The notes under the pieces: generated by a model
What the model saw: only the letters and a program-made list of their open reading frames with translations
Database searches by the model: none
Told to the model about the DNA's origin: nothing
Origin: a virus
Lineage: Duplodnaviria; Heunggongvirae; Uroviricota; Caudoviricetes
IMG/VR virus record: IMGVR_UViG_2534681759_000011
Strand: one strand, 5' to 3'
Length of the DNA stretch: 37,514 bases
Translations under genes and position numbers: made by a program
Part shown: positions 1 to 37,514 of the stretch, piece by piece
Position numbering within the stretch: position 1 is the first letter of the stretch
Layout of the letters: the number at the start of each line of letters is the position of its first letter

Positions 1-1002
1 TTACCCTCTATTGTCAAAAGGGTTCAATTCAACAGCAGCCTCTAAATGACCTGGAGCAAAATGCGCATAACGCATAGTCATTTTTATATCGCTATGCCCC
101 AGTATTTTTTGCAACACAAGAATATTTCCGCCCCGCATCATAAAATGACTGGCAAACGTGTGACGTAGCACATGAGTTAATTGCCCATCAGGAAGCTCGA
201 TCTTCGCTCTCTTAATTGCAGCGTCAAAAGCCTCATAACATGGTGAAAATAGCGCTCCTCGTTTTTTAGGAAGCATAGCCTGCAATTGAGGTGAAATCGG
301 TACAGTGCGGTTCTTCTTTCCTTTAGTTTTAACAAATGTGATTCGACCGGGCAGTACTTGAGATTGCTTTAATCCTTCTGCTTCACTCCACCGAGCACCA
401 GTCGCAAGCCCAATACGGACAACAACCCCCAAATCTTTATTCCGTGACTCATCACACGCAATCAGAAGGCGTTCAATCTCATCTACATACAGAAACGCCA
501 GTTCCTTTTCTTCCTCACGAAACTTGCGAATACCAGTCAGGGGGTTTTCACCAGACCACTCCCCAAGGCGCTTCAGTTCGGCAAAAACAGCATGTAGATA
601 TGACTGCTCGCGATTAACGGTTGCTTCACTAAGTTTTTTCTTCCCCTTGGGATTCCATTCTCCTGATAGCCTTCTTTCCCGATAAGTAGCAAACATATTT
701 TTGTCAAACTGCGAAGCAAATGGATCTCCCAGCCTGGAACAAATCGCCTCAAGTTTGACTTTGCGCTCTGCACCAGAGGACAAGGTTTTACCGTACATCT
801 CAAACCAACGAGCAATCAACTCAGAAAGACGAGGACCAGAACCATCTTGAAACTCGTCTCCAACTCTACTATTCATTAAACGGCGCTCATAAGAGAGCGC
901 CTCACTTTTTGTCGCAAACTGTTTACGAATGCGTTTTCCCGATGCCCCGTAGGGATAACATTCGCAAAGCCATTTACCTGATGGAATCTTACGAACCGAC
1001 AT
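1..1002 (-). CDS. int: Tyrosine recombinase (phage integrase), 333 aa, complete
   Basis: C-terminal catalytic box HVLRHTFASH...GHSDIKMTMRYAH (His-x-x-Arg and terminal Tyr of the R-H-R-Y tetrad); sits at the prophage end on the same strand as the repressor, as in P2-family prophages. Confidence 0.9.
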   Translation of the reverse strand: MSVRKIPSGKWLCECYPYGASGKRIRKQFATKSEALSYERRLMNSRVGDEFQDGSGPRLSELIARWFEMYGKTLSSGAERKVKLEAICSRLGDPFASQFDKNMFATYRERRLSGEWNPKGKKKLSEATVNREQSYLHAVFAELKRLGEWSGENPLTGIRKFREEEKELAFLYVDEIERLLIACDESRNKDLGVVVRIGLATGARWSEAEGLKQSQVLPGRITFVKTKGKKNRTVPISPQLQAMLPKKRGALFSPCYEAFDAAIKRAKIELPDGQLTHVLRHTFASHFMMRGGNILVLQKILGHSDIKMTMRYAHFAPGHLEAAVELNPFDNRG

Positions 1003-1007
1003 TTTAG

Positions 1008-1355
1008 TTACTTATCACATAAATCAAATGCAGCCTTAGTGACATCCCCCAGACTCTTTTTTAACCCTGGGGCGGCATCATTATCTAGCCAAAATGGATT
1101 ATTGTTATCTAACGGTAACGCACCAAATGTTTTACCTTTTATTCGAGCCAAACCTGTAAGTGCATATAACTTATTATCGTCAAAATTCATTACATAAGGA
1201 TTACCATCAAGACACTGTAATTGAACCTCATCAGTATTAAATGGCCACACCCCATTGAAACTCTCACGTTCAATGGTTTTAAAAGGCATTGCGACGGCGG
1301 AAAAAGAAAACATAGATAAAAAAGTAACTAATAGTTGAACCTTTTTAACTTTCAT
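1008..1355 (-). CDS. Small secreted protein with signal peptide, resembles the YebY/DUF2511 family (115 aa)
   Basis: N-terminal signal peptide MKVKKVQLLVTFLSMFSFSAVA; two Cys (C48, C113) that could form a disulfide; remembered similarity to E. coli YebY; AT-rich relative to the phage backbone. Confidence 0.55.
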   Translation of the reverse strand: MKVKKVQLLVTFLSMFSFSAVAMPFKTIERESFNGVWPFNTDEVQLQCLDGNPYVMNFDDNKLYALTGLARIKGKTFGALPLDNNNPFWLDNDAAPGLKKSLGDVTKAAFDLCDK

Positions 1356-1384
1356 ATCATTACCTCAATTTAGCTCAAGTAAGA

Positions 1385-2035
1385 TTACAAATTAAAAAAC
1401 GCTCTAGAAATGACACCGCCTACCAAACCCCCTACGCAGATAAAGAATATTATTTCTTTTGGATAAAGTCGGATTAATTCTGAAGCACGAAGTCGGACTT
1501 CTGGTAAGGTCGAACTCTCTGTGTGGCTTGATGCCGATTGTTGCTCTAACCACGACAATGCAGACTGTAACTGAGAACGAGTAAGATCGTTTAAACGTCC
1601 TGTACCGAAATTGATATGGCAATACCGCAGAAGTTTTTGTCGAAGTCCACAGTCTTCACTGTTACGTAGTAATAAACTTACAAGAGCCTTACAGGCATCA
1701 TGATCTTTACATCGCTCAAGCATTGCATGCAGAAAACTCTCCGCTGTTTTATATTGATTTACTGTCATATCATCAATACCAGCTACACCAATCTCCGCAT
1801 GTACTTTTTGCCAAATAATAAACGCTTCAGTATTGCTAGCTTCTGCAATAGCAGCAACCAAGCTATTTAGCTCCTTACGCTGAGCCTTAAGCAAAGGGCG
1901 ATCGTCATCATCATTATTCGAAGGGATTGCGATATTGACGGTATGAGAACCATCATATCGCTCTATCTGAATATTCTTTTCGTGAAAATCACGCCCAGCA
2001 ACGCGATTGTTTGAACCGTTTGAGTTGACGGCCAT
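1385..2035 (-). CDS. Tail-anchored membrane protein of unknown function (216 aa)
   Basis: Single C-terminal hydrophobic helix IIFFICVGGLVGGVI; N-terminus carries the motif NNRVAGRDFHE that matches the C-terminal tail of the upstream repressor; AT-rich; located between the repressor and int. Confidence 0.6.
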   Translation of the reverse strand: MAVNSNGSNNRVAGRDFHEKNIQIERYDGSHTVNIAIPSNNDDDDRPLLKAQRKELNSLVAAIAEASNTEAFIIWQKVHAEIGVAGIDDMTVNQYKTAESFLHAMLERCKDHDACKALVSLLLRNSEDCGLRQKLLRYCHINFGTGRLNDLTRSQLQSALSWLEQQSASSHTESSTLPEVRLRASELIRLYPKEIIFFICVGGLVGGVISRAFFNL

Positions 2036-2050
2036 GTCACCTCCCTACTA

Positions 2051-2455
2051 TCACCTGCCCTTAGTTTCGTTATAGTCACGACCAGCGATACGGTTATTAC
2101 CACCAGAAATATTTAACTCACGTCCTGATGGCTGAGTTTCCTTTTCACTGATCGCACCTTTTAAAGCCCCAATCACCGCGTTTTTCACATCTAACGAAGC
2201 TGCTCGAAAGCGAGTAATCAACTCCTGCTCATCATCGTTATAAGTTTCAGGTGAGTGAATTCCCAACACAACATACTGAACATCAAGGCCAAAACGAGAC
2301 AGCGCTGCCAAATACGCAGCATCAGGAAAGCTATCTCCTTTCTCATATCTAAGCTGAGTTAGCTTTTTGACTCCACCAATGTCGCTCATGGCAACTTGAC
2401 TAAGTCCCAATCTTTCCCTTTCCTCACGCAACCGCTGACCAATATCATTTTTCAT
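2051..2455 (-). CDS. HTH (XRE/Cro-C1 type) transcriptional repressor, probable immunity repressor (134 aa)
   Basis: N-terminal helix-turn-helix (QRLREERERLGLSQVAMSDIGGVKKLTQLRYEKG); transcribed divergently from the early operon and co-directional with int; too short to carry a LexA-like S24 peptidase domain. Confidence 0.75.
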   Translation of the reverse strand: MKNDIGQRLREERERLGLSQVAMSDIGGVKKLTQLRYEKGDSFPDAAYLAALSRFGLDVQYVVLGIHSPETYNDDEQELITRFRAASLDVKNAVIGALKGAISEKETQPSGRELNISGGNNRIAGRDYNETKGR

Positions 2456-2530
2456 ACAAAAACCTTGACAGGTATCTTTTTTGATACCAAAATGATTTCA
2501 CGAGCTATTAGATGATCACAATATACCACT
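2456..2530. promoter_or_regulatory. Divergent promoter/operator region between the repressor and the early operon
   Basis: TTGACA at 2465-2470 followed by the palindrome GGTATC-N6-GATACC (2471-2488); positioned like the P2 Pe/Pc switch region. Confidence 0.4.
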
Positions 2531-2737
2531 ATGAAACAAGTTCTTCACGATACCAGATCACGCATTCCGCGTAACACCGCCACAGGTCCAAGACTGGCAC
2601 TTCGGCTGTCCCTCGAGGAGCGAGCCGTCATTGATGAAATGGCAGCTAAAGAACAACGCTCATCCTCTAACATGGCGCGCATGATCTTCCTTCGCGGCCT
2701 AGAACTAACCCAGAAAGAACAAAACAAATCTTCCTGA
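2531..2737 (+). CDS. Small DNA-binding regulator, ribbon-helix-helix-like (68 aa), first gene of the early operon
   Basis: Pattern RLALRLSLEERAVIDEMAAKE typical of RHH (Arc/CopG-type) proteins; occupies the Cox/Apl/Cro position. Confidence 0.45.
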   Translation: MKQVLHDTRSRIPRNTATGPRLALRLSLEERAVIDEMAAKEQRSSSNMARMIFLRGLELTQKEQNKSS

Positions 2738-2753
2738 TCAAGAGGCTAGTGGG

Positions 2754-2957
2754 ATGTCAGGTATAACCATCAATATCAATGTGAATGCCCCCTATGTATC
2801 CCTGCAGAAATATGCAGAGATAACAGGTATCCCTCTTAATACATGCAAAAAGATGTTGGCTGACGGTCGAATTATTATCCGCCCCAAACGCGCCAAAATG
2901 GAAAAGCCTGAAGTAAACCTTGTGGCGATGTTAAAAGACGCTTTGACTAACAGCTAA
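2754..2957 (+). CDS. Small HTH protein, Cox/Apl/excisionase-like (67 aa)
   Basis: HTH segment YVSLQKYAEITGIPLNTCKKMLADGRI resembling AlpA/Xis/Cox-type winged helices. Confidence 0.45.
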   Translation: MSGITININVNAPYVSLQKYAEITGIPLNTCKKMLADGRIIIRPKRAKMEKPEVNLVAMLKDALTNS

Positions 2958-2978
2958 AACAATGAACAGAGCACCATC

Positions 2979-3329
2979 ATGAAAAAAAACGCTAATAATC
3001 CATACTCCAAATTTCGTAATGGCGTAGAACGCCATGTACACCACGTCGCTACCAGTGCATCACGTAGTAACAGTCGCTATAACCTGAACGAGACGCACGC
3101 AACACCGGATGGCCACGCTGTAAAACAAATCGGCGAGCATGCCTGGCTGATTGAGAAAGCTGGAATCGTGGTCCACAAATGCCCACGCAATCCGTTTACC
3201 GGAAACCGCATTTTTGCTCTAAGCAGTGGCGACAATCAGTTCGGGCAGGATTTCACATTATACGAAGCACTTCGCACGGTTGATCGTCTGCTTCGCGGGC
3301 AAAGTTTTATTAAACAGGCTGATTTATAA
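2979..3329 (+). CDS. Hypothetical early protein (116 aa)
   Basis: ORF in the early operon; function not recognisable. Confidence 0.45.
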   Translation: MKKNANNPYSKFRNGVERHVHHVATSASRSNSRYNLNETHATPDGHAVKQIGEHAWLIEKAGIVVHKCPRNPFTGNRIFALSSGDNQFGQDFTLYEALRTVDRLLRGQSFIKQADL

Positions 3330-3339
3330 CAGGTGCTTT

Positions 3340-3627
3340 ATGACCAAAGACCATGCACAAGGTGTATTTATCCGTTTTATTGATTTTCGCGGTGAACTGT
3401 TATTACGTGCATCCGCTATTGACGGAGTGACTCCGGCGGGTAAAAACGGAGCCGACGAAGCCACTTACGTTTATCTGAACGGCACGCGACTGCTTGTGGA
3501 ACTTCCGTACCAGACCGTACGAGAAATCATTAGCGAAGCTGAAAAGGCACGCCAGGTTAATGGCGATGAACCCTATATCGAAATTATTTGTATGGATTCA
3601 GAAGCTGAAATACAGAAAGCAGATTAA
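3340..3627 (+). CDS. Hypothetical early protein (95 aa)
   Basis: ATG at 3340 preceded by AGGTG; the longer annotated ORF from 3226 overlaps the previous gene and is probably not the true start. Confidence 0.45.
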   Translation: MTKDHAQGVFIRFIDFRGELLLRASAIDGVTPAGKNGADEATYVYLNGTRLLVELPYQTVREIISEAEKARQVNGDEPYIEIICMDSEAEIQKAD

Positions 3628-3635
3628 AGGGCGTT

Positions 3636-3881
3636 GTGATGGGCAAAGAATATAAAACTCTCATTAACAAAGCACTTGAGCGTTTTTATTTTCGCTTAAG
3701 TGCATCAGGCGCTCATGCTGAACGTGCGGCCCGTGACTCATTGACCAGAGCAATCCGAAGTCTGTATGACGTAGCTTTTTACGCTGATGATCTGGATGCA
3801 CTTAACGAACTTTCCGAGCTGATCTGTGCCGCAGAATGCGGGGAACATATTGAACCGTATAAGCTGGGGAATATCGCATGA
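3636..3881 (+). CDS. Hypothetical early protein (81 aa)
   Basis: ORF with coupled downstream gene (ATGA overlap at 3878-3881). Confidence 0.45.
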   Translation: MMGKEYKTLINKALERFYFRLSASGAHAERAARDSLTRAIRSLYDVAFYADDLDALNELSELICAAECGEHIEPYKLGNIA

Positions 3882-3991
3882 GTATATTTATCTCATGGCT
3901 TGTTCTGATTATTTCGGTGGCCTGCGCTATTGGGATTATGCGAATTATTCATTCAATAAAAAAGATTGAACGCTTTTTCACTGGCGAATAA
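3878..3991 (+). CDS. Small single-pass membrane peptide (37 aa), possible host-kil or toxin-like peptide
   Basis: Translation MSIFISWLVLIISVACAIGIMRIIHSIKKIERFFTGE; ATG overlaps the stop of the preceding gene; below the ORF-track length threshold. Confidence 0.35.
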   Translation: MSIFISWLVLIISVACAIGIMRIIHSIKKIERFFTGE

Positions 3992-4077
3992 CAGAACAAA
4001 TAAAACCACAGATTAAATAAGAAAATGTAAAAACAATCCGCATTCGCGGAGGTATTCGCACACGCCAAGGAGGCGTA

Positions 4078-4281
4078 ATGGCAATTAAGCATTTTCCTGT
4101 CGTTCGTTTTACCTCCAGAGGGCGGGAATACGAAGTCGACGAACGCCTGATTACCACAATCGACAAACACCGTTCAGAAAAGGATGCACATCACATCTAT
4201 CTCACTGACGGCACTTACTTCTGCGCCACGAATGTGGTGCGGGTGAACCTTATCCGACAGGTACAGGAGTCACGCAGATGA
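4078..4281 (+). CDS. Hypothetical early protein (67 aa)
   Basis: Strong RBS AGGAGG upstream of the ATG. Confidence 0.5.
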   Translation: MAIKHFPVVRFTSRGREYEVDERLITTIDKHRSEKDAHHIYLTDGTYFCATNVVRVNLIRQVQESRR

Positions 4282-4523
4282 CCATTCTGGACTATATTGC
4301 CGCCAATCCGGGGTGTAGCGGTGGAGAAATCGCCGCAGCACTGAATACCCCAACCACAGCCATTAATGCGGAGTTACGCCGACTCTGGCGCAGCGGTTCA
4401 GTCATAAGAAAAGAGCGCAAAACAGGCGGTCGCTTTTCTTACCAGATAAACCCGATGCCGTTCGGGTGTGGCAATCCACTTACCAACATGTTTAACCAGC
4501 TACTGAAGGAAGCCAGAGCATGA
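4278..4523 (+). CDS. Hypothetical early protein (81 aa)
   Basis: Start overlaps the previous stop; not otherwise recognisable. Confidence 0.4.
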   Translation: MTILDYIAANPGCSGGEIAAALNTPTTAINAELRRLWRSGSVIRKERKTGGRFSYQINPMPFGCGNPLTNMFNQLLKEARA

Positions 4524-4819
4524 GCGCCATCAACCACAAGGAATTACGCGAACTGGCGACTGACCTGCAACGAATGGCAACGCCTCAAAAATTACTGGCG
4601 TTTCGCGCAATGCTCTCGCCGTCTGCTGTGCTGGCGCTGCTGGATGAGCTGGAGCACGCCAGAACCACACCTCTCGCCATTCGCCTGACGCTCCGTCATG
4701 AAATCGAGGATTTCTGCGCGACGTTGGAGGCGCCAGGCGAACCGGAAACGCCGGAAGCAATACAGCAAGAGCTGCTGCAACGCATTGACAAGGTTTTTGA
4801 TTTTTTTCTGAACCACTAA
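4520..4819 (+). CDS. Hypothetical early protein (99 aa)
   Basis: Start overlaps the previous stop. Confidence 0.45.
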   Translation: MSAINHKELRELATDLQRMATPQKLLAFRAMLSPSAVLALLDELEHARTTPLAIRLTLRHEIEDFCATLEAPGEPETPEAIQQELLQRIDKVFDFFLNH

Positions 4820-5141
4820 GAAACCAGAACATGCACACACAAAAAAACCGCTTGCCATGCCGCAATCAGTCAGGTTACATTTCCGCTGCACCTCATAAAA
4901 CGGGTGCCGGGTTTCGCAGCCCGCTGACAAACGTAGCGCACAACCGCGCCAGCGGTTTTTTTGTGCGTACTGTATCGCCACGTCTTTTTCGCATCAGAAT
5001 TATGGTGGGGCGTACGGGGCCGACTTCGGTCGGGCCGGGTTCTGCGTTTGCCGGTACTGCGAACCTCGTACGTCTCGCCACCCACAGTTTCGCAGCTCTG
5101 GATGGTGAGTTTTCAAAACTTACACACGTAGAGGCCACACC

Positions 5142-5372
5142 ATGGCAAACCGCAAACAGCACCGCGCTATCGCGGAGCGTCGTCACATCCAGACTGAAAT
5201 CAACCGCAGACTTTCCCGCGCATCACGCGTCGCGCAAATCATGCACATCAATATGCTGCATGAGCGTAGCTGCGAACTTTCAAACCTCTATTCATCCGCT
5301 GTTTTCAGTTATCTGGCGGATGATCTGCGCGAGCTTCAGCAGCTCATCCAGCAGCAAAACAAACTCCATTAA
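5142..5372 (+). CDS. Hypothetical small basic protein (76 aa)
   Basis: Arg-rich N-terminus; follows a GC-rich structured intergenic region; weak RBS. Confidence 0.3.
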   Translation: MANRKQHRAIAERRHIQTEINRRLSRASRVAQIMHINMLHERSCELSNLYSSAVFSYLADDLRELQQLIQQQNKLH

Positions 5373-5444
5373 TTCCTGTTCCGGGCCTTTCCTGCACCTT
5401 GCGGCGGGAGGCCTTCGCACATCTGTAACAAGAGGATTGCCGCA

Positions 5445-7724
<2,280 letters not shown>

Positions 7725-7776
7725 ATTGACAACAGTCTGCCGCGACACCCTGAATGGCATAACGAAGTAAATCACT

Positions 7777-10584
7777 ATGACGGCAGAGTACATCAGGGAC
7801 TGGCAGCAACCGCGCCACGCAGTGGGGCGTGAAGGAACGGGGATCCCCGCTCCTGAATCCGCGCTTTCCTCCTGGCTGGATGCCTACCGGGCAGAGAACG
7901 AGCGCTGCCAGGAAATGGCTGATGCGGCGTTCTCCGCCACGCCGCTGGGCAACCTGATTAATAAAAGCCTGGACGCACAGGAAAAACAGGACAAAACCAT
8001 CACACTGGCAGGAGACGCCAGAAAGCAGGTACGCGGCGCGGTGGATGAAGCCATGGCCTCGCTGCGCCTGCTGCCATCCTATCTGCGCGATCCGCTTATT
8101 CGCCACCTCTCCTTCCTGCGCAAAAAACAGGAATCTGACCGCCAGAAAGGTAAAAAGAACCAGCAGGCTGAACGCTACGCGCGCGGGACCCTGCGCAAAA
8201 TATTCGAACGTCTGGATCGCACTGACGGGCGCTGGCTGACACCGGGTTATCGCTCCCTTGCCGGGCGCGAACGCCTGGACGATTTGCTTTACCTGCCGCA
8301 GCTCAACAAGCACCAGATACAGACGCTGGCCACCATGACGGCGGCGATGTTCAGCAGCACCTTCGAAACACTCTGCGATGGCTTTGGTGCCAGAGATGGC
8401 GAGCTGACCATGGATGTAATGTTGAAGGCTTACCGGATGCTGGCCCGTATCGCATTACGCCTGCACATCATGCCGCCACATTACGAAGCCCTGAACAAGA
8501 GCGATCCGGATACGGAACTGTTACCGGGCGCAATCCTTCGCCTGACCTGTGCGGAATGGTGGAAACGCAAATTGTGGCTGTTACGTTGCGAGTGGAGAGA
8601 AGAACAACTCCGCGCCGCCTGTCTGGTTTCCAGAAAAACATCACCCTATCTGAGCCAGGACGCGTTAAGCGAGTTTCGCGCACAGCGCGAGAAAACACGC
8701 GATTTCCTGAAAAGTTTCATGCTGGAAAACGAAGACGGGTTCACGATTGATCTCGAGACAGTGTATTACGCGGGAGTAAGTAACCCGGTTCACCGTAAGG
8801 CAGAAATGATGGCCACCATGAAGGGGCTGGAACTTCTGGCCGAAGCCCGTGGCGACAAAGCGGTGTTTCTGACTGTCACCTGCCCGTCAAAATACCACGC
8901 CACAACAGAGAACGGTCATCCGAATCCCAAATGGAACGGGGCCACCATGCGCGACTCCAGCGATTACCTGGTTAACACGTTTTTTGCGGCGGTCCGCAAG
9001 AAACTGAACCGCGACGGCCTGCGCTGGTATGGCATCCGCACGGTGGAGCCTCACCATGACGGCACCGTGCACTGGCATATGATGGTCTTTGCACATCCGG
9101 ACGAGATTGAAACCATCGTGTCCCACGTCTGCGATATTGCCATTCAGGAAGACCGCCACGAGCTGGGCGATGACATAACTCCGCGTTTTAAGGCGGAGTA
9201 CGTAGACGGCTCAAAAGGCACACCAACCAGCTACATCGCCACCTACATCGGAAAGAACCTGGACAGCCGCGCCGTGGATGGCATCGACCAGAAAACGGGC
9301 AAGCCACGCGTTGACCACGAAACCGGAAAATCAATGGCCGAGAGCGTGGAACGCGCCATCGGCTGGGCGCGCCTTCACCGGGTCCGCCAGTTCCAGTTCT
9401 TTGGCATCCCCTCCCGTCAGGTGTGGCGTGAACTCCGCCGCCTTGCCAGCCAGATGGCACGCAACCCGGAAGGCCCGCAACGGCTGAAGGATGACGCAAT
9501 GGATGCGGTACTCGCTGCCGCTGATGCAGGATGTTTTGCCACCTACATAGAGAAACAGGGCGGCGTACTTGTTCCACGCAAAGACTACCTGATTCGCACC
9601 GCCTACGACCTCGCCGATGAGCTGAACGATTACGGCGAACAGAGCGTACAGATTTACGGGATCTGGTCACCACTCATCGGGGAATCCTCCCGTGTGTGCA
9701 CGCATCCGGATAACTGGAAGCTGGTAAGACGCAAACCGGAAGCGGAAGACAGCGCCCGCGAAAATGGTTTTGACCTTCAGGGCGGCCCTGCCGCCCCTTG
9801 GACTCGTGGCAATAACTGTCCCCGTGTACAGGAAACAGGCAACAGCGGGACAGAACAGTCGAAAGAACGGCCAGCACCGTGGCCGCAGCTTCCTGACGGC
9901 GTTGAAGTGAACGAATGGATGCGCTCACTGAAACGGCACGAACGCCGGGCGCTGATGCGTTCGCTTCGTGACAAACAGGCAAAAAACAGCAGTGATGAAA
10001 TGCAGAGCTGGACACAGAGCCGCAAACAGCAGCGGCCTTTGCCTGATAACCACGAATTACTCGCTAAAGAATGGCGGGAGTCTGCCGAATCTCTCGGCCT
10101 GCATATCGGTGAACAGCAGATGCAGCACCTGCTACGGGGCGGCAGCCTGTACGTTGACGGCAGCATCATTGCACCGCAGGGATATGAAATTGTACGCAAA
10201 CCGGATACCCGCCCGGACAGCCGAATCACGCAGCTCTGGCAGCACCTGAGCCGTAATCACGGCGTAAGCAGCACGGAGATCCGCCATAACCCGGTCGCCA
10301 GCTATCTGGCACAGCTGGGGGCATCAGACCCCGAAGCCGCCGCACGCCTGGCATCCGCACTTCAGCAGGATCAGAACACCATGAAAACACCCGTTACCGT
10401 GCTTTCTGACATGCTGCGCGCCATCCGCGACGCAGAGCACGCACAGAGAATCAGTGAAACCACTGAACGCGCCAGCCGCAAAGCAGACCTGCTGCAGGGT
10501 GGCCTGACCAGTGGAAACAAAAAACAGACAGAAACGGGATCCACAAATCCCGTAAATGAGCAAAAAACGCGCCGCGATATATGA
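7777..10584 (+). CDS. A: Rolling-circle replication initiation endonuclease, P2 gpA family (935 aa)
   Basis: HUH motif in EPHHDGTVHWHMMVF and catalytic tyrosine pair in YIATYIGKNLD; weak RBS, start immediately downstream of the IS. Confidence 0.85.
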   Translation: MTAEYIRDWQQPRHAVGREGTGIPAPESALSSWLDAYRAENERCQEMADAAFSATPLGNLINKSLDAQEKQDKTITLAGDARKQVRGAVDEAMASLRLLPSYLRDPLIRHLSFLRKKQESDRQKGKKNQQAERYARGTLRKIFERLDRTDGRWLTPGYRSLAGRERLDDLLYLPQLNKHQIQTLATMTAAMFSSTFETLCDGFGARDGELTMDVMLKAYRMLARIALRLHIMPPHYEALNKSDPDTELLPGAILRLTCAEWWKRKLWLLRCEWREEQLRAACLVSRKTSPYLSQDALSEFRAQREKTRDFLKSFMLENEDGFTIDLETVYYAGVSNPVHRKAEMMATMKGLELLAEARGDKAVFLTVTCPSKYHATTENGHPNPKWNGATMRDSSDYLVNTFFAAVRKKLNRDGLRWYGIRTVEPHHDGTVHWHMMVFAHPDEIETIVSHVCDIAIQEDRHELGDDITPRFKAEYVDGSKGTPTSYIATYIGKNLDSRAVDGIDQKTGKPRVDHETGKSMAESVERAIGWARLHRVRQFQFFGIPSRQVWRELRRLASQMARNPEGPQRLKDDAMDAVLAAADAGCFATYIEKQGGVLVPRKDYLIRTAYDLADELNDYGEQSVQIYGIWSPLIGESSRVCTHPDNWKLVRRKPEAEDSARENGFDLQGGPAAPWTRGNNCPRVQETGNSGTEQSKERPAPWPQLPDGVEVNEWMRSLKRHERRALMRSLRDKQAKNSSDEMQSWTQSRKQQRPLPDNHELLAKEWRESAESLGLHIGEQQMQHLLRGGSLYVDGSIIAPQGYEIVRKPDTRPDSRITQLWQHLSRNHGVSSTEIRHNPVASYLAQLGASDPEAAARLASALQQDQNTMKTPVTVLSDMLRAIRDAEHAQRISETTERASRKADLLQGGLTSGNKKQTETGSTNPVNEQKTRRDI

Positions 10585-10642
10585 AGCGCGCACAAAACAG
10601 GCGAAAGCGGGATTTAAAAATCCCGTAAACGGTTAATTAACC
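10534..10642. promoter_or_regulatory. Palindromic repeats: two copies of CGGGAT-N6-ATCCCGTAAA plus GGTTAATTAACC; candidate parC-like centromere/operator or ori element
   Basis: ACGGGATCCACAAATCCCGT at 10534-10553 (inside the 3' end of gene A), CGGGATTTAAAAATCCCG at 10608-10625, and the perfect palindrome GGTTAATTAACC at about 10630-10642, all just upstream of the parM-like start. Confidence 0.35.
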
Positions 10643-10660
10643 AACATAAGGAAAATCGAC

Positions 10661-11620
10661 ATGAAAATTTGTATCGACGACGGCTCCACCAACATCAAGC
10701 TGGCATGGACTGAGAACGGCGAACGCCGCAACGCCATCAGCCCGAACAGCTTCAAGTCGGAATGGTCTGCGCCGTTCGGTGGCACGCATCCCGCGAACTA
10801 CATGCTTGATGGCGTGCGCTATGGCTTTGATCCGGTCAGCGATCGTTTTGTCCAGACGACTGACACGCAATACCAGTACAGCGATGTGAATGTAATCGCC
10901 ATTCATCACGCGCTGGTCAAATCAGGCATCACGCCACAGGAGGTGGATGTGGTTGTCACCCTGCCACTGAGCGAGTATTTCGACACAAACGCACAGCCGG
11001 ACATGGCCAACATCAACCGCAAAAAAGCGAACGTCATGCGCCCGGTGGAGTACCAGAACGGCGAAGCATTCACTATCCGTAACGTACGGGTTATGCCTGA
11101 ATCCATTCCGGCTGGCTTTAAGGCACTGGCTGACATGAGTCCGTTTGAATCCCTGCTGATTGTGGATTTGGGCGGAACCACGCTGGATGTGGCAAAGGTT
11201 CAGGGGCAGCTGGCAGGTATCAGCCAGGTGTTTTGCGATCCAAACGTAGGCGTTTCCCTGATGGCTGATTCCGTGCTGTCGGTGATGGCCACTAACGGTA
11301 TGCGTACCAGTCACCACATCGCCAATACCATTATTGAGCACCGTCACGATGAAGCCTGGCTGCGCCAGCACATTCACAATGACGCGCATTACAACAGCCT
11401 GATGGCGGTTATTCGTGAAAAGGAGGAGACACTGAAACAACGAGTGATCCGCGCGCTGGCGGGTTTTTCCGGTTACGGGCGGGTGATGGTTGTCGGTGGA
11501 GGGGCGGAGATTGTGGCACCCGCTATCCGCGAAGCCTGCGGAGTTAATGCGACTTTCATCGCGGACGGGGTGCCACAGTTTGCTCTGGTTAATGGGCTGT
11601 ACGCAATGAACAAGGAGTAA
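10661..11620 (+). CDS. parM: Actin-like segregation ATPase, ParM/StbA family (319 aa)
   Basis: Actin-fold motifs IDDGSTNIK (phosphate 1), LIVDLGGTTLDV (phosphate 2) and MVVGGGAE (adenosine); remembered close similarity to plasmid R1 ParM. Confidence 0.85.
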   Translation: MKICIDDGSTNIKLAWTENGERRNAISPNSFKSEWSAPFGGTHPANYMLDGVRYGFDPVSDRFVQTTDTQYQYSDVNVIAIHHALVKSGITPQEVDVVVTLPLSEYFDTNAQPDMANINRKKANVMRPVEYQNGEAFTIRNVRVMPESIPAGFKALADMSPFESLLIVDLGGTTLDVAKVQGQLAGISQVFCDPNVGVSLMADSVLSVMATNGMRTSHHIANTIIEHRHDEAWLRQHIHNDAHYNSLMAVIREKEETLKQRVIRALAGFSGYGRVMVVGGGAEIVAPAIREACGVNATFIADGVPQFALVNGLYAMNKE

Positions 11621-11624
11621 ACCA

Positions 11625-11936
11625 ATGACGACACCAACCAGAAGAATAAGTTTCTATCTGAAGCCAGCTGCCGTCAAGAACGAAGGAGAAGCATGCGCAT
11701 GGCTGGACAGCCTTACACCAGAAGCCCGCAAAAGCGGCCAACGCGTGGCTTTTCTGGCCGGGCTGGCACTTCTGAAGACGAATCCGGCAGAGGCTTACCG
11801 ACTGGCCGCATGGGCTGATGATGAGATGTTACCTGTGACACAAATCAGCTCAAAAAAGTTTGAAGCACAGTCTGCACCAGTGGCTAAGATAACCAGCCAG
11901 ATGGCTGGGAATATCCGGGCGTTATTTCCTGGGTAA
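11625..11936 (+). CDS. parR: ParR-like centromere-binding adaptor protein (103 aa)
   Basis: Immediately downstream of parM; N-terminal RISFYLKP and AFLAGLALL segments resemble R1 ParR. Confidence 0.55.
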   Translation: MTTPTRRISFYLKPAAVKNEGEACAWLDSLTPEARKSGQRVAFLAGLALLKTNPAEAYRLAAWADDEMLPVTQISSKKFEAQSAPVAKITSQMAGNIRALFPG

Positions 11937-12198
11937 AAGCATCTGCGCGAAAAATGCTCACATTTATAGAAACAGTATCATTCCATTTGGCGCACTTACT
12001 TCAATAATCGATCTGTTAAACAAATAGATTGTCTATTATCTATCGATTAAAACGATCAATTATCTTGACAGTAATGTGCCTTTTTGTAAGATCGTTCGCA
12101 TTGTGAGCGACAAGATAATTGCGCGGCATTGTCCATGCAAAACGCCCCAATAGCAGCAACTATTGGGGCGTAGAACTCGGTCGGACTCACTTAACCTG

Positions 12199-12284
12199 AT
12201 ATGCGTGCCTTCCGAAGTAAATCAAAATGTGCGTCGTATATTTTATTGCTTACACGCACCTCTGTAAAGGCACGCATATTTTTC
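12199..12284 (+). other. Structured leader ending in a T-run directly upstream of the 12301 ORF (attenuator-like or small RNA 3' end)
   Basis: ATATGCGTGCCTT (12199-12212) pairs with AAGGCACGCATAT (12266-12278) followed by TTTTT; inner hairpin GTGCGT…ACGCAC; an 11-bp perfect hairpin CGCCCCAATAG/CTATTGGGGCG lies at about 12139-12166; candidate sigma70 promoter TTGACA at about 12066. Confidence 0.3.
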
Positions 12285-12300
12285 CTATGAGGTAAATAAA

Positions 12301-12570
12301 GTGCGGGCTAAAACAGGTATTTGCAAGAACCCTCATCGTTATAACCCAACATTTCTGTCTCTCCCTGAATATCAAGGACAAGAAGGTCGGCACAAATGCG
12401 CTGCCTGTGCTTTTGAGCTAGGCATAAAAGATGCGCTTGAAGGACGCGCTATGGCTCAGAATGATTTAGTTTTAGCTAACATTCCGTTTAGCCAGGCTGG
12501 AACTGTAAGGCACAGAGATGCTTATGAAGCATATGTTCGTGGTTGGCGATTAATACACAGCAACAATTGA
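12301..12570 (+). CDS. Small Cys/His-rich protein of unknown function (89 aa)
   Basis: GTG start with RBS GAGG at 12289; pattern C-x4-H…H-x-C-x2-C suggests metal binding; followed by a strong terminator. Confidence 0.45.
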   Translation: MRAKTGICKNPHRYNPTFLSLPEYQGQEGRHKCAACAFELGIKDALEGRAMAQNDLVLANIPFSQAGTVRHRDAYEAYVRGWRLIHSNN

Positions 12571-12577
12571 TATTTTT

Positions 12578-12603
12578 GAAGCGCCGATAAGGCGCTTTTT
12601 TTG
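12578..12603 (+). terminator. Rho-independent terminator
   Basis: Hairpin AAGCGCC-GATA-AGGCGCTT followed by a T-run. Confidence 0.6.
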
Positions 12604-12727
12604 TTTGCACGATAGTGCACAAGTTTGCACAATTTTTTTGAACGACTTTTTGTACTTCCGGCCCGCGTGGCGGCTGGATCCGTCAAGGATCCGTACGTGC
12701 ACAAAAAACGCGTTTTTTCTACGCGCA

Positions 12728-12746
12728 GGTGACGGGGGAACAGCCC
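12728..12746. other. Candidate cos (cohesive end) core sequence, P2/186-like
   Basis: GGTGACGGGGGAACAGCCC matches the remembered P2 cohesive end GGCGAGGCGGGGAAAGCAC at 13 of 19 positions; lies in the noncoding stretch where cos is expected; flanked by repeated GCCCGCGT and TGCAC motifs. Confidence 0.25.
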
Positions 12747-13004
12747 GCGTTTCAGGGGGTAAATAGCATTCCCTGAACGATGTCGCAGAGACACAACAGA
12801 ATGGCCATATTTCTCACGCTGAGCATGAAAAAGGCGTGAGGGCTTTTGATTTGATGGGGTGAAAGGTAAGGCCGTCAAAATCGCACTGAGGCAGCGAGAA
12901 CATACAGTCAACGTGGTGGGATTGCGTAAGAGTCTGACCGTCGATGGTGGCGATAAACTGGAAGGCGTCGTGAAATTATCTGATTGATACAGGAGCTGGA
13001 GAGT

Positions 13005-13029
13005 CGGGGCATAAATTTTTTATGCCCCG
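13005..13029. other. Stable hairpin in the packaging region
   Basis: Stem CGGGGCAT/ATGCCCCG with a 9-nt loop; no T-run on either side. Confidence 0.3.
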
Positions 13030-13130
13030 GCGAAGCAGCAGACAAGCGAAGCGCGTCAGCGATACGGCACCTTGCCGACCATACTTCGTAAGTGCAAAAT
13101 ACGAGCAAAGAAATCAATGGAGGCTGTCTT

Positions 13131-13655
13131 ATGGTCATTAATTACAAGCAGTTAAGAGAAAAACGGGAGCAGGTAAAGGAGAGCTTTCGCCGCAATGAAG
13201 ATCTGACCCCGCTTGTACGCCTTGCCCAGGGCATTGTTGATGCTTATGAAATCTCGCTGGAGCTGCCATCACAGACCTGGACAGATAGCGACGGTAATCG
13301 CCAGCATTACGTTTCATGCGGACTGGAAGCAGCCGAAGGATTTCGCAGAATGCCTTTATCTCAGATCCCTGCCGCTACCCCCAAAGCAAGGGGCGGCAAT
13401 GATGAGCGAAAACTGATTTTCAGCATTGAGACAGTGGTTGACGACACACCTGGCGAAGTCGCCTTCGTGCATACTCCTCTTTCGATCGCAATGTATAACG
13501 ATGAAATACAGGTTCGCGTTAATAATAATATCGTGCCACTTAAAGAAGGTAATTCACCCTACACCACCGTTTGTGAAGCCATTCAATATTACGTTTTCTC
13601 TGAAATTGATAATCTCAAGCCTGACGGCACCCAGAAAATGGTTCAGCTCTGGTAA
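13131..13655 (+). CDS. Uncharacterised protein (174 aa) between the putative cos region and the portal gene
   Basis: ATG at 13131 with RBS GGAGG at 13119-13123; AT-rich compared with neighbouring structural genes; convergent with portal gene; no recognisable motif. Confidence 0.5.
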   Translation: MVINYKQLREKREQVKESFRRNEDLTPLVRLAQGIVDAYEISLELPSQTWTDSDGNRQHYVSCGLEAAEGFRRMPLSQIPAATPKARGGNDERKLIFSIETVVDDTPGEVAFVHTPLSIAMYNDEIQVRVNNNIVPLKEGNSPYTTVCEAIQYYVFSEIDNLKPDGTQKMVQLW

Positions 13656-13660
13656 AAAGG

Positions 13661-13686
13661 ACAGCCCCATCACGGGGCTGTTTTTT
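13661..13686 (+). terminator. Rho-independent terminator overlapping the 3' end of the portal gene
   Basis: Hairpin ACAGCCCC-ATCA-GGGGCTGT followed by TTTTTT. Confidence 0.5.
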
Positions 13687-14716
13687 CATCAAGAAGAGCA
13701 TAAGAGTTAAAACGGATCACCTCTTCGCCAAGCCAGTCATTGATGTGCTTCATGGCCTCCATAACGGGCATCAGCTCGTTAATTGCGTAAACCCGCGCGG
13801 CCTTCTCCACATCACCAAACGCACTTTTTTCGCCCGGCATCGCCCCCATCAGTTGCGGCGGAACACGGTGCGCAGCCAGCACATCATCACGGGATGCCGC
13901 CTTAACATTCATGAACTCATCTTTTGCGGTGATCTGCTGGAACGGCAAAATTTGCACCCCCTCTTTGCCCCCGTTGGGCGCATGAATGAGCACGTTTTTA
14001 AATGCACCACCACCACGTGCACCCTGTAATGTTTCTTTCAGGGAGTCCATGCTTTCGCGGTTTACCTGCGCTGCACCGATGTAGATGATGCACCCGGCGT
14101 GGGATCCGTTGTCGTAATACAGTTTTCTGAACATGTCCGCCGAATGAGACAGGCTGGCCGAGAGTAATGCGCCGAGATATTCCGGCATGCCGTAGATTTC
14201 CTGGTTAATGTCAGGATTCATCAGGTGGCACACTTTGCCAGGGCGAAACTGAAACGCATCCTTGCCATCCTGCACATACCACCATGATTCAAGATCGCTT
14301 CCGCGTCGCATGTATTTCGCCAGGGCGTGCCGTAATTTAAGCGGTTCGCCGAGCATATTGCTTCGAAGCTCAAGGAATGCGTTACCGAACACAAACCAGT
14401 CCAGCGTCAGCGCCGAGAAATCCTGCCGGGAAAGCAGCGGGTGCGGGATGTAGCAACCGAGCAATACATTACGCTTAAAGTAAAGCGCAGACTGATGCCA
14501 GGACGTTTGCCGGGCAGCTCTTGCCAGACCGTACCAGTCCACCGGGGTTTCATACCACCGCCCGTTATCAGCACAGTACATATTGTCCAGCAGGTCATGC
14601 CCGGTCAGGCGATAAGGACCATCAAATGTGAATGCACTGAGCGATGATTCTTTCCTGAGCGCATCAGCGAGATCAATGCGTGAACTCATGCGCACTTTTT
14701 TATTTTTTCTGCTCAT
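13670..14716 (-). CDS. Q: Portal protein, P2 gpQ family (348 aa)
   Basis: Size, position next to the terminase gene and remembered gpQ similarity. Confidence 0.85.
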   Translation of the reverse strand: MSRKNKKVRMSSRIDLADALRKESSLSAFTFDGPYRLTGHDLLDNMYCADNGRWYETPVDWYGLARAARQTSWHQSALYFKRNVLLGCYIPHPLLSRQDFSALTLDWFVFGNAFLELRSNMLGEPLKLRHALAKYMRRGSDLESWWYVQDGKDAFQFRPGKVCHLMNPDINQEIYGMPEYLGALLSASLSHSADMFRKLYYDNGSHAGCIIYIGAAQVNRESMDSLKETLQGARGGGAFKNVLIHAPNGGKEGVQILPFQQITAKDEFMNVKAASRDDVLAAHRVPPQLMGAMPGEKSAFGDVEKAARVYAINELMPVMEAMKHINDWLGEEVIRFNSYALLDEKTAP

Positions 14717-16467
14717 CAGAACTCCATAACCGTAAAACGCTCGTTTTCTCCTTCGCCGCCAATTGGTTCGTTAATGACAGCAAGCATGGTTGCCCACGCA
14801 AGGTCGCCGTGGCTGATCCCCCTCGCACGGTCCGTTTCGTAAGTGATAAAGCCGCCCGGTGTTTTCACCTTACGCACGGCGTTAAAGGCCGCGACCAGCT
14901 CGCGTTCGGCGCGATCGTATTCCCACCGCCCGGCACGCATTATTTGCAGCATTTTCAGTACCAGCGACCGTTTTGATGACAGCGTGAAGGTGTACGGAAT
15001 AGCAGCAGGGAAAAACCGTTTCACTATCTGATAAACAGCCTCCCCGTTCCCGCCCGTCACATCAATGCCGATGTGTTCCACGTTGTAGCGACACGTGAAC
15101 TCTTCAATGACTCTGGCCTGTTCTTCAAACTCCAGCCCCTGAACGCGTCGCGTCTCCACCGTTCGAAAACGGCCACCAGGAACAGCCGGAGGAACCACCA
15201 CGGACACAGCGCCGCTGTCGCCGTTGCCACTGCTGCCGTTTGCGTCATACCCAATCCATACCGGACGATTCCCCATCGGGCGGGGAGCAAAAGGTTTCCA
15301 GTCTTTCCAGTCGTCGTATCCGTCAACACCGCAGCCAATCAGGATATTCAGGTTAAATGCCGATTCCCCTTCGCGGACAAACTCACACATATAGAGATTG
15401 CGGAACTCGTCTTCGGTGTTTTCATCACGAATTTCGTCAATATCGGTGTGTTTCCAGCCGTGATTAACCACATCTTCCAGCGTGACAATTTGCCGCCACG
15501 TCCGGTCAGGGCAGATAAGCCCGTTATGCAGCGTTTTCCAGTCCACAGAAAAACGCTGGCGTTTATGCGTGGCCTTTTTCTCGTTCCAGCGGTCGCCGTT
15601 CCAGTAGGCGTATGCCTCGTGCGTTTCGGTGGATGGCGTGGAGAAGTAGGTGCGCCGCAGTCCGCTGAGGGTTGCCATAGCGCCAGCCACCTTGCGCAGT
15701 TCAGCAAAGCGACTGACCCAGAAAAATTCATCAAAATAAAAATTGCCCGTATAGGACTGTGCCGACGCAGCAGAAGTGCCGAGAAAATGCAGCTCTGCGC
15801 CGTTGGAGAGGATGATTTTATCGCCCCCTTTCAGCTCCACATCAACTTCAGCCGCGGCCTTCTGAATAATGCTTTTGAACTGGAACGCCTGACGACGCGA
15901 CGCAGACAAAAAAATCTGGTTACGCTGGTAAGGTTGCGCCACATCGTCACGCAGCGCCATCAGCAGAGCTTCCTGTGCAAAATACCAGGTCGCCCCAATC
16001 TGTCGGGATTTCAGGATCATCCTGTTACGTATCCCGGCTTCCCTGCAAAGTGTCAGGGAGTCAAACCAGCCCCGCTGATGCCACTCCAGCCTGCTGATGA
16101 TTTTTTCCCGCAGTGCGGCAATCTGTTCCGGCGTGAAATGATTTTTGAGTTTTTTCGCCCGGCCTTTCTTTCCTGCGGCCATCACATCCGGCTGGCCATC
16201 ATGCAGCTTTTTAAGCTGCCGGGTCAGCAGGTCTATTTCCTTAAAGTCACCGCCTGTTTTATTCTGTTTTTCAGTAAGCTGGATGAGGCGCGCATCGATG
16301 GACTGCGTGACACGCTGCACGGGTGGCGTTTCATCCCACTGGTCGCGTTTTTTCCACGCATAAACCGTGTTCGGGTTTATTCCCATCAGACGTGATATTT
16401 CTGCGGGCGGATAACCCTGCCAGTAAAGTTGCCGCGCACGCTGGCGCACAAAAGCGTCCTGAATCAT
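14716..16467 (-). CDS. P: Terminase large (ATPase) subunit, P2 gpP family (583 aa)
   Basis: Size and remembered gpP similarity; divergent from the O-N-M-L capsid operon. Confidence 0.85.
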   Translation of the reverse strand: MIQDAFVRQRARQLYWQGYPPAEISRLMGINPNTVYAWKKRDQWDETPPVQRVTQSIDARLIQLTEKQNKTGGDFKEIDLLTRQLKKLHDGQPDVMAAGKKGRAKKLKNHFTPEQIAALREKIISRLEWHQRGWFDSLTLCREAGIRNRMILKSRQIGATWYFAQEALLMALRDDVAQPYQRNQIFLSASRRQAFQFKSIIQKAAAEVDVELKGGDKIILSNGAELHFLGTSAASAQSYTGNFYFDEFFWVSRFAELRKVAGAMATLSGLRRTYFSTPSTETHEAYAYWNGDRWNEKKATHKRQRFSVDWKTLHNGLICPDRTWRQIVTLEDVVNHGWKHTDIDEIRDENTEDEFRNLYMCEFVREGESAFNLNILIGCGVDGYDDWKDWKPFAPRPMGNRPVWIGYDANGSSGNGDSGAVSVVVPPAVPGGRFRTVETRRVQGLEFEEQARVIEEFTCRYNVEHIGIDVTGGNGEAVYQIVKRFFPAAIPYTFTLSSKRSLVLKMLQIMRAGRWEYDRAERELVAAFNAVRKVKTPGGFITYETDRARGISHGDLAWATMLAVINEPIGGEGENERFTVMEF

Positions 16468-16621
16468 TGCTCCCCCTGAGTAATTACAGGAAGATTACCC
16501 GCGCGCGAAACCGTTCTCCTTAACCCCCTGTTCTGGCCGTTTTCTTACAACAAAAGCCCTTTGTATCAGCCTGTTACGCTTTGCCATCATGACTGAAGAA
16601 CCAGTCAGAGGGGCAAAAACT

Positions 16622-17458
16622 ATGGCTAATGAAAAAAAGACATCCCGCAAAAAGTTTCGCGTGGCTGTCTCCGGATCAACTGTTGATGGCCGCGAAATCA
16701 GCCCGGTACATCTGCGTGAAGCCGCCGAGAACTTCAACCCGGATGTTTACGCTGCCCGCGTGAACGTTGAGCACTATCTCTCGCCATGCCCGTCAAGCGA
16801 ATTTTCCGCAATGGGCGATGTCACCGCGCTGAGTACGGAAGATATTACGGAAGGCCCGCTGGCCGGACGTACTGCGCTGTATGCAGAAATCGAACCGACC
16901 GAGCGCATGAAGCAGCTTGTCGCTGACGGCAAGAAAATCTATTCCAGTATCGAACTGCACCCGCAGTTCTCCGTTAACGGGCGCGCCTATCTGGTCGGGC
17001 TGGCGATGACCGACACCCCGGCAAGCCTGGGCACTGAGCGCCTGAAATTCACGGCACAGCAACGTCAGGCGGTGATGACGTTCAACAGTATCCAGGGTGA
17101 AGCACCGCTTATCTCCGAAGCCATCGAGTCTGAAATCATCGAAATGGCAGAACAACGCCAGGAAGAAGGCACCCAGTGGTTTAACCGCGTAATGGGGATT
17201 ATTGGTCGTGGCCGCAAAGCGGATGACGCCAGTTTTTCCCGTATTCAGGAAGCGGTGGAAGGCGTCGCAACGTCACAGGCCGACATTATCGACCGTTTTA
17301 ATGTGCTGGAAACCCGCCATCAGCAGGACCGCCAGAAAATCACGTCACTGACCACAGAGCTGACAGCACTGAAGGAAAAACTGCGCACGCAGGACGGCGA
17401 TCCGCAGAACCGGTTCACCGCAACGGGCGCAGCCTCCGACCAGCTGGCTGACTTCTGA
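16622..17458 (+). CDS. O: Capsid scaffolding protein, P2 gpO family
   Basis: Start chosen at ATG 16622 (MANEKKTSRKKFRVAVSG) behind GAGGGG; the annotated ORF begins 33 nt upstream. Confidence 0.8.
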   Translation: MANEKKTSRKKFRVAVSGSTVDGREISPVHLREAAENFNPDVYAARVNVEHYLSPCPSSEFSAMGDVTALSTEDITEGPLAGRTALYAEIEPTERMKQLVADGKKIYSSIELHPQFSVNGRAYLVGLAMTDTPASLGTERLKFTAQQRQAVMTFNSIQGEAPLISEAIESEIIEMAEQRQEEGTQWFNRVMGIIGRGRKADDASFSRIQEAVEGVATSQADIIDRFNVLETRHQQDRQKITSLTTELTALKEKLRTQDGDPQNRFTATGAASDQLADF

Positions 17459-17481
17459 TAAGACAAAGGAGCAAATTTTTT

Positions 17482-18534
17482 ATGAATCTGGTGATGTCAG
17501 ATATTACCCGCAACAAGCTGGGTTGCTATATGGCGCAGCAGGCGTCGCTTAACAATATCCCGGTTTCCGCACTGGTATCGCGATTTACCGTGGAACCCTC
17601 GGTACAGCAGCGTTTTGAAAACGCCTCAAAGGAAAGCACCGAATTTACAAAAAGAATTAACGTGATCGGCGTGACCGACCAGAAAGGCGAAAAAATCCTC
17701 CTGGATACCACCGGGCCGATTGCGCGCACGAATACCAGTTATGACGGCACAAAACGCCGTAACCCGAATAATGTGGTTGATCTGAAAAACCGCAAATACC
17801 AGTGCGAACAGGTGAACTACGACACGTTTATTTCATATCCGCAGCTTGATGCCTGGGCGGCACACCCTGATTTTCAGTCCCGCATCAGCGCACAGATTGC
17901 CCGACAGGTGGCACTTGACCGCATCATGATCGGTTTCAACGGCACGTCTCACGCGGATGAGTCCAACTTCAGCACCAACAAGTTGCTTCAGGACGTTAAC
18001 GTGGGGTGGCTGGAGCACATCAGAACCGACGCCAGCGAACGCGTTATGAATGACGTGACGCTGACCTCCCGTAACATGGACAACACCGTGGCGCACGCGG
18101 GTAAGTATGCGAACGCTGATGCACTGGTACAGGACGCGCGCTCATCCCTGCTGGATGAATGGCACAAGGAAGCTGACGACCTCGTGGTGATTATGGGGCG
18201 CAACCTGTTTAACTCGCTGCGTCTGCCCGTGCTGAACAGCATCAGCGGCCAGAATCCTAATGCGGAATTACTCGCCGGGCAGCTCATTCTGTCATCGCGC
18301 ACCATTGGCGGGCTGGGCGTGTTCCTTGCGCCGTTCTTCCCGGATTCAACGATGCTGATCACCTCGTTCAACAACCTGTCGATTTACTGGCAGAAAGGTT
18401 CAATGCGTCGTCTGATGAAAGACGAACCGGAATACAACCGCATCGCCACCTACCAGTCCATCAATGACGCTTATGTCGTTGAAGACTATGGCAAGTGCGC
18501 GATGGTCACTGGCCTGAAGTTCGCCGACAGCTAA
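17482..18534 (+). CDS. N: Major capsid protein, P2 gpN family (350 aa)
   Basis: Remembered gpN similarity (FTVEPSVQQ…, IMIGFNGT…, DYVVEDYG…). Confidence 0.9.
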   Translation: MNLVMSDITRNKLGCYMAQQASLNNIPVSALVSRFTVEPSVQQRFENASKESTEFTKRINVIGVTDQKGEKILLDTTGPIARTNTSYDGTKRRNPNNVVDLKNRKYQCEQVNYDTFISYPQLDAWAAHPDFQSRISAQIARQVALDRIMIGFNGTSHADESNFSTNKLLQDVNVGWLEHIRTDASERVMNDVTLTSRNMDNTVAHAGKYANADALVQDARSSLLDEWHKEADDLVVIMGRNLFNSLRLPVLNSISGQNPNAELLAGQLILSSRTIGGLGVFLAPFFPDSTMLITSFNNLSIYWQKGSMRRLMKDEPEYNRIATYQSINDAYVVEDYGKCAMVTGLKFADS

Positions 18535-18579
18535 TCAACTCACGGCGGGCATCATGCCCGCCTGTAACGGAGAGAAAAA

Positions 18580-19380
18580 ATGATTACTCCTGCACAGCAA
18601 CACTGGCAGAACGTGATGGCACAGCGCGCAGGCCGGGCGAATGAAGGCGTGGACCATGCCGCGCGTACCGCGCATGAAGAGGTGCTGTATCGTCTGCGTC
18701 TGGCACAAGCCCGGCTTAAGGGCGTACAGGCCAGAAGCGCGAAAGCCGCCATCAAAAAAGAGTTGTTGCCGGATTTTTCCGGCTGGATTGAGGGAACGCT
18801 GGAGGCTGACGGCGGGCAGCAGGATGAAGTGATTGCCACGCTGATGGTGTGGGCGATTGACTGTGGCGATCTTCCGCTTGCGCTGCGTATCGGCGCGTAT
18901 GTGGTCCATCACAACCTCATCATGCCGGATAACTTTGGCCGTACTGCTGCCACGGTACTGACCGAAGAAATCTGTAATCCGGTACTGACGCAGGCCGGGA
19001 CGGATGCCGACGCGGATTTGTCCGCCTTTATCGAACCACTGGACACCCTCCGGGAGATTGTCACCGACCAGGACATGCCGGACGAAGTGCGCGCCAAATT
19101 ATGCAAAGCGTGCGCCTTTGCCCGCCGTGGCCTGACCGATGCGGACAGCATGGCCTCATCACTGAAGCTGCTGCGCGAAGCGATGCACCTGAACCCGAAC
19201 GCAGGTGTGAAACGCGAGATTGCAACCCTTTCCCGCGCCCTGAAAAAAGCCGATTCCGCAGCCGCACCAGAAGATGCCAGCACACCGCAGGCGCAGGACG
19301 AAAGCAGCAAAAGTAAAAAGACAACGCGGAAGCCTGCAACACGAAAAACCACCGCGACGCAGAAGGCGAAGCGCGGTTAA
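18580..19380 (+). CDS. M: Terminase small (endonuclease) subunit, P2 gpM family (266 aa)
   Basis: Position after N and remembered gpM similarity; basic C-terminal tail. Confidence 0.8.
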   Translation: MITPAQQHWQNVMAQRAGRANEGVDHAARTAHEEVLYRLRLAQARLKGVQARSAKAAIKKELLPDFSGWIEGTLEADGGQQDEVIATLMVWAIDCGDLPLALRIGAYVVHHNLIMPDNFGRTAATVLTEEICNPVLTQAGTDADADLSAFIEPLDTLREIVTDQDMPDEVRAKLCKACAFARRGLTDADSMASSLKLLREAMHLNPNAGVKREIATLSRALKKADSAAAPEDASTPQAQDESSKSKKTTRKPATRKTTATQKAKRG

Positions 19381-19483
19381 CGACTGACCCCGTCAGCGGG
19401 CGGCGTGCGCGGTGTTCCGGTTTGACTCCGTGACCGTTTACACCGCGCACCCACCGCCCGATTTTTTTCAGGAGTGAACCCCC

Positions 19484-19978
19484 ATGAGTATGGTTGCCAG
19501 AACTGAACCAAGACCCGCAGAGGACGACATCACCGATACCGATGATGGTGATACCCGTATTTCAGCGGGTGCATTCTGGCCGGATATTGTGCTGCGTGAG
19601 CTGCGTCTGGCGATACGACTGCCGGGCCGTGTGACCACCTCCCGCCTGCTGCATACCGCCACCGGGGCAGTGGCACACGTTACCCGCGAGCTGGAAGCGT
19701 GGCAGCAGGAACAGCAGGCGGCTGGCCATCTGACGCTGGCCGATGTTCCGGCATCCGTAATTAACGGAGAAAGCGTCAATCTCTGGCACTGGCGCAATGC
19801 TGTTTATACCGCCACACGCGCCCTGATTCTGGAGCGTTACCGCGATGCGGACACAACGGACAAGGGCGACCGCAGGGCGGACGCACTGGATATACAGACA
19901 TCGGATTTGTGGCGTGATGTGAGCTGGGCCATCTCTGACATTCTGTGCCGCCCGCGAATCTTTGCGGAGTTGTGCTGA
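19484..19978 (+). CDS. L: Head completion/stabilisation protein, P2 gpL family (164 aa)
   Basis: Position and size; stop overlaps the X start (TGATG). Confidence 0.8.
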   Translation: MSMVARTEPRPAEDDITDTDDGDTRISAGAFWPDIVLRELRLAIRLPGRVTTSRLLHTATGAVAHVTRELEAWQQEQQAAGHLTLADVPASVINGESVNLWHWRNAVYTATRALILERYRDADTTDKGDRRADALDIQTSDLWRDVSWAISDILCRPRIFAELC

Positions 19979-20178
19979 TGAAAGTAAAGGCACTGGAAGG
20001 CGACACCGTGGATTCGCTCTGTTTCCGGTACTACGGCACGACGCAGGGCGTCACCGAAAAGGTGCTGGATGCCAACCCCGGACTCTGTCAGCAGGTATTT
20101 CTGGACGCCGGGCAGGAAGTGGAGATGCCGGAGCCGGAGAAGAAGAAACGAGAAATGATTCAGTTGTGGGGGGAGTAG
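19978..20178 (+). CDS. X: Tail protein X, P2 gpX family (66 aa)
   Basis: MKVKALEGDTVDSLCFRYYG… typical of gpX; annotated ORF starts 33 nt upstream in frame. Confidence 0.75.
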   Translation: MKVKALEGDTVDSLCFRYYGTTQGVTEKVLDANPGLCQQVFLDAGQEVEMPEPEKKKREMIQLWGE

Positions 20179-20180
20179 CA

Positions 20181-20504
20181 GTGAGCACCATTCAAACAGG
20201 GATCACAGAGCAGGTTATTGCGTGGCTCTTTGACCACCTGCCAACGGTGTATGCAGTAGGCGCGGCGGTCAGCATTTCCGCGCTGATGAGTCTTTATGAC
20301 GGACGAACACTGGTTCAGACCGTAACGGGATCGCTGGCGTGCGGCGTTCTTGCCATGGCCGTGGCCGGGTCGTTGCGCTTCTTCGGGTTTCCTGAAGATG
20401 CCGTGACGTTTATCGGCGCATCAATCGGTTTTATGGGTGCAGAGAAAGCACGCGACAAGGTTATTGCGGCCTTTAATCGCAGGGTGAAGGAGAAAGACGA
20501 ATGA
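20181..20504 (+). CDS. Y: Holin (107 aa, GTG start)
   Basis: GTG at 20181 behind GGGGAG; three hydrophobic segments; position as P2 gpY; the longer annotated ORF from 19962 overlaps L and X. Confidence 0.65.
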   Translation: MSTIQTGITEQVIAWLFDHLPTVYAVGAAVSISALMSLYDGRTLVQTVTGSLACGVLAMAVAGSLRFFGFPEDAVTFIGASIGFMGAEKARDKVIAAFNRRVKEKDE

Positions 20505-20893
20505 GCAACACATTTAAATTCAGCAGCCGGAGCGAAAAGAATTTGCAGGGCGTAAATCCTGATCTGGTGAAAGTGACCCGACGAGCACTGGAAATCTCGG
20601 AAGTGGATTTTGGTATCACCGAAGGGTTGCGCAGCCGTTACCGCCAGAAGCAACTTGTGGCCACAGGTAAGAGCCAGACCAGGAACAGCCGCCACCTTAC
20701 GGGGCATGCCGTGGATGTTGTGGCTTATATCGGCAGCCAGGTGTCATGGGAATGGCCGCTGTACGAAAAAATCGCAGCAGCATTCAGACAGGCCAGCCGG
20801 GAACTGAATATTCCGGTGGAATGGGGCGGCGACTGGAAGACCCTGAAAGACGGACCGCATTTTCAGTTACCACACGGAGCCTATCCGGCATGA
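20501..20893 (+). CDS. Endolysin, peptidase M15 (L-Ala-D-Glu endopeptidase-like) family (130 aa)
   Basis: Candidate zinc ligands in SRHLTGHAVDV and GGDWKTLKDGPHFQ; replaces the lysozyme found in P2 itself. Confidence 0.7.
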   Translation: MSNTFKFSSRSEKNLQGVNPDLVKVTRRALEISEVDFGITEGLRSRYRQKQLVATGKSQTRNSRHLTGHAVDVVAYIGSQVSWEWPLYEKIAAAFRQASRELNIPVEWGGDWKTLKDGPHFQLPHGAYPA

Positions 20894-21297
20894 AGCTCTG
20901 GCCCACGCTGGGCGTCGCTTTCCTTCTGATTGCCGCATGGGGAACATCCATGCGTCTGTCGTGGTCGCTGGGCCGGGAGAACGCCAGAAACGAAGCGCAG
21001 GCCAGCACCCTGAAAAGTACCGTCGACACCCTGAATATCATCAGCGCCGGGGTACAGGATATGCAGCAGGTGCTGGCACAACTCCGCGTGGAAAATCAGC
21101 AACGCAATCAGGACGGAGAAGCCAGACGTGAACAGCTACGCAACGATATTGCAAAAGATGAATGCGCCCACGCTTTGCCTGATGCTCGTTTTACTGACAG
21201 GTTGCGCAGGCACGCTGAACGCGCCACGGCCAGCGCCGTCAGTCCGGCTTATACCGCAGACGCTGACCATACCGGTAACGCCTCCCCCCGTCCCTGA
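20890..21297 (+). CDS. lysB: LysB / Rz-like inner-membrane spanin component
   Basis: ATG overlaps the endolysin stop (ATGA); N-terminal transmembrane helix LWPTLGVAFLLIAAWG. Confidence 0.6.
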   Translation: MKLWPTLGVAFLLIAAWGTSMRLSWSLGRENARNEAQASTLKSTVDTLNIISAGVQDMQQVLAQLRVENQQRNQDGEARREQLRNDIAKDECAHALPDARFTDRLRRHAERATASAVSPAYTADADHTGNASPRP

Positions 21298-21448
21298 CAC
21301 TCCCACATGGGGAAATCTCGGTATATGGGGCGACCGCCTTCTGGATGCACTGGAAACCTGTAACGCGGATAAACGGGCCATTGAATTACTGGAACAGCGC
21401 AGGCTGCAACGACTGAACAACGAGGACAACAACCATGCTGAAAACTGA
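21158..21448 (+). CDS. lysC: LysC / Rz1-like outer-membrane lipoprotein spanin component
   Basis: Lipobox LLTGC after a short signal peptide; overlaps lysB in another frame; Pro-rich. Confidence 0.5.
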   Translation: MNAPTLCLMLVLLTGCAGTLNAPRPAPSVRLIPQTLTIPVTPPPVPDTPTWGNLGIWGDRLLDALETCNADKRAIELLEQRRLQRLNNEDNNHAEN

Positions 21449-21902
21449 TTCCCTGCGTGAAGCCATGACCCGTTCATGCCGATGGTGTCAGGCCAACCCG
21501 GAAAAATTCACCATTTTCGTGGAGAGCGGCAACATTGAAACGACCGGAGAAACGCCCTCGTTTGTTTAACGCTATCAGATGGTGATGTTTGTCATGGATT
21601 ACGCCGGGGAGCTGGACGACCTCACGCTGCCGCTACTGGCGTGGTTATCCGAAAATCAGCCACAGTTGTTGCTCAATCCGGAGCGTAATCAGGACATCAA
21701 ATTTTCCGCCGTTATCAATGACGATGACAGCGCCGATCTCCTGTTTACGCTCCCCCTGCGGGAACGCGTTCGCATTACGCGCAACAGTCAGGGGACACCG
21801 CAGGCAGAACACCTGCCGGAGCCAAAACCCCGTCTGCCCTCTTCCGAAGGCGACTGGTCGCATGTATTCCAGGATGTGACGTGGGGTGAAAGCAATGGAT
21901 AA
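21435..21902 (+). pseudogene. R: Tail completion protein R, interrupted by an in-frame TAA at 21567-21569
   Basis: A 44-codon ORF with good RBS (GAGGA) ends at TAA; the same frame resumes 9 nt later for 107 codons with no RBS of its own; combined length about 155 aa. Confidence 0.5.
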
Positions 21903-22530
21903 GGCATTCACCCGTGTGGATGAAACCTTTGAGGCCATCCGTGACAGCCTGAATCAGCAGGTCATCAATAACATCGCCAGAAAGCTGGCACAGGATTTAC
22001 GCCGCGCCCAGCAGGCACGTATCCGGTCACAGAAAGCGCCGGACGGGACCGCGTGGACACCTCGCAGACGCCGCGTAACCCGGATACAGGAGCGCATTCG
22101 CTTTATCTGGAATAACGAAGCACGCACGCTGAAAAACTGGCATCACGACACGGGGAAATACGGGCGAACCATTACCGGGTGGGATGAGGATAAAAACAAT
22201 ATCCGCACGTTTTACCGGGATGACATCGACCGTTTTCTGGAAATACGCACCCGGCGCATCAACCAGGACAGCACAAAGCGCGTCCCCATGTTCGTAAAAC
22301 TGCGCACCGCCCGCTACCTGAAAGCCCGTGCAGATGCTTCCGGTGTGACGGTGGGTTACAGCGGCGTGGCCGCACGTATTGCACGCGTTCATCAGTTCGG
22401 TGAGCGCGATCAGGTTGCGCCGGGCATTTTCACCGATTACCCGGTACGTGAGCTGCTGGGTATCAGTCAGGCAGATGAACGCCTGATTTATAACACGGTA
22501 CTGGGCCGGATTGCGGAGGCTGTACGGTGA
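21895..22530 (+). CDS. S: Tail completion / virion morphogenesis protein, gpS-like
   Basis: Position between R and V; start overlaps the R stop. Confidence 0.65.
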   Translation: MDKAFTRVDETFEAIRDSLNQQVINNIARKLAQDLRRAQQARIRSQKAPDGTAWTPRRRRVTRIQERIRFIWNNEARTLKNWHHDTGKYGRTITGWDEDKNNIRTFYRDDIDRFLEIRTRRINQDSTKRVPMFVKLRTARYLKARADASGVTVGYSGVAARIARVHQFGERDQVAPGIFTDYPVRELLGISQADERLIYNTVLGRIAEAVR

Positions 22531-23108
22531 GCGCAGAACTCATGCGACTGCTGAGCAACATCATCCGTACCGGGATCATCTCTGAAGTTGATGAGAAATC
22601 CTGGTGCGTGCGCGTTCGTAGCGGCGAACTGGAAACAGGCTGGCTGCGCTGGAACACCACGCGCGCGGGAGCCTTCAACGTGTGGCTTCCACCATCACCA
22701 GGCGAACAGGTGGTAATTGCCTGCATCGGCGGCAACCCTGAAACCGCCATGATAATTGGCAGTCTGTGGAGTGATGCCAATCCGGCACCCGGCAAAAACC
22801 TGAAAGAAATCGTGGTCAGCGCGCCGGATGGCGCGGTGTTCCGCTACGACGCAGACGCTGGCGCACTGAGCGCCAGCGGCATGAAAACAGCCACCCTGCA
22901 GGCATCCGTCAGCGTGACACTGGATACGCCCGTCGTGGAATGCACAAACCTTCTGAGAACAGCGACGCTTGACGTCACAAAAGGAGGAAAGATGAGCGGC
23001 AATATCACGCACAGCGGCGGCAGCTTCACCTCAAACGGCATCACAGTGCATACGCATAAACACGGCGGCGTTAAAGGTGGCAGCGATTCGACAGGAGGCC
23101 CGCAGTGA
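22527..23108 (+). CDS. V: Baseplate spike/assembly protein, P2 gpV family (193 aa)
   Basis: Position and size; Gly/Ser-rich C-terminus. Confidence 0.8.
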   Translation: MSAELMRLLSNIIRTGIISEVDEKSWCVRVRSGELETGWLRWNTTRAGAFNVWLPPSPGEQVVIACIGGNPETAMIIGSLWSDANPAPGKNLKEIVVSAPDGAVFRYDADAGALSASGMKTATLQASVSVTLDTPVVECTNLLRTATLDVTKGGKMSGNITHSGGSFTSNGITVHTHKHGGVKGGSDSTGGPQ

Positions 23109-23455
23109 CAACCCGCTACACAGGAATGAATCCGGACGGGACGGGAAACCTGAACGATATGGAGCACCTGAAACAGTCAGTCAGGGACATCCTGACCACC
23201 CCGCTGGCAAGCCGGGTTATGCGACGGGAATATGGCAGCCTTGTGCCTGATTTGATTGACGAACCCATGAATAACACCACGCGTCTGCAATGCATGAGTG
23301 CTGCCGTGATTGCGCTGACACGATGGGAACCCCGCATTGCCCTGGATGCCATCGACGTTGTCTGGAAAGCGGGAGGCCGCGCCGGGGTGACGTTGTCGGG
23401 CACTGTCATGCAGACCATGCAAAATGTTGAATTAACCATCACGCTGAGGGAGTAA
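23105..23455 (+). CDS. W: Baseplate wedge protein, P2 gpW family (116 aa)
   Basis: Size and position; remembered gpW similarity. Confidence 0.8.
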   Translation: MTTRYTGMNPDGTGNLNDMEHLKQSVRDILTTPLASRVMRREYGSLVPDLIDEPMNNTTRLQCMSAAVIALTRWEPRIALDAIDVVWKAGGRAGVTLSGTVMQTMQNVELTITLRE

Positions 23456-23457
23456 TC

Positions 23458-24354
23458 ATGCCTGCCGTTGACCTTGCCCAGTTACCGGAACCCGCCATCA
23501 TCGCGGAGCCTGATTTTGAGGCAATTCTGGCTGACACAAAGGCCATGATGATTGCGTCCTATCCTGCTGAACAGCGTGAAGCCGTCTCCGCCGCGCTGGA
23601 GCTGGAATCGGAACCCCTGAACGTTATCGCCCAGGCAACAGCGTTTCGTGAAATGCTGTTACGCCAGCGGATCAATGAGGGTGCACGCGCCTGCATGCTA
23701 AGCCACAGCGCCGGGACAGACCTGGACAACCTCGCGGGCAATATGAACACAAAGCGCCTGGTTATCACTCCGGCAACGGATACCACCGACGCAGTGATGG
23801 AAAGTGACACCTCGCTGAGACTGCGGGCGCAACGGGCGTATGACGGTCTGAGTGTTGCTGGCCCGTCAGGTGCATACGAGTATTTTGCACGCAGCGCCAG
23901 CGGTCTGGTACGCGACGCGCGGGCCATCAGTCCGTCTCCGGCAAATGTGACGGTTTCCATCCTGTCCACTGAAGGCGACGGCACAGCAACGGAGGCGTTG
24001 CTTAATACCGTTCGCGCCGTTCTGAATGCAGAGGATACCCGCCCGGTGGCCGACCGCCTGACCGTACAGAGTGCCAGAATCGTGACATGGCGGCTGAATG
24101 CAAAACTGTACTTTTACCCCGGCCCGGAATCCGAACCTATTCTGGCCGCGGCTGAATCGTCGTTCAGGAAGTGGCTGGCTGAGCAGGGGCTTATCGGTCA
24201 GGACGTGGCGTTGTCCGCCATTGCTGCCGCACTGCATGTGCACGGTGTGCAACGCGTGGAGATAATCGAACCCACACAGAATATGGCCATCAGCGACATA
24301 CAGGCGGCGCGCTGTGAGTCGTTCACCATCAGCGAAGGTGGGCGCAATGAGTAA
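23458..24354 (+). CDS. J: Baseplate protein J (298 aa)
   Basis: Size and position in the V-W-J-I-H order. Confidence 0.85.
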   Translation: MPAVDLAQLPEPAIIAEPDFEAILADTKAMMIASYPAEQREAVSAALELESEPLNVIAQATAFREMLLRQRINEGARACMLSHSAGTDLDNLAGNMNTKRLVITPATDTTDAVMESDTSLRLRAQRAYDGLSVAGPSGAYEYFARSASGLVRDARAISPSPANVTVSILSTEGDGTATEALLNTVRAVLNAEDTRPVADRLTVQSARIVTWRLNAKLYFYPGPESEPILAAAESSFRKWLAEQGLIGQDVALSAIAAALHVHGVQRVEIIEPTQNMAISDIQAARCESFTISEGGRNE

Positions 24355-24877
24355 TTCACTGTTACCACCATCAGCCAGCAGTTTCATGCGTTGTGCCGAA
24401 GCTGTCGGAACGCGCATTACAGACATCCCGGTAGACCTCAACACGCTGTGGTCGCCGGACACCTGCCCGGTGCACCTGCTGCCTTATCTCGCCTGGGCAT
24501 TTTCCGTTGACCGTTGGGATCGCAACTGGCCGGAAGAGGCAAAACGACAGGTGATTCGTGATGCATGGCTGATACACCGACACAAAGGGACCATCAGCGC
24601 ACTGCGCAGGGCCATTGAGCCGCTGGGATACCTCATTCGCGTGTCTGAGTGGTGGGAGTTCGGCGGAGAACCGGGAACATTTACCGTTGAAGTCGGCACA
24701 CTGGACAGTGGCGTGACGGAGGAAATGTATCTGGAAATGGAGCGGTTGATTGCTGATGCCCGCCCGGTCAGCCGCCACATGACAGGGCTGAATATCATTC
24801 AGGAGATCCCGGGAGATATTTTCGCGGCGGCAGCAACTTACGACGGTGAAGTCATTACCATTTATCCGGACGATTAA
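24347..24877 (+). CDS. I: Baseplate protein I
   Basis: ATG at 24347 overlapping the J stop; annotated ORF begins 33 nt upstream. Confidence 0.8.
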   Translation: MSNSLLPPSASSFMRCAEAVGTRITDIPVDLNTLWSPDTCPVHLLPYLAWAFSVDRWDRNWPEEAKRQVIRDAWLIHRHKGTISALRRAIEPLGYLIRVSEWWEFGGEPGTFTVEVGTLDSGVTEEMYLEMERLIADARPVSRHMTGLNIIQEIPGDIFAAAATYDGEVITIYPDD

Positions 24878-24879
24878 GC

Positions 24880-26439
24880 ATGAGTACCACAACACGTAAA
24901 TTTAAAACCGTTATCACCAATACGGGTGCCAAAAAATTAGCTCAGGCAGCCGCGCCAGATGGTAAGCCTGTCCGCCTGACTCATATGGCCGTGGGTGACG
25001 GCGGCGGCACTTTACCCTCGCCAGACAGTAAGCAGACCCGTCTGGTGCATGAGGTGTGGCGACACACTGTTAATCGCGTCTTCCTGGACGCAACACATCA
25101 GAACCGCATTATTGCGGAGCTGGTTGTTCCTCCAGAAACGGGCGGATTCTGGATCCGGGAAATTGGTGTGTTTGATGAGCACGGCGATTTAATCGCAGTA
25201 GGCAATACTGCCGAAAGTTACAAGCCAACCGTTGCCGAAGGGTCAGGACGTGCACAAACATTTCGCACCATTCTGACCGTATCCAGCACTGCCACTATGG
25301 CGCTTACCGTGGATAACACCATGGTAATGGCCACAGTGGATTACGTGGATGACAAACTGAAAGAGCATGAACAGTCACGACGTCACCCGGACGCCTCGCT
25401 GACCGCAAAAGGCTTTGTTCAACTTAGCAGCGCCACTAACAGCACATCTGAAACGCTGGCTGCGACACCTAAGGCTGTTAAGGCAGCATATGACCTGGCT
25501 AATGGCAAATACACCGCACAGGACGCAACCACTGCGCGGAAAGGGATAGTTCAGCTCAGTAGCGCCACTAACAGCACATCTGAAACGCTGGCTGCGACAC
25601 CTAAGGCTGTTAAGGCAGCATATGACCTGGCTAATGGCAAATACACCGCACAGGACGCAACCACTGCGCGGAAAGGGATAGTTCAGCTCAGTAGCGCCAC
25701 CAACAGCACGTCTGAAACGCTTGCGGCAACGCCAAAGTCTGTTAAGGCGGCATATGACCTGGCTAATGGCAAATACACCGCACAGGACGCTACCACTGCG
25801 CGAAAAGGGATAGTTCAGCTCAGTAGCGCCACTAACAGCACATCTGAAACGCTGGCTGCAACGCCGAAAGCAGTAAAGGCCGCATATGACCTTGCTAACG
25901 CAAAATATACCGCTCAGGACGCAACGACGGCACGAAAAGGGATAGTTCAGCTCAGTAGCGCCACTAACAGCACATCTGAAACGCTGGCTGCGACGCCAAA
26001 AGCTGTTAAGGCGGTAATGGATGAAACGAACAAGAAAGCGCCCTTAAACAGTCCTGCACTGACCGGAACGCCAACAACGCCAACTGCGCCAAAAGGGACT
26101 AATAATACTCAGATCGCAAGCACGGCTTATGTGATGGCCGCGATTGCCGCACTTGTAGACTCGTCGCCTGACGCACTGAATACGTTGAACGAGTTAGCGG
26201 CGGCGCTGGGAAACGACCCGAATTTTGCGACCACCATGACTAAAGCGCTTGCGGGTAAGCAACCGAAAGATGCCACCCTGACGGCGCTGGCCGGGCTTGC
26301 TACTGCGGCAGACAAGTTTCCGTATTTTACGGGGAATGATGTCGCCAGCCTGGCAACCCTGCAAAAGTCGGGCGGGATATTCTTGCGAAATCGACCGTTG
26401 CCGCTGTTATCGAATACCTCGGTTTACAGGAAACGGTAA
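24880..26439 (+). CDS. H: Tail-fibre protein H, constant N-terminal part; frame breaks near 26366
   Basis: N-terminus MSTTTRKFKTVITNTGAKKLAQAA… matches remembered P2 gpH; contains 132-bp tandem repeats; the conserved continuation KVGRDILAKSTVAAVIEYLGLQETVN is in the -1 frame from 26364. Confidence 0.75.
   Translation: MSTTTRKFKTVITNTGAKKLAQAAAPDGKPVRLTHMAVGDGGGTLPSPDSKQTRLVHEVWRHTVNRVFLDATHQNRIIAELVVPPETGGFWIREIGVFDEHGDLIAVGNTAESYKPTVAEGSGRAQTFRTILTVSSTATMALTVDNTMVMATVDYVDDKLKEHEQSRRHPDASLTAKGFVQLSSATNSTSETLAATPKAVKAAYDLANGKYTAQDATTARKGIVQLSSATNSTSETLAATPKAVKAAYDLANGKYTAQDATTARKGIVQLSSATNSTSETLAATPKSVKAAYDLANGKYTAQDATTARKGIVQLSSATNSTSETLAATPKAVKAAYDLANAKYTAQDATTARKGIVQLSSATNSTSETLAATPKAVKAVMDETNKKAPLNSPALTGTPTTPTAPKGTNNTQIASTAYVMAAIAALVDSSPDALNTLNELAAALGNDPNFATTMTKALAGKQPKDATLTALAGLATAADKFPYFTGNDVASLATLQKSGGIFLRNRPLPLLSNTSVYRKR
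25411..26010 (+). repeat. In-frame tandem repeat, 132-bp unit, about 4.5 copies, inside the tail-fibre shaft
   Basis: Repeated 44-aa unit ARKGIVQLSSATNSTSETLAATPKAVKAAYDLANGKYTAQDATT; unit starts at about 25411, 25543, 25675, 25807 and 25939. Confidence 0.85.
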
Positions 26440-27384
26440 ATCAGGCTTCTGGTGCATTACAGAAAAAACAGAACGGCGCAGATATTCCAGGAAAAGATAC
26501 CTTCACCAAAAATATTGGTGCCTGCCGCGCATATAGCGCATGGCTGAATATTGGTGGCGATAGTCAGACCTGGACAACCGCACAATTCATTTCGTGGCTG
26601 GAGAGTCAGGGGGCATTTAACCATCCTTACTGGATGTGCAAAGGCTCATGGGCTTATGCAAACAATAAGGTCATTACAGATACAGGTTGCGGAAATATTT
26701 GTCTTGCAGGTGCTGTGGTGGAAGTTATTGGCACTCGCGGCGCAATGACCATACGCGTTACTACGCCGAGTACATCCAGCGGTGGCGGAATTACTAACGC
26801 TCAATTCACCTATATTAATCATGGTGATGCTTATGCTCCTGGCTGGCGACGAGACTACAACACGAAAAACCAGCAGCCTGCATTTGCTTTAGGGCAAACA
26901 GGAAGCAGGGTTGCAAATGATAAAGCTGTTGGCTGGAACTGGAATAGCGGCGTTTATGATGCAGATATCAGTGGCGCATCGACATTAATCCTCCACTTTA
27001 ATATGAATGCGGGGAGTTGCCCTGCTGTACAGTTCCGCGTGAATTATAAAAACGGCGGTATCTTTTATCGTTCAGCGCGTGATGGTTATGGTCTTTGAAG
27101 CTAACTGGTCAGAGTTTTACACCACAACCCGCAAACCCTCTGCGGGGGATGTTGGTGCATATACGCAGGCAGAATGTAACTCAAGGTTTATTACAGGTAT
27201 TCGCCTGGGCGGTCTGTCATCTGTTCAGACATGGAATGGTCCCGGCTGGTCTGACAGGTCAGGTTATGTCGTTACGGGTTCAGTTAACGGAAACCGTGAT
27301 GAATTAATTGATACAACTCAGGCAAGGCCAATTCAGTATTGCATTAATGGAAGGTGGTATAACGCGGGGAGTATTCAATTATGA
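26370..27384 (+). pseudogene. Tail-fibre variable C-terminal segment, expressed orientation; reading frame broken
   Basis: Open in the -1 frame from about 26364 to 27098, then continues in another frame from 27079 to 27384 ending [13 protein letters not shown]; glycine-rich distal-fibre character. Confidence 0.5.
26407..26432. promoter_or_regulatory. gix/hix/cix-type recombination site (left inverted repeat of the invertible segment)
   Basis: TTATCGAATACCTCGGTTTACAGGAA; close to the remembered Mu gix consensus and an inverted copy of the site at 29336-29361; lies inside the tail-fibre reading frame. Confidence 0.75.
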
Positions 27385-27914
27385 TGCACTTAAAAACATT
27401 ACTGCTGGCAACCCTAAAACAAAAGAGCAATACCAGCTAACGAAACAATTTAACATCAAATGGCTTTATTCAGATGATGGAAAAAACTGGTATGAGGAAC
27501 AAAAGAACTTTCAGCCTGATACGTTGAAAATGGTCTATGACCGTAACGGCGTTATTATTTGTATTGAAAAGGATGTTTCAGCAATTAATCCAGTAAGGCG
27601 CAAGCGTCGTTGAATTACCTGATATTACAGCAAATCGCCGGGCTGATATTTCGGGTAAATGGATGTTCAAAGATGGCGTAGTGATAAAGCGAACTTATAC
27701 CGGGGAAGAGCAGAGGCAGCAGGCAGAGAATGAAAAGCAAAGCCTGTTGCAACTTGTCAGGGATAAAACCCAGTTATGGGACTCACAGCTACGGCTGGGC
27801 ATCATTTCCGACGAGAGTAAACAAAAATTAACAGAGTGGATACTCTTTGCGCAGAAAGTCGAATCTACAGACACTTCCAGCCTGCCAGTAACATTTCCCG
27901 AACAACCTGAATGA
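27381..27914 (+). pseudogene. Tail-fibre assembly chaperone, expressed orientation; split by frameshifts
   Basis: Pieces [25 protein letters not shown]… and …[22 protein letters not shown]… parallel the intact minus-strand paralogue but lie in different frames; the A-run at 27392-27396 and the region near 27592-27600 separate the frames. Confidence 0.5.
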
Positions 27915-27942
27915 GACAAGGCCCGATAGCGGGCCTTAATTT

Positions 27943-28470
27943 TTATTCAGGCTTTTGTGGCCATTCAGGATTTGCCGTATCCACACGGCTGACCAGAACA
28001 CTGTAGCGTTCCCATGCTTCCAGTCGTGTGCGCTCCTCGTCTGTTGCCATATTCAGCCTGGCAGCGCGTTCCAGTGGCTGGATGACTGATTCAGTTTCGG
28101 AAAGCAATGCGGCCTTTTGTGATTCGGCCTGTTGTTGCTGTTCGTCTGCTGTATAAATCCGCTTAACCACAGTTCCGTCCTTAAACATCCACTTCCCTGA
28201 ATCATCGGCACGACGATTGACTGTTATATCTGGAATCTCAACGACACTAAAGCCTTCGGGATTAAGCGTTGAGGCATCTTTGGTTATGGCAACAATAATA
28301 TTATTTTCGTCGTAAACAATCTTTATGGTGTCTTCCTGAAAGCTATTTACTTCCTCATACCAGTTTTTACCGTCTTCTGTATATAACCAGATAACATCAA
28401 AATTCTTTGTTAGCTGATATTGCTCTTTTGTTTTTGGATTTCCTGACTTAATATTTTTTAAATGCTGCAT
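27943..28470 (-). CDS. Tail-fibre assembly chaperone, alternative copy inside the invertible segment (175 aa, intact)
   Basis: [24 protein letters not shown]… typical of tail-fibre assembly proteins; silent in the present orientation. Confidence 0.8.
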
Positions 28471-28473
28471 AAT

Positions 28474-29335
28474 TTACACCTGTGCTACGTTATACCATGT
28501 GCCATTGATGTATTTTTGTATTGGTCTGAAGATGGCTTCATCATCGCCATCTACTTCACCAATGATTCTTAATCCGGTAATTGCGTGTCCGGCTTTTTCA
28601 TAACGACCACCACGCGCCATCAATTGAACAACTCGCGTACCCAGGCGAACATCTTTTACATAGCGTGAATCAAAATTCCCCCAGTTGCTGGGCTGTATCT
28701 GACCGTTAACAGAAAATATTACCGAGTTATCTGTATTTCGCTGGCTATAGAAATGCCATCCTGCCTCATCGCCTAACTCTGCAACTACTGGACGGGTTGA
28801 AGCACCCCATAAATTAAACGTTACATTCTTTGTGGAGGTGTTGGAGCTGGATAGCGAGATTTTTTTACATCACCTGCCTGAATGTTTTTAAAAGCAATAG
28901 CAACTCCATTCTGAAAGCGGAATACTCGCTGACTATTAGCGTAAACATCAAGAATACCGTCTCCATTCTGTTTAAATCCGGTATCATTATCACCAAGAAC
29001 AATAGAGCTACCACCTAACGCATTCGTCGTACCAACTCCAAGGCTGCCATTAATGACGGCATTAACAAGAATATTTAGTGCATCCCATTTCAGCGTCATC
29101 AGGTCTTTTGTTGTGGTGCCCTGGCGGCTTCTCCATTTGAAATATTCATTGCCGTTGTCGCCTGTTTCTAAACCAACATGAATGAATCAGTATCGCTGTC
29201 GGCATCATTTTTAAATCCAATCTTCGCCCAGTCAGTATTTCGAATCCAGGCAAGGATTGAGTCGTTTTCAAAAGTAAGCCCACCGGACAAGGTATCGCCA
29301 TTCTTTTGCACGGCGTTCCTGGCCCTGTTTACCGT
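28474..29335 (-). pseudogene. Alternative tail-fibre C-terminal segment (P2 H-like), promoterless and frameshifted
   Basis: Minus strand encodes LGLQETVNRA…GLTFENDSILAWIRNTDWAKIGFKNDAD…, …LETGDNGNEYFKWRSRQ…TLKWDALNILVNA… and a C-terminus INGTWYNVAQV, matching remembered P2 gpH, but in three frames; breaks near 29164-29180 and at the T7 run 28860-28866. Confidence 0.6.
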
Positions 29336-29361
29336 TTCCTGTAAACCGAGGTTTTAGATAA
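29336..29361. promoter_or_regulatory. gix/hix/cix-type recombination site (right inverted repeat)
   Basis: TTCCTGTAAACCGAGGTTTTAGATAA, near-identical to the remembered Mu gix sequence; immediately upstream of the invertase gene. Confidence 0.8.
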
Positions 29362-29415
29362 TGGCCGTTTCTGGCCTGCATGGCATGATTTGCGCTTTTG
29401 GACGGGAGATTCAGT

Positions 29416-30003
29416 GTGCTGATTGGCTATGTAAGGGTATCAACAAATGACCAGAATACAGACCTGCAACGAAACGCTCTTGTTTGTGCAGGATGTGAAC
29501 AGATATTTGAAGATAAATTAAGCGGGACAAAGACAGACCGACCGGGATTAAAACGCGCTTTAAAGCGCCTTCAAAAAGGTGACACGCTGGTTGTCTGGAA
29601 ACTGGATCGCCTCGGGCGAAGCATGAAACATCTGATTTCTCTCGTCGGGGAACTACGGGAGCGAGGGATTAATTTTCGCAGTCTGACCGACAGCATAGAT
29701 ACATCTTCTCCAATGGGGCGTTTTTTCTTCCACGTGATGGGGGCCCTGGCTGAAATGGAACGTGAATTAATTGTTGAACGTACACTGGCCGGACTGGCGG
29801 CAGCGCGCGCACGGGGGCGCACAGGCGGACGTCGACCGAAGCTGACAAAAGAACAGCATGAGCAAATAGCAAGGCTGATTAAAAACGGTCACGACAGAAA
29901 ACAACTGGCAATAATTTACGGCATTGGTATATCGACGATTTATCGTTACCACCCCGCAGGAGAACCAAGCGGAACAATTGAGAAGAGTCAGGAAACAAAA
30001 TAA
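29416..30003 (+). CDS. Serine DNA invertase, Gin/Hin/Cin/Pin family
   Basis: GTG start behind GGGAGA; N-terminus (M)LIGYVRVSTNDQNTDLQRNAL… with catalytic Ser; nearly matches remembered Mu Gin over the catalytic domain; C-terminal HTH. Confidence 0.9.
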   Translation: MLIGYVRVSTNDQNTDLQRNALVCAGCEQIFEDKLSGTKTDRPGLKRALKRLQKGDTLVVWKLDRLGRSMKHLISLVGELRERGINFRSLTDSIDTSSPMGRFFFHVMGALAEMERELIVERTLAGLAAARARGRTGGRRPKLTKEQHEQIARLIKNGHDRKQLAIIYGIGISTIYRYHPAGEPSGTIEKSQETK

Positions 30004-30031
30004 CCGCTAATCTGACCATTAGCGGTTTTTG
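30004..30031 (+). terminator. Rho-independent terminator after the invertase gene
   Basis: Hairpin CCGCTAAT-N6-ATTAGCGG followed by TTTTT; sits between convergent genes. Confidence 0.6.
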
Positions 30032-30038
30032 TGTTAAA

Positions 30039-30533
30039 TCAGAACATCCCTTTAACTGAACTGGCCGCGCTGTTAAGAGATGATGTCACCTTATCTTTGA
30101 AGCCGGACAGCATATCGCTGAATGATGAGGATTGCAGGCGCTCCCGCAAATCCTCATCACAGCGTTCAAGTGTCAGTGAAAATTCTATCTTTTTCGCCTT
30201 ACCGTAGCGATCAAACTCGGAACGGGTCGTATTCGTTCCGGTCAGGACATACATGCCGTAAATCTGCCCGACACCATCAATCAGAGGCCAGGGGCGTCCT
30301 GTATATGCCTGCGTGGTCAGCAGCGAAAGCGACACTTCGCCACCTGTAATTTCAGGATAAAGCACGCCAGAAAGCACGATGCGATCATCACCTGCACCGA
30401 TATACTGCCAGCTTGCTGAGCGGTTTACGCGCTCATTTTTCACATGCCGCCAGCTTTTGTTTTGCTGTAACTGCTGATGCGGCAATGTGCGCAGCTCAAA
30501 AACAAACATGCCGTAGATCATCATCATGGCCAT
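30039..30533 (-). CDS. U: Tail protein U, P2 gpU family (164 aa)
   Basis: Size and position downstream of the tape measure gene. Confidence 0.75.
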   Translation of the reverse strand: MAMMMIYGMFVFELRTLPHQQLQQNKSWRHVKNERVNRSASWQYIGAGDDRIVLSGVLYPEITGGEVSLSLLTTQAYTGRPWPLIDGVGQIYGMYVLTGTNTTRSEFDRYGKAKKIEFSLTLERCDEDLRERLQSSSFSDMLSGFKDKVTSSLNSAASSVKGMF

Positions 30534-30539
30534 GACTCC

Positions 30540-33383
30540 TCAATCTTTATCGTAAAAACTGCCACGTCCGGCACGGGCGCGCCGTTCCATTTCTGCCCTG
30601 ACCATTTCACCGACCAGTTTCGCCAGTTCGCGGGGATTCTGTGTAACAACGTTATGCAGATGAACATGAATTTCACCGCCAAATCCGGAGGCAACAGGCT
30701 CCCGGTTACGGGAATTTGCAGGAACTGATGCCACTGGCGATCGTATAGCCTCCGCCACCGGGCGGGAGCTGGCCGCAACAACAGGGACCAGCGCCGGAGG
30801 CAGCGGAGCCGGAACCACGGGTGTGATAGTAATTGCGGGGGCAGGCTTACTGACCTGCGCAATCTTCCGCTCCTGCCACTCCCCACGAACAGCAAGTGCG
30901 CGGGGCAGGTTCTTAAAGACAATATCACCGGGGCCAATGCGTTTTTTCGTCTCATCAACCAGCTTACCTGTGTTATCAGCAATTTTGCTGAGTCTGCGTA
31001 GCGTACCGGTATTGCTGTCTGTGAGTGGTTTGTTGTCTTTGGGTTTATCACCTCCGGTGCCATTGCCATTTTCCACAGGCTTCGGCGGATTGATTTTCGC
31101 CAGGTCCCCCTGAAGCAAGGCAACCTTGTCCTGAAGAATGGCCGCACGCTGTGCGTCTTCGATTTTCTTGCGCGCCCTTTCAGCTTCATCCGGAAGGACG
31201 CCAAGTTTTTCAAGTATCCACGCCAGCGTATCCAGTAGCATTTTTGCAGGTGTCAGAACAAGCTGTAACGCACCGCCAAGAACGTTACCGAATATCTCGC
31301 CAGCACTGGTACATTTATCCAGCGTTTCCTTACTGGACTCCATCGGTGACAGCAGCGATTTAAACCAGTTAAACACCTGGCTGATCCCGCTTCCGATTGC
31401 GTCAAAAACAGGGCCAAACCGTTCAAAGGTTTCGCGCAACGGAGCCAGCCGTTCCATAATCCCACTGAACACCCCTGCATAAAACGCCTTGATGGGTTCC
31501 CAGTATTTCCAGATGAGAACCGCCGCAGCCACAAACGCAGCAGCAATCAATCCGACCGGACTGAACAGCGCCCCGATAGCGCCTCCCAGTAACGAAATGG
31601 AACCCGTCACCATTCCCCATAATGCAGGCAGAACCCTGACAACATTCAATGATCCGGTCAGGAGGGAAAAACCAAGACGCAGTTTTGCCAGTGGGCCAGC
31701 AAGCACACCAATAGCCAGCGACAACGAGCCTATGGTTGCAGTCATTGCCAGCAGAGCACCGCCTGCAACCAGTAGCTGGCGCGTCAGTGCCGGATGGGCC
31801 TGCGCCAGCGCCGTCACCTTCGATACCACCCGCGTGAGCCACTGCGTGACAGAACGCTGCGGACCGTCAATCAGATCTGCAATGCGGATGCGCACCCCTT
31901 CCCATGCACTGCCGAGTGATTTCAGATCGCCGTCAAGGTTGTTGGCCATAACCTTTGCTGTGCGTTCAGCCTCACCGCGCGCGCCTTCAAGTTCTTTTCT
32001 CAGTTTGGGTAAGGAGCCGTCACCTGCCGCATCAACGAGGGCCATAAATGATGTGAAAGCCTCTTCTCCGGCAATATCCTTAAAGAACGATACCCGGTCA
32101 ACTTCCCCGTATTTGCGGGTGGCTTTATAAAGGTCAGCCAGCAGATCTTCCATCGGGCGCATTTTGCCGTTCGCGTCAGAGACGGACACGCCCAGCTCTT
32201 TCAGCGCCTCTGCTGCTGCCTTTGGCGGTGATGCCAGACGAGCCAGGCTGGCACGCATTGCCGTCCCGGCATCACTCCCTCTGATACCCATATTCGCCAG
32301 CACGCCAGCCATCGCTGCAGCCTGCTCCAGCGATATTCCCAGCTTACCCGCCACCGGACCGGCATATTTCATGGTTTCGCCCAGTGCGCGAAGGTCAGTG
32401 TTGGTACGGGTAAACGCTGCAGTGAGTGTGTCACCGACCCGGTCCATCTGGTCAGCAGAAAGGCCGAACTGCGTCAGGATATTTGAGCCAATATCCGCCG
32501 TCTCGCCGAGATCCATACCGCCAGCCGTTGCCATGCTCAACACGCCGGGAAGCGCAGCCTGAATGGCCTGCGGTGTGAAGCCAGCCATTGCAAGAAATGC
32601 CTGCCCACTGGCGGCATCGCCTGCGGTGAACTGCGTTTCAGAGCCAAGTTTTAACGCCTGCTCACGCAGCGCCTTAAACTGCGGGCTGTTCTGGTCGATT
32701 CGCGTCAGCGCCTGAACGCGGGACATCTCTTTCCCGAACCCGATTGCGGGCTGCAAAAAACGCCCGGCAGCATAGCCGCCCGCCGCTGCCGCACCAATTG
32801 CCAGTACACCACCTGTTTTCAGTTTTCCCGCTGTTTCCTGCGCACGCGAATACCGCTCACGCGCCCGCGTTACACGCGTAAGCGACTGCCGTTCGCGTTC
32901 AAGCTGGTTGTTGTACTGTTCGGTGCGCCTGATGGCCTGTTGAATGGTGTTATCGCTGCCTGTCAGGGAAATGCCGTGGCGTTTCAGCTCTCCGCCAAGC
33001 TCCCGCATTTTCTGAATTTCCCGTATGCGCGATTCATTCAGGCGTTCAAGCCGGGTGCTTAACTGCTGCATCAGCTTTTGTTGCTTTTCGCTGAGCACTG
33101 TACCCGTGCGTTGTAACTGATTAAGGGCGTTAAGCTGGCGTCGTGCTTTCACGATACCCGCATCCGCTTTACTGACAGCGTCGCGGGCGCGCTCAAATGA
33201 ACGCGCCTGACGCTCGAGATTTTTGATCGCCCCCTGCGTTCGCTGGATGGAGTCACCAAACTGCCCCATCAGGCGGCGGGCGTTTTCGGCAGGCCGGGTC
33301 AGCCTGTCAACGGCGCTGAAAGCGACCCGGATATCAAGAGTCTTCATTGTCTGCATTCCCGCTGCGAAGTGCCGCCCGCTCAC
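30540..33383 (-). CDS. T: Tail tape measure protein, P2 gpT family (947 aa)
   Basis: Long, Ala/Gly-rich, helical with hydrophobic central segments; uninterrupted 2.8-kb reading frame. Confidence 0.85.
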   Translation of the reverse strand: MSGRHFAAGMQTMKTLDIRVAFSAVDRLTRPAENARRLMGQFGDSIQRTQGAIKNLERQARSFERARDAVSKADAGIVKARRQLNALNQLQRTGTVLSEKQQKLMQQLSTRLERLNESRIREIQKMRELGGELKRHGISLTGSDNTIQQAIRRTEQYNNQLERERQSLTRVTRARERYSRAQETAGKLKTGGVLAIGAAAAGGYAAGRFLQPAIGFGKEMSRVQALTRIDQNSPQFKALREQALKLGSETQFTAGDAASGQAFLAMAGFTPQAIQAALPGVLSMATAGGMDLGETADIGSNILTQFGLSADQMDRVGDTLTAAFTRTNTDLRALGETMKYAGPVAGKLGISLEQAAAMAGVLANMGIRGSDAGTAMRASLARLASPPKAAAEALKELGVSVSDANGKMRPMEDLLADLYKATRKYGEVDRVSFFKDIAGEEAFTSFMALVDAAGDGSLPKLRKELEGARGEAERTAKVMANNLDGDLKSLGSAWEGVRIRIADLIDGPQRSVTQWLTRVVSKVTALAQAHPALTRQLLVAGGALLAMTATIGSLSLAIGVLAGPLAKLRLGFSLLTGSLNVVRVLPALWGMVTGSISLLGGAIGALFSPVGLIAAAFVAAAVLIWKYWEPIKAFYAGVFSGIMERLAPLRETFERFGPVFDAIGSGISQVFNWFKSLLSPMESSKETLDKCTSAGEIFGNVLGGALQLVLTPAKMLLDTLAWILEKLGVLPDEAERARKKIEDAQRAAILQDKVALLQGDLAKINPPKPVENGNGTGGDKPKDNKPLTDSNTGTLRRLSKIADNTGKLVDETKKRIGPGDIVFKNLPRALAVRGEWQERKIAQVSKPAPAITITPVVPAPLPPALVPVVAASSRPVAEAIRSPVASVPANSRNREPVASGFGGEIHVHLHNVVTQNPRELAKLVGEMVRAEMERRARAGRGSFYDKD

Positions 33384-33497
33384 GCCAGCTAACCACTTCG
33401 CCGGGCGTCATCATGAAGATTTCGGCGGGCGACCAGTTAAAAATAACGGCAATATCTGCCACAAAGTCTTCTATGTGCTCAAAGCACACAACCGTGA

Positions 33498-33863
33498 TCA
33501 GGCTTCCGTCGCCTGTTCGTTCTTCCCGCCAGAGTCCGCACCGCTCAAAAAATTTACGGCAACCACACATAACTGAATAAAGTCACGGGATGCCATTTTT
33601 TTGATCGTCACTTCATCCAGTCGCGGTGATGTCACGCGTGACAGCAGCGTAAACATGGATTCCGCTTTCAGATTCAGCACATCAGACAACGACAAATCTC
33701 GCAGAGATCCAGCCTGCTCAATAGCTCCGGTGATCTCCACATACGTGATTTTTTCGCCGCCTCGCTCAATTGGTTGGGTAAGTTTTACGCCACGCTCACT
33801 GGTTTCTTTCACAGTGTCAGCAACGACCGTGTTTTCGGTATCGATGTTTTTCGTCTCTTTCAT
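33498..33863 (-). CDS. E: Tail assembly chaperone E; the E' product extends to 33334 by programmed -1 frameshift
   Basis: E frame ends …VNFLSGADSGGKNEQATEA; the -1 frame entered at the TTTTTTG slip site continues KFFERCGLW… to a stop at 33334, overlapping the T start. Confidence 0.75.
   Translation of the reverse strand: MKETKNIDTENTVVADTVKETSERGVKLTQPIERGGEKITYVEITGAIEQAGSLRDLSLSDVLNLKAESMFTLLSRVTSPRLDEVTIKKMASRDFIQLCVVAVNFLSGADSGGKNEQATEA
33545..33551 (-). promoter_or_regulatory. Slippery heptamer T-TTT-TTG for programmed -1 ribosomal frameshifting (E to E')
   Basis: Minus-strand sequence AAATTTTTTGAG; same slip site as described for P2 E/E' and analogous to lambda G/GT. Confidence 0.6.
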
Positions 33864-33917
33864 CAGGAAACTCCTTTCAGTCAGAGGCGACGCACTGCGC
33901 CGCCTGCATATTACTTA

Positions 33918-34430
33918 TCAGCCAAGCCCAAGCGCGGAACGGATGCGATCGGGCACAATGTCCTTGCCGTCCTTCCGGTAAATGAAGTTCAGCAGGTCAA
34001 TCTCCCACAACGGGCGATCGTTAACACTCAGCTTGTAGTAGGTGTTTTTAATGGCGTAAGTGTGTGATGTGGCTTCGCCCTGTTTGGCTTCCCCCATATC
34101 AATTTCCGTCACACGTCCGCGCATTTCGACTTCATACAGGTCGCTTTCTGCATCGGTGTAGTATTCACCCGCAAAACGCAGCAGCGTGCCGTCAATCGTG
34201 CCGCCATACTTCAGGAACAGCTCACGAACTGCGCCCCCCATGACAAAGCTCGCATCAAGCGCGGAGTCGTCCAGACCGAGATCAATACTTACCGCACCCA
34301 TCATGCCACCACCCCGGTAGCTGTCGGTTTTGCGCGTCAGCTTAGGCAGAGTGACGGACGTCACCTTACCCACTTCGTTTTCACCATCCACAAACAGCGT
34401 AAAAAAGCGAAGATGTTTTGGCACAGCCAT
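33918..34430 (-). CDS. FII: Tail tube protein, P2 gpFII family (170 aa)
   Basis: Size and position after the sheath gene. Confidence 0.85.
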   Translation of the reverse strand: MAVPKHLRFFTLFVDGENEVGKVTSVTLPKLTRKTDSYRGGGMMGAVSIDLGLDDSALDASFVMGGAVRELFLKYGGTIDGTLLRFAGEYYTDAESDLYEVEMRGRVTEIDMGEAKQGEATSHTYAIKNTYYKLSVNDRPLWEIDLLNFIYRKDGKDIVPDRIRSALGLG

Positions 34431-35614
34431 CAGGCACCTCCCAGCACCGCAAATGCAGGTTCAAAGTATTCATCAGTAAACGTCTGGTAAAGCTCCATGT
34501 CTTCCAGTGGCGGAACAGGCGTATATTTGTAGCGAATACGCACACGCCCCTGACGTAAATCCGTGGTGCTGTTATCCACCACGTCATACCAGCACTCCGC
34601 GCCAATCAGTTTCCCGGCAGTAACCAGTGAATCCAGTTTTGCCCTGATGGCACTGATAACATCCTTCACGTTCGCAGGCGTCAGTGGACTGTCGATGGTT
34701 TCAAACTGCGCTTCTGCAATTGAATCAGCCAGCACCTGTGCGGTTCGGGTATACACCTCAAAGATGTAGGCGTTCGTTTCCGGTGTGCGGTTGCCCCAGA
34801 AGCGGAACCCGTTGCGACGAATAATGGTCGTGATTTCTTTGTTGTTGAGGCTGTTGGCATCACTGTCTTCGGCCTGCAACGACCAGAACACATGCCTGGA
34901 CATTCCCAGCACATTTTTAACAGGAACGTTGGACAGCGATTTGTGCCAGCCCTGCTCATGGTCAATGTACGCACGAAGGCCGCACGCATAGGCAGGCGCG
35001 GGGAACGTTTCGTTTTTGCCACTTTTCGGGTTGTAGGCGATGAAGTCCGGCCATAAGAGCATCACCTCACGTTCGTTGAATTTCTGGCGGTAGGTAATCG
35101 CCTCAGCCATCGTGTTACAGCCGTGACATGAGGCATACACAAACGCGCGCAGTTTACCCGCAATCACGCACAGGGATTTTGTTACCGCCTCCGTGTCCAG
35201 CTCCGGCGCGGCCAGAATACGCGGACGGTATCCGATGCTTTCATCCTGCTCTGCAACAAGCAGCGCATACATCCCCGTATAGCTGCCGTCAGATTCAGAA
35301 CCACCGATAACCAGTTGATCCTGCGTTTTTCCGTCTTCTTCTTTGTGTTCAGCCACGCGAACGACGATCACCTTTGTGCTCACCTGGTCTGCGATGGCCT
35401 TAAGCGCACGATAAAGCGTCCCCGTTGTCCCGCATTTTCCCAGCACGTCATTGACGCGGGTCAGCAGTGTGGGCTTGTTCAGCGGGAACAGCTTCGCGTC
35501 CGCATCATCCGCCGTTGCCACGATACCGATAACGCTGGAATCAACATCGTTAATCGCTGTTACCAGGTCGGTATTTTCCGTAACACGGGCACCATGAAAA
35601 CGAGTTTCACTCAT
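34430..35614 (-). CDS. FI: Contractile tail sheath protein, P2 gpFI family (394 aa)
   Basis: Size and remembered gpFI similarity. Confidence 0.9.
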   Translation of the reverse strand: MSETRFHGARVTENTDLVTAINDVDSSVIGIVATADDADAKLFPLNKPTLLTRVNDVLGKCGTTGTLYRALKAIADQVSTKVIVVRVAEHKEEDGKTQDQLVIGGSESDGSYTGMYALLVAEQDESIGYRPRILAAPELDTEAVTKSLCVIAGKLRAFVYASCHGCNTMAEAITYRQKFNEREVMLLWPDFIAYNPKSGKNETFPAPAYACGLRAYIDHEQGWHKSLSNVPVKNVLGMSRHVFWSLQAEDSDANSLNNKEITTIIRRNGFRFWGNRTPETNAYIFEVYTRTAQVLADSIAEAQFETIDSPLTPANVKDVISAIRAKLDSLVTAGKLIGAECWYDVVDNSTTDLRQGRVRIRYKYTPVPPLEDMELYQTFTDEYFEPAFAVLGGA

Positions 35615-35771
35615 AGCTTCAGCCCCTTGTATCCGTTAAATGATTCGGCAACAATCATCACCCACCACGCGCGTAATCTCACCCCTGCGCCGTTCTCCCG
35701 CCACGGCGACAACAAAAAGCAGTAACCCCCTCCGCACGCACATGCGACCATGCCGCACAGGGAGGGAGCAG

Positions 35772-36881
35772 ATGACCGACACCACCATGCAATTGCTCAG
35801 TCAGGGCACAGACCCCGTAAAAATGCCGGATTTTGATATTCTCGCGGAGGGTAAAACGCTGTCAGGCGTGGCAGAGCGCCTGATGAGCCTGTCACTGACC
35901 GACAACCGGGGATTTGAGGCGGACCAGCTCACCATCACGCTGGATGATGCGGATGGTCAGTTGCTGCTACCGCCACGGGGCGCGCGCCTGACGGTTCTCA
36001 TTGGCTGGAAAGGAGAACCGCTGACAGAAAAAGGCACTTACATTGTTGATGAAATCGCTCACGAAGGACCGCCGGACAGGCTGACTGTTTCAGCCAGAAG
36101 CGCAGATTTTCGGGATGAATTTAACGTTAAACGTGAGGTGTCCTGGCATGATGTGACCGTTGAGCGTGTGGTATCCGCCATCGCTCATCGGTATGGTCTG
36201 AAACCGCAAATCAGCGAAATGCTGATGGATATCGAAATCGACCACGCCGACCAGACCGAAGAAAGCGACATGTCCTTCCTTACGCGCATGGCGGAAATGC
36301 TGGGCGCAATCACCACGGTAAAAAGCGGCAATCTGTTATTCATCATGCCCGGCGGTGGCGTGAACGCACAGGGCCAGCCGTTGCCATCGTTCGCCATCAC
36401 ACGCAGCAGCGGCGATCGCCATCAGTTCCGCATTGCTGACCGCGAAGCGTATACGGGGGTACGCGCTTACTGGCTTGATCTTAATTACGGGAAAAAGAAA
36501 AAAGTCAGCGTGAAACGCCGCAAACCGCCAAAACCGAAAAAAGAGAAAAGCAGCAGCCGTGAAGGTGATTATATGGAAGGCGCGGAAGGCAATGTGTTTG
36601 TGTTACGCAAGACTTATCAGAACGAGCAGGCAGCAAGACGCGCAGCGGCGGCAAAGTGGCAACAACTACAACGCGGAGCCGCATCATTCTCCATCACGCT
36701 GGCACGTGGACGAGCAGAACTCTACCCCGAAATGCATGGCACGGTAACAGGATTTAAAAGCGAGATTGATAATCAGGACTGGATTATTGCAAAAGCCGGG
36801 CACACCATTGATAACAGCGGCTTTACCACGCAGCTTGAGCTTGAGGCAAAAATCCCGGAATGGATAGCGGAAACAGAGTGA
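35772..36881 (+). CDS. D: Tail protein D, P2 gpD family
   Basis: ATG at 35772 behind GGGAGGGAG; annotated ORF begins 132 nt upstream in frame; divergent from FI. Confidence 0.8.
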   Translation: MTDTTMQLLSQGTDPVKMPDFDILAEGKTLSGVAERLMSLSLTDNRGFEADQLTITLDDADGQLLLPPRGARLTVLIGWKGEPLTEKGTYIVDEIAHEGPPDRLTVSARSADFRDEFNVKREVSWHDVTVERVVSAIAHRYGLKPQISEMLMDIEIDHADQTEESDMSFLTRMAEMLGAITTVKSGNLLFIMPGGGVNAQGQPLPSFAITRSSGDRHQFRIADREAYTGVRAYWLDLNYGKKKKVSVKRRKPPKPKKEKSSSREGDYMEGAEGNVFVLRKTYQNEQAARRAAAAKWQQLQRGAASFSITLARGRAELYPEMHGTVTGFKSEIDNQDWIIAKAGHTIDNSGFTTQLELEAKIPEWIAETE

Positions 36882-36923
36882 GCAACTTAGAATAGCGGCA
36901 GCACCACGTTAAGGGAGGTCGCT

Positions 36924-37184
36924 ATGTTCCGTTGTCCGCTTTGTGGCGCATCTGCCCGTATCCGCACCAGTCGTCCGGAAAATGATTCAAACACCGTGCG
37001 GCAAAAGTATTACCAGTGTAACAACCTGGAATGCGGCGTATGCTTCTCAACACTGGAAGCTTTCCATAAATTCACATCGAAACACGCCTCCGGCGTTCAC
37101 TCATCAGAAGGTATCCCGTGGCATGAGCTGCCAGCTTCACACAGGGGAAACAATCAGATGAGTTTGCCTTTACCTCAGAATTAA
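36924..37184 (+). CDS. ogr: Ogr/Delta-family zinc-finger late-gene transcriptional activator (86 aa)
   Basis: MFRCPLCGASARIRTSR…YYQCNNLECGVCF: Cys4 zinc-finger arrangement of Ogr; RBS GGGAGG. Confidence 0.85.
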   Translation: MFRCPLCGASARIRTSRPENDSNTVRQKYYQCNNLECGVCFSTLEAFHKFTSKHASGVHSSEGIPWHELPASHRGNNQMSLPLPQN

Positions 37185-37373
37185 CAGGCAGAATTGCCGG
37201 AGTAACAAAAAAGCGATAGATTACGTGCGGGTGCCTTTCGGCTGATGGTCGGAGGGAATACCCGAAGGCCGGATGTGGAAAGGCCCCGGAAAACATTTCT
37301 GTTTAACCGAGGCCCTAACCCGTCAACCTAGCAAGTGATAGGTTAGCGCCTCTCCAACAAAGGAGCAAGCGCT

Positions 37374-37514
37374 ATGTCGCAAAAATCGCTTACGGCCATC
37401 ACGTTCTGCGTGACGGTAATCCTCATCATCTGGATGCTGCACGGTTCGCTGTGTGAAATACGGATGAGCTTCTGGGGAGCGGAGTTTGCGGCGTTCTTAC
37501 AGTGTAAGCAGTAA
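37374..37514 (+). CDS. Hok/Gef-family type I toxin (46 aa)
   Basis: MSQKSLTAITFCVTVILIIWMLHGSLCEIRMSFWGAEFAAFLQCKQ: one transmembrane helix followed by the Hok hallmark SLCEIR; RBS AAGGAG; GC-rich structured leader 37200-37373; below the ORF-track length threshold. Confidence 0.7.
   Translation: MSQKSLTAITFCVTVILIIWMLHGSLCEIRMSFWGAEFAAFLQCKQ

Follow-up and report, generated by a model that had tools for sequence, protein, structure and literature searches.

In phage 186, the corresponding stretch of the early operon carries two small accessory genes directed at the host: fil, which specifies a cell division inhibitor of 75 aa, and dhr (66 aa). Small uncharacterised membrane proteins are common in phage early operons, and several small single-pass proteins, such as SidA of Caulobacter and AcrZ, MgrB and Blr of E. 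coli, act by binding larger membrane proteins. A phage example is Gp56 of SPO1, a product of the early host-takeover region, which binds FtsL and blocks division (PMC8892312). A peptide of about 20-50 aa with a single inner-membrane helix is also the form taken by the type I toxins (TisB, DinQ, Hok, Ldr, Ibs), and DinQ has been described as a single transmembrane peptide (PMC3567139).

The present analysis concerned a 37-codon reading frame in the window, by which is meant the whole stretch of viral DNA analysed (37,514 nucleotides, IMG/VR record IMGVR_UViG_2534681759_000011). The predicted product shares the small, hydrophobic shape of the type I toxins, and it is of a similar size class to SPO1 Gp56, with one transmembrane helix as well. 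Whereas holin genes are found in the late lysis cassette beside the endolysin gene, this frame lies in an early operon, between a cox-like gene and the replication gene gpA. It is very probably a real gene encoding a predicted membrane peptide.

Early operon of a P88-type prophage

The window represents a P88-type prophage of the P2 family (Xuanwuvirus, Peduoviridae), and positions 1-5776 and 7732-10560 share 99.9% identity with a prophage of ETEC H10407. A 501-bp region around the short frame matched phages P884B11 (99%), P88 (97%), PhiR44_2, Chuche, Citrobacter phage Shae_phiSM and others, and was matched in 1363 of 5426 complete E. coli genomes, or about a quarter. The rightward operon comprises, in order, a cox-like DNA-binding gene, a DUF4761 gene, a gene for a 95-aa protein, the DUF4754 gene, the peptide gene, a gene for a 67-aa protein, a MarR-type gene and an Ead/Ea22-like gene, and continues on to gpA (Table 1).

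Table 1. Positions in the window of the peptide gene, its predicted parts and the neighbouring genes and signals.
Feature	Position	Strand or direction	Remarks
Integrase gene	1-1002	leftward	
DUF2511 protein gene	1008-1355	-	
216-aa protein gene	1385-2035	-	annotated as 'membrane protein'
Repressor gene	2051-2455	leftward	
Candidate early promoter, TTGACA-17 nt-CAAAAT	2465-2493	+	10/12 match to consensus
80-aa DUF4754 protein gene	3639-3881	+	full-length Pfam match, E 2.8e-54
Shine-Dalgarno-like GGGGA	3866-3870	+	8 nt upstream of the ATG, within the final part of the DUF4754 gene
Coding sequence of the 37-aa predicted membrane peptide	3878-3991 (including stop)	+	ATG 3878-3880, TAA 3989-3991
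Predicted transmembrane helix IFISWLVLIISVACAIGIM, codons 3-21	3884-3940	+	hydropathy, alignment, AlphaFold2
Basic amphipathic tail RIIHSIKKIERFFTGE, codons 22-37	3941-3988	+	hydrophobic moment, alignment
Conserved hairpin TCCGC-ATTC-GCGGA	4037-4050	+	5-bp stem, 46 nt past the peptide stop
gpA (replication gene)	7777-10584	rightward	

A candidate early promoter separates the leftward repressor gene from the rightward early operon and would drive the peptide gene. Its location agrees with that of Pe/pR in P2 and 186 (the comparison was run for 186); sites of this kind are no commoner in the region than expected by chance, so its role as the early promoter is one that we infer. No promoter-like site adjoining the peptide frame was found on either strand, and the counts of such sites did not exceed those in shuffled sequences. 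The gene had originally been predicted to be coupled to an early gene, and it does overlap the DUF4754 gene of this operon by four bases. Overlaps of the same length also join the next gene pairs, at 4278 and 4520, and since they are thus the rule between neighbours in this operon, the coupling says little about a specific partnership with DUF4754. A possible hairpin at the start codon (CAUGAG...CUCAUG) was rejected, as its stability was no greater than that of shuffled sequence (z = 0.24).

Other features of the prophage were recorded along with the operon. An IS21-family element of 1955 bp occupies positions 5777-7731 (istA at 5863-6792, istB at 6883-7665) and is flanked by a 5-bp target duplication. 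It lies within the 3' end of a gene for a 122-aa protein just upstream of gpA, and is absent from the H10407 prophage, which is otherwise 99.9% identical. With this insertion, gpA is probably no longer coupled to the early promoter, and the prophage in the window may be defective in replication. Between the peptide gene and this element, matches at the Rfam gathering level were found on the + strand to isrK (4888-4962, 69.6 bits) and to C4 antisense RNA (4998-5085, 80.4 bits). These lie directly upstream of an ORF (5142-5372) that is the positional counterpart of the 'derepression protein' of P88, a layout that looks like the known antirepressor arrangement controlled by C4/IsrK. On the minus strand, the interval between integrase and repressor (1008-2035) holds two cargo-like genes, one for a DUF2511 protein and the other for a 216-aa protein. 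Neither was matched by PADLOC, and both may be morons expressed in the lysogen.

A conserved reading frame and its predicted product

The original prediction placed an ATG at 3878, overlapping the preceding stop codon, at the head of a frame of 37 codons, and both the coordinates and the translation (MSIFISWLVLIISVACAIGIMRIIHSIKKIERFFTGE, 37 aa) agree with this. The junction at 3866-3882 reads ...GGGGAATATCGC ATG A GT..., and the four bases ATGA are shared between the start codon and the TGA (3879-3881) of the upstream 80-aa ORF. The GGGGA before the start pairs with the 3' end of 16S rRNA at -5.5 kcal/mol, and the sites of its operon neighbours at -5.3 to -6.9. The sites of related loci gave -4.2 to -8.5, with the exception of one indel-ridden record that lacks the ATG (-3.3), values to be read against a baseline in which about 20% of random positions attain -4 kcal/mol.

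Conservation of the frame in relatives had been named as a check, and its absence there, along with the lack of a translation signal, as grounds for refutation. The set for comparison, 157 related loci in all, was assembled from phage records, from a genome of E. albertii, from IMG/VR contigs located through DUF4754 variants, and from contigs that encode distant relatives of the peptide; the IMG/VR scans supplied loci, and a scan of genome contigs with the DUF4754 protein gave only two. The frame was found in all 157, with a CATG start context in 155, and the frame is thus conserved among these relatives. The encoded peptides were of 37 aa in 137 loci, 41 aa in eight, 45 aa in seven and 30 aa in five. 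Among the 75 unique sequences, frame 0 was free of stops in every one and was the sole frame of which this was true, stops being present in 75 and 74 sequences in the +1 and +2 frames, and in 75, 51 and 75 in the three reverse frames. An overlapping +2 frame of 47 codons (3826-3969) is interrupted in distant relatives.

The pattern of substitution was that of a coding sequence. Variable alleles numbered 32, 16 and 56 at the first, second and third codon positions, and dN/dS relative to the window copy was 0.10-0.44 (Nei-Gojobori). For the farthest relatives pS was 0.73, meaning that synonymous sites were near saturation, and pN was 0.24-0.26. Two distant loci (P0067 and P0069) specify peptides of 41 aa that are 57-59% identical to that of the window, at the same location and with the same four-base overlap. 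Their gene order is DUF4761, an 80-aa DUF4754-like gene, the peptide gene, and genes for 71-aa and 70-aa proteins, with gpA further on. Taken together, these comparisons are strong evidence that 3878-3991 is a translated gene under purifying selection.

Alterations of the C-terminus were seen in 12 of the 157 loci (about 8%), the peptides being either 45 aa and frameshifted or truncated to 30 aa, and in these the otherwise invariant E31 and F34 are gone. The 45-aa variant arises from the loss of one base from a run of five T residues (3970-3974, within CGCTTTTTCAC) in seven loci, giving the new C-terminus ...ERFSLVNNDTNKTSN. Such loci may reflect a tail that is dispensable or whose change is tolerated, the decay of resident prophages, or sequencing errors in a homopolymer.

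The product was originally predicted to be a single transmembrane helix with a short basic tail, and the computed properties are those of such a peptide. The mean Kyte-Doolittle hydropathy of residues 3-21 (19 residues) is 2.68, and the GRAVY value of the whole peptide is 1.26; of the 127 ORFs in the window that begin with ATG and specify 30-60 aa, only two have a hydrophobic stretch as strong. The tail (residues 22-37) contains four K/R, two D/E and one H, for a net charge of +2, and as a helix it has a hydrophobic moment of up to 0.86. AlphaFold2, run on the single sequence, predicted one helix spanning residues 2-34 (pLDDT 92). The family has eleven invariant residues (M1, S6, W7, L10, G19, I23, I24, K28, I30, E31 and F34), and positions 13 and 17 of the helix are always occupied by small residues. 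The family signature is a peptide of 37-41 aa with all eleven of these residues, and the window peptide has both. By the positive-inside rule the tail is predicted to be on the cytoplasmic side, and the best reading is that of a single-pass inner-membrane protein with its N-terminus out and its C-terminus in.

The description of the gene as unannotated did not survive, as it is listed in GenBank, RefSeq and UniRef, and the term is accurate only for the length-limited ORF track from which it was drawn. The window peptide is WP_000021652.1 in RefSeq ('hypothetical protein', H10407). It is named 'membrane protein' in the P88 record (AIZ95115.1) and 'Prophage membrane protein' in UniRef, and its homologue in vB_EcoM-569R5 (URC09552.1) is a 'putative membrane protein'. 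In a collection of 15 billion proteins, the exact peptide was present on at least about 1000 contigs, other names there being 'MULTISPECIES: hypothetical protein [Enterobacteriaceae]' and 'Membrane protein', and members of its cluster came from Escherichia, Shigella and Salmonella. Annotated homologues were identical or 86-97% identical, with the same length, position and ATGA overlap.

When 1.84 billion representative proteins were searched exhaustively with phmmer, eight hits were obtained at E <= 0.001. All belonged to the peptide's own family, and came only from Escherichia, Salmonella, Shigella or a Citrobacter phage. Searches of Pfam, PHROG, NCBIfam and PADLOC gave no significant family for the peptide (best E about 0.2), PADLOC matched none of its neighbours either, and Rfam gave no match at E <= 1 over positions 3500-4400. 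The literature search returned no relevant paper on the peptide, on DUF4754, on Xuanwuvirus or on small membrane proteins of P2-like prophages, and the window prophage is absent from the discussion in a preprint on Ribo-seq of strain CFT073. The peptide belongs only to its own unnamed, already annotated family linked to DUF4754, and the narrowness of that family gives comparison little power to reveal function.

One locus in the set came from a record labelled Vagococcus sp. WN89Y (L008, NZ_JBQPOM010000071.1, 226 kb), which contains an E. coli-type prophage region in which DUF4754 is 98% identical and the 37-aa peptide is intact. The Gram-positive label is most likely the result of assembly contamination or mislabelling.

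The DUF4754 partner and the downstream spacer

The pairing of DUF4754 with the peptide was kept in all loci, even where DUF4754 had diverged to 31-44% identity. The place downstream of the peptide gene, on the other hand, has seen exchange, with at least five unrelated genes found there, specifying proteins of 67/71, 92, 105, 137 and 162 aa. The AlphaFold2 model of DUF4754 is a helical hairpin (helices 4-48 and 52-66, pLDDT 88.8), and a fold search of this model against the PDB and BFVD gave nothing below E = 0.7 and no informative structural neighbour.

Where DUF4754 was 44% (locus L150), 38% and 31% identical to the window copy, the accompanying peptides were 81%, 57% and 59% identical, and identical peptides were found beside DUF4754 variants of 78-100% identity. 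The peptide is therefore the slower-changing of the two, which fits contact with something conserved, either the membrane or a host protein. Judged from these identities, a conserved contact would be favoured over a co-evolving phage partner, and a complex with DUF4754 would be compatible with them as well. Proteins of 103-128 aa annotated as 'DUF4754' appeared to be natural fusions of the two, and turned out to be frameshift artefacts that enter the +2 frame.

A mosaic boundary lies at window positions 3992-4100, and was seen in comparison with loci L009, L029, L059, L090, L091, L139 and L150-L152. Within the 86-nt spacer that follows the peptide gene (3992-4077) is a short hairpin, present in 157 of 157 loci, with eight loop variants and with 99.5% of cells paired. 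Two of its stem pairs show compensatory changes from C-G to U-A, and two one-sided stem changes give G.U pairs on the + strand RNA only. In loci with different downstream genes homology stops about 25 nt past the hairpin, which delimits the conserved block. A consensus scan score had raised the reading of this hairpin as a minus-strand terminator, and that reading was disfavoured because both one-sided changes pair in + strand RNA only. To judge from the G.U variants, the hairpin more probably acts in the early mRNA. Lacking a U-run on the + strand, it does not have the form of a standard terminator. In the window, a second hairpin (ACGCC-AAGGA-GGCGU, 4062-4076) holds the Shine-Dalgarno sequence of the gene for the 67-aa protein.

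Possible function and comparison with known systems

The original suggestion was that small membrane peptides of phage early operons often have host-kil or division-inhibitor functions, and such a function would be possible for this peptide. The best explanation overall joins a real early-operon gene to a product acting as a membrane-embedded modulator. As a blend of the estimates for the gene and for the mechanism we regard it as somewhat probable, and the modulator mechanism taken by itself is tentative. According to this mechanism, the candidate early promoter would drive transcription of the peptide gene after repression is relieved, and the peptide would thus be absent from the resting lysogen and appear on infection or induction. 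Ribosomes ending DUF4754 would re-initiate at the overlapping ATG, aided by the moderate GGGGA. Once inserted into the inner membrane, the peptide would have its two uncharged N-terminal residues outside and the basic amphipathic tail (22-34) on the cytoplasmic side. Small residues along one face of the helix (S6, S/A13, A17 and G19), together with the invariant residues of the tail, may bind a putative conserved inner-membrane protein of the host, the juxtamembrane amphipathic helix being offered for helix-helix or surface binding, and the peptide might also bring DUF4754 to the membrane. In this way an envelope process, such as division or the entry of other phages, could be adjusted during early lytic growth, presumably without the punching of holes in the membrane. 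The peptide gene would be accessory and not essential.

Three alternatives have to be weighed against a modulator. Unlikely, though the least so of the three, is a peptide with no target of its own that serves only to tether DUF4754, which would hold the activity. In its favour, every locus has the peptide gene next to and overlapping that for DUF4754, whatever the DUF4754 identity (31-100%), whereas the downstream gene varies, and in the predicted structures the amphipathic tail could dock on the DUF4754 helical hairpin. However, no co-variation was seen between them, near-identical peptides occurring beside very different DUF4754 variants, no natural fusion of the two was found, and the overlap is generic in the operon. 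We consider rather improbable a kil-type toxin that oligomerises in the inner membrane and dissipates the proton-motive force, in the manner of TisB, DinQ, Hok or a holin, to bring about early shutdown of the host. The small size, the high GRAVY value and the single helix with a charged tail recall type I toxins and small holins in overall shape, and the positions of small residues could equally serve self-association. Such a toxin would, however, be expressed from the start of the lytic cycle, beside the replication genes, while the phage still needs an energised cell. The gene also stands outside the lysis cassette, and no toxin or holin family was matched. Unlike the genes of type I toxins, it is embedded in an operon and overlaps the upstream stop codon, and neither a promoter-like site for it alone nor an antisense RNA or other Rfam match was found.

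By far the least probable of the alternatives is that there is no functional product, the frame being open by chance or because of an overlapping nucleic-acid signal, or else being a leader or spacer ORF that carries ribosomes onward. The shortness of the frame, the conservation of the downstream spacer with its structured hairpin, and the frameshifted and truncated C-termini would all be in keeping with this. It is opposed by the third-position bias and a dN/dS of 0.1-0.3, which hold near synonymous saturation, by the retention of hydrophobicity and of the eleven invariant residues at 57% identity, and by the breaks in the alternative +2 frame of distant relatives. A membrane-embedded modulator accordingly stays the preferred reading of the peptide's function, at the tentative level given above.

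The peptide gene is an ordinary finding and opens no new question. It is nevertheless under purifying selection and lies in an early region common among complete E. coli genomes, which makes it a reasonable and cheap candidate for studies of small proteins, such as assays of toxicity, filamentation or phage exclusion.

A more speculative proposal, which we hold to be improbable, is that DUF4754 and the peptide form an undescribed two-part, membrane-tethered device for host takeover or exclusion in Xuanwuvirus prophages. If so, the peptide would bind a conserved inner-membrane protein of the host early in lytic growth, for example a component of the divisome or of DNA uptake, and the conserved hairpin would set the 3' boundary or the stability of the mRNA of this module. 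The peptide would then be a membrane-based functional counterpart of 186 Fil.

Among the known systems, 186 Fil gave no alignment with the peptide by BLASTP at E <= 100, and a resemblance between IIRIVH and IMRIIH at the C-terminus of Fil was not significant. Fil and Dhr also differ from the peptide in having no hydrophobic, membrane-spanning helix. With Gp56-type small membrane proteins the likeness is one of architecture only, as no sequence relationship was found. The likeness to 186 is one of genomic setting: both fil/dhr and the peptide gene lie between the excisionase or regulator gene and the replication genes, and both are followed by a structured spacer, which in 186 is tR1.

What the first reader, a model, noticed from the sequence alone, without database searches (positions are those of the whole stretch)
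10534..11936. Actin-type partition cassette (ParM/ParR-like with palindromic sites) inside an integrative P2-like prophage
The 319-aa protein carries all actin-fold ATPase motifs and aligns from memory with plasmid R1 ParM. It is followed by a ParR-sized protein and preceded by two copies of CGGGAT-N6-ATCCCGTAAA plus GGTTAATTAACC. This is a plasmid-type segregation system sitting in the variable cargo region that P2 fills with tin and old, between gene A and cos. An integrating, rolling-circle-replicating P2-like phage has no obvious need for it. Either the element can persist as a phage-plasmid (the hok-like gene at the other end fits plasmid stabilisation), or the filament system has been co-opted, for example for DNA positioning or exclusion.
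Basis: partly seen in the sequence, partly recalled or inferred. Interest (0 to 1): 0.65.

Follow-up and report, generated by a model that had tools for sequence, protein, structure and literature searches.

The report
ParMRC partition cassette in P2-like prophage
A complete plasmid-style DNA-segregation system (actin-like ParM, adaptor ParR, two binding-site repeats) is a fixed, selected core module of the P88-like family of integrating P2-like phages found in about a quarter of E. coli genomes, not accidental cargo, and most likely moves the phage's free circular DNA.

Summary
ORF 10661-11620 is a full-length ParM (Pfam StbA_N 3e-82 plus ParM C-domain 3e-68; R1 ParM structure 1MWK at E=2e-92). 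ORF 11625-11936 is a ParR/StbB (PF10784, 1e-24-range). Two exact CGGGAT-N6-ATCCCG sites lie 73 bp apart upstream.

The window is a P88-like (Xuanwuvirus) prophage. The cassette is in 14 of 14 phage records with this gene A and in 1304 of 5426 complete E. coli genomes, against about 1385 with the gene A type. The variable hotspot begins only after the parR stop. ParM is under strong purifying selection (dN/dS 0.06-0.11).

ParM relatives at 53-63% identity sit at the same place, after gene A, in P2-like prophages of Plesiomonas, Hafnia, Serratia and Enterobacter. The two-site centromere keeps its core, position and 72-73 bp spacing in three of these lineages.

1450 of 1452 E. coli copies are chromosomal, so a stable phage-plasmid lifestyle is not supported.

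The best reading is a working type II partition machine acting on the transient extrachromosomal phage circle. Known analogues are SXT/R391 srpMRC and CGP3 AlpAC. I class it as a new member of a known kind. It is annotated in databases, but the papers I searched did not study it.

The parts
10518..10556 (+). Repeat unit 1 of the candidate centromere. It contains inverted-repeat site 1, CGGGATCCACAAATCCCG (10535-10552), and lies inside the last codons of gene A.
   Evidence: Exact palindrome within a 39-nt direct repeat. The core [CT]GGG-N10-CCC[GA] is at -126 from the parM ATG here, -132 in Plesiomonas and -129 in Hafnia. Arms are mostly kept and the spacer varies among 89 copies.
10591..10629 (+). 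Repeat unit 2 of the candidate centromere. It contains inverted-repeat site 2, CGGGATTTAAAAATCCCG (10608-10625), and is intergenic, 53 nt before parM.
   Evidence: The equivalent site is at -60 in Plesiomonas and -56 in Hafnia, and site spacing is 73/72/73 bp. The motif is absent from plasmid, ICE and D6 parMR loci and from related phages that lack parMR.
10631..10642 (+). AT-rich palindrome GGTTAATTAACC, just before the ribosome-binding site. Its role is unknown; it could be a promoter element or a further protein site.
   Evidence: Sequence. The core TTAATTAA is invariant in 89 copies; most copies read GATTAATTAATC and the window form is a minority. An ATTAATCAA box is conserved in Plesiomonas and Hafnia. 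No sigma-70 consensus match was found.
10661..11620 (+). parM: actin-fold filament-forming ATPase of the ParM/StbA family.
   Evidence: Pfam, PHROG 691 'partition protein', R1 ParM at E=2e-92. dN/dS is 0.06-0.11. Identity to any true plasmid ParM is at most 52%. It forms a clade with other P2-like prophage ParMs.
11625..11936 (+). parR: centromere-binding adaptor with an N-terminal ribbon-helix-helix-type region, a variable linker and a C-terminal ParM-binding motif.
   Evidence: Pfam PF10784. In the alignment with R1-type ParR, RRISFYLKP matches RRTIAFKLNP, QRVAFLAGLAL matches NRAALTAGLAL, and C-terminal GNIRALFPG (KKNIQxFFP in other alleles) matches KKNAMKLIN. Residues 1-68 and 91-103 are under purifying selection; linker 69-90 evolves about neutrally.
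7777..10584 (+). Gene A: rolling-circle replication endonuclease (935 aa). It is the constant upstream partner of the cassette.
   Evidence: Pfam Phage_GPA E=8e-129. A GPA gene lies upstream of parMR, directly or one to two small ORFs away, in all five P2-like lineages examined. No terminator or promoter consensus was found between A and parM.
37374..37514 (+). hok/gef-family toxin ORF, cut by the window end. It is a possible co-operating stabiliser and is not part of the cassette.
   Evidence: Pfam HOK_GEF E=3.7e-7. It is also annotated in P88 and in the free-circle record.

Best explanation
This is a functional type II (ParMRC) DNA-segregation machine that belongs to the replication module of P88-like and related P2-like temperate phages.

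Proposed mechanism:
1. ParR dimers, through their N-terminal beta-strand (TRRISFYL), bind the two inverted-repeat sites 73 bp apart. That spacing is seven helical turns, so the sites are on the same face of the DNA. Binding forms a small partition complex (inferred).
2. The ParR C-terminal motif captures the ends of ATP-ParM filaments (inferred from conservation of the R1 motif).
3. Growing ParM filaments push copies of the circular phage genome apart.

The cassette directly follows gene A, with no recognisable promoter or terminator in between. It is therefore probably made together with the replication protein from the early operon, when the genome is free and replicating, and not in the repressed integrated state (inferred).

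The likely benefit is that the non-integrated or excised circle is distributed to both daughter cells until it integrates. This would raise lysogenisation and reduce loss, together with the hok-type toxin. SXT/R391 integrative elements do the same thing with relaxase-driven replication, srpMRC and a toxin-antitoxin pair.
For: Shown:
- Family identity of both proteins, with intact ATPase motifs.
- Strong purifying selection on ParM and on the two functional ends of ParR.
- 87 of 89 sampled copies are intact.
- The cassette is in 14 of 14 lineage phage records and in about 94% of E. coli genomes with this gene A type.
- The same gene order, A then parM then parR then cargo then portal, occurs in P2-like prophages of four other genera with ParM only 53-63% identical.
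- The phage ParMs cluster together.
- The two-site motif is kept in core, position and spacing across three lineages, and a different repeat goes with a different ParR beta-strand in the Serratia/Enterobacter lineage.
- No promoter or terminator consensus lies between A and parM.
- A circular 34,461-bp record closed across the attachment site shows that the free circle exists in cultures. An identical phage is integrated in another strain.

Against: - No binding, filament or stabilisation experiment exists for this cassette in the papers searched.
- In P2-type switches, cells that choose lysogeny shut the early promoter off quickly, so little ParMR might be made in exactly the cells where inheritance matters.
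- Promoter absence rests on a simple consensus scan. An autoregulated weak promoter overlapping site 2 cannot be excluded.
- Within the E. coli lineage, the intergenic region is no more conserved than synonymous sites. About 20-40% of copies carry a one-base arm change.
- In this particular window an IS21-family element separates gene A from the upstream early genes, so expression in this copy may be altered.
Confidence: 0.5

Rival explanations
1. Lytic-cycle DNA organiser, like AlpAC. The same ParR/ParM machinery acts after infection or induction to move or disperse replicating phage circles inside the cell. The payoff is efficient replication and packaging rather than inheritance by daughter cells.
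For: The cassette lies in the early replication module directly after gene A and is apparently co-transcribed. In the integrated prophage CGP3, an actin-like protein and its DNA adaptor are early-induced and needed for efficient phage DNA replication (PMC4446434). P2-type replication yields many monomeric circles (established knowledge). Purifying selection fits any function that benefits the phage.
Against: The lytic cycle is short, and most P2-like phages, including P2, 186-like phages and the 368 other GPA-bearing records, do without such a system. Co-occurrence with a hok-type stabiliser fits inheritance better. There is no direct data either way.
Confidence: 0.28
2. True phage-plasmid. 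These phages can persist long-term as low-copy plasmids, replicated by gene A, partitioned by ParMRC and enforced by Hok, as an alternative to integration.
For: One complete circular 34,461-bp 'plasmid' record is closed at the attachment site. Two phage records were deposited as separate replicons of genome assemblies. In Plesiomonas, the parM-bearing end of a 32-kb contig carries an integrase and P2-like phage genes. The replication, partition and toxin triad resembles a plasmid maintenance set.
Against: 1450 of 1452 E. coli copies are chromosomal. The other 'plasmid' hits are 227 kb to 1.4 Mb records with an inserted prophage, plus one 26.8-kb linear partial record. An integrase is always present, and phiSM was shown to integrate at pdxB (PMC6456863). 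Free circles in assemblies are expected from spontaneous induction. The strain that yielded the circle is not in the searchable genome set, so an empty attachment site could not be checked.
Confidence: 0.1
3. Exclusion or interference cargo. The prophage expresses ParR/ParM to disturb partition of incoming plasmids or related phages, or as an anti-phage defence. That would fit the defence hotspot it borders.
For: It lies next to the hotspot between gene A and the portal gene, where cargo turns over rapidly. parR shows several divergent alleles and a fast-evolving linker.
Against: No PADLOC defence model matches ParM, ParR or the neighbouring ORFs. The cassette is constant rather than variable. 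The centromere motif is absent from the plasmid parMR loci examined, so cross-binding is unlikely. It probably is not expressed from the repressed prophage (inference).
Confidence: 0.05
4. Inert remnant of a past plasmid-phage recombination that is simply carried along.
For: None beyond the lack of experimental data.
Against: dN/dS is 0.06-0.11. 87 of 89 copies are intact. There is no close plasmid donor, with identity at most 52%. The position is conserved across five P2-like lineages whose gene A proteins are only 30-55% identical.
Confidence: 0.02

Closest known systems
Plasmid R1/NR1 parMRC (stbAB) type II partition system
   Same: Same gene order: centromere, then parM, then parR. ParM aligns full-length with R1 ParM (E=2e-92, about 46-48% identity). 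ParR shares the N-terminal DNA-binding strand and helix and the C-terminal ParM-binding motif.
   Different: The host replicon is an integrating P2-like phage. ParR is shorter (103 versus 117 aa) and undetectable by tblastn in true plasmids. The centromere is two inverted-repeat sites 73 bp apart, one of them inside the gene A coding end. R1-type parC has ten direct iterons flanking a promoter (pHK17a upstream region; the iteron count is from established knowledge). No recognisable promoter lies within it.
srpMRC of SXT/R391 integrative conjugative elements (PMC4489591)
   Same: An actin-type partition system on an element that integrates, replicates by a rolling-circle initiator when excised, and also carries a toxin-antitoxin stabiliser. 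The centromere is small, with a few direct and inverted repeats upstream of the ATPase gene.
   Different: SrpM and SrpR are only distantly related to R1 ParM/ParR according to that paper, whereas this ParM is a close R1-type relative. The element here is a phage, so de-repression normally ends in lysis. Homology to SrpM was not tested here.
AlpAC/alpS of Corynebacterium glutamicum prophage CGP3 (PMC4446434)
   Same: An integrated prophage encodes an actin-like filament former and a DNA adaptor that binds sites upstream of the operon. Both are early genes.
   Different: AlpC is a distant actin-like protein in an actinobacterium. Its shown role is efficient phage DNA replication, not inheritance. 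The gene order and adaptor family differ.
StbA/StbB of phage-plasmid D6 (P1-like)
   Same: It is the only other phage in 50,697 records with an R1-type ParM at E<1e-10 (48% identity). Its annotators noted the similarity to P88 StbA.
   Different: D6 is a plasmid prophage. Its upstream region has TCTCA-type direct iterons, and its ParM groups with the R1/ICE types rather than the P2-like phage clade.

Membership tests
Type II (ParMRC) partition system | Actin-fold ATPase of the ParM/StbA family with intact nucleotide-binding motifs | tested here: met
   Pfam StbA_N 3.3e-82 and ParM C-domain 3.4e-68. R1 ParM 1MWK at E=2.3e-92 over residues 2-316, with DDGSTNIK, PESIPAG, DLGGTTLD and GGGAE conserved.
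Type II (ParMRC) partition system | Small adaptor (ParR) encoded immediately downstream, with an N-terminal DNA-binding region of the StbB/ParR family | tested here: met
   Pfam PF10784 E=9.8e-24 and PHROG 2515. The N-terminus aligns with R1-type, IncF, IncI and D6 ParR. The ribbon-helix-helix fold itself was not modelled.
Type II (ParMRC) partition system | ParR C-terminal motif that binds ParM filament ends | tested here: inconclusive
   The C-terminal motif (KK)NI(R/Q)xLFP aligns with R1 KKNAMKLIN and IncF RNNIKNLFP and is under purifying selection. Binding was not testable.
Type II (ParMRC) partition system | Repeated ParR-binding centromere immediately upstream of parM | tested here: inconclusive
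   Two repeated inverted-repeat sites are present and conserved in position and spacing in three lineages. A different repeat goes with a different ParR strand in a fourth lineage. ParR binding was not tested.
R1-type parC architecture specifically | About ten direct 11-bp iterons in two blocks flanking the par promoter | tested here: not met
   Only two sites are present, they are inverted repeats, and no promoter consensus was found. Contrast the iteron-rich upstream regions of pHK17a, ICE and plasmid-like loci.
Type II (ParMRC) partition system | Stabilises a replicon; ParM forms dynamic filaments | not testable with these tools
   Needs plasmid-stability assays and microscopy.
Phage-plasmids (P1, N15, SSU5, D6 types) | Prophage maintained extrachromosomally in lysogens | tested here: not met
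   1450 of 1452 E. coli copies are on chromosomes. There is one free 34.5-kb circle record.
Phage-plasmids (P1, N15, SSU5, D6 types) | Plasmid-type replication initiator and no dependence on integration | tested here: not met
   The only replication initiator identified is the P2-type GPA endonuclease, although not every ORF in the window was scanned. A tyrosine integrase is present at 1-1002.
Variable cargo / defence genes of the P2 gene A-cos hotspot (tin, old and similar) | Presence varies between closely related phages; matches defence families | tested here: not met
   The cassette is constant in 14 of 14 phage records and 87 of 89 copies. Variability starts after the parR stop. There are no PADLOC hits.
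Integrative elements with actin-type DNA movers (SXT/R391 srpMRC, CGP3 AlpAC) | Integrase, rolling-circle initiator, actin-like ATPase, adaptor and upstream repeats on one integrating element | tested here: met
   Integrase, GPA, ParM and ParR, repeats. This is a functional grouping, not a homology family; sequence relation to SrpM or AlpC was not tested.

The most novel reading that the evidence does not exclude
P88-like and related P2-like phages have an unrecognised facultative plasmid-like (carrier) phase. The free circle would be replicated at low level by gene A, actively partitioned by ParMRC and enforced by Hok. If so, a quarter of E. coli genomes carry an element that sits between integrative prophage and phage-plasmid, with a phage-specific ParM clade and its own two-site centromere type.
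Probability: 0.12. Interest if true: 0.75.

Novelty: new member of a known kind. Interest (0 to 1): 0.42.

Why it matters
Type II partition is the textbook plasmid-segregation machine. Here it is a conserved, selected core module of a very common family of integrating coliphages, present in about 24% of complete E. coli genomes, and of related P2-like prophages in at least four other genera.

That points to a step in temperate-phage biology that is rarely considered: handling of the free, replicating genome before integration or packaging. It extends to tailed phages of E. coli the idea, shown for SXT/R391 elements and for CGP3, that integrating elements still need plasmid-like functions.

The system is directly testable in a tractable host, because P88 and phiSM plate on K-12. 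It also offers a compact two-site centromere for comparison with R1 parC.

Tried and rejected
- **P2 replication nick site and P2 cos (both recalled from memory).** Neither has a match in the window at up to 3 mismatches. I could not locate ori or cos, and could not test whether the repeats relate to ori.
- **Defence-system reading.** PADLOC gave no hits for ParM, ParR or three neighbouring ORFs.
- **NCBIfam.** Only sub-threshold hits to ParM equivalogs. This is a divergent clade, not the R1 equivalog.
- **ParR against solved structures.** No hit even at E=10.
- **Rfam on the whole window.** Nothing in the cassette; only C4 and isrK elsewhere.
- **Genome-collection scan with the single ParM protein.** The deeper distribution came instead from the protein search and contig look-ups.
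- **Test for an empty attachment site in the strain that yielded the free circle.** That strain is not in the searchable E. coli set, and only an identical integrated copy in another strain was found.
- **Covariation of site variants with ParR alleles inside the E. coli lineage.** None was found. The alleles share the same N-terminal strand, so the test is uninformative there. The between-lineage comparison was informative.
- **Literature.** The P88 paper does not mention the cassette. The phiSM paper only lists it as a 'fitness' gene. The D6 paper is not held. The three CP-933T papers checked in their main text do not mention the cassette; supplementary tables and a fourth hit were not examined.
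- **Terminator reading of the palindromes.** Rejected, because there is no T-run after the stems on the + strand.

Full report
**1. What is in the sequence**

- The ORF at 10661-11620 (+, 319 aa) matches Pfam StbA_N (E=3.3e-82) and the ParM C-terminal domain (E=3.4e-68).
- It aligns end to end with the solved R1 ParM (1MWK, E=2.3e-92). The phosphate-binding and adenosine motifs are intact.
- Four bases after its stop, ORF 11625-11936 (+, 103 aa) matches Pfam Plasmid_stab_B (E=9.8e-24). PHROGs calls both proteins 'partition protein'.
- Upstream, CGGGAT-N6-ATCCCG occurs exactly twice in the window, at 10535-10552 and 10608-10625.
- Both copies sit in a 39-nt direct repeat with a 73-bp period.
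- GGTTAATTAACC follows at 10631-10642.
- Site 1 lies within the last codons of gene A (7777-10584, Phage_GPA E=8e-129).

**2. What the element is**

- The window is a P88-like prophage (Peduoviridae, genus Xuanwuvirus).
- The cassette region matches 14 phage records at 94-96% identity, including P88, P884B11 and phiSM.
- It matches 1304 of 5426 complete E. coli genomes, and 1450 of the 1452 places are chromosomal.
- P88's record shows the standard P2-like layout: integrase, C/Cox, early genes, replication endonuclease, ParM, partition protein, a few small genes, then portal and terminase.
- The window also has a tyrosine integrase at 1-1002 and a hok/gef ORF at 37374-37514.

**3. Core module, not cargo**

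- Gene A of this type is found in 1444 E. coli genomes, about 1385 of them at 90% identity or more. That compares with 1304 genomes carrying the cassette.
- Among 50,697 phage records, exactly 14 have a gene A protein at 80% identity or more. They are the same 14 that carry ParM.
- The only other phage with an R1-type ParM is the phage-plasmid D6, at 48% identity.
- The next gene A relatives (42-44% identity: Salmonella SEN8, Klebsiella phages) have a small ORF and a DinI-like gene after A, and no parMR.
- In 89 copies, from 80 IMG/VR loci plus others, ParM is a full 319 aa in 87.
- Homology between relatives stops at the parR stop codon. The first 1 kb beyond it falls into 25 unrelated clusters among 77 loci.
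- So the fast-turnover hotspot starts after parR, and parMR lies on the constant side of it.

**4. Selection and origin**

- ParM has dN/dS of 0.06-0.11 against nine relatives.
- ParR residues 1-68 and 91-103 are under purifying selection. The linker, residues 69-90, changes at about the neutral rate. This fits a DNA-binding head, a flexible linker and a ParM-binding tail.
- At least three parR alleles exist. They share the first 18 residues, with a homology break about 55 nt into the gene.
- No true plasmid among more than 5000 ParM-bearing plasmid records has a ParM above 52% identity.
- The ParR is undetectable by tblastn outside prophage-bearing records.
- This is therefore not a recent capture from a plasmid.

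**5. Wider distribution**

- A protein search found intermediate relatives. Their contigs show the same arrangement in P2-like prophages:

| Host | ParM identity |
|---|---|
| Plesiomonas shigelloides | 63% |
| Hafnia | 62% |
| Serratia | 58% |
| Enterobacter | 53% |

- In each case parMR follows a Phage_GPA gene, directly or after one or two small ORFs. It is followed by unrelated cargo and then by portal and terminase.
- The gene A proteins of these phages are only 30-55% identical to the window's, while the ParMs are 53-63% identical.
- In a neighbour-joining tree the five phage ParMs cluster together. They are separate from the IncF/IncI types and from the R1, ICE and D6 types. The tree has no bootstrap support and is indicative only.
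- Relatives at about 50% identity in Dickeya and Mangrovibacter lie in conjugative or plasmid-like regions instead.

**6. The candidate centromere**

Across three diverged lineages the same architecture recurs:

| Lineage | Site positions from parM ATG | Spacing |
|---|---|---|
| Window | -126 and -53 | 73 bp |
| Plesiomonas | -132 and -60 | 72 bp |
| Hafnia | -129 and -56 | 73 bp |

- The site core is [CT]GGG-N10-CCC[GA]. The surrounding 180 nt are only 52-55% identical.
- With a per-position pattern frequency of about 6e-5, two hits at matching offsets in each extra lineage is about a 1e-7 event.
- These three lineages share the ParR strand TRR(I/V)SFYL.
- The Serratia and Enterobacter lineage has NRKISFYL and a different motif. 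It is a 19-nt inverted repeat, GGGAACGAWATAGAAAAAT-N27-ATTTTTCTRTTTCGTTCCC.
- ICE, plasmid and D6 loci have direct TCTC-type iterons.
- The CGGGAT motif is absent from plasmid loci and from related phages that lack parMR.
- Within the E. coli lineage the evidence is weaker. The arms are mostly kept and the spacers vary, but 20-40% of copies carry a one-base arm change. Overall intergenic divergence is about the same as synonymous divergence.
- An AT-rich box (TTAATTAA here, ATTAATCAA in the other lineages) just before the ribosome-binding site is also conserved. Its role is open.
- ParR binding to any of these sites is inferred, not shown.

**7. Expression context (inferred)**

- The consensus scan found no sigma-70-like promoter and no + strand terminator between gene A and parM.
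- The simplest reading is co-transcription with gene A from the early operon, which is active on infection or induction and silent in the repressed prophage.
- A weak ParR-controlled promoter overlapping site 2 cannot be excluded.

**8. How it most likely works**

- The parts list is that of a working ParMRC. ParR on the two same-face sites forms the partition complex, its conserved C-terminal motif captures ParM filaments, and filament growth separates copies of the circular genome.
- The module rides with the rolling-circle initiator and is probably expressed only when the genome is free. Its substrate is therefore the extrachromosomal circle, not the integrated prophage.
- Two published systems show that such a need exists in integrating elements:
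  - srpMRC stabilises the excised, relaxase-replicated ICE R391, alongside a toxin-antitoxin pair, using a centromere of four short direct and inverted repeats (PMC4489591).
  - AlpAC of the integrated prophage CGP3 links phage DNA to actin-like filaments and is needed for efficient replication (PMC4446434).
- I favour the inheritance benefit: keeping the circle in both daughters until integration, which reduces loss. My confidence is about 0.5. The reasons are the hok partner and the fact that most P2-like phages replicate lytically without such a system.
- The AlpAC-like replication or positioning role is the main rival, at about 0.28.

**9. Phage-plasmid reading**

- A circular 34,461-bp 'plasmid' record is a whole P88-like genome closed at the attachment site.
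- Two phage records came from genome assemblies as separate replicons.
- An identical phage is integrated in another strain of the same study series.
- Against this, 1450 of 1452 E. coli copies are chromosomal. Integrases are always present, and phiSM integrates at pdxB (PMC6456863).
- Free circles are expected from spontaneous induction.
- A stable plasmid lifestyle is therefore unsupported but not excluded (about 0.1).

**10. Novelty**

- The genes are already annotated as ParM and partition protein in RefSeq and GenBank. The D6 annotators noted the similarity to P88 StbA.
- None of the papers found discusses the cassette's function, its conservation across P2-like phages or its centromere.
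- Conceptually it joins known cases of actin-type DNA movers on integrating elements, so I class it as a new member of a known kind.
- The points of interest are its abundance (about one E. coli genome in four), a phage-specific ParM clade, a compact two-site centromere partly inside the replication gene, and easy experimental access.

Noticed in passing
window 5863-7665: An IS21-family element (an rve-domain IstA-like ORF at 5863-6792 and IstB at 6883-7665) sits between the 134-aa early ORF (5445-5849) and gene A. The otherwise 99.9% identical cassette in E. coli H10407 has no such insertion upstream of gene A. In this copy the early operon may be interrupted.
   Followed up: partly
window 4888-5085: Rfam finds isrK (4888-4962) and a C4 antisense RNA (4998-5085) on the + strand. 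Both overlap the start of ORF 4831-5448, which has a weak Phage_ASH match. This looks like a P1/P7-type c4-antirepressor control module in the early region.
   Followed up: no
window 12057-12300: Just after parR there are convergent promoter-like sites (+ 12065-12092, - 12268-12240) around a perfect 12-bp stem-loop (12142-12171). On the - strand the stem-loop is followed by a T-run. This could be a small antisense RNA module ahead of ORF 12301-12570 (PHROG 3941, unknown function).
   Followed up: no
window 12301-12570 and 13092-13655: The hotspot cargo in this copy is two ORFs of unknown function (PHROG 3941 and PHROG 5091), with no Pfam, NCBIfam or PADLOC match. Other copies carry KAP NTPase, HicAB, IS1, DUF3800 and other genes at the same place.
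   Followed up: partly
window 11625-11936; L003, L009: parR exists in at least three alleles (about 83-85%, 55% and 49% identical). They share the first 18 residues, and homology breaks about 55 nt into the gene, while the adjacent parM stays 97-98% identical. The linker (residues 69-90) evolves at about the neutral rate.
   Followed up: partly
L006 (NZ_CP148288.1, whole record): A 34,461-bp circular 'plasmid' of an E. coli cat isolate is a complete P88-like phage genome closed across the attachment site. An identical prophage is integrated in the chromosome of human isolate Z1323HEC0067 from the same series.
   Followed up: partly
L005 (NZ_JBQPOM010000071.1): A 226-kb contig labelled Vagococcus sp. 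WN89Y carries a cassette 97% identical to the E. coli one. It is probably a contaminating enterobacterial contig in that assembly.
   Followed up: no
L101 7880-7990; L102 5885-5960; L106 1220-1300: The Serratia and Enterobacter P2-like prophages have a second centromere type upstream of parM. It is a 19-nt inverted repeat, GGGAACGAWATAGAAAAAT-N27-ATTTTTCTRTTTCGTTCCC, followed by a CCG..TTTAAACGG palindrome. It goes with a ParR strand NRKISFYL.
   Followed up: partly
window 7777-10584: Gene A is 935 aa, but the Phage_GPA domain covers only residues 179-498. The C-terminal 440 residues or so match only PHROGs of unknown function, and this is the part that differs most from P2 and 186-type A proteins.
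   Followed up: no

Follow-up and report, generated by a model that had tools for sequence, protein, structure and literature searches.

A candidate mobile prophage cassette with a small Cys/His-rich gene, Dam sites and a predicted antisense RNA

IS10/Tn10 (pIN/pOUT, RNA-IN/RNA-OUT) keeps a potentially harmful DNA-acting protein at a low level. A GATC site overlaps the sense −10 hexamer, a convergent promoter gives a short antisense RNA with a stable hairpin, and the mRNA folds back to hide the ribosome-binding site (RBS). Type I toxin-antitoxin loci (hok/sok of R1; tisB/istR-1; symE/symR; ralR/ralA) have long structured leaders and closed mRNAs and reside on prophages and plasmids, with hok/sok lying beside parMRC on R1; at tisB, the small antisense RNA IstR-1 acts upstream of the RBS, at a standby site. 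The sar RNA/ant pair of P22 immI is a phage moron whose small regulatory protein is controlled by a short antisense RNA that a convergent promoter supplies. Among restriction-modification systems, C proteins are proteins of ∼85 amino acids encoded inside the operon, often by its first gene, and modular restriction nucleases such as YenY4I (PUA-DUF3427-DUF3883; PMC6765204) carry specificity or modification-sensing domains.

A locus that shares features with each of these lies in the window, the whole 37,514-nt stretch of viral DNA analyzed here. We lean toward reading positions 11994–12605 as a mobile, self-contained moron encoding a zinc-type, Dam/GATC-linked protein (ORF89) whose output would be held low by three layers of control. 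The elements, their retention across copies, the strand asymmetries, and the company of genes are observed; for this reading we infer that both RNAs are made, that control runs in the stated direction, that the protein binds zinc and DNA, and that the phage copy is connected to Dam. The features, predicted from the sequence, are as follows.

11994–12064, no strand: upstream part of the cassette and possible operator, common only to the window and its closest allele group (L042–L046)
12057–12121, no strand: perfect 11-bp inverted repeat, CAATTATCTTG / CAAGATAATTG, bracketing P(+)
12065–12092, plus strand: sigma-70 promoter P(+), TTGACA (12065–12070), 16-nt spacer, TAAGAT (12087–12092)
12099–12300, plus strand: 5′ leader of the ORF89 mRNA, ∼200 nt, with blocks kept across copies, unlike the saturated synonymous sites of the ORF
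12136–12233, minus strand: predicted cis-antisense RNA, ∼98 nt, deduced from P(−) and the G+C hairpin
12142–12171, minus strand: G+C hairpin, then UUU(U)G; predicted to form the 3′ end structure of the antisense RNA or to terminate it
12199–12283, plus strand: perfect 13-bp long-range stem (arms 12199–12211 and 12267–12279), then TTTT (12280–12283)
12240–12268, minus strand: sigma-70 promoter P(−), TTTACA (12268–12263), 17-nt spacer, TAAAAT (12245–12240)
12289–12303, plus strand: Shine-Dalgarno GAGG (12289–12292), 8 nt ahead of the GTG start codon (12301–12303)
12301–12570, plus strand: ORF89, GTG start, 89 amino acids, small Cys/His protein of PHROG 3941
12578–12605, plus strand: intrinsic terminator of the cassette, 8-bp stem with five G-C pairs, then TTTTTTTGTTT (terminator scan)

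The resemblance to IS10 is one of mechanism only, with no sequence or protein similarity. A GATC (12090–12093) overlaps the 3′ end of the sense −10 hexamer (TAAGATC, 12087–12093), the effect of Dam being predicted here; and whereas RNA-OUT pairs with RNA-IN over its 5′ end and RBS, the antisense target in the cassette ends ∼60 nt upstream of the RBS. Like type I loci, the cassette has a long structured leader and, in the window, a parMR neighbor, but ORF89 is no small hydrophobic peptide and its homologs are constitutive in restriction-modification operons. The terminator of P22 sar is the best Rfam match to the G+C hairpin, at 22 bits, below the gathering score of 43. This sub-threshold match covers only a generic G+C hairpin and implies no homology; in addition, sar overlaps the ant RBS, and the proteins are unrelated. 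Searches of the window and of five related loci against Rfam 15 give no match at the gathering score, only sub-threshold hairpin matches (sar, Spot 42). Distant ORF89 homologs occupy restriction-modification operons as C proteins do, but ORF89 has a Cys/His site in place of a helix-turn-helix, without a Pfam or PDB match; the operon position of the homologs varies, and their constant partner is a D12 methylase rather than a nuclease. One operon (L109) encodes a canonical helix-turn-helix C protein in addition to the ORF89 homolog. As in modular nucleases, the ORF89 domain can be N-terminal and non-catalytic, preceding DUF3883/NOV_C or HNH, but it differs from their known domains and has no detectable relative.

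Leader and ORF89 are kept together as a unit of ∼0.55 kb in 80 viral loci. The prophages that carry the cassette are P2-like, P22-like, or otherwise lambdoid, and its map position differs among them: P2-like phages (the window and L045) have it after parR, a P22-like phage has it downstream of cI, and in Providencia and Arsenophonus phages it separates Q from the lysis genes. In keeping with a moron, the gene is flanked by its own predicted promoter (12065–12092) and terminator (12578–12598), and its presence and map position vary among related phages. The original prediction, made from the letters of the window, had placed the gene in a cargo region and ahead of a strong terminator; both points stand. 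The window is a P2-like prophage with the cassette directly after the ParM/ParR genes, and the 12578–12598 hairpin is followed by a T-run. Two other identities for the region were considered and rejected. The ParMR centromere does not fit 11937–12300, since parC-like repeats lie upstream of parM and the leader follows ORF89 in phages lacking parMR. STnc1310, a non-coding RNA that has been reported from the Salmonella prophage ST64B, where it lies downstream of cI (PMC7067206), was dropped as a known counterpart, as no ST64B homolog of ORF89 occurs among the phage-collection matches.

The sequence evidence indicates that the small Cys/His-rich gene, ORF89, is genuine and has a promoter, an RBS, and a terminator to itself. 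The 89-codon frame, its GTG at 12301, and its good RBS (GAGG, 12289–12292) are as first described, and the GTG aligns with the ATG of sister alleles. The gene had been called an orphan, which is wrong: the product matches the PHROG 3941 profile (E 6.3e-49, residues 4–89 on positions 1–86 of 86), and its family comprises 172 representative clusters, or 1,599 clusters in a profile search. Five residues are invariant in the family (C8, H12, R30, Q65, and R70), four more are at least 90% conserved (H31, C33, C36, and H71), and the motif Q-x-G-x-x-R-H-K occurs twice in ORF89. The H-x-C-x2-C of the proposed Cys/His pattern is present, but the proposed C-x4-H is actually C-x3-H (C8-x3-H12 … H31-x-C33-x2-C36); C8, H12, C33, and C36 are probable zinc ligands. 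At the codon level, a check proposed at the outset, ORF89 is under strong purifying selection (pN 0.27–0.38 with synonymous sites saturated; dN/dS 0.02 between close alleles).

The ORF89 product is hydrophilic and mostly helical, and is predicted to form a compact domain (AlphaFold2 model, pLDDT 91.6). The suggested search for an HNH or zinc-ribbon fold returned no structural relative in the PDB, by sequence or by fold, or in BFVD. Pfam, NCBIfam, and PADLOC contain no match, and no Pfam helix-turn-helix family matches at E up to 1. We infer DNA and zinc binding from residue patterns and domain fusions only. Literature searches on DpnII with controller or zinc proteins, on DUF6996/6997/7226/3644, on PDC-S36, and on prophage antisense morons turned up neither the family nor the cassette.

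The company kept by the homologs points to Dam-like methylases. Outside Dam-positive bacteria, stand-alone homologs lay in D12-methylase restriction-modification operons in nine of nine context look-ups, which took the best-scoring, probably related homologs and are not fully independent. The nuclease partner in these operons varies (DpnII, DUF6996/6997/7226, or PDDEXK_11). The D12-methylase linkage extends to three Bacteroidales loci, in which the homolog has an extra C-terminal domain, and to two Lactobacillales plasmids. The domain is also fused to NOV_C/DUF3883, HNH, DndB/DpdB, and WYL; one NOV_C fusion adjoins a D12 methylase and is therefore not obviously a methylation-dependent (type IV) enzyme. 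Orphan plasmid copies occur in Escherichia, Enterobacter, Kosakonia, Serratia, Arsenophonus, Aeromonas, Vibrio, and Aliivibrio, all generally regarded as Dam-positive lineages. The window copy, too, adjoins no methylase or nuclease gene, and no methylase was found among ten window ORFs scanned against Pfam.

ORF89 may thus be a stand-alone copy of a domain that either accompanies a D12 methylase or forms a non-catalytic nuclease module. Both roles suggest that it most likely recognizes DNA at the methylase target, or by the methylation of that target; with host Dam as the partner in Dam-positive enterobacteria, it would be explained why the phage copy travels alone. On balance, the best reading of ORF89 is a Dam-linked DNA-recognition protein controlled by antisense RNA, RNA structure, and Dam sites. 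A bolder proposal is that ORF89 founds an undescribed, new-fold domain that reads GATC/N6-methyladenine state or modulates a methylase, the phage copy being a methylation-sensing switch; we offer it tentatively, as a minority possibility. Restriction-modification systems would then use the domain as an accessory or nuclease-targeting module, and phages of Dam-positive bacteria would have captured a copy and put it under the control of a Dam-sensitive promoter together with an antisense RNA, so that the switch might turn on, for example, when phage or host DNA is under-methylated.

Control of the Dam-linked protein would begin at P(+), predicted by promoter scan to start transcription near 12099 and matching the consensus at 10 of 12 positions. 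Its TTGACA, originally put near 12066, is at 12065–12070. We note that two promoter matches were found where 2.2 are expected in shuffles; these matches are not significant alone, and what gives them weight is that diverged copies keep them. For this, 27 non-redundant diverged cassettes were aligned, and 23 non-redundant cassettes were used for the spacing between GATC and promoter. The position of P(+) is kept in all subfamilies while its hexamers vary, and it was recovered independently in L003 and L069. Of the 23 cassettes, 22 have a GATC 10–11 nt ahead of the −35 hexamer, and GATC density reaches 11.8/kb, versus at most 5.6/kb for 13 palindromic tetramers other than ATAT/TATA. The window allele has its GATC sites at P(+) only; most relatives also have some in the second half of the leader. 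Dam sites that flank or overlap P(+) at −35 and −10 would form the first control layer, as P(+) activity should then vary with DNA methylation. No GATC clustering was found upstream of the homologs in restriction-modification operons, so the cassette GATC sites and ORF89 may be unrelated.

The second layer would be the fold of the 200-nt leader, which is predicted to bury the Shine-Dalgarno and start codon in part. The leader travels with the gene across diverged copies, and a leader of such length and conservation is probably regulatory. On the plus strand, 212 nt of leader have a folding energy of −68.9 kcal/mol, whereas shuffled versions average −53.6 (z −3.8); none of 200 shuffles did as well. 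The 13-bp stem with its T-run before the RBS is present as originally reported (12199–12211 with 12267–12279, TTTT 12280–12283), and the alternative pairings foreseen for the leader are borne out by folding with and without the antisense target blocked. The 5′ arm of the stem lies inside this target and the 3′ arm overlaps the −35 hexamer of P(−); when the target is blocked, the 3′ arm is predicted to pair instead with the start-codon region. By alignment, however, the stem is specific to the window allele and is absent from every other subfamily, in all of which the T-run is looped out by a hairpin that buries the Shine-Dalgarno and start codon. Of the 27 cassettes, 23 give the hairpin containing the Shine-Dalgarno greater stability on the plus strand, with summed energies of −319 (plus) versus −230 kcal/mol (minus) and G.U counts of 43 versus 15. 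Blocking the antisense target lowers the predicted accessibility of the Shine-Dalgarno and start codon in 13 of 18 cassettes and leaves it unchanged in the window (0.43 versus 0.44).

A convergent promoter inside the leader would provide the third layer, giving rise to a cis-antisense RNA of ∼100 nt that ends at the G+C hairpin. P(−) would fire toward P(+), with a predicted transcription start near 12233. The pattern TTTAC[AT]-17-TAnnnT holds in 27 of 27 non-redundant cassettes, which have 11 different −10 hexamers, all retaining T1, A2, and T6, and promoter scans recovered P(−) in the window and, independently, in L003 and L069. An 11-bp perfect hairpin had been placed at 12139–12166; the hairpin exists, but its stem is 12 bp (12142–12153 with 12160–12171, loop of 6). 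Stem sequences differ between subfamilies with pairing retained, as in the covariance analysis proposed for the leader, and the wobble pairs are workable only on the minus strand. The non-Watson-Crick pairs comprise eight A.C and no G.T in plus-strand letters; in minus orientation, the pairs are 239 Watson-Crick, 40 G.U, and 0 A.C. Since plus-strand A.C is minus-strand G.U, and the U-run is on the minus strand, the hairpin belongs to that strand. Helices were extracted sequence by sequence, since a plain MAFFT alignment of the antisense region misaligned the covarying arms and RNAalifold accordingly predicted no pairs from it.

The conserved P(−) and the minus-strand hairpin together predict the antisense RNA. 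The separate small RNA of the original prediction is probably made, but from P(−) as an antisense transcript, not from the plus strand as an RNA that stops short of the ORF. The minus strand of 12130–12290 folds with a z of −6.0, and the predicted RNA itself (z −3.9) has a largely open 5′ half and a 3′ hairpin. It is fully complementary to the middle of the leader and does not cover the RBS. The minus-strand U-tract after the hairpin is short (two to four U; none in L059), which is why the terminator scan does not call it and makes termination there uncertain. In P- and S-type cassettes a further minus-strand terminator-like site lies upstream of P(+), so the antisense RNA may exceed its predicted length. 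Pairing with the mid-leader would favor a closed form of the mRNA, expose it to RNase III, or both, and the head-on promoters may interfere with one another. Considered together, these features make the cassette appear to be restrained by RNA from the opposite strand.

The same layout would suit a type I addiction module, with ORF89 as a toxin (acting, e.g., by indiscriminate DNA binding), a short-lived antisense RNA as antitoxin, and stabilization of the prophage or phage-plasmid as the outcome. We consider this rather unlikely. A long, structured, closed mRNA leader and a convergent antisense promoter match such modules, the cassette directly follows the ParM/ParR partition genes, an orphan homolog on an IncF plasmid adjoins a YoeB/YefM toxin-antitoxin pair, and tight multi-layer repression suggests a harmful product. 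Type I toxins, however, usually have fewer than 60 residues and are hydrophobic or membrane-bound, whereas ORF89, at 89 residues, is hydrophilic and mostly helical and is no small membrane peptide. Its relatives are ordinary members of restriction-modification operons without such a leader, the IncF plasmid copy (39% identical) also lacks the antisense leader, and the predicted antisense RNA stops short of the RBS.

It is improbable that the hairpins are instead insulating terminators or DNA sites, such as a second centromere, between parMR and the cargo, with the P(−) match fortuitous. Although the region directly follows parR and promoter-like matches are no commoner than in shuffled sequence, the same elements go with the gene in phages without parMR, parC-like repeats are found upstream of parM (10518–10629), P(−) changes only at weakly constrained positions among the 27 cassettes, and a strand asymmetry of RNA type speaks against sites that act solely as DNA. 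The attenuator or riboswitch favored at first, in which the 13-bp stem and T-run would end most plus-strand transcripts unless an alternative fold or a ligand intervened, is quite improbable. The perfect stem and TTTT stand 6 nt ahead of the Shine-Dalgarno and alternative pairings exist, but the stem closes a 55-nt branched loop, is not called by the terminator scan, and is missing in all other subfamilies, where the T-run is the loop of the Shine-Dalgarno-hiding hairpin; nor does any Rfam family match (window at E up to 10, five relatives at E up to 1). Those objections to a terminator apply equally to a separate plus-strand small RNA running from P(+) to the T-run, with ORF89 made only by readthrough, if it is made. 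P(+) and the stem with its T-run would bound an RNA of ∼185 nt, but ORF89 is under clear protein-level selection and has no other promoter, and the plus-strand preference of the Shine-Dalgarno hairpin connects the leader with translation of the ORF; we regard this explanation as highly improbable.

If ORF89 is a Dam-linked protein under these controls, a family of ∼1,600 clusters, without Pfam, PDB, or literature description, would be consistently tied to Dam-like methylases and GATC-type restriction-modification, and 3% of complete E. coli genomes would carry a phage regulatory RNA absent from Rfam. Dam methylation, antisense control, and prophage cargo would be linked in a testable way, and an 89-residue protein in a simple E. 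coli lysogen background would offer a cheap experimental handle. Should ORF89 read or modulate adenine methylation, it would represent a new class of reader or regulator for bacterial epigenetics and for restriction conflicts between phage and host.

The upstream part of the cassette (11994–12064) contains two GATC sites (12010–12013 and 12054–12057) and the near-palindromes ATCTGTTAAACAAAT, AATAGATTGTCTATT, and ATCTATCGAT, and may be an operator. By alignment, the 11-bp inverted repeat around P(+) belongs to the window allele only and is not kept in the sister allele group. This form of the cassette is present in 166 of 5,426 complete E. coli genomes (3%), including O111:H8 and O157:H7 strains, and PGAP leaves it unannotated in about half of the genomes listed.

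ORF89, an 89-aa Cys/His-rich ORF, is a real gene. With its leader and terminator it forms a cassette (11994–12605) that includes a predicted plus-strand promoter, P(+), and a predicted convergent minus-strand promoter, P(−):

12065–12092, plus strand: P(+), TTGACA at 12065, 16-nt spacer, TAAGAT ending at 12092, 10 of 12 consensus positions
12142–12153 with 12160–12171: G+C hairpin, perfect 12-bp stem
12199–12211 with 12267–12279, plus strand: long-range stem, perfect 13 bp, then TTTT
12240–12268, minus strand: P(−)
12289–12292, plus strand: Shine-Dalgarno GAGG, 8 nt upstream of the GTG
12301–12570, plus strand: ORF89, GTG start, 89 aa
12578–12598, plus strand: intrinsic terminator downstream of ORF89

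The ORF, ribosome-binding site, terminator, promoter, hairpin and long-range stem of the original prediction are all in the sequence, with minor corrections: the hairpin exists with a 12-bp rather than an 11-bp stem, and the Cys/His pattern is present with the spacing C8-x3-H12 ... H31-x-C33-x2-C36, not C-x4-H. The gene had also been called an orphan; it matches PHROG 3941 (E 6e-49), a family whose function is not known, and has homologues in 172 representative clusters by exhaustive HMMER search and in 1,599 clusters by profile search. Residues C8, H12, R30, Q65 and R70 are invariant in the family, and conservation is at least 90% at H31, C33, C36 and H71. ORF89 has two copies of the motif Q-x-G-x-x-R-H-K, a sign of internal duplication. 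Between two close alleles dN/dS is 0.02; between cassette subfamilies pN is 0.27–0.38, with synonymous sites saturated. The AlphaFold2 model is confident (pLDDT 91.6), compact and mostly helical. We infer that the protein binds zinc and DNA. No Pfam, PDB or literature description of the family was found.

Homologues outside phages provide the strongest functional lead. Stand-alone homologues (84–88 aa, 40–54% identical to ORF89) lie in an operon with a D12-class, Dam-like N6-adenine methylase in nine of nine context look-ups, which were drawn from the best-scoring homologues. Depending on the operon, the accompanying nuclease is DpnII, DUF6996/6997/7226 or PDDEXK_11, and some operons further include a second N6_N4 methylase, a HEPN (DUF3644) protein or a DndB-like protein. 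Three Bacteroidales loci have the same layout; at one of them, L006, the ORF89 domain forms the N-terminal part of a 279-aa protein whose gene is flanked by a Dam-DpnII fusion and a second methylase. Two Lactobacillales plasmids carry, in order, an adenine methylase, an ∼429-aa gene (confirmed as DUF6996/6997/7226 in one of the two) and the ORF89 homologue. One operon encodes a canonical HTH controller protein as well, so the ORF89 family cannot simply be equated with C proteins. The ORF89 domain is also found fused to NOV_C/DUF3883, HNH nuclease domains, DndB/DpdB or WYL, and one NOV_C fusion adjoins a D12 methylase. In modular restriction enzymes DUF3883, a PD-(D/E)XK catalytic domain, follows domains for specificity or modification sensing (PMC6765204). 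The steady tie of the family to Dam-like methylases is apparently unreported.

Orphan copies without a methylase occur in phages and plasmids of Escherichia, Salmonella, Providencia, Arsenophonus, Enterobacter, Kosakonia, Serratia, Aeromonas, Vibrio and Aliivibrio. These genera belong to gammaproteobacterial orders with a chromosomal Dam. No methylase was detected among ten window ORFs scanned against Pfam. On the simplest account, the ORF89 protein may act on DNA at the site that a Dam-like methylase targets, or depending on whether that site is methylated, or alternatively on the methylase itself; in Dam-positive hosts the gene could travel alone.

Dam sites also mark the cassette. Across the cassettes GATC occurs at 11.8 per kb and is the commonest palindromic tetramer besides ATAT and TATA (the other 13 range from 0.3 to 5.6 per kb), a density that derives from related sequences and is not an independent count. 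The positions of the sites are more telling. In 22 of 23 non-redundant cassettes a GATC precedes the −35 hexamer by 10–11 nt, and in many a second copy overlaps or follows the −10 hexamer (TAAGATC, 12087–12093, in the window). Most relatives, but not the window, have GATC at the predicted antisense start (GAGATCTC or GTGATCAC).

Leaders were compared across 27 non-redundant cassettes, which are phylogenetically related and represent about ten clearly distinct subfamilies, so counts such as 27/27 overstate independence. P(+) is present in all of them, with varying hexamers (TTGACA, TTGAAG, TTGAGG, TTGATC / TAAGAT, TAGGAT, TATTAT, TATAAT); the window's promoter matches, taken alone, are not above chance. 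TGTAAAG, a plus-strand word that never varies, corresponds to the −35 hexamer of P(−), and the arrangement TTTAC[AT], exactly 17 nt, TAnnnT recurs in 27 of 27 cassettes, with T1, A2 and T6 kept in every one of 11 variants of the −10 hexamer. A generic promoter scan independently recovered the convergent pair in the window and at the related loci L003 and L069.

The stem of the G+C hairpin differs in sequence across nearly every subfamily, and its pairing is always kept. With G.U and A.C scored alike, the non-Watson-Crick pairs in plus-strand letters are eight A.C and no G.T; in the minus orientation the hairpin has 239 Watson-Crick pairs, 40 G.U and no A.C. Wobble pairs are thus confined to the minus strand, as is the U-run, and the hairpin therefore works in minus-strand RNA. 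Together with P(−) it predicts a cis-antisense RNA of ∼98 nt, running from 12233 to about 12136, whose predicted fold leaves the 5′ half open and places a hairpin at the 3′ end. The 3′ end is uncertain because the U-tract past the hairpin is short and some subfamilies have extra minus-strand terminator-like sites. One such hairpin, just upstream of P(+) in P-/S-type cassettes (L003, 2730–2755; L004, 2762–2776), could stop antisense transcripts that pass the G+C hairpin. Among close relatives the G+C loop is exactly inverted on an unchanged stem (CGGCAA versus TTGCCG, L004 versus L053; CGTCAA versus TTGACG, L083 versus L086), the signature of loop flipping via template switching at an inverted repeat. 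In the window's allele alone, P(+) is flanked by a perfect 11-bp inverted repeat (12057–12067 and 12111–12121). The mRNA would include its downstream arm only; the repeat might act as a pair of operators or form a structure within a longer antisense transcript.

Both strands fold much more stably than shuffled sequence: the plus-strand leader has z −3.8 and the minus strand z −6.0. The stretch running from TGTAAAG to the start codon forms a hairpin enclosing the Shine-Dalgarno and often the start codon too. In 23 of 27 cassettes the plus-strand version of this hairpin is the stabler one; summed energies are −319 versus −230 kcal/mol, and G.U pairs number 43 on the plus versus 15 on the minus strand. 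It is therefore an mRNA structure. In relatives the T-run ahead of the ribosome-binding site serves as the loop of this hairpin rather than as a terminator tail, and the 13-bp stem is limited to the window's allele, which has ∼25 nt extra. An attenuator, a riboswitch and a plus-strand small RNA ending before the ORF all fail this comparative test. The cassette RNA is in no Rfam family, and none matches the leader in the window or in five related loci.

In the window, the 5′ arm of the 13-bp stem falls within the stretch complementary to the predicted antisense RNA (12136–12233) and the 3′ arm has the GTG start region as an alternative partner, making an antisense-driven closing switch plausible. 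Blocking this target lowers predicted Shine-Dalgarno/start accessibility in 13 of 18 cassettes; in the window it is unchanged (0.43 versus 0.44).

Sequence comparison establishes the conservation, the strand asymmetry and the gene neighbourhood. We infer that both promoters are transcribed, and the cassette would hold ORF89 low through a Dam-responsive, Dam-site-bearing promoter, a closed ribosome-binding site and repression by the antisense RNA. This logic closely resembles control of the IS10 transposase and of type I toxin-antitoxin loci. The main alternative is that the cassette is itself a type I toxin-antitoxin module, whose architecture fits and whose site beside parMR recalls hok/sok beside parMRC of plasmid R1. 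Against that reading, ORF89 is no membrane peptide, and its relatives lack this leader and sit in operons as ordinary members. The RNA-type strand signals and the conserved P(−) conflict with a role of the region solely at the DNA level or as an insulator. The predicted antisense control of ORF89 would be a variation on known antisense-controlled phage and plasmid genes; the variant itself would be new.

A scan of viral contigs yields 80 loci; identity to the window's protein is at least 98% in 33 of them and only 51–63% in 47. Even among the diverged loci, the 250 nt upstream can still be aligned, block by block. The cassette follows parR in P2-like phages (the window and locus L045), comes directly after cI in a P22-like phage of Salmonella, and in phages of Providencia and Arsenophonus occupies the opposite strand, with Q on one side and the lysis genes on the other. 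Leader and gene move together to varied map positions, which is moron behavior. Near-identical copies are found in Escherichia phages 520873 and 503458 and in 166 of 5,426 complete E. coli genomes, all chromosomal. About half of the listed E. coli RefSeq records have no gene annotated beneath the match, so automatic annotation often misses ORF89.

The window is a P2-like prophage (family Peduoviridae, genus Xuanwuvirus):

1–1002: integrase
7777–10584: GpA replication protein
10661–11620: ParM
11625–11936: ParR/StbB-type partition protein

The ParR gene is followed by a gap of 364 nt, then by ORF89, a further uncharacterised ORF and the minus-strand portal gene; by this order the site is a classical cargo region, in agreement with the original prediction. 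The further ORF (13092–13655, 187 aa; PHROG 5091, function not known) has no Pfam, NCBIfam or PADLOC match, and phage 520873 has only ∼490 nt at its position, so it is a second, separate cargo gene. Just past the ORF89 terminator are repeated GTTTGCAC words (12603–12613 and 12623–12633), a 24-nt imperfect inverted repeat (12581–12604 with 12701–12724) and a minus-strand terminator-like site (12726 to 12708), which may be linked to cos or packaging.

The ParM/ParR(StbB) pair (10661–11936) is of plasmid type, carried here by an integrated prophage. Directly upstream of parM, two 39-nt direct repeats (10518–10556 and 10591–10629), each with a CGGGAT-N7-ATCCCG palindrome, look like parC. Some E. 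coli assemblies deposit the same phage type as separate records, which may point to persistence as a plasmid as well. Between the early genes and replication gene A, an IS21-family istA-like gene (rve integrase core, 309 aa) and istB (5863–7665) look like an insertion sequence within the prophage. A serine recombinase (29398–30003; Resolvase + HTH_7, 201 aa) lies near the tail-fibre assembly gene (27943–28470), an arrangement typical of Hin/Gin/Cin-type tail-fibre inversion switches.

Follow-up and report, generated by a model that had tools for sequence, protein, structure and literature searches.

The window, that is the whole 37,514-nt stretch of DNA analysed here, represents a P2-like E. 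coli prophage of the P88 type (Xuanwuvirus, Peduoviridae), in which the cos region is followed by an optional, self-contained gene for a 174-aa protein that probably acts as a protein-binding conflict factor; we give this reading as a whole a probability of roughly 0.55. TGCAC boxes and a proximal TGCA/A-rich box on the side of the replication gene would presumably serve for the docking of terminase, and a staggered cut would be expected at a G-rich 19-mer. Beyond it lie a spacer peculiar to the lineage and a conserved block with a hairpin, which would represent the old end of the portal operon. The 174-aa gene comes next; it has a strong ribosome-binding site, seems to possess a weak promoter of the sigma-70 type and has its terminator in common with the portal gene. 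The encoded protein would most likely bind another protein in a conflict between phage and host or between phages. The elements of the locus are:

7777-10584, gpA, on the replication side of cos
12301-12570, gene for an 89-aa protein (phrog_3941, by PHROG family match), upstream of the cos region
12578-12598, plus strand, intrinsic terminator of the 89-aa gene (8-bp stem, then a T-run)
12606-12630, plus strand, distal cluster of three TGCAC boxes at 10-bp spacing, about 100-122 bp upstream of the 19-mer
12697-12727, plus strand, proximal box GTGCACAAAAAA, then the inverted repeat CGCGT/ACGCG, then GCGCA, corresponding to the left arm of a P2-type cos core
12728-12746, plus strand, candidate cohesive-end 19-mer GGTGACGGGGGAACAGCCC (cosN), G-rich, with putative cut positions
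12747-12989, no strand, spacer specific to P88-type phages (about 91% identity with P88)
12990-13067, no strand, conserved 75-bp hairpin block, which adjoins the portal stop codon in P88-type phages
13060-13694, no strand, presence/absence segment (635 bp here versus 21 bp in P88, from blastn breakpoints)
13072-13100, plus strand, putative sigma-70 promoter (TTGCCG, 17-nt spacer, CAAAAT; 4/6 and 4/6 matches)
13131-13655, plus strand, 174-aa accessory gene (WP_000236493.1, PHROG 5091, by profile match and homologues)
13661-13681, both strands, bidirectional intrinsic terminator common to the gene and the portal gene, overlapping the last portal codons
13670-14716, minus strand, portal gene (gpQ homologue; Pfam PF04860 and RefSeq annotation of an identical locus)
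14716-16467, large terminase gene, next after the portal gene

The cos candidate is placed between gpA and the portal gene, as in P2-type cos, and the terminator at 12578-12598 insulates it from rightward transcription. A first-pass annotation, made from the letters alone, had reported repeats in this region, and all of these were found in place: TGCAC starts at 12606, 12616, 12626 and 12698, GCCCGCGT at 12661 and 12743, and GGATCCGT at 12676 and 12687. Three TGCA boxes at 10-bp spacing occur once in the 37.5-kb window, where 0.12 such triples are expected from dinucleotide shuffles (0.0 for the TGCAC version), and the distal boxes are candidate terminase-binding sites. The annotation had also likened the 19-mer to the cohesive end of P2. 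By direct reading GGTGACGGGGGAACAGCCC agrees with the P2 end GGCGAGGCGGGGAAAGCAC at 13 of 19 positions, and the variant in AMSCJX04, GGTGACGGGGGGAAAGCCC, at 15 of 19. Searches of the window with its own, the AMSCJX04 or the P2 19-mer (up to four mismatches) gave no second match beyond 12728-12746, and the 186 19-mer at four mismatches had one off-target match, inside gpA (7925, minus strand). However, the likeness of the 19-mer alone proves nothing, because plain Smith-Waterman alignment of 12571-13130 with the P2 and 186 cos junctions yielded scores equal to those of shuffles. For this reason architecture and conservation were compared instead, and it is on a common architecture and its conservation across genera that the weight of the cos assignment rests.

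The cos of P2, 186 and P4, with the 55-bp core described by Ziermann and Calendar (1990; as cited in PMC5694545 and PMC9122126), likewise lies between replication-side cargo and the portal gene. The window shares with these phages a G-rich 19-mer beginning with GG(C/T)G and a short inverted repeat between this 19-mer and an upstream TGCA(Y)(W)AAAA box, which begins 31 nt upstream of the 19-mer here and 30 nt upstream in P2 and 186. In all three, TGCA boxes at intervals of 9-13 bp precede the mapped cos by about 80-120 bp, with two boxes in P2 and three each in 186 and P4; they read TGCAT or TGCAA there, unlike the TGCAC of the window. A further difference is that the candidate cohesive end agrees with that of P2 at only those 13 positions, the cos of the window being read from the sequence.

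The distal boxes are invariant in six prophages of Escherichia, Salmonella and Trabulsiella, the proximal box and left arm form invariant alignment columns in the same set, and the 19-mer is conserved across these genera (identical to GGTGACGGGGGAACAGCCC in Salmonella prophages), while the spacers between the elements vary. Among loci from IMG/VR sharing the cos core, the distal cluster is present in 95 of 115 and the proximal box lies 30-32 nt upstream of the 19-mer in 114 of 116. All 110 loci with enough flank to be informative (the other 10 had too little) have a P2-type portal gene 175-924 bp downstream of the core and are of the helper type; no P4-like satellite sharing the core was found among them. 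In a prophage of Morganella, a near-186 cos occupies the corresponding position relative to the PHROG 5091-family gene. None of 16 related GenBank phage records begins at the 19-mer, and no related record was found that starts or ends there; that of P884B11 begins 77 bp upstream of it, apparently arbitrarily. A 5-bp deletion in P884B11 falls within the 3' portion of the proposed 19-mer, which may mean an overhang that is offset or strain-dependent. Taken together, these features make it very probable that 12604-12760 comprises cos and the sites for terminase recognition. An Ogr-type TGT-N12-ACA dyad at 12781 was rejected as a chance occurrence (three in the window versus an estimated nine or so expected), and no such dyad was found at the known late promoters.

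The whole of 12604-13130 had been proposed as the cos region. It is indeed devoid of a credible ORF, since none of its four ORFs (53 and 42 aa, and 76 and 129 aa on the minus strand) has a PHROG match, but the recognisable cos elements end near 12760, and the remainder consists of the spacer and the separate hairpin block. In EC0026B, S1-CAM-02-A and Salmonella, unrelated sequence takes the place of the spacer. The 42-aa ORF within it (12859-12987), although annotated in P88 records, is probably non-coding, judging from nine nonsynonymous versus two to three synonymous differences and the absence of third-position bias. The stable hairpin that had been noted was located at 13005-13029, with perfect 11-nt arms, a 3-nt loop, a dG of -15.8 kcal/mol and z = -5.75; direct reading reveals no T-run on either side. 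The block is 91-98.6% identical in four prophages (at least 97% in three), versus 74-82% for their portal DNA, and the equivalent of the portal stop codon of P88-type phages is the TCA at 13056-13058. Originally, this block probably formed the 3' terminus of the portal operon. A search of the region against Rfam yielded nothing; two sub-threshold matches to antisense RNAs were seen outside the cos and gene region, at 12142-12171.

Judged by its substitution pattern (10 synonymous and four nonsynonymous codon differences from phage PhiR44_2), 13131-13655 is coding sequence and the gene is real, as had been proposed. The protein matches PHROG 5091, a phage protein family of unknown function, with E = 1.4e-66 (residues 1-168 versus profile positions 1-164 of 164). 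Homologues occur at 47-97% identity, full-length homologues with conserved motifs extend down to about 21%, and an exhaustive search returned 89 cluster representatives at E <=0.001; the profile also recognises the distant members from Morganella, Lelliottia, LH50-c and a contig of IMG/VR. In view of these homologues, the coding-type substitutions, the confidently predicted fold and a cos architecture at 12606-12746 that is kept in phages without the gene, the possibility that the ORF is spurious and that cos lies inside or beyond it is effectively refuted, even though the cos ends are placed by sequence and plain alignment with the cos of P2 or 186 gives no significant score. No better cos candidate than 12606-12746 was found.

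Translation would start at the ATG at 13131, with GGAGG 7 nt upstream as a good ribosome-binding site, and the N-terminus MVINY is kept in homologues. The last letter of the stop codon is at 13655, and 14 nt separate it from the portal stop codon (13670-13672); the hairpin of the common terminator (dG -10 kcal/mol, z = -5.74) has T-runs on both sides; the scan reported it on the minus strand, and the TTTTTT following the stem on the plus strand was read directly, so that the bidirectional terminator recognised earlier holds. The promoter is called putative because the consensus scan scored it below threshold; its use and the timing of expression are likewise presumed. A -35 (TTGCCG or TTGTCT) and a -10 (CAAAAT) at the same 17-nt spacing recur in two Salmonella alleles with a different spacer sequence, and the pair is absent from the L019 allele. 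The gene had been described as AT-rich; its GC content is indeed lower (47.2%; window 52.3%, portal gene 52.6%), but the shift is small.

The protein is predicted to be soluble and mildly acidic (pI about 5), with an alpha+beta fold modelled at a pLDDT of 90. Despite this confident model, searches against Pfam, NCBIfam, PADLOC, PDB and viral structures gave no domain or fold match, in agreement with the earlier view that the protein is unrecognisable. Hits to designed helical-repeat proteins in PDB (E down to 2e-10) proved to be built up from three weak repeat matches (E about 3 apiece) and were attributed to chance.

The segment 13060-13694, delimited by comparison with P88 and also P884B11, comprises the gene and its promoter-like site together with the new terminator and about the last five codons of the portal gene. 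Of 5426 complete E. coli genomes, 397 (about 7%) have this segment and 1134 (about a fifth) the cos region, and some 35% of E. coli P88-like prophages thus carry the gene and some 65% do not. The sampled genomes fall into two size classes, 20 with the segment and 37 without. Because P88 and about two-thirds of its E. coli relatives lack it, the gene is dispensable, and from this distribution it is an optional accessory gene of the slot between cos and portal. The distance from cos to the portal stop codon is accordingly 923 bp here and 310 bp in P88-type phages; it is 176 bp in 186 and 167 bp after the cohesive end in P2, for which a value of about 130 bp had been given. Comparing this interval in related genomes, as had been suggested, showed the family between cos and portal in 11 of the 110 loci and no other cargo there in any of them, and the distance from gpA to cos ranges from 0.97 to 5.2 kb among the surveyed loci. 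Amino acid identities of cargo and portal protein are 63 and 75% and 61 and 73% (two Salmonella alleles), 56 and 68% (E. coli L019) and 25 and 48% (Morganella); one allele swap stands out, with 24 and 82%. These values suggest that the gene is inherited mostly vertically, diverging faster than the portal gene, with an occasional swap or loss. It thus appears to be a long-standing resident of the gap rather than a recent arrival.

The position of the gene, wedged between cos and portal, had been singled out, but such a placement is nothing unusual. PMC5694545, which cites Nakayama (1999) and Dodd and Egan (1996) for such genes, describes additional genes in the interval from cos to the gpQ homologue of phiCTX (ctx) and phiRSY1 (ORF1-4), a "left-arm hot spot". 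These are likewise non-essential cargo of P2-like phages, but unrelated (a cytotoxin and a Vgr-like protein), whereas here a single family recurs in the slot across genera. The gene also falls within the gpA-gpQ interval as defined by the authors who described it as a defence hotspot of P2 that harbours old, tin and retrons, among others (Rousset et al., 2022, PMC9122126; PMC13586616). The allele of ST131, WP_000236495, appears 167 times in Table S5A of PMC9122126, as "hypothetical" and beside ParM/ParR and DUF4760. P2 old and tin and those hotspot clones of Table S2A whose stored sequence reaches cos lie on the gpA side, the 174-aa gene on the portal side, and the protein is not among the tested systems in the examined part of Rousset Table S2. 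The layout of cos followed by an optional gene is, therefore, of an already known kind, and it is the protein itself that is uncharacterised; no mention of its accessions or of PHROG 5091 was found in the literature.

Lambda bor is a moron of lambdoid phages, situated between the lysis genes and cos, and morons of this type resemble the present case as small self-contained units at a module boundary near cos that are present or absent among relatives. Of the marks of a moron, the 174-aa gene shows presence or absence among near-identical phages; its terminator is clear, and its promoter-like site (4/6 and 4/6), kept in Salmonella alleles, was missed by the scan. Unlike in lambdoid morons, the shift in composition is small (47% versus 52% GC) and inheritance with the phage appears to be long. 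The more specific proposal of an acquired defence moron received no support from PADLOC.

PHROG 5091 relatives also adjoin the packaging genes of HK97-type phages. Among 18 distant loci, the family gene lies just upstream of an HNH gene in 10, with the large terminase and portal genes coming next in eight of these; in three further loci it is one to three genes ahead of a small terminase gene, and other members adjoin holin, lysozyme or tail genes. In Trabulsiella a family member is found on the opposite side of cos, 2.1 kb away. The only recurring neighbour is an upstream gene for a 177-aa protein, which is not a paralogue, in four of the 18 loci. A scan of genome contigs returned one locus. 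The earlier rationale that the gene would be the first DNA to enter the host is not supported by these arrangements; last-in-first-out order is, according to the abstract of PMC10287942, contested even for lambda, and for the first-injected end of P2 DNA only citations of Chattoraj and Inman (1974) were found, not the result itself.

As to function, we lean slightly towards counter-defence or takeover over exclusion that protects the lysogen, because all members found are phage-borne, many of them in late or packaging regions. Expression from the prophage as a defence or superinfection exclusion factor, like P2 old, tin and fun, would suit a gene in a published hotspot rich in anti-phage systems (PMC9122126; PMC13586616) that has its own promoter-like site and terminator, a lower GC content and a presence/absence pattern among near-identical phages, and of which one allele was replaced while the portal remained 82% identical. 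Yet we consider it unlikely: PADLOC-DB 2.0.0 returned no defence family even at E up to 1 for this single small protein without an effector-like domain, every context found is a phage and none a chromosomal defence island, the variable, defence-rich side is that between gpA and cos rather than the cos-portal slot, and divergence mostly follows the portal, unlike that of often-exchanged defence cassettes.

The closeness to cos or packaging genes would be explained if the protein assisted terminase, HNH or portal at cos, protected or marked the DNA end, or was packaged and injected like P1 Dar, and the repeated adjacency to packaging modules in unrelated phages and the specificity for the cos-portal slot fit this equally well. 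Such a role seems slightly less probable still, and we do not think that the protein is a packaging component. P88 is a viable phage without it, 65% of E. coli relatives do not have it, in P2-like phages the gene is convergent with the portal operon and not part of it, and members beside holin, lysozyme and tail genes, or 2.1 kb off across cos, do not fit. No sequence or fold homology to virion, structural, packaging or terminase components was found, nor any catalytic, DNA-binding or nuclease motif, and the match to DarA is no better than those to a dozen unrelated folds. It is rather doubtful, more so than either of these alternatives, that PHROG 5091 is a cos-linked accessory family whose place by the packaging site in two unrelated lineages of cos phages, P2-like and HK97-like with HNH-terminase, is itself functional; its members could, for example, guard the cos and terminase of the helper from satellites (P4-like elements, cos-type PICIs) or, by a new fold, protect or signal a newly injected DNA end.

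A protein-binding conflict factor thus remains our preferred reading. As matters stand, the gene adds to the uncharacterised accessory genes of a known hotspot; being widespread, with a confident fold without a match and an unusually faithful position at the packaging signal, it is an inexpensive candidate in the search for a new function in counter-defence, exclusion or action against satellites. Hosts carrying the family include E. coli, Salmonella, Yersinia and Morganella, among others. The cos assignment provides a concrete candidate packaging site for the P88 (Xuanwuvirus) group, including the prophages of ST131.

The region under study lies within a P88-type, P2-like prophage (Xuanwuvirus, Peduoviridae), between an 89-aa gene of phrog_3941 and the portal gene, a homologue of gpQ. 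The flanking cos and portal sequences are matched at 100% identity, with equal spacing and the same annotation, in the chromosome of E. coli ETEC6, where the 174-aa protein is WP_000236493.1, annotated as "hypothetical protein." The nearest phage records (PhiR44_2, vB_EcoM-569R5, and vB_EcoM-705R2) all carry the 174-aa gene, and for P88, P884B11, 520873, and others the match to the window stops at 13063.

Genes and sites of the region (positions in the window)
7777-10584, replication endonuclease gpA
10661-11620, ParM
11625-11936, partition partner protein (Pfam Plasmid_stab_B)
12301-12570, 89-aa gene (phrog_3941)
12578-12598, terminator of the 89-aa gene
13072-13100, promoter-like site (TTGCCG, 17-nt spacer, CAAAAT)
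7 nt before the ATG at 13131, ribosome-binding site GGAGG
from the ATG at 13131, plus strand, coding region of 174 codons
13661-13681, bidirectional terminator
13670-14716, minus strand, portal gene
14716-16467, minus strand, large terminase gene

The first-pass annotation had proposed a cos region here from repeats, a hairpin, and a 19-mer resembling the P2 cohesive end. These elements are indeed present where it had placed them: TGCAC four times, GCCCGCGT and GGATCCGT twice each, a hairpin at 13005-13029 with perfect 11-bp arms (dG -15.8 kcal/mol, z = -5.75), and the 19-mer at 12728-12746; with up to four mismatches allowed, neither this sequence nor the P2 19-mer matches anywhere else in the window. 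Taken alone, the likeness to the P2 end is weak; 13 of 19 positions agree, and local alignments to the P2 or 186 cos junctions score no better than shuffles. The cos assignment rests on the architecture, which is convincing. In the annotated cos of P2, 186, and P4 a box, TGCATTAAAACCG, lies 30 nt before the cohesive end and is followed by a short inverted repeat, with TGCA boxes, 9-13 bp apart, ~80-120 bp upstream of the cohesive end (two in P2, three in 186 and P4). The window likewise has a counterpart box, GTGCACAAAAAACG, 31 nt upstream of the 19-mer, an inverted repeat CGCGT/ACGCG, and three TGCAC boxes exactly 10 bp apart, 100-122 bp upstream; three TGCA boxes at this spacing were observed once in the window vs. 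0.12 times expected. The boxes, the inverted repeat, and the string GCGCAGG(T/C)G(A/C)CGGGGG(A/G)A(A/C)AGC are unvarying in divergent E. coli, Salmonella, and Trabulsiella prophages, in which the sequence between the elements, the GCCCGCGT and GGATCCGT repeats included, changes freely, and an E. coli variant of the 19-mer, GGTGACGGGGGGAAAGCCC, bridges to P2 (15/19 positions). Of 120 IMG/VR loci with the cos core, 110 had enough flank for a portal check, and every one of these has a P2-type portal gene 175-924 bp downstream, encoded on the opposite strand; 114 of 116 loci have the proximal box 30-32 nt upstream, and 95 of 115 have the triple box. As far as sequence analysis allows, the proposal is borne out by the P2/186/P4 architecture and its conservation across genera, and we conclude that 12606-12746 constitutes the predicted cos region, in which 12728-12746 would be, or overlap, the cohesive end. 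The exact nick positions at 12728-12746 are presumptive and, by analogy, the TGCAC boxes would be bound by terminase. In Xuanwuvirus P884B11 (NC_049391) the 3′ part of the 19-mer lacks 5 bp (CCCGC), so closely related phages may have different cohesive ends, or the real overhang may be shifted relative to 12728-12746. The record of this phage begins 77 bp upstream of the candidate 19-mer. The P2 portal gene, which had been put about 130 bp from cos, ends 167 bp after the cohesive end.

The statement that 12604-13130 contains no credible ORF stands, since none of the ORFs there matches a PHROG and a 42-aa ORF (12859-12987) has no coding pattern. P88, P884B11, PhiR44_2, and RefSeq (WP_000676503.1) list the latter as a hypothetical protein, and its 9 nonsynonymous vs. 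2-3 synonymous differences, free of third-position or other codon-position bias, suggest that it is probably not a gene. The stretch 12747-12989 is a spacer specific to P88-type phages, with different sequence in other lineages. It is followed by a separate 75-bp block (12990-13067) with a perfect hairpin, GGGGCATAAA-TTT-TTTATGCCCC, which is 91-98.6% identical among four prophages (at least 97% in three of the four), whereas the adjacent portal DNA reaches only 74-82%. The P88-type portal stop codon falls inside this block (TCA 13056-13058 in window coordinates). No T-run flanks the hairpin on either strand, which rules the block out as a canonical terminator. In the window and in the E. coli prophage with a 56%-identical allele, the family gene is inserted after the block; in E. 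coli LH50-c it precedes the block.

Where P88 has 21 bp, the window has a module of 635 bp (13060-13694). It carries the promoter-like site, the GGAGG, the 174 codons, and the bidirectional terminator, and it also replaces the portal C-terminus (EKTAP in the window vs. TQPTS). Both hexamers of the promoter-like site and their spacing are retained in two Salmonella alleles, in which the spacer sequence has diverged; a consensus promoter scan missed the site, so the evidence for promoter use comes down to this conservation. The gene had been called AT-rich, which is right in direction but mild in degree (47.2% GC vs. 52.3% for the window). Of 5426 complete E. coli genomes, 397 have the module, ST131 included, and 1134 the cos region; in a spread sample the cos-to-portal span takes just two values, one in 20 genomes with the module and one in 37 without. 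In E. coli SEC470 (NZ_CP007594.1, 2142325-2143707) the module matches at 100% identity in two separate pieces, the annotation under the match is an IS1-family transposase, and an IS1 appears to have inserted in or adjoining the 174-aa gene.

The 174-aa protein belongs to PHROG 5091 ("unknown function"; E = 1.4e-66) and has no match among Pfam, NCBIfam, and PADLOC models; PDB sequence matches to designed repeat proteins were an artefact, a sum of weak repeats. In a word-indexed search E. coli, Salmonella, Yersinia, and Trabulsiella yielded close relatives, and an exhaustive profile search gave 89 cluster representatives at E ≤0.001, the full-length ones mostly of 155-185 aa. Motifs common to these proteins are M-x-I-T-Y-x-D-I, Y-x-x-S-L-x-L-P-x-x-x-W-x-D-x-x-G-x-x-x-P-Y-V, F-x-I-x-T-V-x-D-D-x-P-x-G-G, and E-V-C-x-x-I-K. 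The 174-aa protein is soluble, has a pI of ~5, and lacks any long hydrophobic stretch suggesting a membrane segment. AlphaFold, with a 47-sequence alignment, modeled two N-terminal helices, an antiparallel sheet, and a C-terminal helix (pLDDT 90.1, pTM 0.80), for which Foldseek gave uninformative best hits against the PDB (E = 0.67) and viral models (E = 0.07). The literature search found no paper mentioning the protein or PHROG 5091.

The distribution of this family is the most informative part of the analysis. Two Salmonella prophages have the gene in the same cos-portal slot, with the identical 19-mer ~340 bp upstream of it, and the E. coli allele of 56% identity also lies between cos and portal. 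So does a Morganella member (~25% identity), 243 bp downstream of a cos nearly matching the one in 186 (GGCGTGGCGGGGCTACGAT, preceded by GGGTGCATGAAAACCG...GTGGGCA), and the LH50-c member (~24%), which lies on the other side of the hairpin block than in the window. The latter (L041 5247-5957, WP_223942718.1) is annotated with 236 aa, of which only residues 70-236 are PHROG 5091; the 69-residue N-terminal extension is a mis-annotated translation of the equivalent of the 42-aa ORF region, and the true start is probably M70 (MSHFNDL...). In the 110-locus survey a family member fills 11 of 11 long cos-portal gaps and no other gap, and no gap holds any other cargo; the gpA-to-cos distance, by contrast, ranges from 0.97 to 5.2 kb. 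Identities of cargo and portal to the window mostly co-vary (63/75, 61/73, 56/68, 25/48), with one clear replacement (24/82). The gene thus looks like an old resident, faster-evolving than the portal, often lost and sometimes swapped, rather than like a cassette of recent acquisition.

Elsewhere, the family gene of a Trabulsiella guamensis prophage (L011 6738-8053) directly follows gpA, 2.1 kb upstream of cos; after it come a small ORF that neighbours a HicB gene, and Phd-Fic modules, all on the gpA side of the cos-like site at 8656-8674. Among 18 distant loci it is immediately upstream of an HNH gene in 10; in 8 of these, HK97-type prophages, the large terminase and portal genes come next, and two Lelliottia prophages share this HNH-terminase-portal layout. 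It precedes the small terminase gene by one to three genes in three loci, and stands beside holin, lysozyme, or tail genes in further ones. Every context found is phage, and no conserved partner gene was found for the family.

The anatomy described initially, with the gene between cos and portal, was right. That the gene would be the first DNA to enter the host is unsupported: the literature searched does not establish the entry end of P2, strict last-in-first-out is questioned even for lambda (PMC10287942), and the family also works from other genome positions. The functions considered are all proposals, and our confidence in each includes the anatomy. We favor an optional protein-binding conflict factor (probability roughly 0.55), leaning slightly to a counter-defence or takeover type because the family is exclusively phage-borne and often in late regions. 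A lysogen-protecting exclusion gene seems unlikely, and a packaging- or DNA-end-associated accessory ranks below it as doubtful, kept alive by the fidelity of the family to cos and packaging modules. That the family keeps so faithfully to packaging signals in cos phages that are unrelated is the single feature worth a bench test. That 13131-13655 is a spurious ORF is highly improbable; the gene is real, optional, and uncharacterised, its predicted fold has no match, and its slot was already documented as accepting cargo.

The gpA-gpQ interval is the published P2 hotspot (PMC9122126; PMC13586616), and the ST131 allele WP_000236495 has 167 entries, as "hypothetical," in Table S5A of PMC9122126. 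For phiCTX (ctx) and phiRSY1, extra genes have been described in the gap from cos to the gpQ homologue, a position that has been termed a hot spot (PMC5694545). About a quarter of P2-like phages have a partition system in the hotspot, with which the ParM-type pair directly after gpA (10661-11936) agrees; this pair raises the question of plasmid-like maintenance. The following 11937-12300 is AT-rich (GC 0.37-0.44), and the ORFs listed for it do not exceed 47 aa; its minus strand has a promoter-like site (12268-12240) and, at 12142-12171, two sub-threshold Rfam matches to antisense RNAs (ctRNA_pGA1, sar). The 89-aa phrog_3941 protein (unknown function), encoded by the final gene before cos, has cysteines at residues 8, 43, and 46, and its slot is taken in other P88-like phages by DUF4760 and a hypothetical protein (ST131) or by several small ORFs (PhiR44_2).

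What the first reader, a model, noticed from the sequence alone, without database searches (positions are those of the whole stretch)
21435..21902. In-frame TAA splits the tail completion gene R
A 44-codon ORF with a good RBS ends at TAA (21567-21569) and the same frame resumes 9 nt later for 107 codons without its own RBS. The combined length is about 155 aa and the second part contains the motif LPLLAWLSENQP, which I recall from P2 gpR. A nonsense mutation in an essential tail gene would make the prophage unable to complete tails. Unlike the tail-fibre lesions this is a substitution, not a homopolymer indel, so it is less easily explained as a polishing artefact.
Basis: partly seen in the sequence, partly recalled or inferred. 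Interest (0 to 1): 0.45.

Follow-up and report, generated by a model that had tools for sequence, protein, structure and literature searches.

The report
Nonsense-mutated tail terminator gene, prophage
A single C-to-A change has turned a tyrosine codon into a stop codon in the tail-terminator gene R of a P2-family prophage carried by a clone of enterotoxigenic E. coli; it is a real inherited defect, ordinary prophage decay that public annotation already flags as a pseudogene.

Summary
A 44-codon ORF (21435-21569, good SD) ends at TAA, and the same frame resumes at ATG 21579 for 107 codons with no SD. Read through, the product is 155 aa, a full-length match to Pfam P2_Phage_GpR and 40% identical to P2 gpR, the tail terminator. 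Intact relatives carry TAC (Tyr45); the only change in R is C->A at 21569. The stop is real: twelve loci from at least ten public assemblies, long- and short-read, have an identical 468-nt R with the TAA. All that could be placed belong to one ETEC clone (lineage L3, O114, CS7, Bangladesh). NCBI's PGAP pipeline marks the gene "internal stop" in three complete genomes. Only 3 of 1030 complete E. coli genomes holding this stretch carry it. The window is GCA_000355255.2, at the same chromosomal site. The stop falls inside a core beta-strand, upstream of the strands that bind the head adaptor and the sheath. I found no suppressor tRNA, recoding structure or RBS for the second part. Most likely R is null, so the prophage cannot make head-joinable tails. 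The prophage also carries an IS100 upstream of replication gene A. Verdict: correct, ordinary, already annotated. One small lead: a second allele (Gln48 TAG) also lies just before Met49.

The parts
21435..21902 (+). Gene R (tail terminator / tail completion protein) of a P88-like (Xuanwuvirus, P2 family) prophage; a pseudogene because of one in-frame ochre codon
   Evidence: Pfam PF06891, 134.3 bits against a cut-off of 25, profile 1-133/133. 98% identical to P88 gp33 with one stop in the alignment. PGAP calls it 'phage tail protein, internal stop' in three genomes with the identical sequence. 40% identity and E 6e-27 to P2 gpR.
21422..21426 (+). Shine-Dalgarno sequence GAGGA of R, 8 nt before the ATG
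   Evidence: Anti-SD duplex of -5.9 kcal/mol; sequence.
21435..21569 (+). N-terminal fragment ORF, 44 codons plus TAA; the expected product is gpR residues 1-44 (helices 1-2, strand beta1, the hairpin loop and the first 3 residues of beta2)
   Evidence: profile 1-44; AlphaFold2 secondary structure. The exact 44-aa product is on record from 43 contigs.
21567..21569 (+). Ochre codon TAA replacing Tyr45 (TAC); the mutated base is 21569 (C->A)
   Evidence: Alignment with P88 and E. coli GDSC2BY4G. Nine further intact loci have C at 21569. Tyr45 is invariant in 26 full-length homologues.
21579..21902 (+). C-terminal fragment ORF, 107 codons from in-frame Met49; no SD of its own. It covers the region where P2 gpR carries its adaptor-binding and sheath-binding strands
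   Evidence: profile 51-133. Duplex of +1.2 kcal/mol. P2 cryo-EM preprint 10.64898/2026.09.14.750843: gpR L123-V125 binds gpL and E142-I145 binds the sheath.
21182..21448 (+). lysC (Rz1-like spanin gene); its 3' end overlaps the start of R and it is unaffected by the mutation
   Evidence: PGAP annotation of identical sequence, with coordinates transferred to the window.
21895..22530 (+). Gene S (virion morphogenesis / tail completion); its ATG overlaps the R stop (ATGGATAA). It is intact and has its own SD
   Evidence: PF05069 at E 1.9e-27. 99.5% identical to P88 gp34 with no stops. SD duplex of -6.1 kcal/mol.
5777..7731 (+). IS100 (IS21 family, istA/istB) inserted at the 3' end of a small early ORF, 45 nt upstream of replication gene A; a second, independent lesion of this prophage
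   Evidence: BLAST against the IS100 copy of the relatives with a 5-bp overlap at both junctions. The P88 gp15 homologue is cut at residue 112 of 121, and gene A (7777-10581) is intact.

Best explanation
Gene R of a P88-like, P2-family prophage suffered one C->A transversion at the third base of codon 45 (TAC Tyr -> TAA ochre). SHOWN: the change is real. It arose on an otherwise unchanged, widespread R allele. It is shared with an identical 468-nt gene by members of one ETEC clone (lineage L3, O114, CS7), in a prophage at the same chromosomal site. It therefore arose once and has been inherited vertically. In this clone the prophage has also diverged by recombination blocks and by IS100 insertions at two different places, so the stop is probably the older lesion. 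INFERRED: ribosomes terminate after residue 44 and release a peptide holding only helices 1-2 and one and a bit beta-strands of a single-domain protein. The downstream ATG49 has no Shine-Dalgarno sequence, so at most a trickle of the 107-residue C-terminal piece is made by termination-reinitiation, and that piece lacks part of the core sheet. No functional gpR hexamer forms. In P2, gpR is the ring that terminates the tail tube, anchors the top of the sheath and docks onto head adaptor gpL. On induction this prophage would therefore make filled heads and aberrant tails (over-long tubes) that cannot join, and no infectious particles. The mutation is most simply neutral decay of a prophage whose virion genes are no longer under selection.
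Against: Loss of function is inferred, not measured. No induction, EM or plaque data exist for this strain. A second nonsense allele (Gln48 TAG) lies three codons away, on two backgrounds, directly before the same ATG49. This leaves some room for the idea that breaks at this point are tolerated. P2 itself has Lys, not Tyr, at the aligned position, so the residue as such is not universally required; this matters only if the stop is read through. Suppressors derived from tyrU, Glu, Leu or Ser tRNAs were not tested, nor were more distant P2-like helper prophages that could supply gpR in trans. The window's own host genome could not be examined beyond this contig.
Confidence: 0.88

Rival explanations
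1. Functional gene fission. Termination at TAA is followed by reinitiation at ATG49, and the two fragments (1-44 and 49-155) associate non-covalently to give a working, or partly working, tail terminator. The prophage would then still be viable.
For: The break lies just after the beta-hairpin loop (residues 37-41) of the model. An independent allele, Gln48 TAG directly abutting ATG49 (TAGATG), exists on two haplotypes that differ by 2.3%. Stop and restart codons are only 9 nt apart.
Against: There is no SD before ATG49 (+1.2 kcal/mol). Four residues, including the invariant Tyr45 and Tyr47, would be missing from strand beta2. The 9-nt gap is unchanged from intact genes, so nothing shows adaptation. 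The TAA allele is seen only at one chromosomal site in one clone, with no sign of horizontal spread as a phage, and in prophages that also carry IS100 insertions. The apparent clustering of nonsense alleles is biased, because the protein cluster I examined only collects fragments of 26-56 aa.
Confidence: 0.05
2. The stop is suppressed or read through. A host ochre-suppressor tRNA, or natural UAA readthrough, would supply enough full-length gpR (six copies per virion) for some infectious particles.
For: Only six gpR subunits are needed per virion. The position tolerates Lys in P2, so several inserted residues might work.
Against: No ochre-anticodon tRNA-Tyr (tyrT/V), tRNA-Lys or tRNA-Gln was found in any of 5426 complete E. 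coli genomes, including the three carriers. There is no tRNA in the prophage and no stimulatory RNA structure. From general knowledge, UAA is the most efficient E. coli terminator, with readthrough around 1e-4 to 1e-3.
Confidence: 0.04
3. Sequencing or assembly artefact. The true sequence would be TAC, with the TAA a consensus error of an error-prone assembly.
For: The window's assembly does show likely errors: three 1-base indels inside its IS100 copy, and seven in the invertible tail-fibre segment, relative to clonal relatives.
Against: The identical TAA occurs in 12 loci from independent read sets and platforms, including three finished chromosomes. It is a substitution, not an indel. The rest of R is identical base for base.
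Confidence: 0.01
4. Selected inactivation or domestication. The truncated product (for example the C-terminal fragment, which covers the region bearing the gpL- and sheath-binding strands in P2 gpR) would be kept because it poisons tail assembly of superinfecting P2-like phages, or because crippling the virion benefits the host.
For: Recurrent nonsense alleles lie just before Met49. The allele persists across isolates of a successful ETEC clone; E2980 dates from 2010.
Against: There is no evidence that the fragment is expressed (no SD). The lysis genes are intact, so a tail defect does not spare an induced cell. Persistence is explained by clonal descent, and no sequence change in R followed the stop.
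Confidence: 0.02

Closest known systems
Escherichia phage P88 gp33 (YP_009113076.1), genus Xuanwuvirus, Peduoviridae, and the identical-length E. coli prophage protein WP_000920586.1
   Same: Same gene in the same synteny (lysB/lysC-R-S-V-W-J), 468 nt. The window's R is 98% identical in protein to P88 gp33. It is one base (21569) away from the R of prophage loci L021, L028 and L030 and 3 bases away from the gene encoding WP_000920586.1.
   Different: Those genes are uninterrupted (TAC at codon 45); the window has TAA.
Bacteriophage P2 gpR (NP_046768.1 / UniProt P36933), tail terminator, essential tail gene
   Same: 155 aa, the same position after lysC and before S, Pfam PF06891, and 40% identity over 117 aa at E 6e-27. 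Shared motif (V/L)P(V/L)LAWL(R/S)ENQP.
   Different: Different genus (Peduovirus against Xuanwuvirus). P2 has Lys where the P88 group has the invariant Tyr45. In P2, S is followed by a terminator and Orf30 before the V operon, whereas here S overlaps V.
PGAP pseudogenes COG33_RS05545, CJU63_RS11140 and JLZ94_RS10295 ('phage tail protein, internal stop') in E. coli 90-9280, ETEC-2264 and E2980
   Same: Base-for-base the same allele at the same chromosomal site in the same ETEC clone.
   Different: Those prophages carry IS100 between genes U and T (90-9280 also has IS30 in D). They differ from the window by 2-4% in two blocks (14-19.7 kb and 22-25 kb). The window has IS100 upstream of gene A instead.
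Classical P2 R amber mutants (Lengyel et al. 1974; Linderoth et al. 1994, known here only through citing papers)
   Same: A nonsense mutation in the same gene. The reported phenotype, tails with a longer tube (PMC11784142), is the expected consequence here; failure to join heads is inferred from gpR's docking role in the P2 structure.
   Different: Those were laboratory-selected conditional-lethal ambers propagated on suppressor hosts. This one is a natural ochre fixed in a prophage lineage.

Membership tests
P2_Phage_GpR (PF06891) / myophage tail terminator | Sequence match to the family profile above the curated threshold over its full length | tested here: met
   134.3 bits against a cut-off of 25, profile 1-133/133, for the read-through protein. 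Both fragments also pass on their own.
P2_Phage_GpR (PF06891) / myophage tail terminator | Direct homology to the prototype, P2 gpR | tested here: met
   BLASTP: 40% identity over 117 aa, E 6e-27, both proteins 155 aa.
P2_Phage_GpR (PF06891) / myophage tail terminator | Conserved gene order: lysis cassette (lysB/lysC) - R - S, followed by the baseplate genes | tested here: met
   Window ORFs and transferred annotation, compared with the P2 record.
P2_Phage_GpR (PF06891) / myophage tail terminator | Tail-terminator fold (lambda gpU-like alpha/beta domain) | tested here: met
P2_Phage_GpR (PF06891) / myophage tail terminator | An uninterrupted reading frame encoding the whole domain (needed for a functional member) | tested here: not met
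   In-frame TAA at codon 45. The window holds a pseudogene of this family, not a functional member.
P2_Phage_GpR (PF06891) / myophage tail terminator | Forms a hexameric ring that binds head adaptor gpL and the apical sheath subunits | not testable with these tools
   Known for P2 from the cryo-EM preprint. It requires expression and structural work.
Nonsense pseudogene in a vertically inherited, decaying prophage | Orthologues carry a sense codon at the position; the stop is derived | tested here: met
   TAC in P88, GDSC2BY4G and 9 further loci. The TAA-bearing 61-mer is matched exactly in only 3 of the 1030 complete genomes that hold this stretch. Tyr in 26 of 26 homologues.
Nonsense pseudogene in a vertically inherited, decaying prophage | The stop is reproducible in independent sequence data | tested here: met
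   12 loci from at least 10 assemblies with an identical R.
Nonsense pseudogene in a vertically inherited, decaying prophage | Same integration site and host background among carriers (descent rather than spread) | tested here: met
   Flanks are yecA on one side and hok-tRNA-pgsA-uvrC on the other; 2,684 bp of host flank is 100% identical to ETEC-2264.
Nonsense pseudogene in a vertically inherited, decaying prophage | Other independent inactivating lesions in the same element | tested here: met
   IS100 at 5777-7731 in the window; IS100 between U and T, and IS30 in D, in relatives. The tail-fibre frameshifts may be assembly errors.
Programmed recoding (stop-codon readthrough, bypass) or naturally split gene | The stop codon is conserved among homologues | tested here: not met
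   The stop is confined to one clone.
Programmed recoding (stop-codon readthrough, bypass) or naturally split gene | A stimulatory RNA structure, or an RBS for the downstream part | tested here: not met
   The fold of 21540-21660 has z +0.62 against shuffles. No SD before ATG 21579. No Rfam family at the site.
Programmed recoding (stop-codon readthrough, bypass) or naturally split gene | A cognate suppressor tRNA in the element or the host | tested here: inconclusive
   None in the window. No tyrT/V-, Lys- or Gln-derived ochre suppressors in 5426 complete genomes. Suppressors derived from tyrU, Glu, Leu or Ser, and the window's own host genome, were not examined.

The most novel reading that the evidence does not exclude
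Nonsense mutations in R may not be randomly placed. The window's Tyr45 TAA and an independent Gln48 TAG (found on two haplotypes 2.3% apart) all fall within four codons immediately 5' of in-frame Met49. One reading is that a break at this hairpin-proximal point is tolerated because termination-reinitiation yields two fragments that reassemble into a working terminator. Another is that it is selected because the C-terminal fragment, which covers the region bearing the head-adaptor- and sheath-binding strands in P2 gpR, acts as a dominant-negative decoy against superinfecting P2-like phages.
Probability: 0.05. Interest if true: 0.5.

Novelty: already known. Interest (0 to 1): 0.1.

Why it matters
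It matters little beyond bookkeeping. It shows that this P88-like prophage of the ETEC L3/O114/CS7 clone is almost certainly defective for virion production. That is useful when judging prophage 'intactness' calls and phage-mediated gene flow in this pathogen lineage. The TAA is also a clean clonal marker shared by isolates of this clone from different assemblies (E2980 was isolated in Bangladesh in 2010). For the genome scan, it is a good control case: a substitution-type lesion that is real, set against indel-type lesions in the same window that are probably assembly noise.

Full report
OBSERVATION. The sequence is as described. An ATG at 21435, preceded by GAGGA at 21422-21426, opens a 44-codon ORF that ends at TAA 21567-21569. 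Nine bases later (CGC TAT CAG) an in-frame ATG at 21579 opens a 107-codon ORF that ends at 21902. 44 + 1 + 3 + 107 = 155 codons. The anti-Shine-Dalgarno duplex energy is -5.9 kcal/mol for the R start and +1.2 for ATG 21579. The mean over all 647 plus-strand ATGs in the window is -2.5. 'Good RBS' and 'no RBS of its own' are therefore both correct.

A 2026 cryo-EM preprint on P2 (10.64898/2026.09.14.750843) places six gpR copies as the last ring of the neck. They bind head-to-tail adaptor gpL through residues 123-125 and the apical sheath subunits through a strand at 142-145. PMC11784142 summarises that P2 mutants lacking gpR make tails with a longer tube. [quoted passage not shown]

THE LESION. 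Alignment with P88 and with an intact E. coli prophage copy shows TAC (Tyr) where the window has TAA, a C->A change at base 21569. Nine further loci that share the window's neighbouring baseplate-V allele all have an intact 155-aa R with C at that base. Three of them (L021, L028, L030) differ from the window's R at that base alone. Tyr45 is invariant in 26 full-length homologues of 36-95% identity, although P2 itself has Lys at the aligned position. In the model, residue 45 lies within strand 42-56 of a single alpha/beta domain. The 44-residue product therefore keeps two helices and little more than one strand, and everything that contacts gpL and the sheath lies downstream.

IS IT REAL? Three finished E. 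coli chromosomes (O114:H49 90-9280, ETEC-2264 and E2980) are 100% identical over 21300-22100. PGAP marks the gene as a pseudogene, 'internal stop', in each. A 61-nt probe centred on the stop finds the stretch in 1030 of 5426 complete genomes, but an exact match only in those three. The exact 44-aa fragment is on record from 43 contigs, against at least 1000 for the intact protein. Twelve loci from at least ten assemblies (long-read, older drafts and a TPA reassembly) carry a base-for-base identical 468-nt R with the TAA. E2980 is the reference strain of ETEC lineage L3: phylogroup B1, ST5305, O114, CS7, LT, Bangladesh 2010 (PMC8085198).

The window itself is contig AQFA01000039.1 of GCA_000355255.2, which is 100% identical over 20.3 kb. 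The prophage sits at the same chromosomal site (yecA ... hok-tRNA-pgsA-uvrC), with 2.7 kb of host flank identical to ETEC-2264. The stop is therefore a genuine inherited allele of one clone.

CONTEXT IN THE PROPHAGE. Against P88, every head, lysis, baseplate, sheath, tube, tape-measure and D gene in the window is full-length and free of stops, with two exceptions: R, and the genes inside the invertible tail-fibre segment. The frameshifts in that segment coincide with seven 1-base indels that the clonal relatives do not have. The window's IS100 copy carries three more such indels, so these look like assembly noise.

The window also has an IS100 at 5777-7731. It truncates a small early ORF and separates replication gene A from the upstream early genes. 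In the three finished genomes IS100 lies instead between genes U and T, and 90-9280 has an additional IS30 in D. The window further differs from those genomes by 2-4% in two blocks (14-19.7 kb and 22-25 kb), while 19.7-22 kb is identical. The shared TAA, set against unshared IS positions and recombination blocks, suggests the nonsense mutation is the oldest lesion. This is an inference.

CAN THE STOP BE BYPASSED? There is no tRNA gene in the window. Ochre-anticodon versions of tRNA-Tyr (tyrT/V), tRNA-Lys and tRNA-Gln have no exact match in any of 5426 complete E. coli genomes; every genome's best hit is one mismatch off. The RNA around the stop folds no better than shuffles (z +0.62). Rfam has no hit there. 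A promoter/terminator scan found nothing. Each carrier genome holds a single copy of this R-S region. Gene S keeps its own SD (-6.1 kcal/mol), so loss of coupling to R need not silence it. Rho-dependent polarity on S and on the overlapping V gene is possible but untested.

MECHANISM. Shown: a single derived substitution creates an ochre codon in the tail-terminator gene, and it is fixed in a clonal prophage lineage. Inferred: translation stops at residue 44; reinitiation at the SD-less ATG49 is inefficient and would give an incomplete domain; no terminator ring forms; tails over-polymerise and cannot dock to heads; and the prophage yields no infectious particles. With the IS100 upstream of gene A, the element is best seen as a decaying, vertically inherited prophage.

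A RESIDUAL LEAD. While sizing the allele I found a second nonsense allele, Gln48 CAG->TAG, directly abutting ATG49. It occurs on 19 contigs, including the 4.9-Mb chromosome CP024239.1, and on two backgrounds that are 97.7% identical to each other. Two or three independent stops within four codons just before an internal Met are suggestive of a tolerated split. However, the protein cluster that revealed them only gathers fragments of 26-56 aa, and about nine codons in that range can become stops in one step. The clustering is therefore weak evidence. I give the functional-split or decoy readings about 5%.

VERDICT. The finding is a textbook nonsense pseudogene in a prophage, and public annotation of identical sequence already flags it as such. 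Interest is low and the novelty rating is 'already known'.

Noticed in passing
window 5777-7731: A complete IS100 (IS21 family, istA/istB) with a 5-bp target overlap, inserted at the 3' end of a small early ORF 45 nt upstream of replication gene A. In the three finished genomes of the same clone, IS100 sits instead between tail genes U and T (equivalent to window 30572-30576, which is uninterrupted here).
   Followed up: partly
window 14000-19700 and 22000-25000: Two blocks differ by 2-4% from the otherwise near-identical prophage of ETEC-2264, E2980 and 90-9280, while 19700-22000 (including R) is identical. This is a recombination mosaic within a prophage at the same site in the same clone. 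In the 22-25 kb block the window carries the commoner allele: its V protein is listed in 182 index blocks.
   Followed up: partly
window 26407-29361 (indels at 27092, 27397, 27594, 28869, 29169, 29175, 29328); also 1318 and 6772, 7031, 7060: Single-base indels relative to clonal relatives are concentrated in the invertible tail-fibre segment, where they frameshift the fibre C-terminus and a fibre-assembly gene. Three more lie inside IS100. Only some are in homopolymers. They are probably consensus errors, perhaps from reads of mixed orientation, rather than biology.
   Followed up: partly
window 26407-29361 and 29416-30000: The tail-fibre C-terminus and assembly-gene cassette is an invertible segment next to a Cin/Gin-type DNA invertase. 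Its orientation differs between the window or 90-9280 and ETEC-2264 or E2980.
   Followed up: no
L032:1501-1968 (CP024239.1), L031, L033, L034: A second natural nonsense allele of the same gene: Gln48 CAG->TAG, directly followed by ATG49. It occurs on two haplotypes 2.3% apart. It yields the same 107-aa downstream ORF, so database counts for that fragment mix both alleles.
   Followed up: partly
window 4888-4962 and 4998-5085: Rfam hits above gathering score to isrK (69.6 bits) and C4 antisense RNA (80.4 bits) on the + strand, next to the 'derepression protein' gene. This looks like a P1/P7-type C4 immunity module inside this P2-family prophage.
   Followed up: no
window 25404-26014: The tail-fibre gene H contains internal tandem repeats of about 132 bp that are 88-92% identical, seen as offset self-matches in BLAST.
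   Followed up: no
L006:39731-41302 (NZ_CP024240.1): Strain 90-9280 has an extra IS30 that splits the late-control/tail gene D of the same prophage. The window and the other two finished genomes lack it.
   Followed up: no
window ~1008-1354 (minus strand); L006:4970-5316: The DUF2511 gene next to the integrase is annotated 'frameshifted' in all three finished genomes. The window has one extra A in an A-run at 1318 in this gene. I did not check whether that restores the frame.
   Followed up: no
L019:4768-4891 and L007:5744-5867: A 124-bp direct repeat, 100% identical, lies just outside both ends of the prophage (near yecA and near the tRNA-Leu/Cys/Gly cluster). It is probably the duplicated attachment site.
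   Followed up: no

Follow-up and report, generated by a model that had tools for sequence, protein, structure and literature searches.

An Invertible Tail-Fibre Cassette of the Mu G-Segment Type and Its Gin-Like Invertase in a P2-Like Escherichia coli Prophage

Described Tail-Fibre Switches and Their Relation to the Locus

Exchange of tail-fibre tips by DNA inversion of the Gin type is textbook biology for phage Mu, phage P1, and the e14 element, and the recombinases Gin, Cin, Pin, and Hin have long been known to cross-complement. The G segment of Mu combines a constant fibre N-terminus with two tips and two chaperone genes, and its invertase lies just outside the right site, reading away from the segment. 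The C segments of P1 and P7 with Cin, and the P region of e14 with Pin, employ the same serine invertase family and the same logic of tip exchange. Switches of this kind have also been described in P2-like prophages. Fels-2, a P2-like prophage of Salmonella, carries a fin/pin-homolog invertase next to an invertible tail-fibre segment, whose orientation differs between LT2 and LT7 (PMC7953296). For the P2-like prophages of EPEC E2348/69, whole-genome sequencing of clonal cultures revealed coexisting orientations; one of these prophages possesses a simple two-state locus and another a three-repeat shufflon, with enzymes that are close homologs of Hin (Goldberg et al., 2014, PMC4272514).

Here we analyze a window of 37,514 nt (the whole stretch of DNA under study, IMG/VR record IMGVR_UViG_2534681759_000011), in which Pfam matches recover the P2-type (Peduoviridae) gene set and order, comprising Q and P, then O, N, M, L, X, the lysis genes, R, S, V, W, J, I, and H, then FI-U and D, together with the gpA replication protein and an integrase; the FI-U block lies on the strand opposite to the P2 arrangement. 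The tail-fibre locus of this E. coli P2-like prophage is an invertible cassette of the Mu G-segment type with a Gin-like invertase. An earlier model-made annotation drawn from the letters and open reading frames (hereafter the sequence-only reading) had already named it so, and correctly, as judged from the sites, the invertase, and the homologies of tips and chaperones.

The likeness to Mu extends to the whole design. The two sites differ from gix at 1 and 2 positions with the same central TC, the invertase occupies the corresponding place outside the right site in the same direction, and one module, S′/U′, is common to both cassettes at 94–95% identity. However, Mu is a transposable phage, whereas the host element here is a P2-like myovirus whose constant fibre part resembles P2 H, and the second module is S/U in Mu but of P2 H/G type in the window, the P2 H-type tip being 44% identical to Mu S overall, with the first ~90 aa nearly identical. 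Roughly half of the query cassette is matched by the C segments of P7 and P1 at 89–95% DNA identity; the P1 region examined contains one cix-like match, which differs at 5–6 of 26 positions, and, relative to the constant part, P1 has cin at the other side of the segment. Fels-2, likened to the window from its published description, differs in host genus and in sequence, and the EPEC E2348/69 prophages are likened to the window by locus type.

The window belongs with the Xuanwuvirus phages 503458 (NC_049341), 520873, P88, and P884B11, which share 92–94% DNA identity with it (92.6% for 503458, with the same gene order) and represent its lineage. The annotated order in NC_049341 is that of the window, namely I, H, tfa, tfa (− strand), tip (− strand), DNA invertase, and U-T-E-FII-FI (− strand), with slightly different cassette alleles and sites in Xuanwuvirus, those of 503458 having 2–4 mismatches to the sites of the window. 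Inversion is unmentioned in the paper describing phage P88, as are invertases in a 2026 survey of P2-like viruses. Many E. coli genomes and RefSeq Xuanwuvirus phages already contain this very cassette in annotated form, and it carries little weight as a discovery; the locus type is already known, an ordinary phage DNA switch, and it is real. The features of the locus are as follows.

24880–26418, + strand, P2 H-like constant portion of the fibre gene (N-terminal), within an open reading frame of 24880–26439 (Pfam Phage_tail_fib and Phage_fiber_2)
26407–26432, + strand, left gix-like site, TTATCGAATACC-TC-GGTTTACAGGAA, crossover dinucleotide 26419–26420
26421–27384, + strand, joined fibre C-terminus of Mu S′ or G(−) type, frameshifted by a +1 insertion at 27092
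27381–27914, + strand, tail-fibre assembly (chaperone) gene of Mu U′ type, with frameshifts of −1 at 27391 and +1 at 27594
27943–28470, − strand, alternative tail-fibre assembly gene of P2 G type, 175 aa, intact
28474–29347, − strand, silent fibre C-terminus of P2 H type, ending in INGTWYNVAQV, with frameshifts of −1 at 28868 and +2 at 29169–70
29336–29361, − strand, right site, TTATCTAAAACC-TC-GGTTTACAGGAA on the − strand, crossover dinucleotide 29348–29349
29416–30003, + strand, serine DNA invertase of the Gin/Cin/Pin family, 195 aa, likely GTG start at 29416, intact
29434–29505, no strand, homolog of the recombinational (Fis-dependent) enhancer, within the 5′ end of the invertase gene
29994–30035, no strand, hairpin whose two 18-nt arms (89% complementary) are separated by 6 nt, flanked by the convergent invertase and gpU genes

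Sites, Invertase, and Enhancer

The cassette is bounded by an inverted repeat of 34 nt (26407–26440 and 29328–29361, 94% complementary), which contains two 26-bp imperfect palindromes in inverted orientation with TC as the shared central dinucleotide, the features that define Din-type sites. This 26-bp core pattern is matched twice in the window, against 0.00 matches expected from 100 shuffles. The left core has 2 mismatches to Mu gix and the right core 1, all of them in the outer half-site, whereas the inner half-site and the central TC are identical to Mu gix at both sites; the left site also differs by 1 mismatch from a relic site in P2 H. The sequence-only reading had placed gix-type sites at exactly these coordinates, and the repeats, whose failure to align to gix or hix it had named as a ground on which it would fall, do align to Mu gix.

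Beyond the right site, where a Gin/Hin-family invertase had been proposed, the intact gene encodes a protein that shares 81% identity with Mu Gin and 72% with P1 Cin. Residues 1–38 are those of Gin, including the Ser9 motif YVRVSTNDQ, from which the Cin motif differs once (E for D), and the N-terminal catalytic region is conserved with both Gin and Cin, whereas the C-terminal DNA-binding third diverges from Gin. Pfam assigns Resolvase to residues 3–135 (E = 1.3e-50) and HTH_7 to residues 138–181 (E = 1.6e-13), both matches exceeding the curated cut-offs, which is the composition of a small serine recombinase, in which the catalytic domain, with Ser9 as the nucleophile, is N-terminal and a helix-turn-helix is C-terminal. 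The corresponding 588-bp coding sequence of the relatives is WP_000905056.1 in RefSeq. Taking as reference the enhancer annotated in the P1 record (cin nt 19–90), a homologous stretch can be located within the invertase gene by comparison with gin and cin, as had been suggested. It agrees with Mu gin at 71 of 72 positions and with P1 cin at 54 of 72 (Mu and P1 agree with each other at 55 of 72), and is thus conserved at the level of sequence; enhancer function and dependence on Fis would be expected from this homology.

Mechanistically, the 195-aa invertase would bind the two inverted 26-bp gix-like sites, and the enhancer within the 5′ part of its own gene together with host Fis would assist cutting at the central TC of both, presumably followed by strand exchange through DNA rotation and religation. 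The segment turned over would measure 2,929 bp (2,931 bp in the record of the window). A constant N-terminal part of ~510 aa, resembling P2 H and transcribed from the phage late operon, would thereby be joined to one of two tips, in the present orientation the Mu S′-type tip followed by the U′-type chaperone gene, and in the flipped orientation the P2 H-type tip followed by the P2 G-type chaperone gene. Such a swap of tips would presumably change the host range.

Inversion in the Prophage Lineage

In a set of 5,426 complete E. coli genomes, the cassette occurs in the present state in 104 and in the flipped state in 64, and the right junction predicted for the flipped state was found at 100.0% identity over 1,691 nt. 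Strain 90-9280 (L001) and ETEC-2264 (L005) possess the same prophage, as recognized by a shared IS100 between U and T and a shared stop in gpR. The 2,929-bp segments of the two run in opposite orientation at 100% identity, and the 3 kb flanking them on each side contain 0 mismatches. A second, independent pair of genomes (L011 and L014) displays the same flip pattern between identical 3-kb flanks, with a different cassette allele of 3,055 bp. On the strength of these two pairs and of both states among the complete genomes, the prophage lineage is shown to invert precisely at the centers of these sites, and the expectation that both orientations exist is borne out for the lineage; we infer that the switch is active in the window's own strain as well. 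The paired genomes provide clean natural evidence of flipping inside a defective prophage. A Gin-type site-specific host-range inversion switch in the tail-fibre locus of a Xuanwuvirus-type P2-like prophage is the best explanation of the locus, and one that we hold with good confidence.

Tips, Chaperones, and Reading Frames

Homology confirms the two tips and two chaperone genes on opposite strands that had been proposed for the cassette. The joined tip had been described as glycine-rich and different from the silent one. Different it is, and its nature can now be given more specifically as that of Mu S′, the G(−) form, to which the intact copy in L001 is 94% identical; in the window its TAA stop has become CAA at 27376. 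The + strand chaperone gene of a relative is 95% identical to Mu U′, and in the window Pfam recognizes Caudo_TAP on an 83-aa fragment of it, while the − strand chaperone is 90% identical to P2 gpG across all 175 aa. The silent tip, read by three-frame translation of the flipped state, had been called P2 H-like, in agreement with the relative's intact copy, which is 96% identical to P2 H residues 392–669.

The constant part of the fibre gene contains 132-nt tandem repeats at 25276–26067. The H protein of an intact relative is 73% identical to P2 H across the N-terminal ~250 aa, and the ~220 aa that lead up to the site again follow P2 H closely, with an identical TLTKVGRDILAKSTVAAVIEYLGLQETVN stretch among them. 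The intact locus of L001 encodes an 832-aa H running through the site, tfa products of 177 and 175 aa, and a tip of 278 aa, and L005 presents the flipped arrangement of this coding design. A constant N-terminus leading in frame into either tip and its chaperone is therefore found in the relatives, but not in the window as deposited. There, a 1-nt deletion at 26361 relative to L001, 46 nt upstream of the left site, shifts the frame, so that the H reading frame ends at 26439 with a stop at 26437–26439; the frame that encodes IEYLGLQETV and enters the fibre tip differs from that of the reading frame starting at 24880. The sequence-only reading was right that the reading frame from 24880 crosses the left site, yet it does so in the wrong frame and stops 5 nt past the site. 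Its further claim, that inversion would swap the receptor-binding end of the fibre, needs correction for the sequence as written, from which a full-length fibre cannot be made in the present or the flipped state. It had overlooked six indel events (26361, 27092, 27391, 27594, 28868, and 29169–70), which throw the fibre gene, one of the chaperone genes, and the silent tip out of frame, leaving only the − strand chaperone gene and the invertase intact in the cassette region.

Origin of the Indels and Alternative Readings

The six indel events are likely to be consensus errors, made where a draft assembly passes through repeated sequence, and read in this way, they leave the real locus probably intact. 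Compared with L001, five other cassette copies of the 2,929-bp type show 0–37 substitutions and 0 indel columns, whereas the window shows 9 substitutions and 6 indel columns. Faulty assembly of repeats is the most probable cause because the window's copy of IS100 has the same indel-only pattern, with 3 indels and 0 substitutions; the unique phage DNA beside the cassette (30572–36039) has 1 mismatch and 0 gaps. The shortened H of 519 aa is on record in this contig only, the 26361 deletion is absent from complete E. coli genomes, and none of the indels was seen in any relative examined; fibre genes are intact in all nine of the other loci with identical gpJ. The sister assembly L023, from the same series of accessions, shows 21 gap openings over 14 kb. 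A search for a second assembly of the window's strain, through exact gpJ and an N-terminal fragment of gpR, returned sister strains and the same contig only. Programmed frameshifting was also considered as the cause of the indels and rejected, since all relatives, being free of indels, read straight through. It was further observed that most sister contigs terminate within the H repeats.

The indels could instead be real, the cassette having decayed to pseudogenes with sites and invertase retained, as a dying switch in a defective prophage; it may then still flip, with a 519-aa fibre and with one chaperone and the silent tip broken, but without a functional fibre in either state. The events are present in the record as deposited, several lie outside homopolymer runs, and the prophage bears other damage, an in-frame TAA in gpR (21567–21569) that is common to the relatives and an IS100 (5777–7731) in the early region. 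With these two lesions the prophage itself looks defective, so that the switch may flip without producing phage, and their being real makes further real decay plausible. Likewise, a patch in the silent tip (29120–29181) has alleles matching the copy of the cassette in a lambdoid prophage, which could reflect genuine gene conversion rather than mis-assembly. Yet natural copies of the cassette vary by substitution only, multi-copy IS100 is affected in the same indel-only manner, the adjoining unique DNA is free of indels, and the indels are unique to one contig, all of which renders decay rather unlikely.

A still smaller probability falls to the idea that the host retains the locus for a use other than host range, with the invertase acting in trans on other cassettes or the locus blocking superinfection. 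The invertase, both sites, and the enhancer homolog are undamaged despite the defective prophage, and a lambdoid prophage of ETEC-2264 carries the same cassette (98.6% identity) with identical gix sites and a recombinase coding sequence shortened to 195 nt (64 aa). There is a precedent in PinQ of prophage Qin, which inverts the P segment of e14 in trans and inhibits T2 adsorption (PMC12529663); with PinQ and StfE2 of e14, fibre-derived proteins made by inversion are reported to block superinfecting phages. However, the second cassette is known from the sister strain ETEC-2264 and not from the window's strain, and the divergence is too short for conservation of the invertase to indicate selection. 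Given the cross-complementation within the family, such a use would be an extension of known biology and not a new kind. The combined version, in which the indels are real, the fibre gene and three of the four cassette genes dead, both sites and the enhancer untouched, and the invertase kept for a role in trans on an orphan cassette in a lambdoid prophage or in a PinQ/StfE2-like defense against phages, appears equally improbable. We give virtually no credence to a fixed relic, in which the repeats would be conserved only as coding sequence for IEYLGLQETV and would not invert. It is true that this sequence recurs in P2 H with 1 mismatch and that P2 lacks an invertase, but in the window two inverted sites stand beside an intact invertase and an enhancer homolog, the right site, in the present state, flanks its gene pair on the non-coding side, and two pairs of otherwise identical prophages with a precise flip between the site centers contradict it.

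Returning to the reading of the indels as consensus errors, a two-state repeated locus degrades draft assemblies, and the "pseudogenes" of the window are not to be taken at face value; predictions of gene decay or host range from such draft records need read-level checks. One strain has the same module in its P2-like prophage and again in a lambdoid one, which also makes cross-talk between prophages testable.

Relation to P2 and the Adjacent Tail Operon

The flipped cassette would yield a fibre and a chaperone near-identical to the H-G pair of P2 (96% over the tip and 90%, respectively). P2 H contains one gix-like site at the homologous position, whereas P2 has no second site, second module, or invertase, and its FI-U operon is co-directional with H-G. 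The sequence-only reading held that this P2-like phage has acquired a Mu/P1-type switch. The switch is present, but "acquired" overstates its novelty, since over 100 complete E. coli genomes contain near-identical cassettes, RefSeq Xuanwuvirus phages have them annotated, and inversion is on record for the P2-like prophages of EPEC and for Fels-2. The direction of evolution may run either way: because one gix-like site, with 1 mismatch, persists in P2 H, P2 may equally well be a fixed derivative of a switch-bearing form as the window's lineage may have gained the switch.

A larger invertible segment around the FI-U tail operon (30039–35614) was considered and rejected, as gix-like sites or inverted repeats beyond chance were not found flanking it; the orientation of FI-U is fixed across the lineage, including a relative without the invertase (L010). 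Between the invertase gene and this operon, the hairpin at 29994–30035 probably serves as a bidirectional terminator.

Prophage Setting

The window represents nearly an entire P2-like prophage and originates from contig AQFA01000039.1 of NCBI assembly GCA_000355255.2.

Main features of the prophage
1-1002, minus strand: integrase
7777-10584: gpA
13670-16467, minus strand: portal and terminase
16589-24877: head, lysis and baseplate genes
directly after the head, lysis and baseplate genes: fibre locus
30039-35614, minus strand: U-T-E-FII-FI
about 35800-36881, plus strand: D

Its nearest RefSeq phages are members of Xuanwuvirus, such as Escherichia phage 503458, in which gene order is identical and a "DNA invertase" is annotated. 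In P2, H-G and the genes FI to D after them all share one direction; here FI-FII-E-T-U (30039-35614, minus strand) is opposite in strand to H and D, so that the tail operon is inverted relative to P2. The same inverted operon is present in L001, an intact relative from E. coli O114:H49 strain 90-9280, in L002, in phage 503458, and in L010, which has an identical gpJ but neither cassette nor invertase; a search for gix-like sites or inverted repeats flanking the operon at 30039-35614 found none beyond chance. Between gpA and the portal gene, at the P2 old/tin cargo hotspot, lies a plasmid-type partition pair (10661-11936), composed of an actin-like ParM/StbA gene (E = 3e-82) followed by a small Plasmid_stab_B gene (precomputed Pfam hits).

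Recombination Sites, Invertase, and Putative Enhancer

The 26-bp sites that the sequence-only reading had proposed were recovered at exactly 26407-26432 and 29336-29361, their pattern having two matches in the window where shuffled sequence gives an expected 0.00, and they belong to a 34-nt inverted repeat of 94% complementarity (26407-26440 and 29328-29361). Their assignment to the gix type holds as well, since the left site differs from Mu gix at two positions and the right site at one, all within the outer half-site (sequence of both Mu gix sites: TTATCCAAAACCTCGGTTTACAGGAA). Read in the same site orientation, the two sites of the window carry TC as the central dinucleotide, at 26419-26420 and 29348-29349. 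Past the right site, a gene with a likely GTG start at 29416 encodes a 195-aa serine recombinase of the Gin family, with Pfam Resolvase and HTH_7 hits that each exceed the curated cut-off; its identity reaches 81% with Gin and 72% with Cin, and its residues 1-38, including the Ser9 motif, match Gin exactly. The suggested search for an enhancer within this gene, guided by the annotation of cin nt 19-90 in the P1 record, located a homologue at 29434-29505, and this putative enhancer is identical to Mu gin at 71 of 72 positions and to P1 cin at 54 of 72.

Invertases of this family act as dimers on two sites, brought together in a synapse that Fis nucleates at the enhancer; double-strand cleavage by Ser9 at the central dinucleotide is followed by a 180-degree turn of the subunits and rejoining of the ends. 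By extension from the family, invertase dimers would bind the two sites of the window, enhancer-bound Fis would nucleate their synapse, and Ser9 would cleave both strands at the central TC, followed by 180 degrees subunit rotation and religation. Neither tip has a start of its own, and the late operon including V-W-J-I-H would drive expression of the tip-chaperone pair that currently follows the constant part.

Coding Content of the Cassette

Coding content was judged from L001, which is 99.7% identical over 5.2 kb. The description of two tips and two chaperone genes on opposite strands is upheld by homology, with the refinement that the expressed tip is more exactly of the Mu S' type. In the L001 copy, the plus-strand tip is 94% identical to Mu S' of the G(-) form and the plus-strand chaperone 95% identical to Mu U', while the silent minus-strand tip matches P2 H residues 392-669 at 96% identity, in agreement with its earlier designation as P2 H-like; the minus-strand chaperone, intact in the window's own copy, shares 90% identity with P2 G. 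Similarity to P2 H covers the constant part and continues to the end of the site-encoded peptide IEYLGLQETV. On these homologies, the present state is predicted to combine the fibre shaft of P2 with the G(-) tip of Mu, and since both the constant part and the minus-strand module are of P2 type, the flipped state would restore essentially the canonical P2 H-G pair. P2 itself lacks an invertase, and its gene H carries a single gix-like 26-mer (L008:1858-1883) at the would-be crossover position, with one mismatch to the left site of the window. The P2 H-G pair may represent a switch of this kind locked in one state.

Inversion in the Lineage

The lineage-level evidence for inversion is clean. Strain 90-9280 (L001) and ETEC-2264 (L005) carry the same prophage, as judged by common protein accessions, an IS100 between U and T, and an internal stop in gpR; measured from site centre to site centre, their 2,929-bp segments agree at 100% identity but are oppositely oriented, and the 3 kb on each side contain 0 mismatches. 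A second pair of relatives with another cassette allele of 3,055 bp (L011 and L014) is likewise identical but flipped. The right junction expected of the flipped state, built by placing the Mu S' tip start, reverse-complemented, ahead of the right site, the invertase and gpU, was found at 100.0% identity over 1,691 nt, and among 5,426 complete E. coli genomes this junction occurs in the flipped state in 64 and in the present state in 104. Both states of the left junction also exist, in 356 and 125 genomes, counts which include lambdoid prophages with the shared module.

The gpR stop is an in-frame TAA at 21567-21569 in this tail-completion gene (21435-21902), common to 90-9280, ETEC-2264 (RefSeq "internal stop") and many sister assemblies, and absent from ETEC H10407 and from the gpJ-identical loci L010-L016, L018 and L019. 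This TAA, together with an early-region IS100 in the window, makes it probable that the prophage is defective. The flip between 90-9280 and ETEC-2264 postdates their shared lesions, and hence the switch works in a defective prophage. Switching within a defective prophage is known for e14.

Fibre segments inverted by hin/gin homologues in P2-like prophages have been described in cultures of EPEC E2348/69 (PMC4272514), and such an inversion adjoining fin distinguishes Fels-2 of LT2 and LT7 (PMC7953296). According to a 2024 preprint (10.1101/2024.10.15.618418), the P2 Z/fun hotspot often contains DNA invertases whose neighbouring genes are inverted, and the prophage invertase PinQ is reported to act in trans with a defence phenotype (PMC12529663). 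In view of these precedents, the reading of the locus as an invertible tail-fibre switch is correct, yet it identifies an already known system, and its value is confined to the natural flip pairs (L001/L005 and L011/L014) and to a caveat on the assembly.

A Second Cassette in a Lambdoid Prophage

The ETEC-2264 chromosome carries the same module in a lambdoid prophage (L004, 1294038-1306636; gpJ, Lom, Stf-type fibre), with about 600 bp of the constant part at 96.6% identity, the entire 2,929-bp segment at 98.6%, and identical gix sites. Its invertase gene is cut down to the first ~190 nt, and this cassette presumably relies on an invertase acting in trans, with the P2-like prophage of the same genome as one possible source. 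In another assembly (L022; GCA_004522725.1 SOOP01000012.1, 13447-20135), H and the cassette of the P2-like prophage are joined to the right flank of the lambdoid prophage, consisting of a 64-aa invertase fragment, a methyltransferase and a BPD_transp_1 permease (potB in ETEC-2264 at that place). Either the contig was mis-joined through the repeated cassette, or the chromosome underwent a real, large rearrangement between these prophages.

Frameshifts in the Deposited Sequence

Six indel events, overlooked by the sequence-only reading, lie in or beside the cassette.

Indels in the window relative to L001
26361: -1
27092: +1
27391: -1
27594: +1
28868: -1
29169-70: +2

In addition, the fibre stop codon is lost to a T-to-C change at 27376, and a short run of substitutions relative to L001 spans 29120-29181. 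The fibre frame had been proposed to pass through the left site; the plus-strand ORF from 24880 does cross it but, owing to the deletion at 26361, in the wrong frame, stopping at 26437-26439. Two or three frames are needed to read each of the plus-strand tip, the plus-strand chaperone gene and the silent tip, and on the sequence as deposited a full-length fibre would be impossible in either orientation. At six positions within 29120-29181 the window has the bases of the lambdoid copy, with P2-like sequence on both flanks; this patch stems either from gene conversion involving both cassettes or from a consensus that is chimeric.

The indels are probably errors of consensus or assembly. That they are real and the cassette has decayed seems rather unlikely, given that, in comparison with L001, the window has 9 substitutions and 6 indel columns, whereas in five further cassette copies of the 2,929-bp type substitutions number 0-37 and indel columns 0. 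The deletion at 26361 occurs in 0 complete E. coli genomes (best match 99.8%), the truncated 519-aa product is recorded only on the window's own contig, and the fibre genes are intact in all nine other loci with identical gpJ. Decay of the cassette also sits poorly with the IS100 copy at 5777-7731, which has three single-base indels (6772, 7030, 7060) and 0 substitutions relative to IS100 in L001, whereas the unique stretch next to the cassette, 30572-36039, has 1 mismatch and 0 gaps. The cassette is itself repeated within these genomes, the second ETEC-2264 copy in the lambdoid prophage being 98.6% identical, and two orientations are possible per culture. Furthermore, L023 (GCA_000354815.2 AQDF01000042.1), a sister of the window's assembly within the same accession series, shows 21 gap openings in 14 kb relative to ETEC-2264.

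In L023 the same prophage has many split genes (gpM, gpJ, tape measure), and indel errors can be numerous in assemblies of this series. The IS100 copy of the window is inserted just upstream of the gpA ORF, its indels frameshift istA, and its indel-only pattern is the same as in the cassette.

Fibre Repeats and Module Exchange

The constant part of H contains about six tandem copies of a 132-nt (44-aa) repeat at 25276-26067; 132-nt "repeated element a" units are annotated in gene S of the P1 record. Most short-read contigs from sister strains break off within the H repeats. Fibre length among relatives spreads widely, from 661 to 863 aa, to which differences in repeat copy number may contribute. 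The fibre locus is a hotspot of module exchange, as seen in two loci with identical gpJ: L010 has a fixed 863-aa fibre with its chaperone and no second module, whereas L018 combines a 199-aa invertase with several short ORFs that encode Collar domains and occur on both strands, an arrangement suggestive of a shufflon-like cassette with multiple segments.

Follow-up and report, generated by a model that had tools for sequence, protein, structure and literature searches.

Invertible tail-fibre cassettes are described in the G segment of Mu, the C segment of P1 and the P segment of e14, which are flipped by Gin, Cin and Pin. In each of these systems an Sv-U / U'-Sv' arrangement stands next to a serine invertase gene, and both orientations of the segment are found among strains. 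The locus described here has the same layout, likewise with an adjacent serine invertase gene and with both orientations among strains, and its cassette DNA is 92-93% identical to the G segments of Mu and D108 and 89-95% identical to the C segments of P1 and P7. This locus lies in a 37,514-nt stretch of DNA (the window), which is part of contig AQFA01000039.1 from the E. coli assembly GCA_000355255.2 at NCBI, a 2013-era draft. Positions in that record equal the window coordinate plus 340083 (e.g. 366444, 367175, 367474, 367677, 368951, 369252 and 369258). The window contains a P2-like prophage in which the 3' end of the fibre gene falls within an invertible cassette of the Mu G-segment type. 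The fibre, assembly and silent-cassette genes of this prophage are interrupted by single-base frame breaks, and our sequence comparisons suggest that these are very probably repeat-associated assembly or consensus errors in GCA_000355255.2 and not mutations of the phage.

The invertible cassette and the repeats of the window

The cassette lets the fibre end in either of two C-termini, and each is paired with a separate assembly gene: Sv and tfa on the plus strand, tfa' and Sv' on the minus strand (Table 1). This order is collinear with Mu S'/U'/U/S. The two crossover arms are 94% complementary, and the left arm lies within the fibre gene. The left crossover is also the inversion joint in ETEC-2264, where this prophage has 26407-29361 in the opposite orientation, demonstrating that both orientations exist. 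The annotations of four relatives list the invertase gene as a recombinase. Judged from features common to independent assemblies, the invertible fibre system of this prophage appears to be intact. In itself this cassette is unremarkable; the oddity of the finding lies elsewhere.

In E. coli 90-9280 and H10407, the fibre cassette is a two-copy repeat of 3.8-3.9 kb with 98% identity between the copies. The second copy is seen in close relatives of the same ETEC lineage, where it occupies a lambdoid prophage next to potB, and from these relatives we infer that the source strain probably has it as well. The sole other repeat in the window is IS100, a multi-copy element for which further copies are shown in close relatives of the source assembly. 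The IS100 insertion is recent; the site is empty in relatives with 99.9% identical flanks.

Table 1. Features of the prophage, its invertible cassette and the lesions, in window coordinates.
Feature	Position	Strand	Remarks
IS100	5777-7731	+	5-bp target duplication ACAGT; three private indels, zero substitutions
gpR tail-completion gene	21435-21902	+	in-frame stop at 21567-21569; same stop in two relatives
Tail-fibre gene (constant part and expressed variable part Sv)	24880-27378	+	Pfam Phage_tail_fib, Phage_fiber_2
Five tandem 132-bp (44-aa) repeats, fibre shaft	25408-26067	+	lesion-free, same as the L001 relative
Lesion 1, lone A missing	26361-26362	+	TGACAAAAG > TGCAAAAG; outside homopolymer
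Left crossover site, gix-like inverted repeat	26407-26440	.	31/34 bases as in Mu G-segment boundary
Lesion 2, T inserted	27092	+	GG^CT > GGTCT; alignment to relatives
Lesion 3, T>C	27376	+	fibre stop TAA to CAA; private to GCA_000355255.2
Tail-fibre assembly gene, expressed cassette	27381-27914	+	Caudo_TAP; 177 aa in relatives; broken in window
Lesion 4, A6 > A5, expressed assembly gene	27392-27396	+	sole homopolymer contraction
Lesion 5, T inserted, expressed assembly gene	27594	+	CAG^AAG > CAGTAAG; alignment to relatives
Tail-fibre assembly gene, silent cassette	27943-28470	-	intact, 175 aa
Silent variable fibre part Sv'	28474-29311	-	Gp34_trimer; 278 aa in relatives; broken in window
Lesion 6, T missing, in Sv'	28868/28869	.	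ACTATC > ACATC; alignment to relatives
Patch with six substitutions, lambdoid paralog allele	29120-29181	-	both 1-nt insertions of Sv' fall inside it
Two separate 1-nt insertions in Sv'	29169 and 29175/6	-	alignment to relatives
Right crossover site, gix-like inverted repeat	29328-29361	.	33/34 bases as in Mu G boundary
Serine DNA invertase, Gin/Cin/Pin/Hin type	29416-30003	+	intact, 195 aa; PF00239 Resolvase and PF02796 HTH_7

Lesions in the fibre locus and in IS100

Between 24701 and 30576 (5.9 kb), the window matches E. coli 90-9280, whose locus is intact, at every base apart from seven 1-nt indels, a single T>C substitution and a 62-bp patch of paralog allele. Four independent intact relatives (L001-L004) are unanimous against the window at every lesion, and the frame breaks that the initial annotation had listed at six places are all present in this alignment. 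That annotation had also described several breaks as homopolymers one base short. This description holds for the A-run at 27392-27396, the one homopolymer contraction among the seven indels, but not for the rest, four of the seven being insertions. In addition, a break assigned to the T7 run at 28860-28866 is misplaced, as the run is unchanged and the deletion lies two bases past it. The stop loss at 27376, the six-substitution patch and the three indels in IS100 had gone unmentioned.

The tail-fibre gene encodes 832 aa in intact relatives versus 519 aa in the window, where a stop is reached at 26437-26439, and the insertion at 27092 brings the fibre reading back into the original frame. Lesion 1 precedes the left inverted repeat by 46 bp, yet it is still within the two-copy repeat, and every fibre lesion lies at least 430 bp inside the edges of that repeat. 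Reverting the listed lesions together with the substitution at 27376 yields the sequence of L001, with an 832-aa fibre identical to WP_099483571.1. The patch in Sv' is 100% identical to the second cassette copy in five relatives of the lineage. Copying of each indel from the paralog was also considered as an origin, and was rejected given the agreement of both known copies against the window at every indel.

IS100 displays the same indel-only pattern as the fibre cassette. Compared with other IS100 copies, it has gained an A at 6772, lost an A at 7030 and gained an A at 7060, all of them 670 bp or more from the element's ends. Its istA gene is truncated, and a compensated 30-nt frameshift lies in istB. 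Across 21.4 kb of near-identical unique DNA there are 2 private substitutions and 0 private indels. In the 5.0 kb of repeats, 10 private indels stand against one unexplained private substitution (27376), with nine of the indels taken from the listing of private changes by region and one, 27391, from the alignments to relatives. Our own calculation from the indel counts gives a probability of (0.189)^10, or about 6e-8, for this distribution, and the clustering of lesions in repeat DNA is far beyond chance. The proposal that the lesions are confined to repeated, invertible or multi-copy DNA is borne out, with all ten indels in IS100 or the cassette repeat. The tape measure, capsid and terminase genes are indeed clean, having no private indels and the same lengths as in relatives.

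The lesions are private to a single assembly. Among 5,426 complete genomes of E. coli, none matched a 28-mer spanning any of 11 lesions; a 92-nt control sequence from the same region matched 710 records. In a scan of one genome per species, the lesion 1 sequence had no exact match. AQFA01000039.1 is the only contig on record with the truncated products (519, 88, 92 and 83 aa), and the intact neighbouring 175-aa silent assembly protein has an exact match in 69 blocks of the public collection. When tested for inheritance, no fibre or IS100 lesion was common to independent assemblies of relatives. Two other draft assemblies, UASF01 and UGEB01, have their own, different private indels within the same cassette.

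The prophage carries real defects elsewhere, namely the gpR stop and the IS100 insertion. The gpR stop is a substitution common to 90-9280 and ETEC-2264, in which the gene is annotated as a pseudogene. Because these two relatives are independent, gpR is a genuinely inherited pseudogene, in contrast to the fibre lesions. If the fibre lesions were real, the prophage could make no functional fibres, as had been correctly pointed out, though this loss would matter little because gpR already has a nonsense codon and IS100 has already inserted. A further private indel, at 23453, falls in a 2-3 nt spacer between gpW and gpJ, where it breaks no gene and is harmless; the module around it is naturally diverged (~97% to the best genome).

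Origin of the frame breaks

We propose that the true object is an ordinary, intact P2-like fibre gene with an Sv-U / U'-Sv' cassette between gix-like repeats, and that the adjacent serine invertase would flip this segment. In bridging the cassette and IS100 repeats, the assembler may have been left with reads that could not be uniquely placed, and the repeat consensus may have stayed uncorrected or been built from a mixed read pile. The outcome would be 1-nt indels scattered through the repeats, a lone substitution and a short stretch with the allele of the other copy, with unique DNA called correctly. The errors themselves could be due to unpolished long-read consensus, gap filling or wrong-copy reads. 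That errors persist in repeats after short-read polishing is established (PMC8812927) and speaks for an artefact; homopolymer-length errors are the commonest residual error of long reads (PMC8812927). It counts against an artefact that most lesions here are not homopolymer-length errors. Moreover, a prophage already rendered defective by the gpR stop and IS100 could conceivably be under weaker selection in its fibre genes, and real Sv' frameshift alleles common to independent assemblies occur in other strains. Reads from cells with the flipped cassette were considered as the main cause and rejected: they leave the IS100 lesions unexplained, lesion 1 is outside the invertible segment, and the A6 run at the assembly-gene start is common to both cassettes.

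Genuine pseudogenisation, in which a decaying prophage has acquired real frameshifts in its fibre, assembly, silent-cassette and IS100 transposase genes, is unlikely. Bacterial divergence usually shows substitutions in excess of indels, and ten indels versus one unexplained substitution in DNA otherwise identical to relatives reverses this pattern. A recent IS100 would need to have accumulated three indels and zero substitutions, and nothing comparable is seen in 21 kb of adjacent unique DNA. The existence of true defects does lend decay some support, as the gpR stop is found in 90-9280 and ETEC-2264 and IS100 has a clean target duplication. Similarly, a 1-bp Sv' deletion common to three independent records indicates that such alleles are natural, and the position of most lesions outside homopolymers also fits real mutation. 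Against this, every lesion is private to one assembly, and the lesions end at the borders of the repeat DNA. The initial annotation had judged an artefact at least as likely as pseudogenisation, and this judgement is strengthened by the two-copy cassette, the indel-only pattern of IS100, the privacy of the lesions and the 10:1 ratio of indels to substitutions.

A real but localised mutational process is very improbable, whether error-prone repair associated with inversion or inter-cassette conversion, or programmed or phase-variable frameshifting. Segment inversion does occur in nature, but the fibre-locus indels are spread across 2.8 kb, away from the crossover sites, and IS100, which is unlinked to the invertase, has the same pattern. 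The genes are uninterrupted in relatives, which leaves no conserved recoding site. Of the seven breaks, six are outside any run and the seventh is in a short A-run (six A), so a phase-variable tract is likewise lacking. For the patch at 29120-29181, which includes the two insertions, real gene conversion by the lambdoid copy is a possible origin. Adenines on the coding strand at five of the six changed bases (29120-29126) had suggested diversity-generating mutagenesis, but this was rejected, as the mostly-adenine cluster is exactly the allele of the lambdoid paralog. No reverse transcriptase is annotated in the tables of three relatives over the whole prophage, and none was matched by Pfam in 14880-36439 of the window. 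Fainter still is the prospect that the indels are real and come from a process that favours 1-nt indels in duplicated or mobile DNA (the two-copy cassette and IS100) and spares unique DNA. If true, it would be the bacterial equivalent either of repeat-directed mutation or of error-prone repair acting while one repeat copy converts another.

Under the favoured reading of consensus error in repeats, the finding is almost certainly a data-quality flag and not biology. An annotation of this assembly would call the fibre gene, the assembly gene, the silent cassette and the IS100 transposase pseudogenes, and the prophage fibreless. The evidence says that the conclusion of a fibreless prophage would rest on sequencing errors. 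The case also offers a simple way of telling artefact from real decay without reads, by three questions: is the lesion private, is it an indel with no substitutions alongside, and does it fall within multi-copy DNA?

Comparison with known systems

The lesions share several traits with known residual errors of repeat regions: they occur in multi-copy DNA only, they are mainly 1-nt indels, they are private to one assembly and the surrounding unique DNA is free of them. A further shared trait is the short patch with the allele of the other repeat copy. Unlike the commonest residual errors of long reads (PMC8812927), the lesions are mostly not homopolymer-length changes. Both the gpR stop and the fibre lesions interrupt the frame of a tail gene, but the fibre lesions differ from this inherited pseudogene in being indels found in no other record. 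Compared with the Mu G, P1 C and e14 P segments, the cassette here is located in a P2-like prophage, where a P2-type fibre shaft carrying tandem repeats of 44 aa is fused to it. Compared with Mu in particular, the expressed cassette in the deposited orientation corresponds to Mu S'-U'.

Fibre-region lesions and intact relatives

The nearest relative of the prophage is that of E. coli O114:H49 90-9280. In this and three other genomes the genes are unbroken, encoding a fibre of 832, 788 or 656 aa, assembly proteins of 177 and 175 aa, and a silent C-terminus of 278 aa. Window positions 24701-30576 match 90-9280 apart from the lesions tabulated below, all of which are missing in the four relatives, and reverting the indels and the stop-codon change restores the 90-9280 sequence, including an identical 832-aa fibre. 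Comparison with these relatives confirms that the deposited sequence carries a frame break at each place listed in the initial annotation. However, the annotation described several lesions as one base short in a homopolymer, and this holds for one lesion only; of the seven indels, four add a base, and the T7 run at 28860-28866, named as a break, is itself unchanged. The contrasting cleanness of the tape measure, capsid and terminase genes is borne out, as these genes and the portal gene do not differ in length from their counterparts in relatives.

Features and lesions in window coordinates
Feature	Position	Strand	Details
IS100	5777-7731		IS21 family; clean 5-bp target duplication ACAGT
gpR tail-completion gene	21435-21902		in-frame stop 21567-21569
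Tail-fibre gene	start 24880	+	
Fibre-shaft tandem repeats	25408-26067		five, 132 bp (44 aa) each
Inverted repeat pair	26407-26440 and 29328-29361		34 bp
Expressed fibre C-terminus and assembly gene	between the inverted repeats	+	
Second assembly gene and silent fibre C-terminus	between the inverted repeats	-	
Serine invertase gene	29416-30003		Pfam Resolvase and HTH_7
Lesion	26361/2		lone A absent
Lesion	27092		T insertion
Lesion	27376		T>C, fibre stop TAA to CAA
Lesion	27392-27396		A6>A5
Lesion	27594		T insertion
Lesion	28868/9		T absent
Lesion	29120-29126		five substitutions
Lesion	29169 and 29175/6		two 1-nt insertions
Lesion	29181		T>A

The truncated products (519, 88, 92 and 83 aa) are recorded only in AQFA01000039.1, the contig holding the window, among 153 billion gene positions, and the adjacent intact 175-aa assembly protein is present in 69 blocks. 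None of 5,426 complete E. coli genomes matched a query of eleven 40-mers that each had a lesion at the centre, which obliges every seed to cross it; with a 92-nt query from this region, 710 records matched. The draft assemblies UASF01, UGEB01 and UGEA01, which are NCTC long-read drafts, have their own, differing private indels in the cassette, and these assemblies also show many private breaks throughout the same tail genes. A 1-bp deletion in the silent variable fibre part (Sv') is common to three independent records (AP024518, CP026766 and PSSS01; positions ~3940-3950 of loci L020, L021 and L022), and is therefore probably a real allele in those strains. These Sv' and draft observations were drawn from loci L020, L021 and L022 and loci L017, L019, L023 and L025.

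Private changes in multi-copy DNA

The fibre cassette is a two-copy repeat in this lineage. Window positions 29075-29166 are 100% identical to a second locus, a lambdoid prophage adjoining potB, in 90-9280, ETEC-2264, H10407, TW10828 and one more genome, and this lambdoid copy is ~98% identical over 3.8-3.9 kb (window 25672/25803-29606). The window has the P2-copy base at ~40 copy-distinguishing sites and the lambdoid-copy base at six sites in 29120-29181, a patch that also contains two of the insertions and stems either from a chimeric consensus or from genuine gene conversion. At each indel the two copies are alike and both differ from the window.

IS100 is also affected. In a whole-window comparison, three close relatives lack the element here, and the insertion as such is real in structure. 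Relative to other IS100 copies it has three single-base indels and no substitutions; one indel truncates istA, and the remaining two shift the istB frame over 30 nt, the second compensating for the first. The insertion point precedes the end of a small ORF by 34 nt, and this ORF lies upstream of the replication gene; in 90-9280 and ETEC-2264 an IS100 is instead found between the genes for gpU and the tape measure.

Across 21.4 kb of near-identical unique DNA we counted two private substitutions and no private indels, versus seven substitutions and ten indels in the 5.0 kb of IS100 and the cassette region. The ten include the indel at 27391, which was added to the automated count because its gap placement is ambiguous in one relative. 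The chance of all ten indels falling in 19% of the sequence, calculated from these counts, is ~6e-8. The lambdoid-copy allele accounts for six of the seven substitutions in repeat DNA. Every fibre lesion is 430 bp or more from the edges of the repeat, and those in IS100 are 670 bp or more from the ends of the element. An extra private indel, at 23453 in the gpW-gpJ spacer, breaks no gene; the gpW/gpJ module is naturally diverged, and across the baseplate genes gpW, gpJ and part of gpI (~23380-24700) identity to the closest of 5,426 complete E. coli genomes is only ~97%. Identity with 90-9280 starts at 24701, placing a recombination joint within gene I.

Origin of the frame breaks

The frame-break cluster is very probably not biological. 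Its simplest account, which we consider highly probable, is a consensus that is wrong where the assembler bridged repeats. The lesions are private, are nearly all indels and end at the borders of multi-copy DNA, a recently transposed IS100 was also hit, and one patch carries the allele of the other copy. The initial annotation had favoured an artefact at least as strongly as pseudogenisation, and the private, indel-dominated, repeat-bounded lesions support the former. Any specific assembly route is more tentative, as most lesions are not homopolymer errors. Such consensus errors are established to persist after short-read polishing, since reads do not map uniquely within repeats (PMC8812927). 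Genuine pseudogenisation would likewise explain broken frames, but is unlikely: natural decay is expected to bring substitutions too and to ignore repeat borders, and three indels without a substitution are not expected in a recently moved IS element. A special mutational or recoding mechanism is more improbable still, as relatives have no conserved frameshift site for recoding, the breaks lie away from the crossover sites, and the allele of the paralog fully accounts for the adenine-rich cluster of substitutions. The value of the cluster, read as assembly error, is as a caution on assembly GCA_000355255.2.

The prophage and its invertible cassette

The P2-like prophage spans integrase to ogr/hok in the window. 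Exact protein matches assign the window to the 1.10-Mb contig AQFA01000039.1 of GCA_000355255.2, in which record positions equal window coordinates + 340083, and locus L010 equals window 14880-36439 with no differences. A true defect, absent from the initial annotation's list, is the inherited gpR pseudogene. Its stop is common to 90-9280 and ETEC-2264 (annotated as a pseudogene, 'internal stop') and absent in H10407, so the prophage is probably defective whatever the fibre lesions.

Between the invertase gene and gpD, positions 30039-35614 hold the genes for sheath, tube, gpE, tape measure and gpU on the minus strand, alike in all relatives; compared with the gene order of P2, this tail block is inverted. 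According to the annotation of relatives, ParM-like and partition-protein genes (10661-11936) and a hok/gef toxin gene (~37370-37510) are also present, plasmid-style maintenance functions that are unusual in an integrated P2-like element.

Fibre sizes in near relatives (656, 788 and 832 aa) differ by multiples of 44 aa, indicating that strains or assemblies differ in the number of shaft repeats. In ETEC-2264 the same prophage has 26407-29361 flipped, indicating that the segment inverts in nature. The cassette is a well-known type of host-range switch and holds no novelty: its DNA shares 92-93% identity with the Mu and D108 G segments and 89-95% with the P1 and P7 C segments, its gene order is collinear with Mu S'/U'/U/S, and its inverted repeats equal the Mu G boundary at 31/34 and 33/34 bases.

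Follow-up and report, generated by a model that had tools for sequence, protein, structure and literature searches.

A five-copy run of the PF03406 repeat in the tail-fibre gene of a P88/P2-like Escherichia coli prophage and the probable recent origin of its second unit

The stretch of DNA analyzed here (hereafter the window) is the 37,514-nucleotide viral record IMGVR_UViG_2534681759_000011 of IMG/VR. It carries, in the constant part of a tail-fibre gene, a tandem array with five copies of the PF03406 repeat. Taking all lines of evidence together, we are confident that the five-copy run is genuine and that its unit 2 is a recent addition and the remaining units are old; the units are putative modules of the fibre stalk, as their position and a low-confidence structural model suggest. 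The PF03406 match and the P2-like gene order thus identify the array as a run of a long-catalogued repeat in the tail-fibre gene of a P2-like prophage. The feature as such is already known: it combines a known repeat, a known type of gene and an ordinary copy-number polymorphism. It was rated in this way because the five-copy protein is already present in RefSeq (WP_099483571.1, "tail fiber protein"), the repeat is PF03406 and the gene is of the P2 gpH/P88 type. What is added by the present analysis is the reconstruction of a single four-to-five event and the setting aside of an assembly artefact.

The window extends from an integrase gene (1-1002) to a gpD gene (35640-36881), and its gene order is that of phage P88. 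Judged from the sequence, the source is a P88/P2-like prophage of E. coli (Peduoviridae, Xuanwuvirus-type). The tail-fibre gene, the equivalent of P2 gene H, was delimited at 24880-27378 on the plus strand from the list of open reading frames, the alignment to the genome NZ_CP024240 and the Pfam matches, and it would encode 832 amino acids if intact. The corresponding coding sequence of NZ_CP024240 has 2499 bp, is intact and is annotated in RefSeq as "tail fiber protein". The N-terminal domain PF12571 (Phage_tail_fib; phage tail-collar fibre, N-terminal) was matched at 178 bits (E = 1e-52) over residues 6-153, encoded by 24895-25338 on the plus strand. Judging from the family name and the position, this domain presumably joins the fibre to the baseplate. 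Upstream of the gene lies a gpI homologue (PF09684); downstream there are two opposed Caudo_TAP assembly genes (PF02413), a serine invertase gene and gpU. The PF12571 N-terminus and the order baseplate J, I, H, assembly gene G are both those of a P2 gpH-type fibre gene. The PF03406 (Phage_fiber_2) profile was matched in five stretches, the best of which spans positions 1-41 of the 42-position profile. The summed score is 335.9 bits (gathering cut-off 22), and the match falls, as expected for this family, in a phage tail-fibre protein. No essential difference from the family as described (InterPro IPR005068, "phage tail fibre repeat") was observed; the present protein has more copies than the best-known carriers.

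Tandem Repeats Finder returned a single array at 25417-26012 with a period of 132, 4.5 copies, 91% matches, no indels and a score of 961, and an identical 132-nt register was obtained with a second, independent repeat search. The array lies in frame with the open reading frame called at 24880-26439 on the plus strand, and its period corresponds to 44 codons. In the codon register, the array occupies 25402-26016 on the plus strand and comprises four complete units of 132 bp (44 codons) followed by a fifth of which only the initial 29 codons are present, with five copies of the PF03406 motif. All on the same strand, these are unit 1 (25402-25533), unit 2 (25534-25665), which we take to be the newest copy, unit 3 (25666-25797), unit 4 (25798-25929) and the partial unit 5 (25930-26016). 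The first-pass annotation of this DNA had described a 132-bp in-frame tandem repeat of about 4.5 units, and its place, period, copy number and frame all agree with the results of Tandem Repeats Finder, the repeat search and the list of reading frames; the 44-residue sequence that it gave is exactly that of unit 2. Compared with this sequence, there is one changed residue in unit 3, one in unit 4 and three in unit 1. Unit 5 has its first 29 residues in common with unit 2 and then continues with VMDETNKKAPLNSPAL.

At the DNA level, adjacent full units differ from each other at 10-20 of 132 nt and non-adjacent ones at up to 25. The sole perfectly periodic stretch is that in which 25429-25568 is repeated as 25561-25700 (a 140-bp run at an offset of 132, 272 bp in all). 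The units had been called near-identical in DNA, which is true of 25429-25700 and too strong a description elsewhere, where full units differ at 10-25 of 132 nt. In unit-versus-unit comparisons, dS was 0.3-1.1 and dN/dS was 0.015-0.21, and the differing sites are mostly synonymous. The low dN/dS therefore argues for strong purifying selection on each unit at the protein level. Moreover, most units are old paralogues according to their dS of 0.3-1.1, and recent expansion is therefore limited to a single unit, unit 2.

The origin of unit 2 was analyzed by removing one unit (25429-25560) in silico and searching with the resulting 1069 bases. The shortened sequence was found as a single ungapped piece, with 100.0% identity over 1069 bases, in the complete genomes of DS26-1 and E300010; it was found with 99.9% identity in ETEC6 and E70, 99.2% in H10407 and 97.2% in N63. 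When the full genes were compared, the five-copy allele of 2499 bp and the four-copy allele of E300010 (2367 bp) showed 0 mismatches and one 132-bp gap, and the genes neighbouring the two alleles encode the same RefSeq proteins. Unit 2 has 21 informative sites, and they separate cleanly: the 11 within positions 1-27 agree with unit 3 without exception, and the 10 within positions 36-126 likewise agree with unit 1. The putative crossover or slippage interval is 25561-25568 (plus strand), between the last site matching unit 3 (25560) and the first site matching unit 1 (25569); the same interval corresponds to the 8 bp by which the perfect run of 140 bp exceeds the period of 132 bp.

The two alleles differ by an integral number of units and the junction unit is chimeric. 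As read from the alleles, the chimeric unit 2 and the one-unit difference together bear the mark of a single unequal crossover (or replication slippage). According to the proposed mechanism, units 1 and 3 of a four-copy parent underwent in-register unequal crossover or replication slippage, which would have produced unit 2, and the four-copy parent allele is still in circulation among other strains of E. coli. By parsimony we infer that the change went from four to five copies and not from five to four, because four-copy alleles are found in more, and more divergent, backgrounds (e.g. H10407 and N63), and because only the five-copy allele holds a pair of perfectly identical stretches. The gene offers a clean natural case of one-step unequal crossover in a phage structural gene, with the exchange mapped to 8 bp and with both the putative parent and the product alleles present in sequenced ETEC-type genomes.

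With the N-terminal domain before it and the invertase crossover site after it, the array is part of the constant region of the fibre. The left inverted repeat (26407-26440) is located inside the fibre coding sequence, where it reads IEYLGLQETV in the intact frame, and marks the end of the constant part. The right inverted repeat (29328-29361) is 94% complementary to it over 34-nt arms. The invertible segment between the two repeats (26441-29327) contains the Mu S'-like receptor-binding part of H (26441-27378, plus strand), a tail-fibre assembly gene (27381-27914, plus strand), which is frameshifted in the window, a second assembly gene (27943-28470, minus strand) and an alternative C-terminal fibre part (28474-29327, minus strand), likewise frameshifted in the window. 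The adjoining gene at 29416-30003 (plus strand) encodes a serine DNA invertase with Resolvase and HTH_7 domains, annotated as a recombinase family protein in NZ_CP024240 and as a DNA invertase in P88. Two database proteins, P0027 (832 aa) and P0025 (804 aa), have residues 1-521 in common, including all five repeats, and then continue with different heads. The same five-repeat constant part can thus carry either of the heads, which shows that sequenced genomes include both orientations. An invertase gene next to a segment whose inverted repeats lie inside fibre coding sequence, and two alternative C-terminal heads which have their own assembly genes in opposite orientation and are observed in both orientations, are the features of a segment of the Din family. 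The head that is in frame in the orientation of the window (L001 7530-8499) is about 97% identical to Mu S' (PDB 8JU3); this P2-like prophage carries a head of the Mu G(-) type.

Relative to NZ_CP024240, eight private 1-bp indels were detected over 18881-30576 (at 23453, 26361, 27092, 27391, 27594, 28868, 29169 and 29175), seven of them within 26361-29175, in or beside the invertible segment. When E300010 and ETEC6 were used for comparison, all seven indels of 25540-34351 fell within the same 2.8-kb stretch. Three further 1-bp gaps are found in the IS100 copy of the window. Owing to the private indels, three reading frames are shifted: those of the fibre gene, of one assembly gene and of the alternative fibre part. 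Two of these indels, the deletion of 1 bp at 26361 and the insertion of 1 bp at 27092, disrupt the fibre frame, which is uninterrupted in NZ_CP024240; the called reading frame ends at 26439 because the deletion at 26361 shifts the frame 46 nt before the left inverted repeat. Of 732 matching records from complete genomes, not one shows this deletion. The seven clustered indels are probably consensus errors derived from a population of mixed orientation, because they occur without substitutions and because indels of this kind are confined to the two-orientation segment and a multicopy insertion sequence; real decay is also possible. Since the fibre gene is frameshifted past the array, the copy in the window may not make a functional fibre.

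The comparison of copy number among related prophages, which the first-pass annotation had proposed, showed that the number varies: relatives in IMG/VR have 1 to 8 copies, and complete E. coli genomes have 1 to 5. The IMG/VR relatives were picked by similarity of the N-terminal domain alone, blind to the number of repeats, and 64 of them had complete open reading frames. Among these, one copy was found in 7, two in 19, three in 25, four in 10, and five, seven and eight in one each, with a main motif spacing of 44 residues. Complete E. coli genomes, sampled at even spacing, gave spans that fit 1, 2, 3, 4 and 5 copies, two and three being the commonest. As stated in the first-pass annotation, P2 gpH has fewer copies of a related unit, namely two motif copies (1.5 units) against the five found here. 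Distant relatives from Xenorhabdus, Photorhabdus and other genera, examined by a scan of contigs, have 0-1 copies and are usable as an outgroup only. The five-copy array of strain P13-6 (L002) resembles a three-copy array (L003) with two units added, which points to a separate route to five copies. Three IMG/VR arrays of one lineage, L120, L109 and L107 (starting at 2896, 4523 and 4523, respectively), have 6, 7 or 8 copies; the only difference among them is how many times a single 132-bp unit, 100% identical between its copies, is present. This series was considered as proof of stepwise expansion and was downgraded, the extra units being 100% identical and located on draft contigs, where collapse is possible. 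In a library of 1.84 billion proteins, the PF03406 unit was found at 84-92% identity in up to 12 copies per protein. Multi-copy fibres of this library with unrelated N-terminal domains include P0121, P0122, P0123 and P0124, in which the 44-residue unit sometimes alternates with a 56-residue variant containing HTHPWNQITGVP. Five copies lie in the upper tail of the distribution among close relatives and are neither unique nor extreme.

Based on its position, a weak structural model and the electron microscopy literature, each unit may be one structural module of the trimeric fibre stalk. The copy number would then set the distance of the receptor-binding head from the baseplate and leave the choice of receptor unchanged. 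An effect of copy number on fibre length is plausible on this model. In the AlphaFold2 single-chain model of residues 151-437, a periodic strand-strand-helix-helix pattern was predicted for each unit at low confidence (mean pLDDT 48). The Phage_fiber_2 repeat was originally recognized in Stf, the side tail fibre protein of lambda (PMC3368898). In rotary-shadowing electron microscopy, a region containing Pf2 was read as a globular bead between collagen stalks, a globular Pf2 domain was presumed, and the structure and function of this domain are described as little known (PMC3368898). A search for solved structures covering the PF03406 repeat found none; in the PDB, the only sequence matches are to the phage Mu fibre protein S (5YVQ, 9KI1 and 8JU3). 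The Mu fibre was considered as a structural template and was rejected, as the cryo-EM paper reports only that the fibre "N-terminus" was built, giving no residue range. Literature tying PF03406 copy number to fibre length or host range was sought and none was found, and the repeats are not discussed in the paper on P2 pseudotyping.

The earlier suggestion that the repeats are a source of assembly collapse or expansion was not borne out for the present array. A misassembly, either a spurious expansion or a collapse from a larger array, could be imagined, because reads shorter than about 270 nt cannot count the unit within the perfectly periodic 25429-25700, because the window shows signs of an imperfect consensus in other places as well (1-bp indels private to it, located in the invertible segment and IS100), and because the draft relatives with 6, 7 and 8 copies differ only by 100%-identical units, a pattern which collapse could give. 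Nevertheless, the same five-copy array is present in four independently deposited complete E. coli genomes (90-9280, ETEC-2264, TW10828 and LR882978), which were matched with the same score and have a span of 1562 bp for 24880-26440, against 1561 bp in the window. To one of these four, the complete genome NZ_CP024240, the window is 100.0% identical over 24880-26350, and the array shows no difference at all from the reference genomes. The units outside the single 272-bp stretch differ at 10-25 sites and are easily told apart, and the four-copy allele is also found in several complete genomes, so that both states are reproducible. An assembly artefact is therefore very unlikely, and we give this explanation almost no weight. 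Annotators can rely on the five-copy array in its assembled form, and only the unit within 25429-25700 requires reads longer than about 270 nt to be counted.

With the five copies taken as real and unit 2 as the product of one recent exchange, the question of what copy number does can be approached in several ways. According to one proposal, copy number is an adaptive and fast-changing length dial that tunes the reach of the fibre to the depth of the O-antigen or capsule and thereby affects adsorption and host range. In its favour, very close relatives have anything from 1 to 8 copies and other fibres as many as 12, otherwise identical alleles show one-step changes, five copies have been reached by independent routes (as in L002), and the strong purifying selection on every unit suggests a structural use of each. 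However, the literature search returned no link between repeat copy number and host range, and neutral unequal crossover in a tolerant stalk fits the same distribution of copies; we consider the adaptive proposal unlikely. A contingency-like form of it, in which stalk modules would be frequently gained and lost by RecA-mediated exchange, from 1 to at least 8 copies in one lineage, appears to us quite improbable. If a length dial were true, a temperate phage population would keep variants of fibre reach for differing O-antigens or capsules, independently of the head switched by the invertase, and the high synonymous divergence between units might reflect selection damping, but not abolishing, the instability. 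Another proposal is that the repeat serves as a shared block of homology for the exchange of fibre modules among phages of the P2, P1, Mu and lambda types, changes in copy number being a by-product. The unit is found at 84-92% amino-acid identity in fibres with very different N-terminal domains, and once in the Mu fibre protein S; the repeat and the DNA downstream of it have matches of at least about 90% in genes for "prophage tail fiber N-terminal domain-containing protein" and on plasmids; and units that sit at different positions in different prophages are most closely related to each other. Mosaic sharing of fibre motifs among P2, P1, Mu and lambda was reportedly described by Haggard-Ljungquist et al. 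in 1992 and is said to have been treated by Sandmeier in 1994 as well. The Sandmeier paper appears among the references of PMC8986868. Against this proposal, the synonymous divergence is high and the DNA homology between units is much weaker than the conservation of the protein; the high dS therefore indicates selection on the protein and not on the DNA. We regard it as a tentative possibility, and it is compatible with a genuine run of stalk modules with one recently added unit, not an alternative to it.

With regard to the engineering of phages or tailocins, natural fibres tolerate from 1 to at least 8 modules, and stalk length may be adjustable without touching the receptor-binding head. 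The current understanding of tail fibres is unchanged by these results, and their practical value is modest.

Several known systems resemble the present one. The N-terminal domain of P2 gpH is of the family found here, its gene occupies the corresponding place in the V-W-J-I-H-G operon, and P2 gene H shows 83.9% DNA identity over 81% of the constant part. P2 gpH shares the first unit and the terminal half-unit ending in VMDETNKKAPLNSPAL. It differs, besides its two motif copies, in lacking an invertible segment and an invertase and in having another receptor-binding C-terminus. The layout of Escherichia phage P88 is shared throughout: H is followed by two opposed assembly genes, an alternative fibre part and a DNA invertase gene, beyond which come the inverted gpU-to-sheath block and then gpD. 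In the constant part of H, the DNA is 89.8% identical to that of P88. The matching stretch of P88 is 1298 bp long, compared with 1561 bp in the window; it is shorter by 264 bp, the length of two units, so P88 has three motif copies. The S/S' G segment of Mu (and also the C segment of P1, the P segment of e14 and the Min segment of p15B) likewise combines a constant N-terminal part with heads switched by a serine invertase, and in Mu, too, the inverted repeats lie inside the fibre coding sequence. In Mu S the PF03406 repeat occurs once and the N-terminal domain is another one; the system described here is in a P2-like prophage.

Some further observations concern other parts of the prophage. The baseplate genes V, W, J and I at 22500-24900 carry about 90 substitutions relative to NZ_CP024240, whereas the fibre gene is identical; a sharp mosaic boundary lies at the start of gene H. 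The window has an IS100 element (IS21 family) at 5777-7643, in the early region, which shows the above-mentioned three 1-bp gaps relative to the NZ_CP024240 copy; in NZ_CP024240, IS100 is located instead at the point matching window position 30576, near the 3' end of the tape-measure gene. A full-length ParM/StbA gene, encoding an actin-like plasmid-segregation protein (PF06406 and PF21523), was found at 10661-11620, adjoining the homologue of replication gene A (7777-10584). Finally, the block containing the sheath, tube, E, tape-measure and gpU genes (30039-35614, minus strand) is inverted relative to P2, with the gpD gene (plus strand) beyond it. No convincing inverted repeats were found flanking the gpU-to-sheath block, and its inverted orientation is the normal layout of P88 (Xuanwuvirus).
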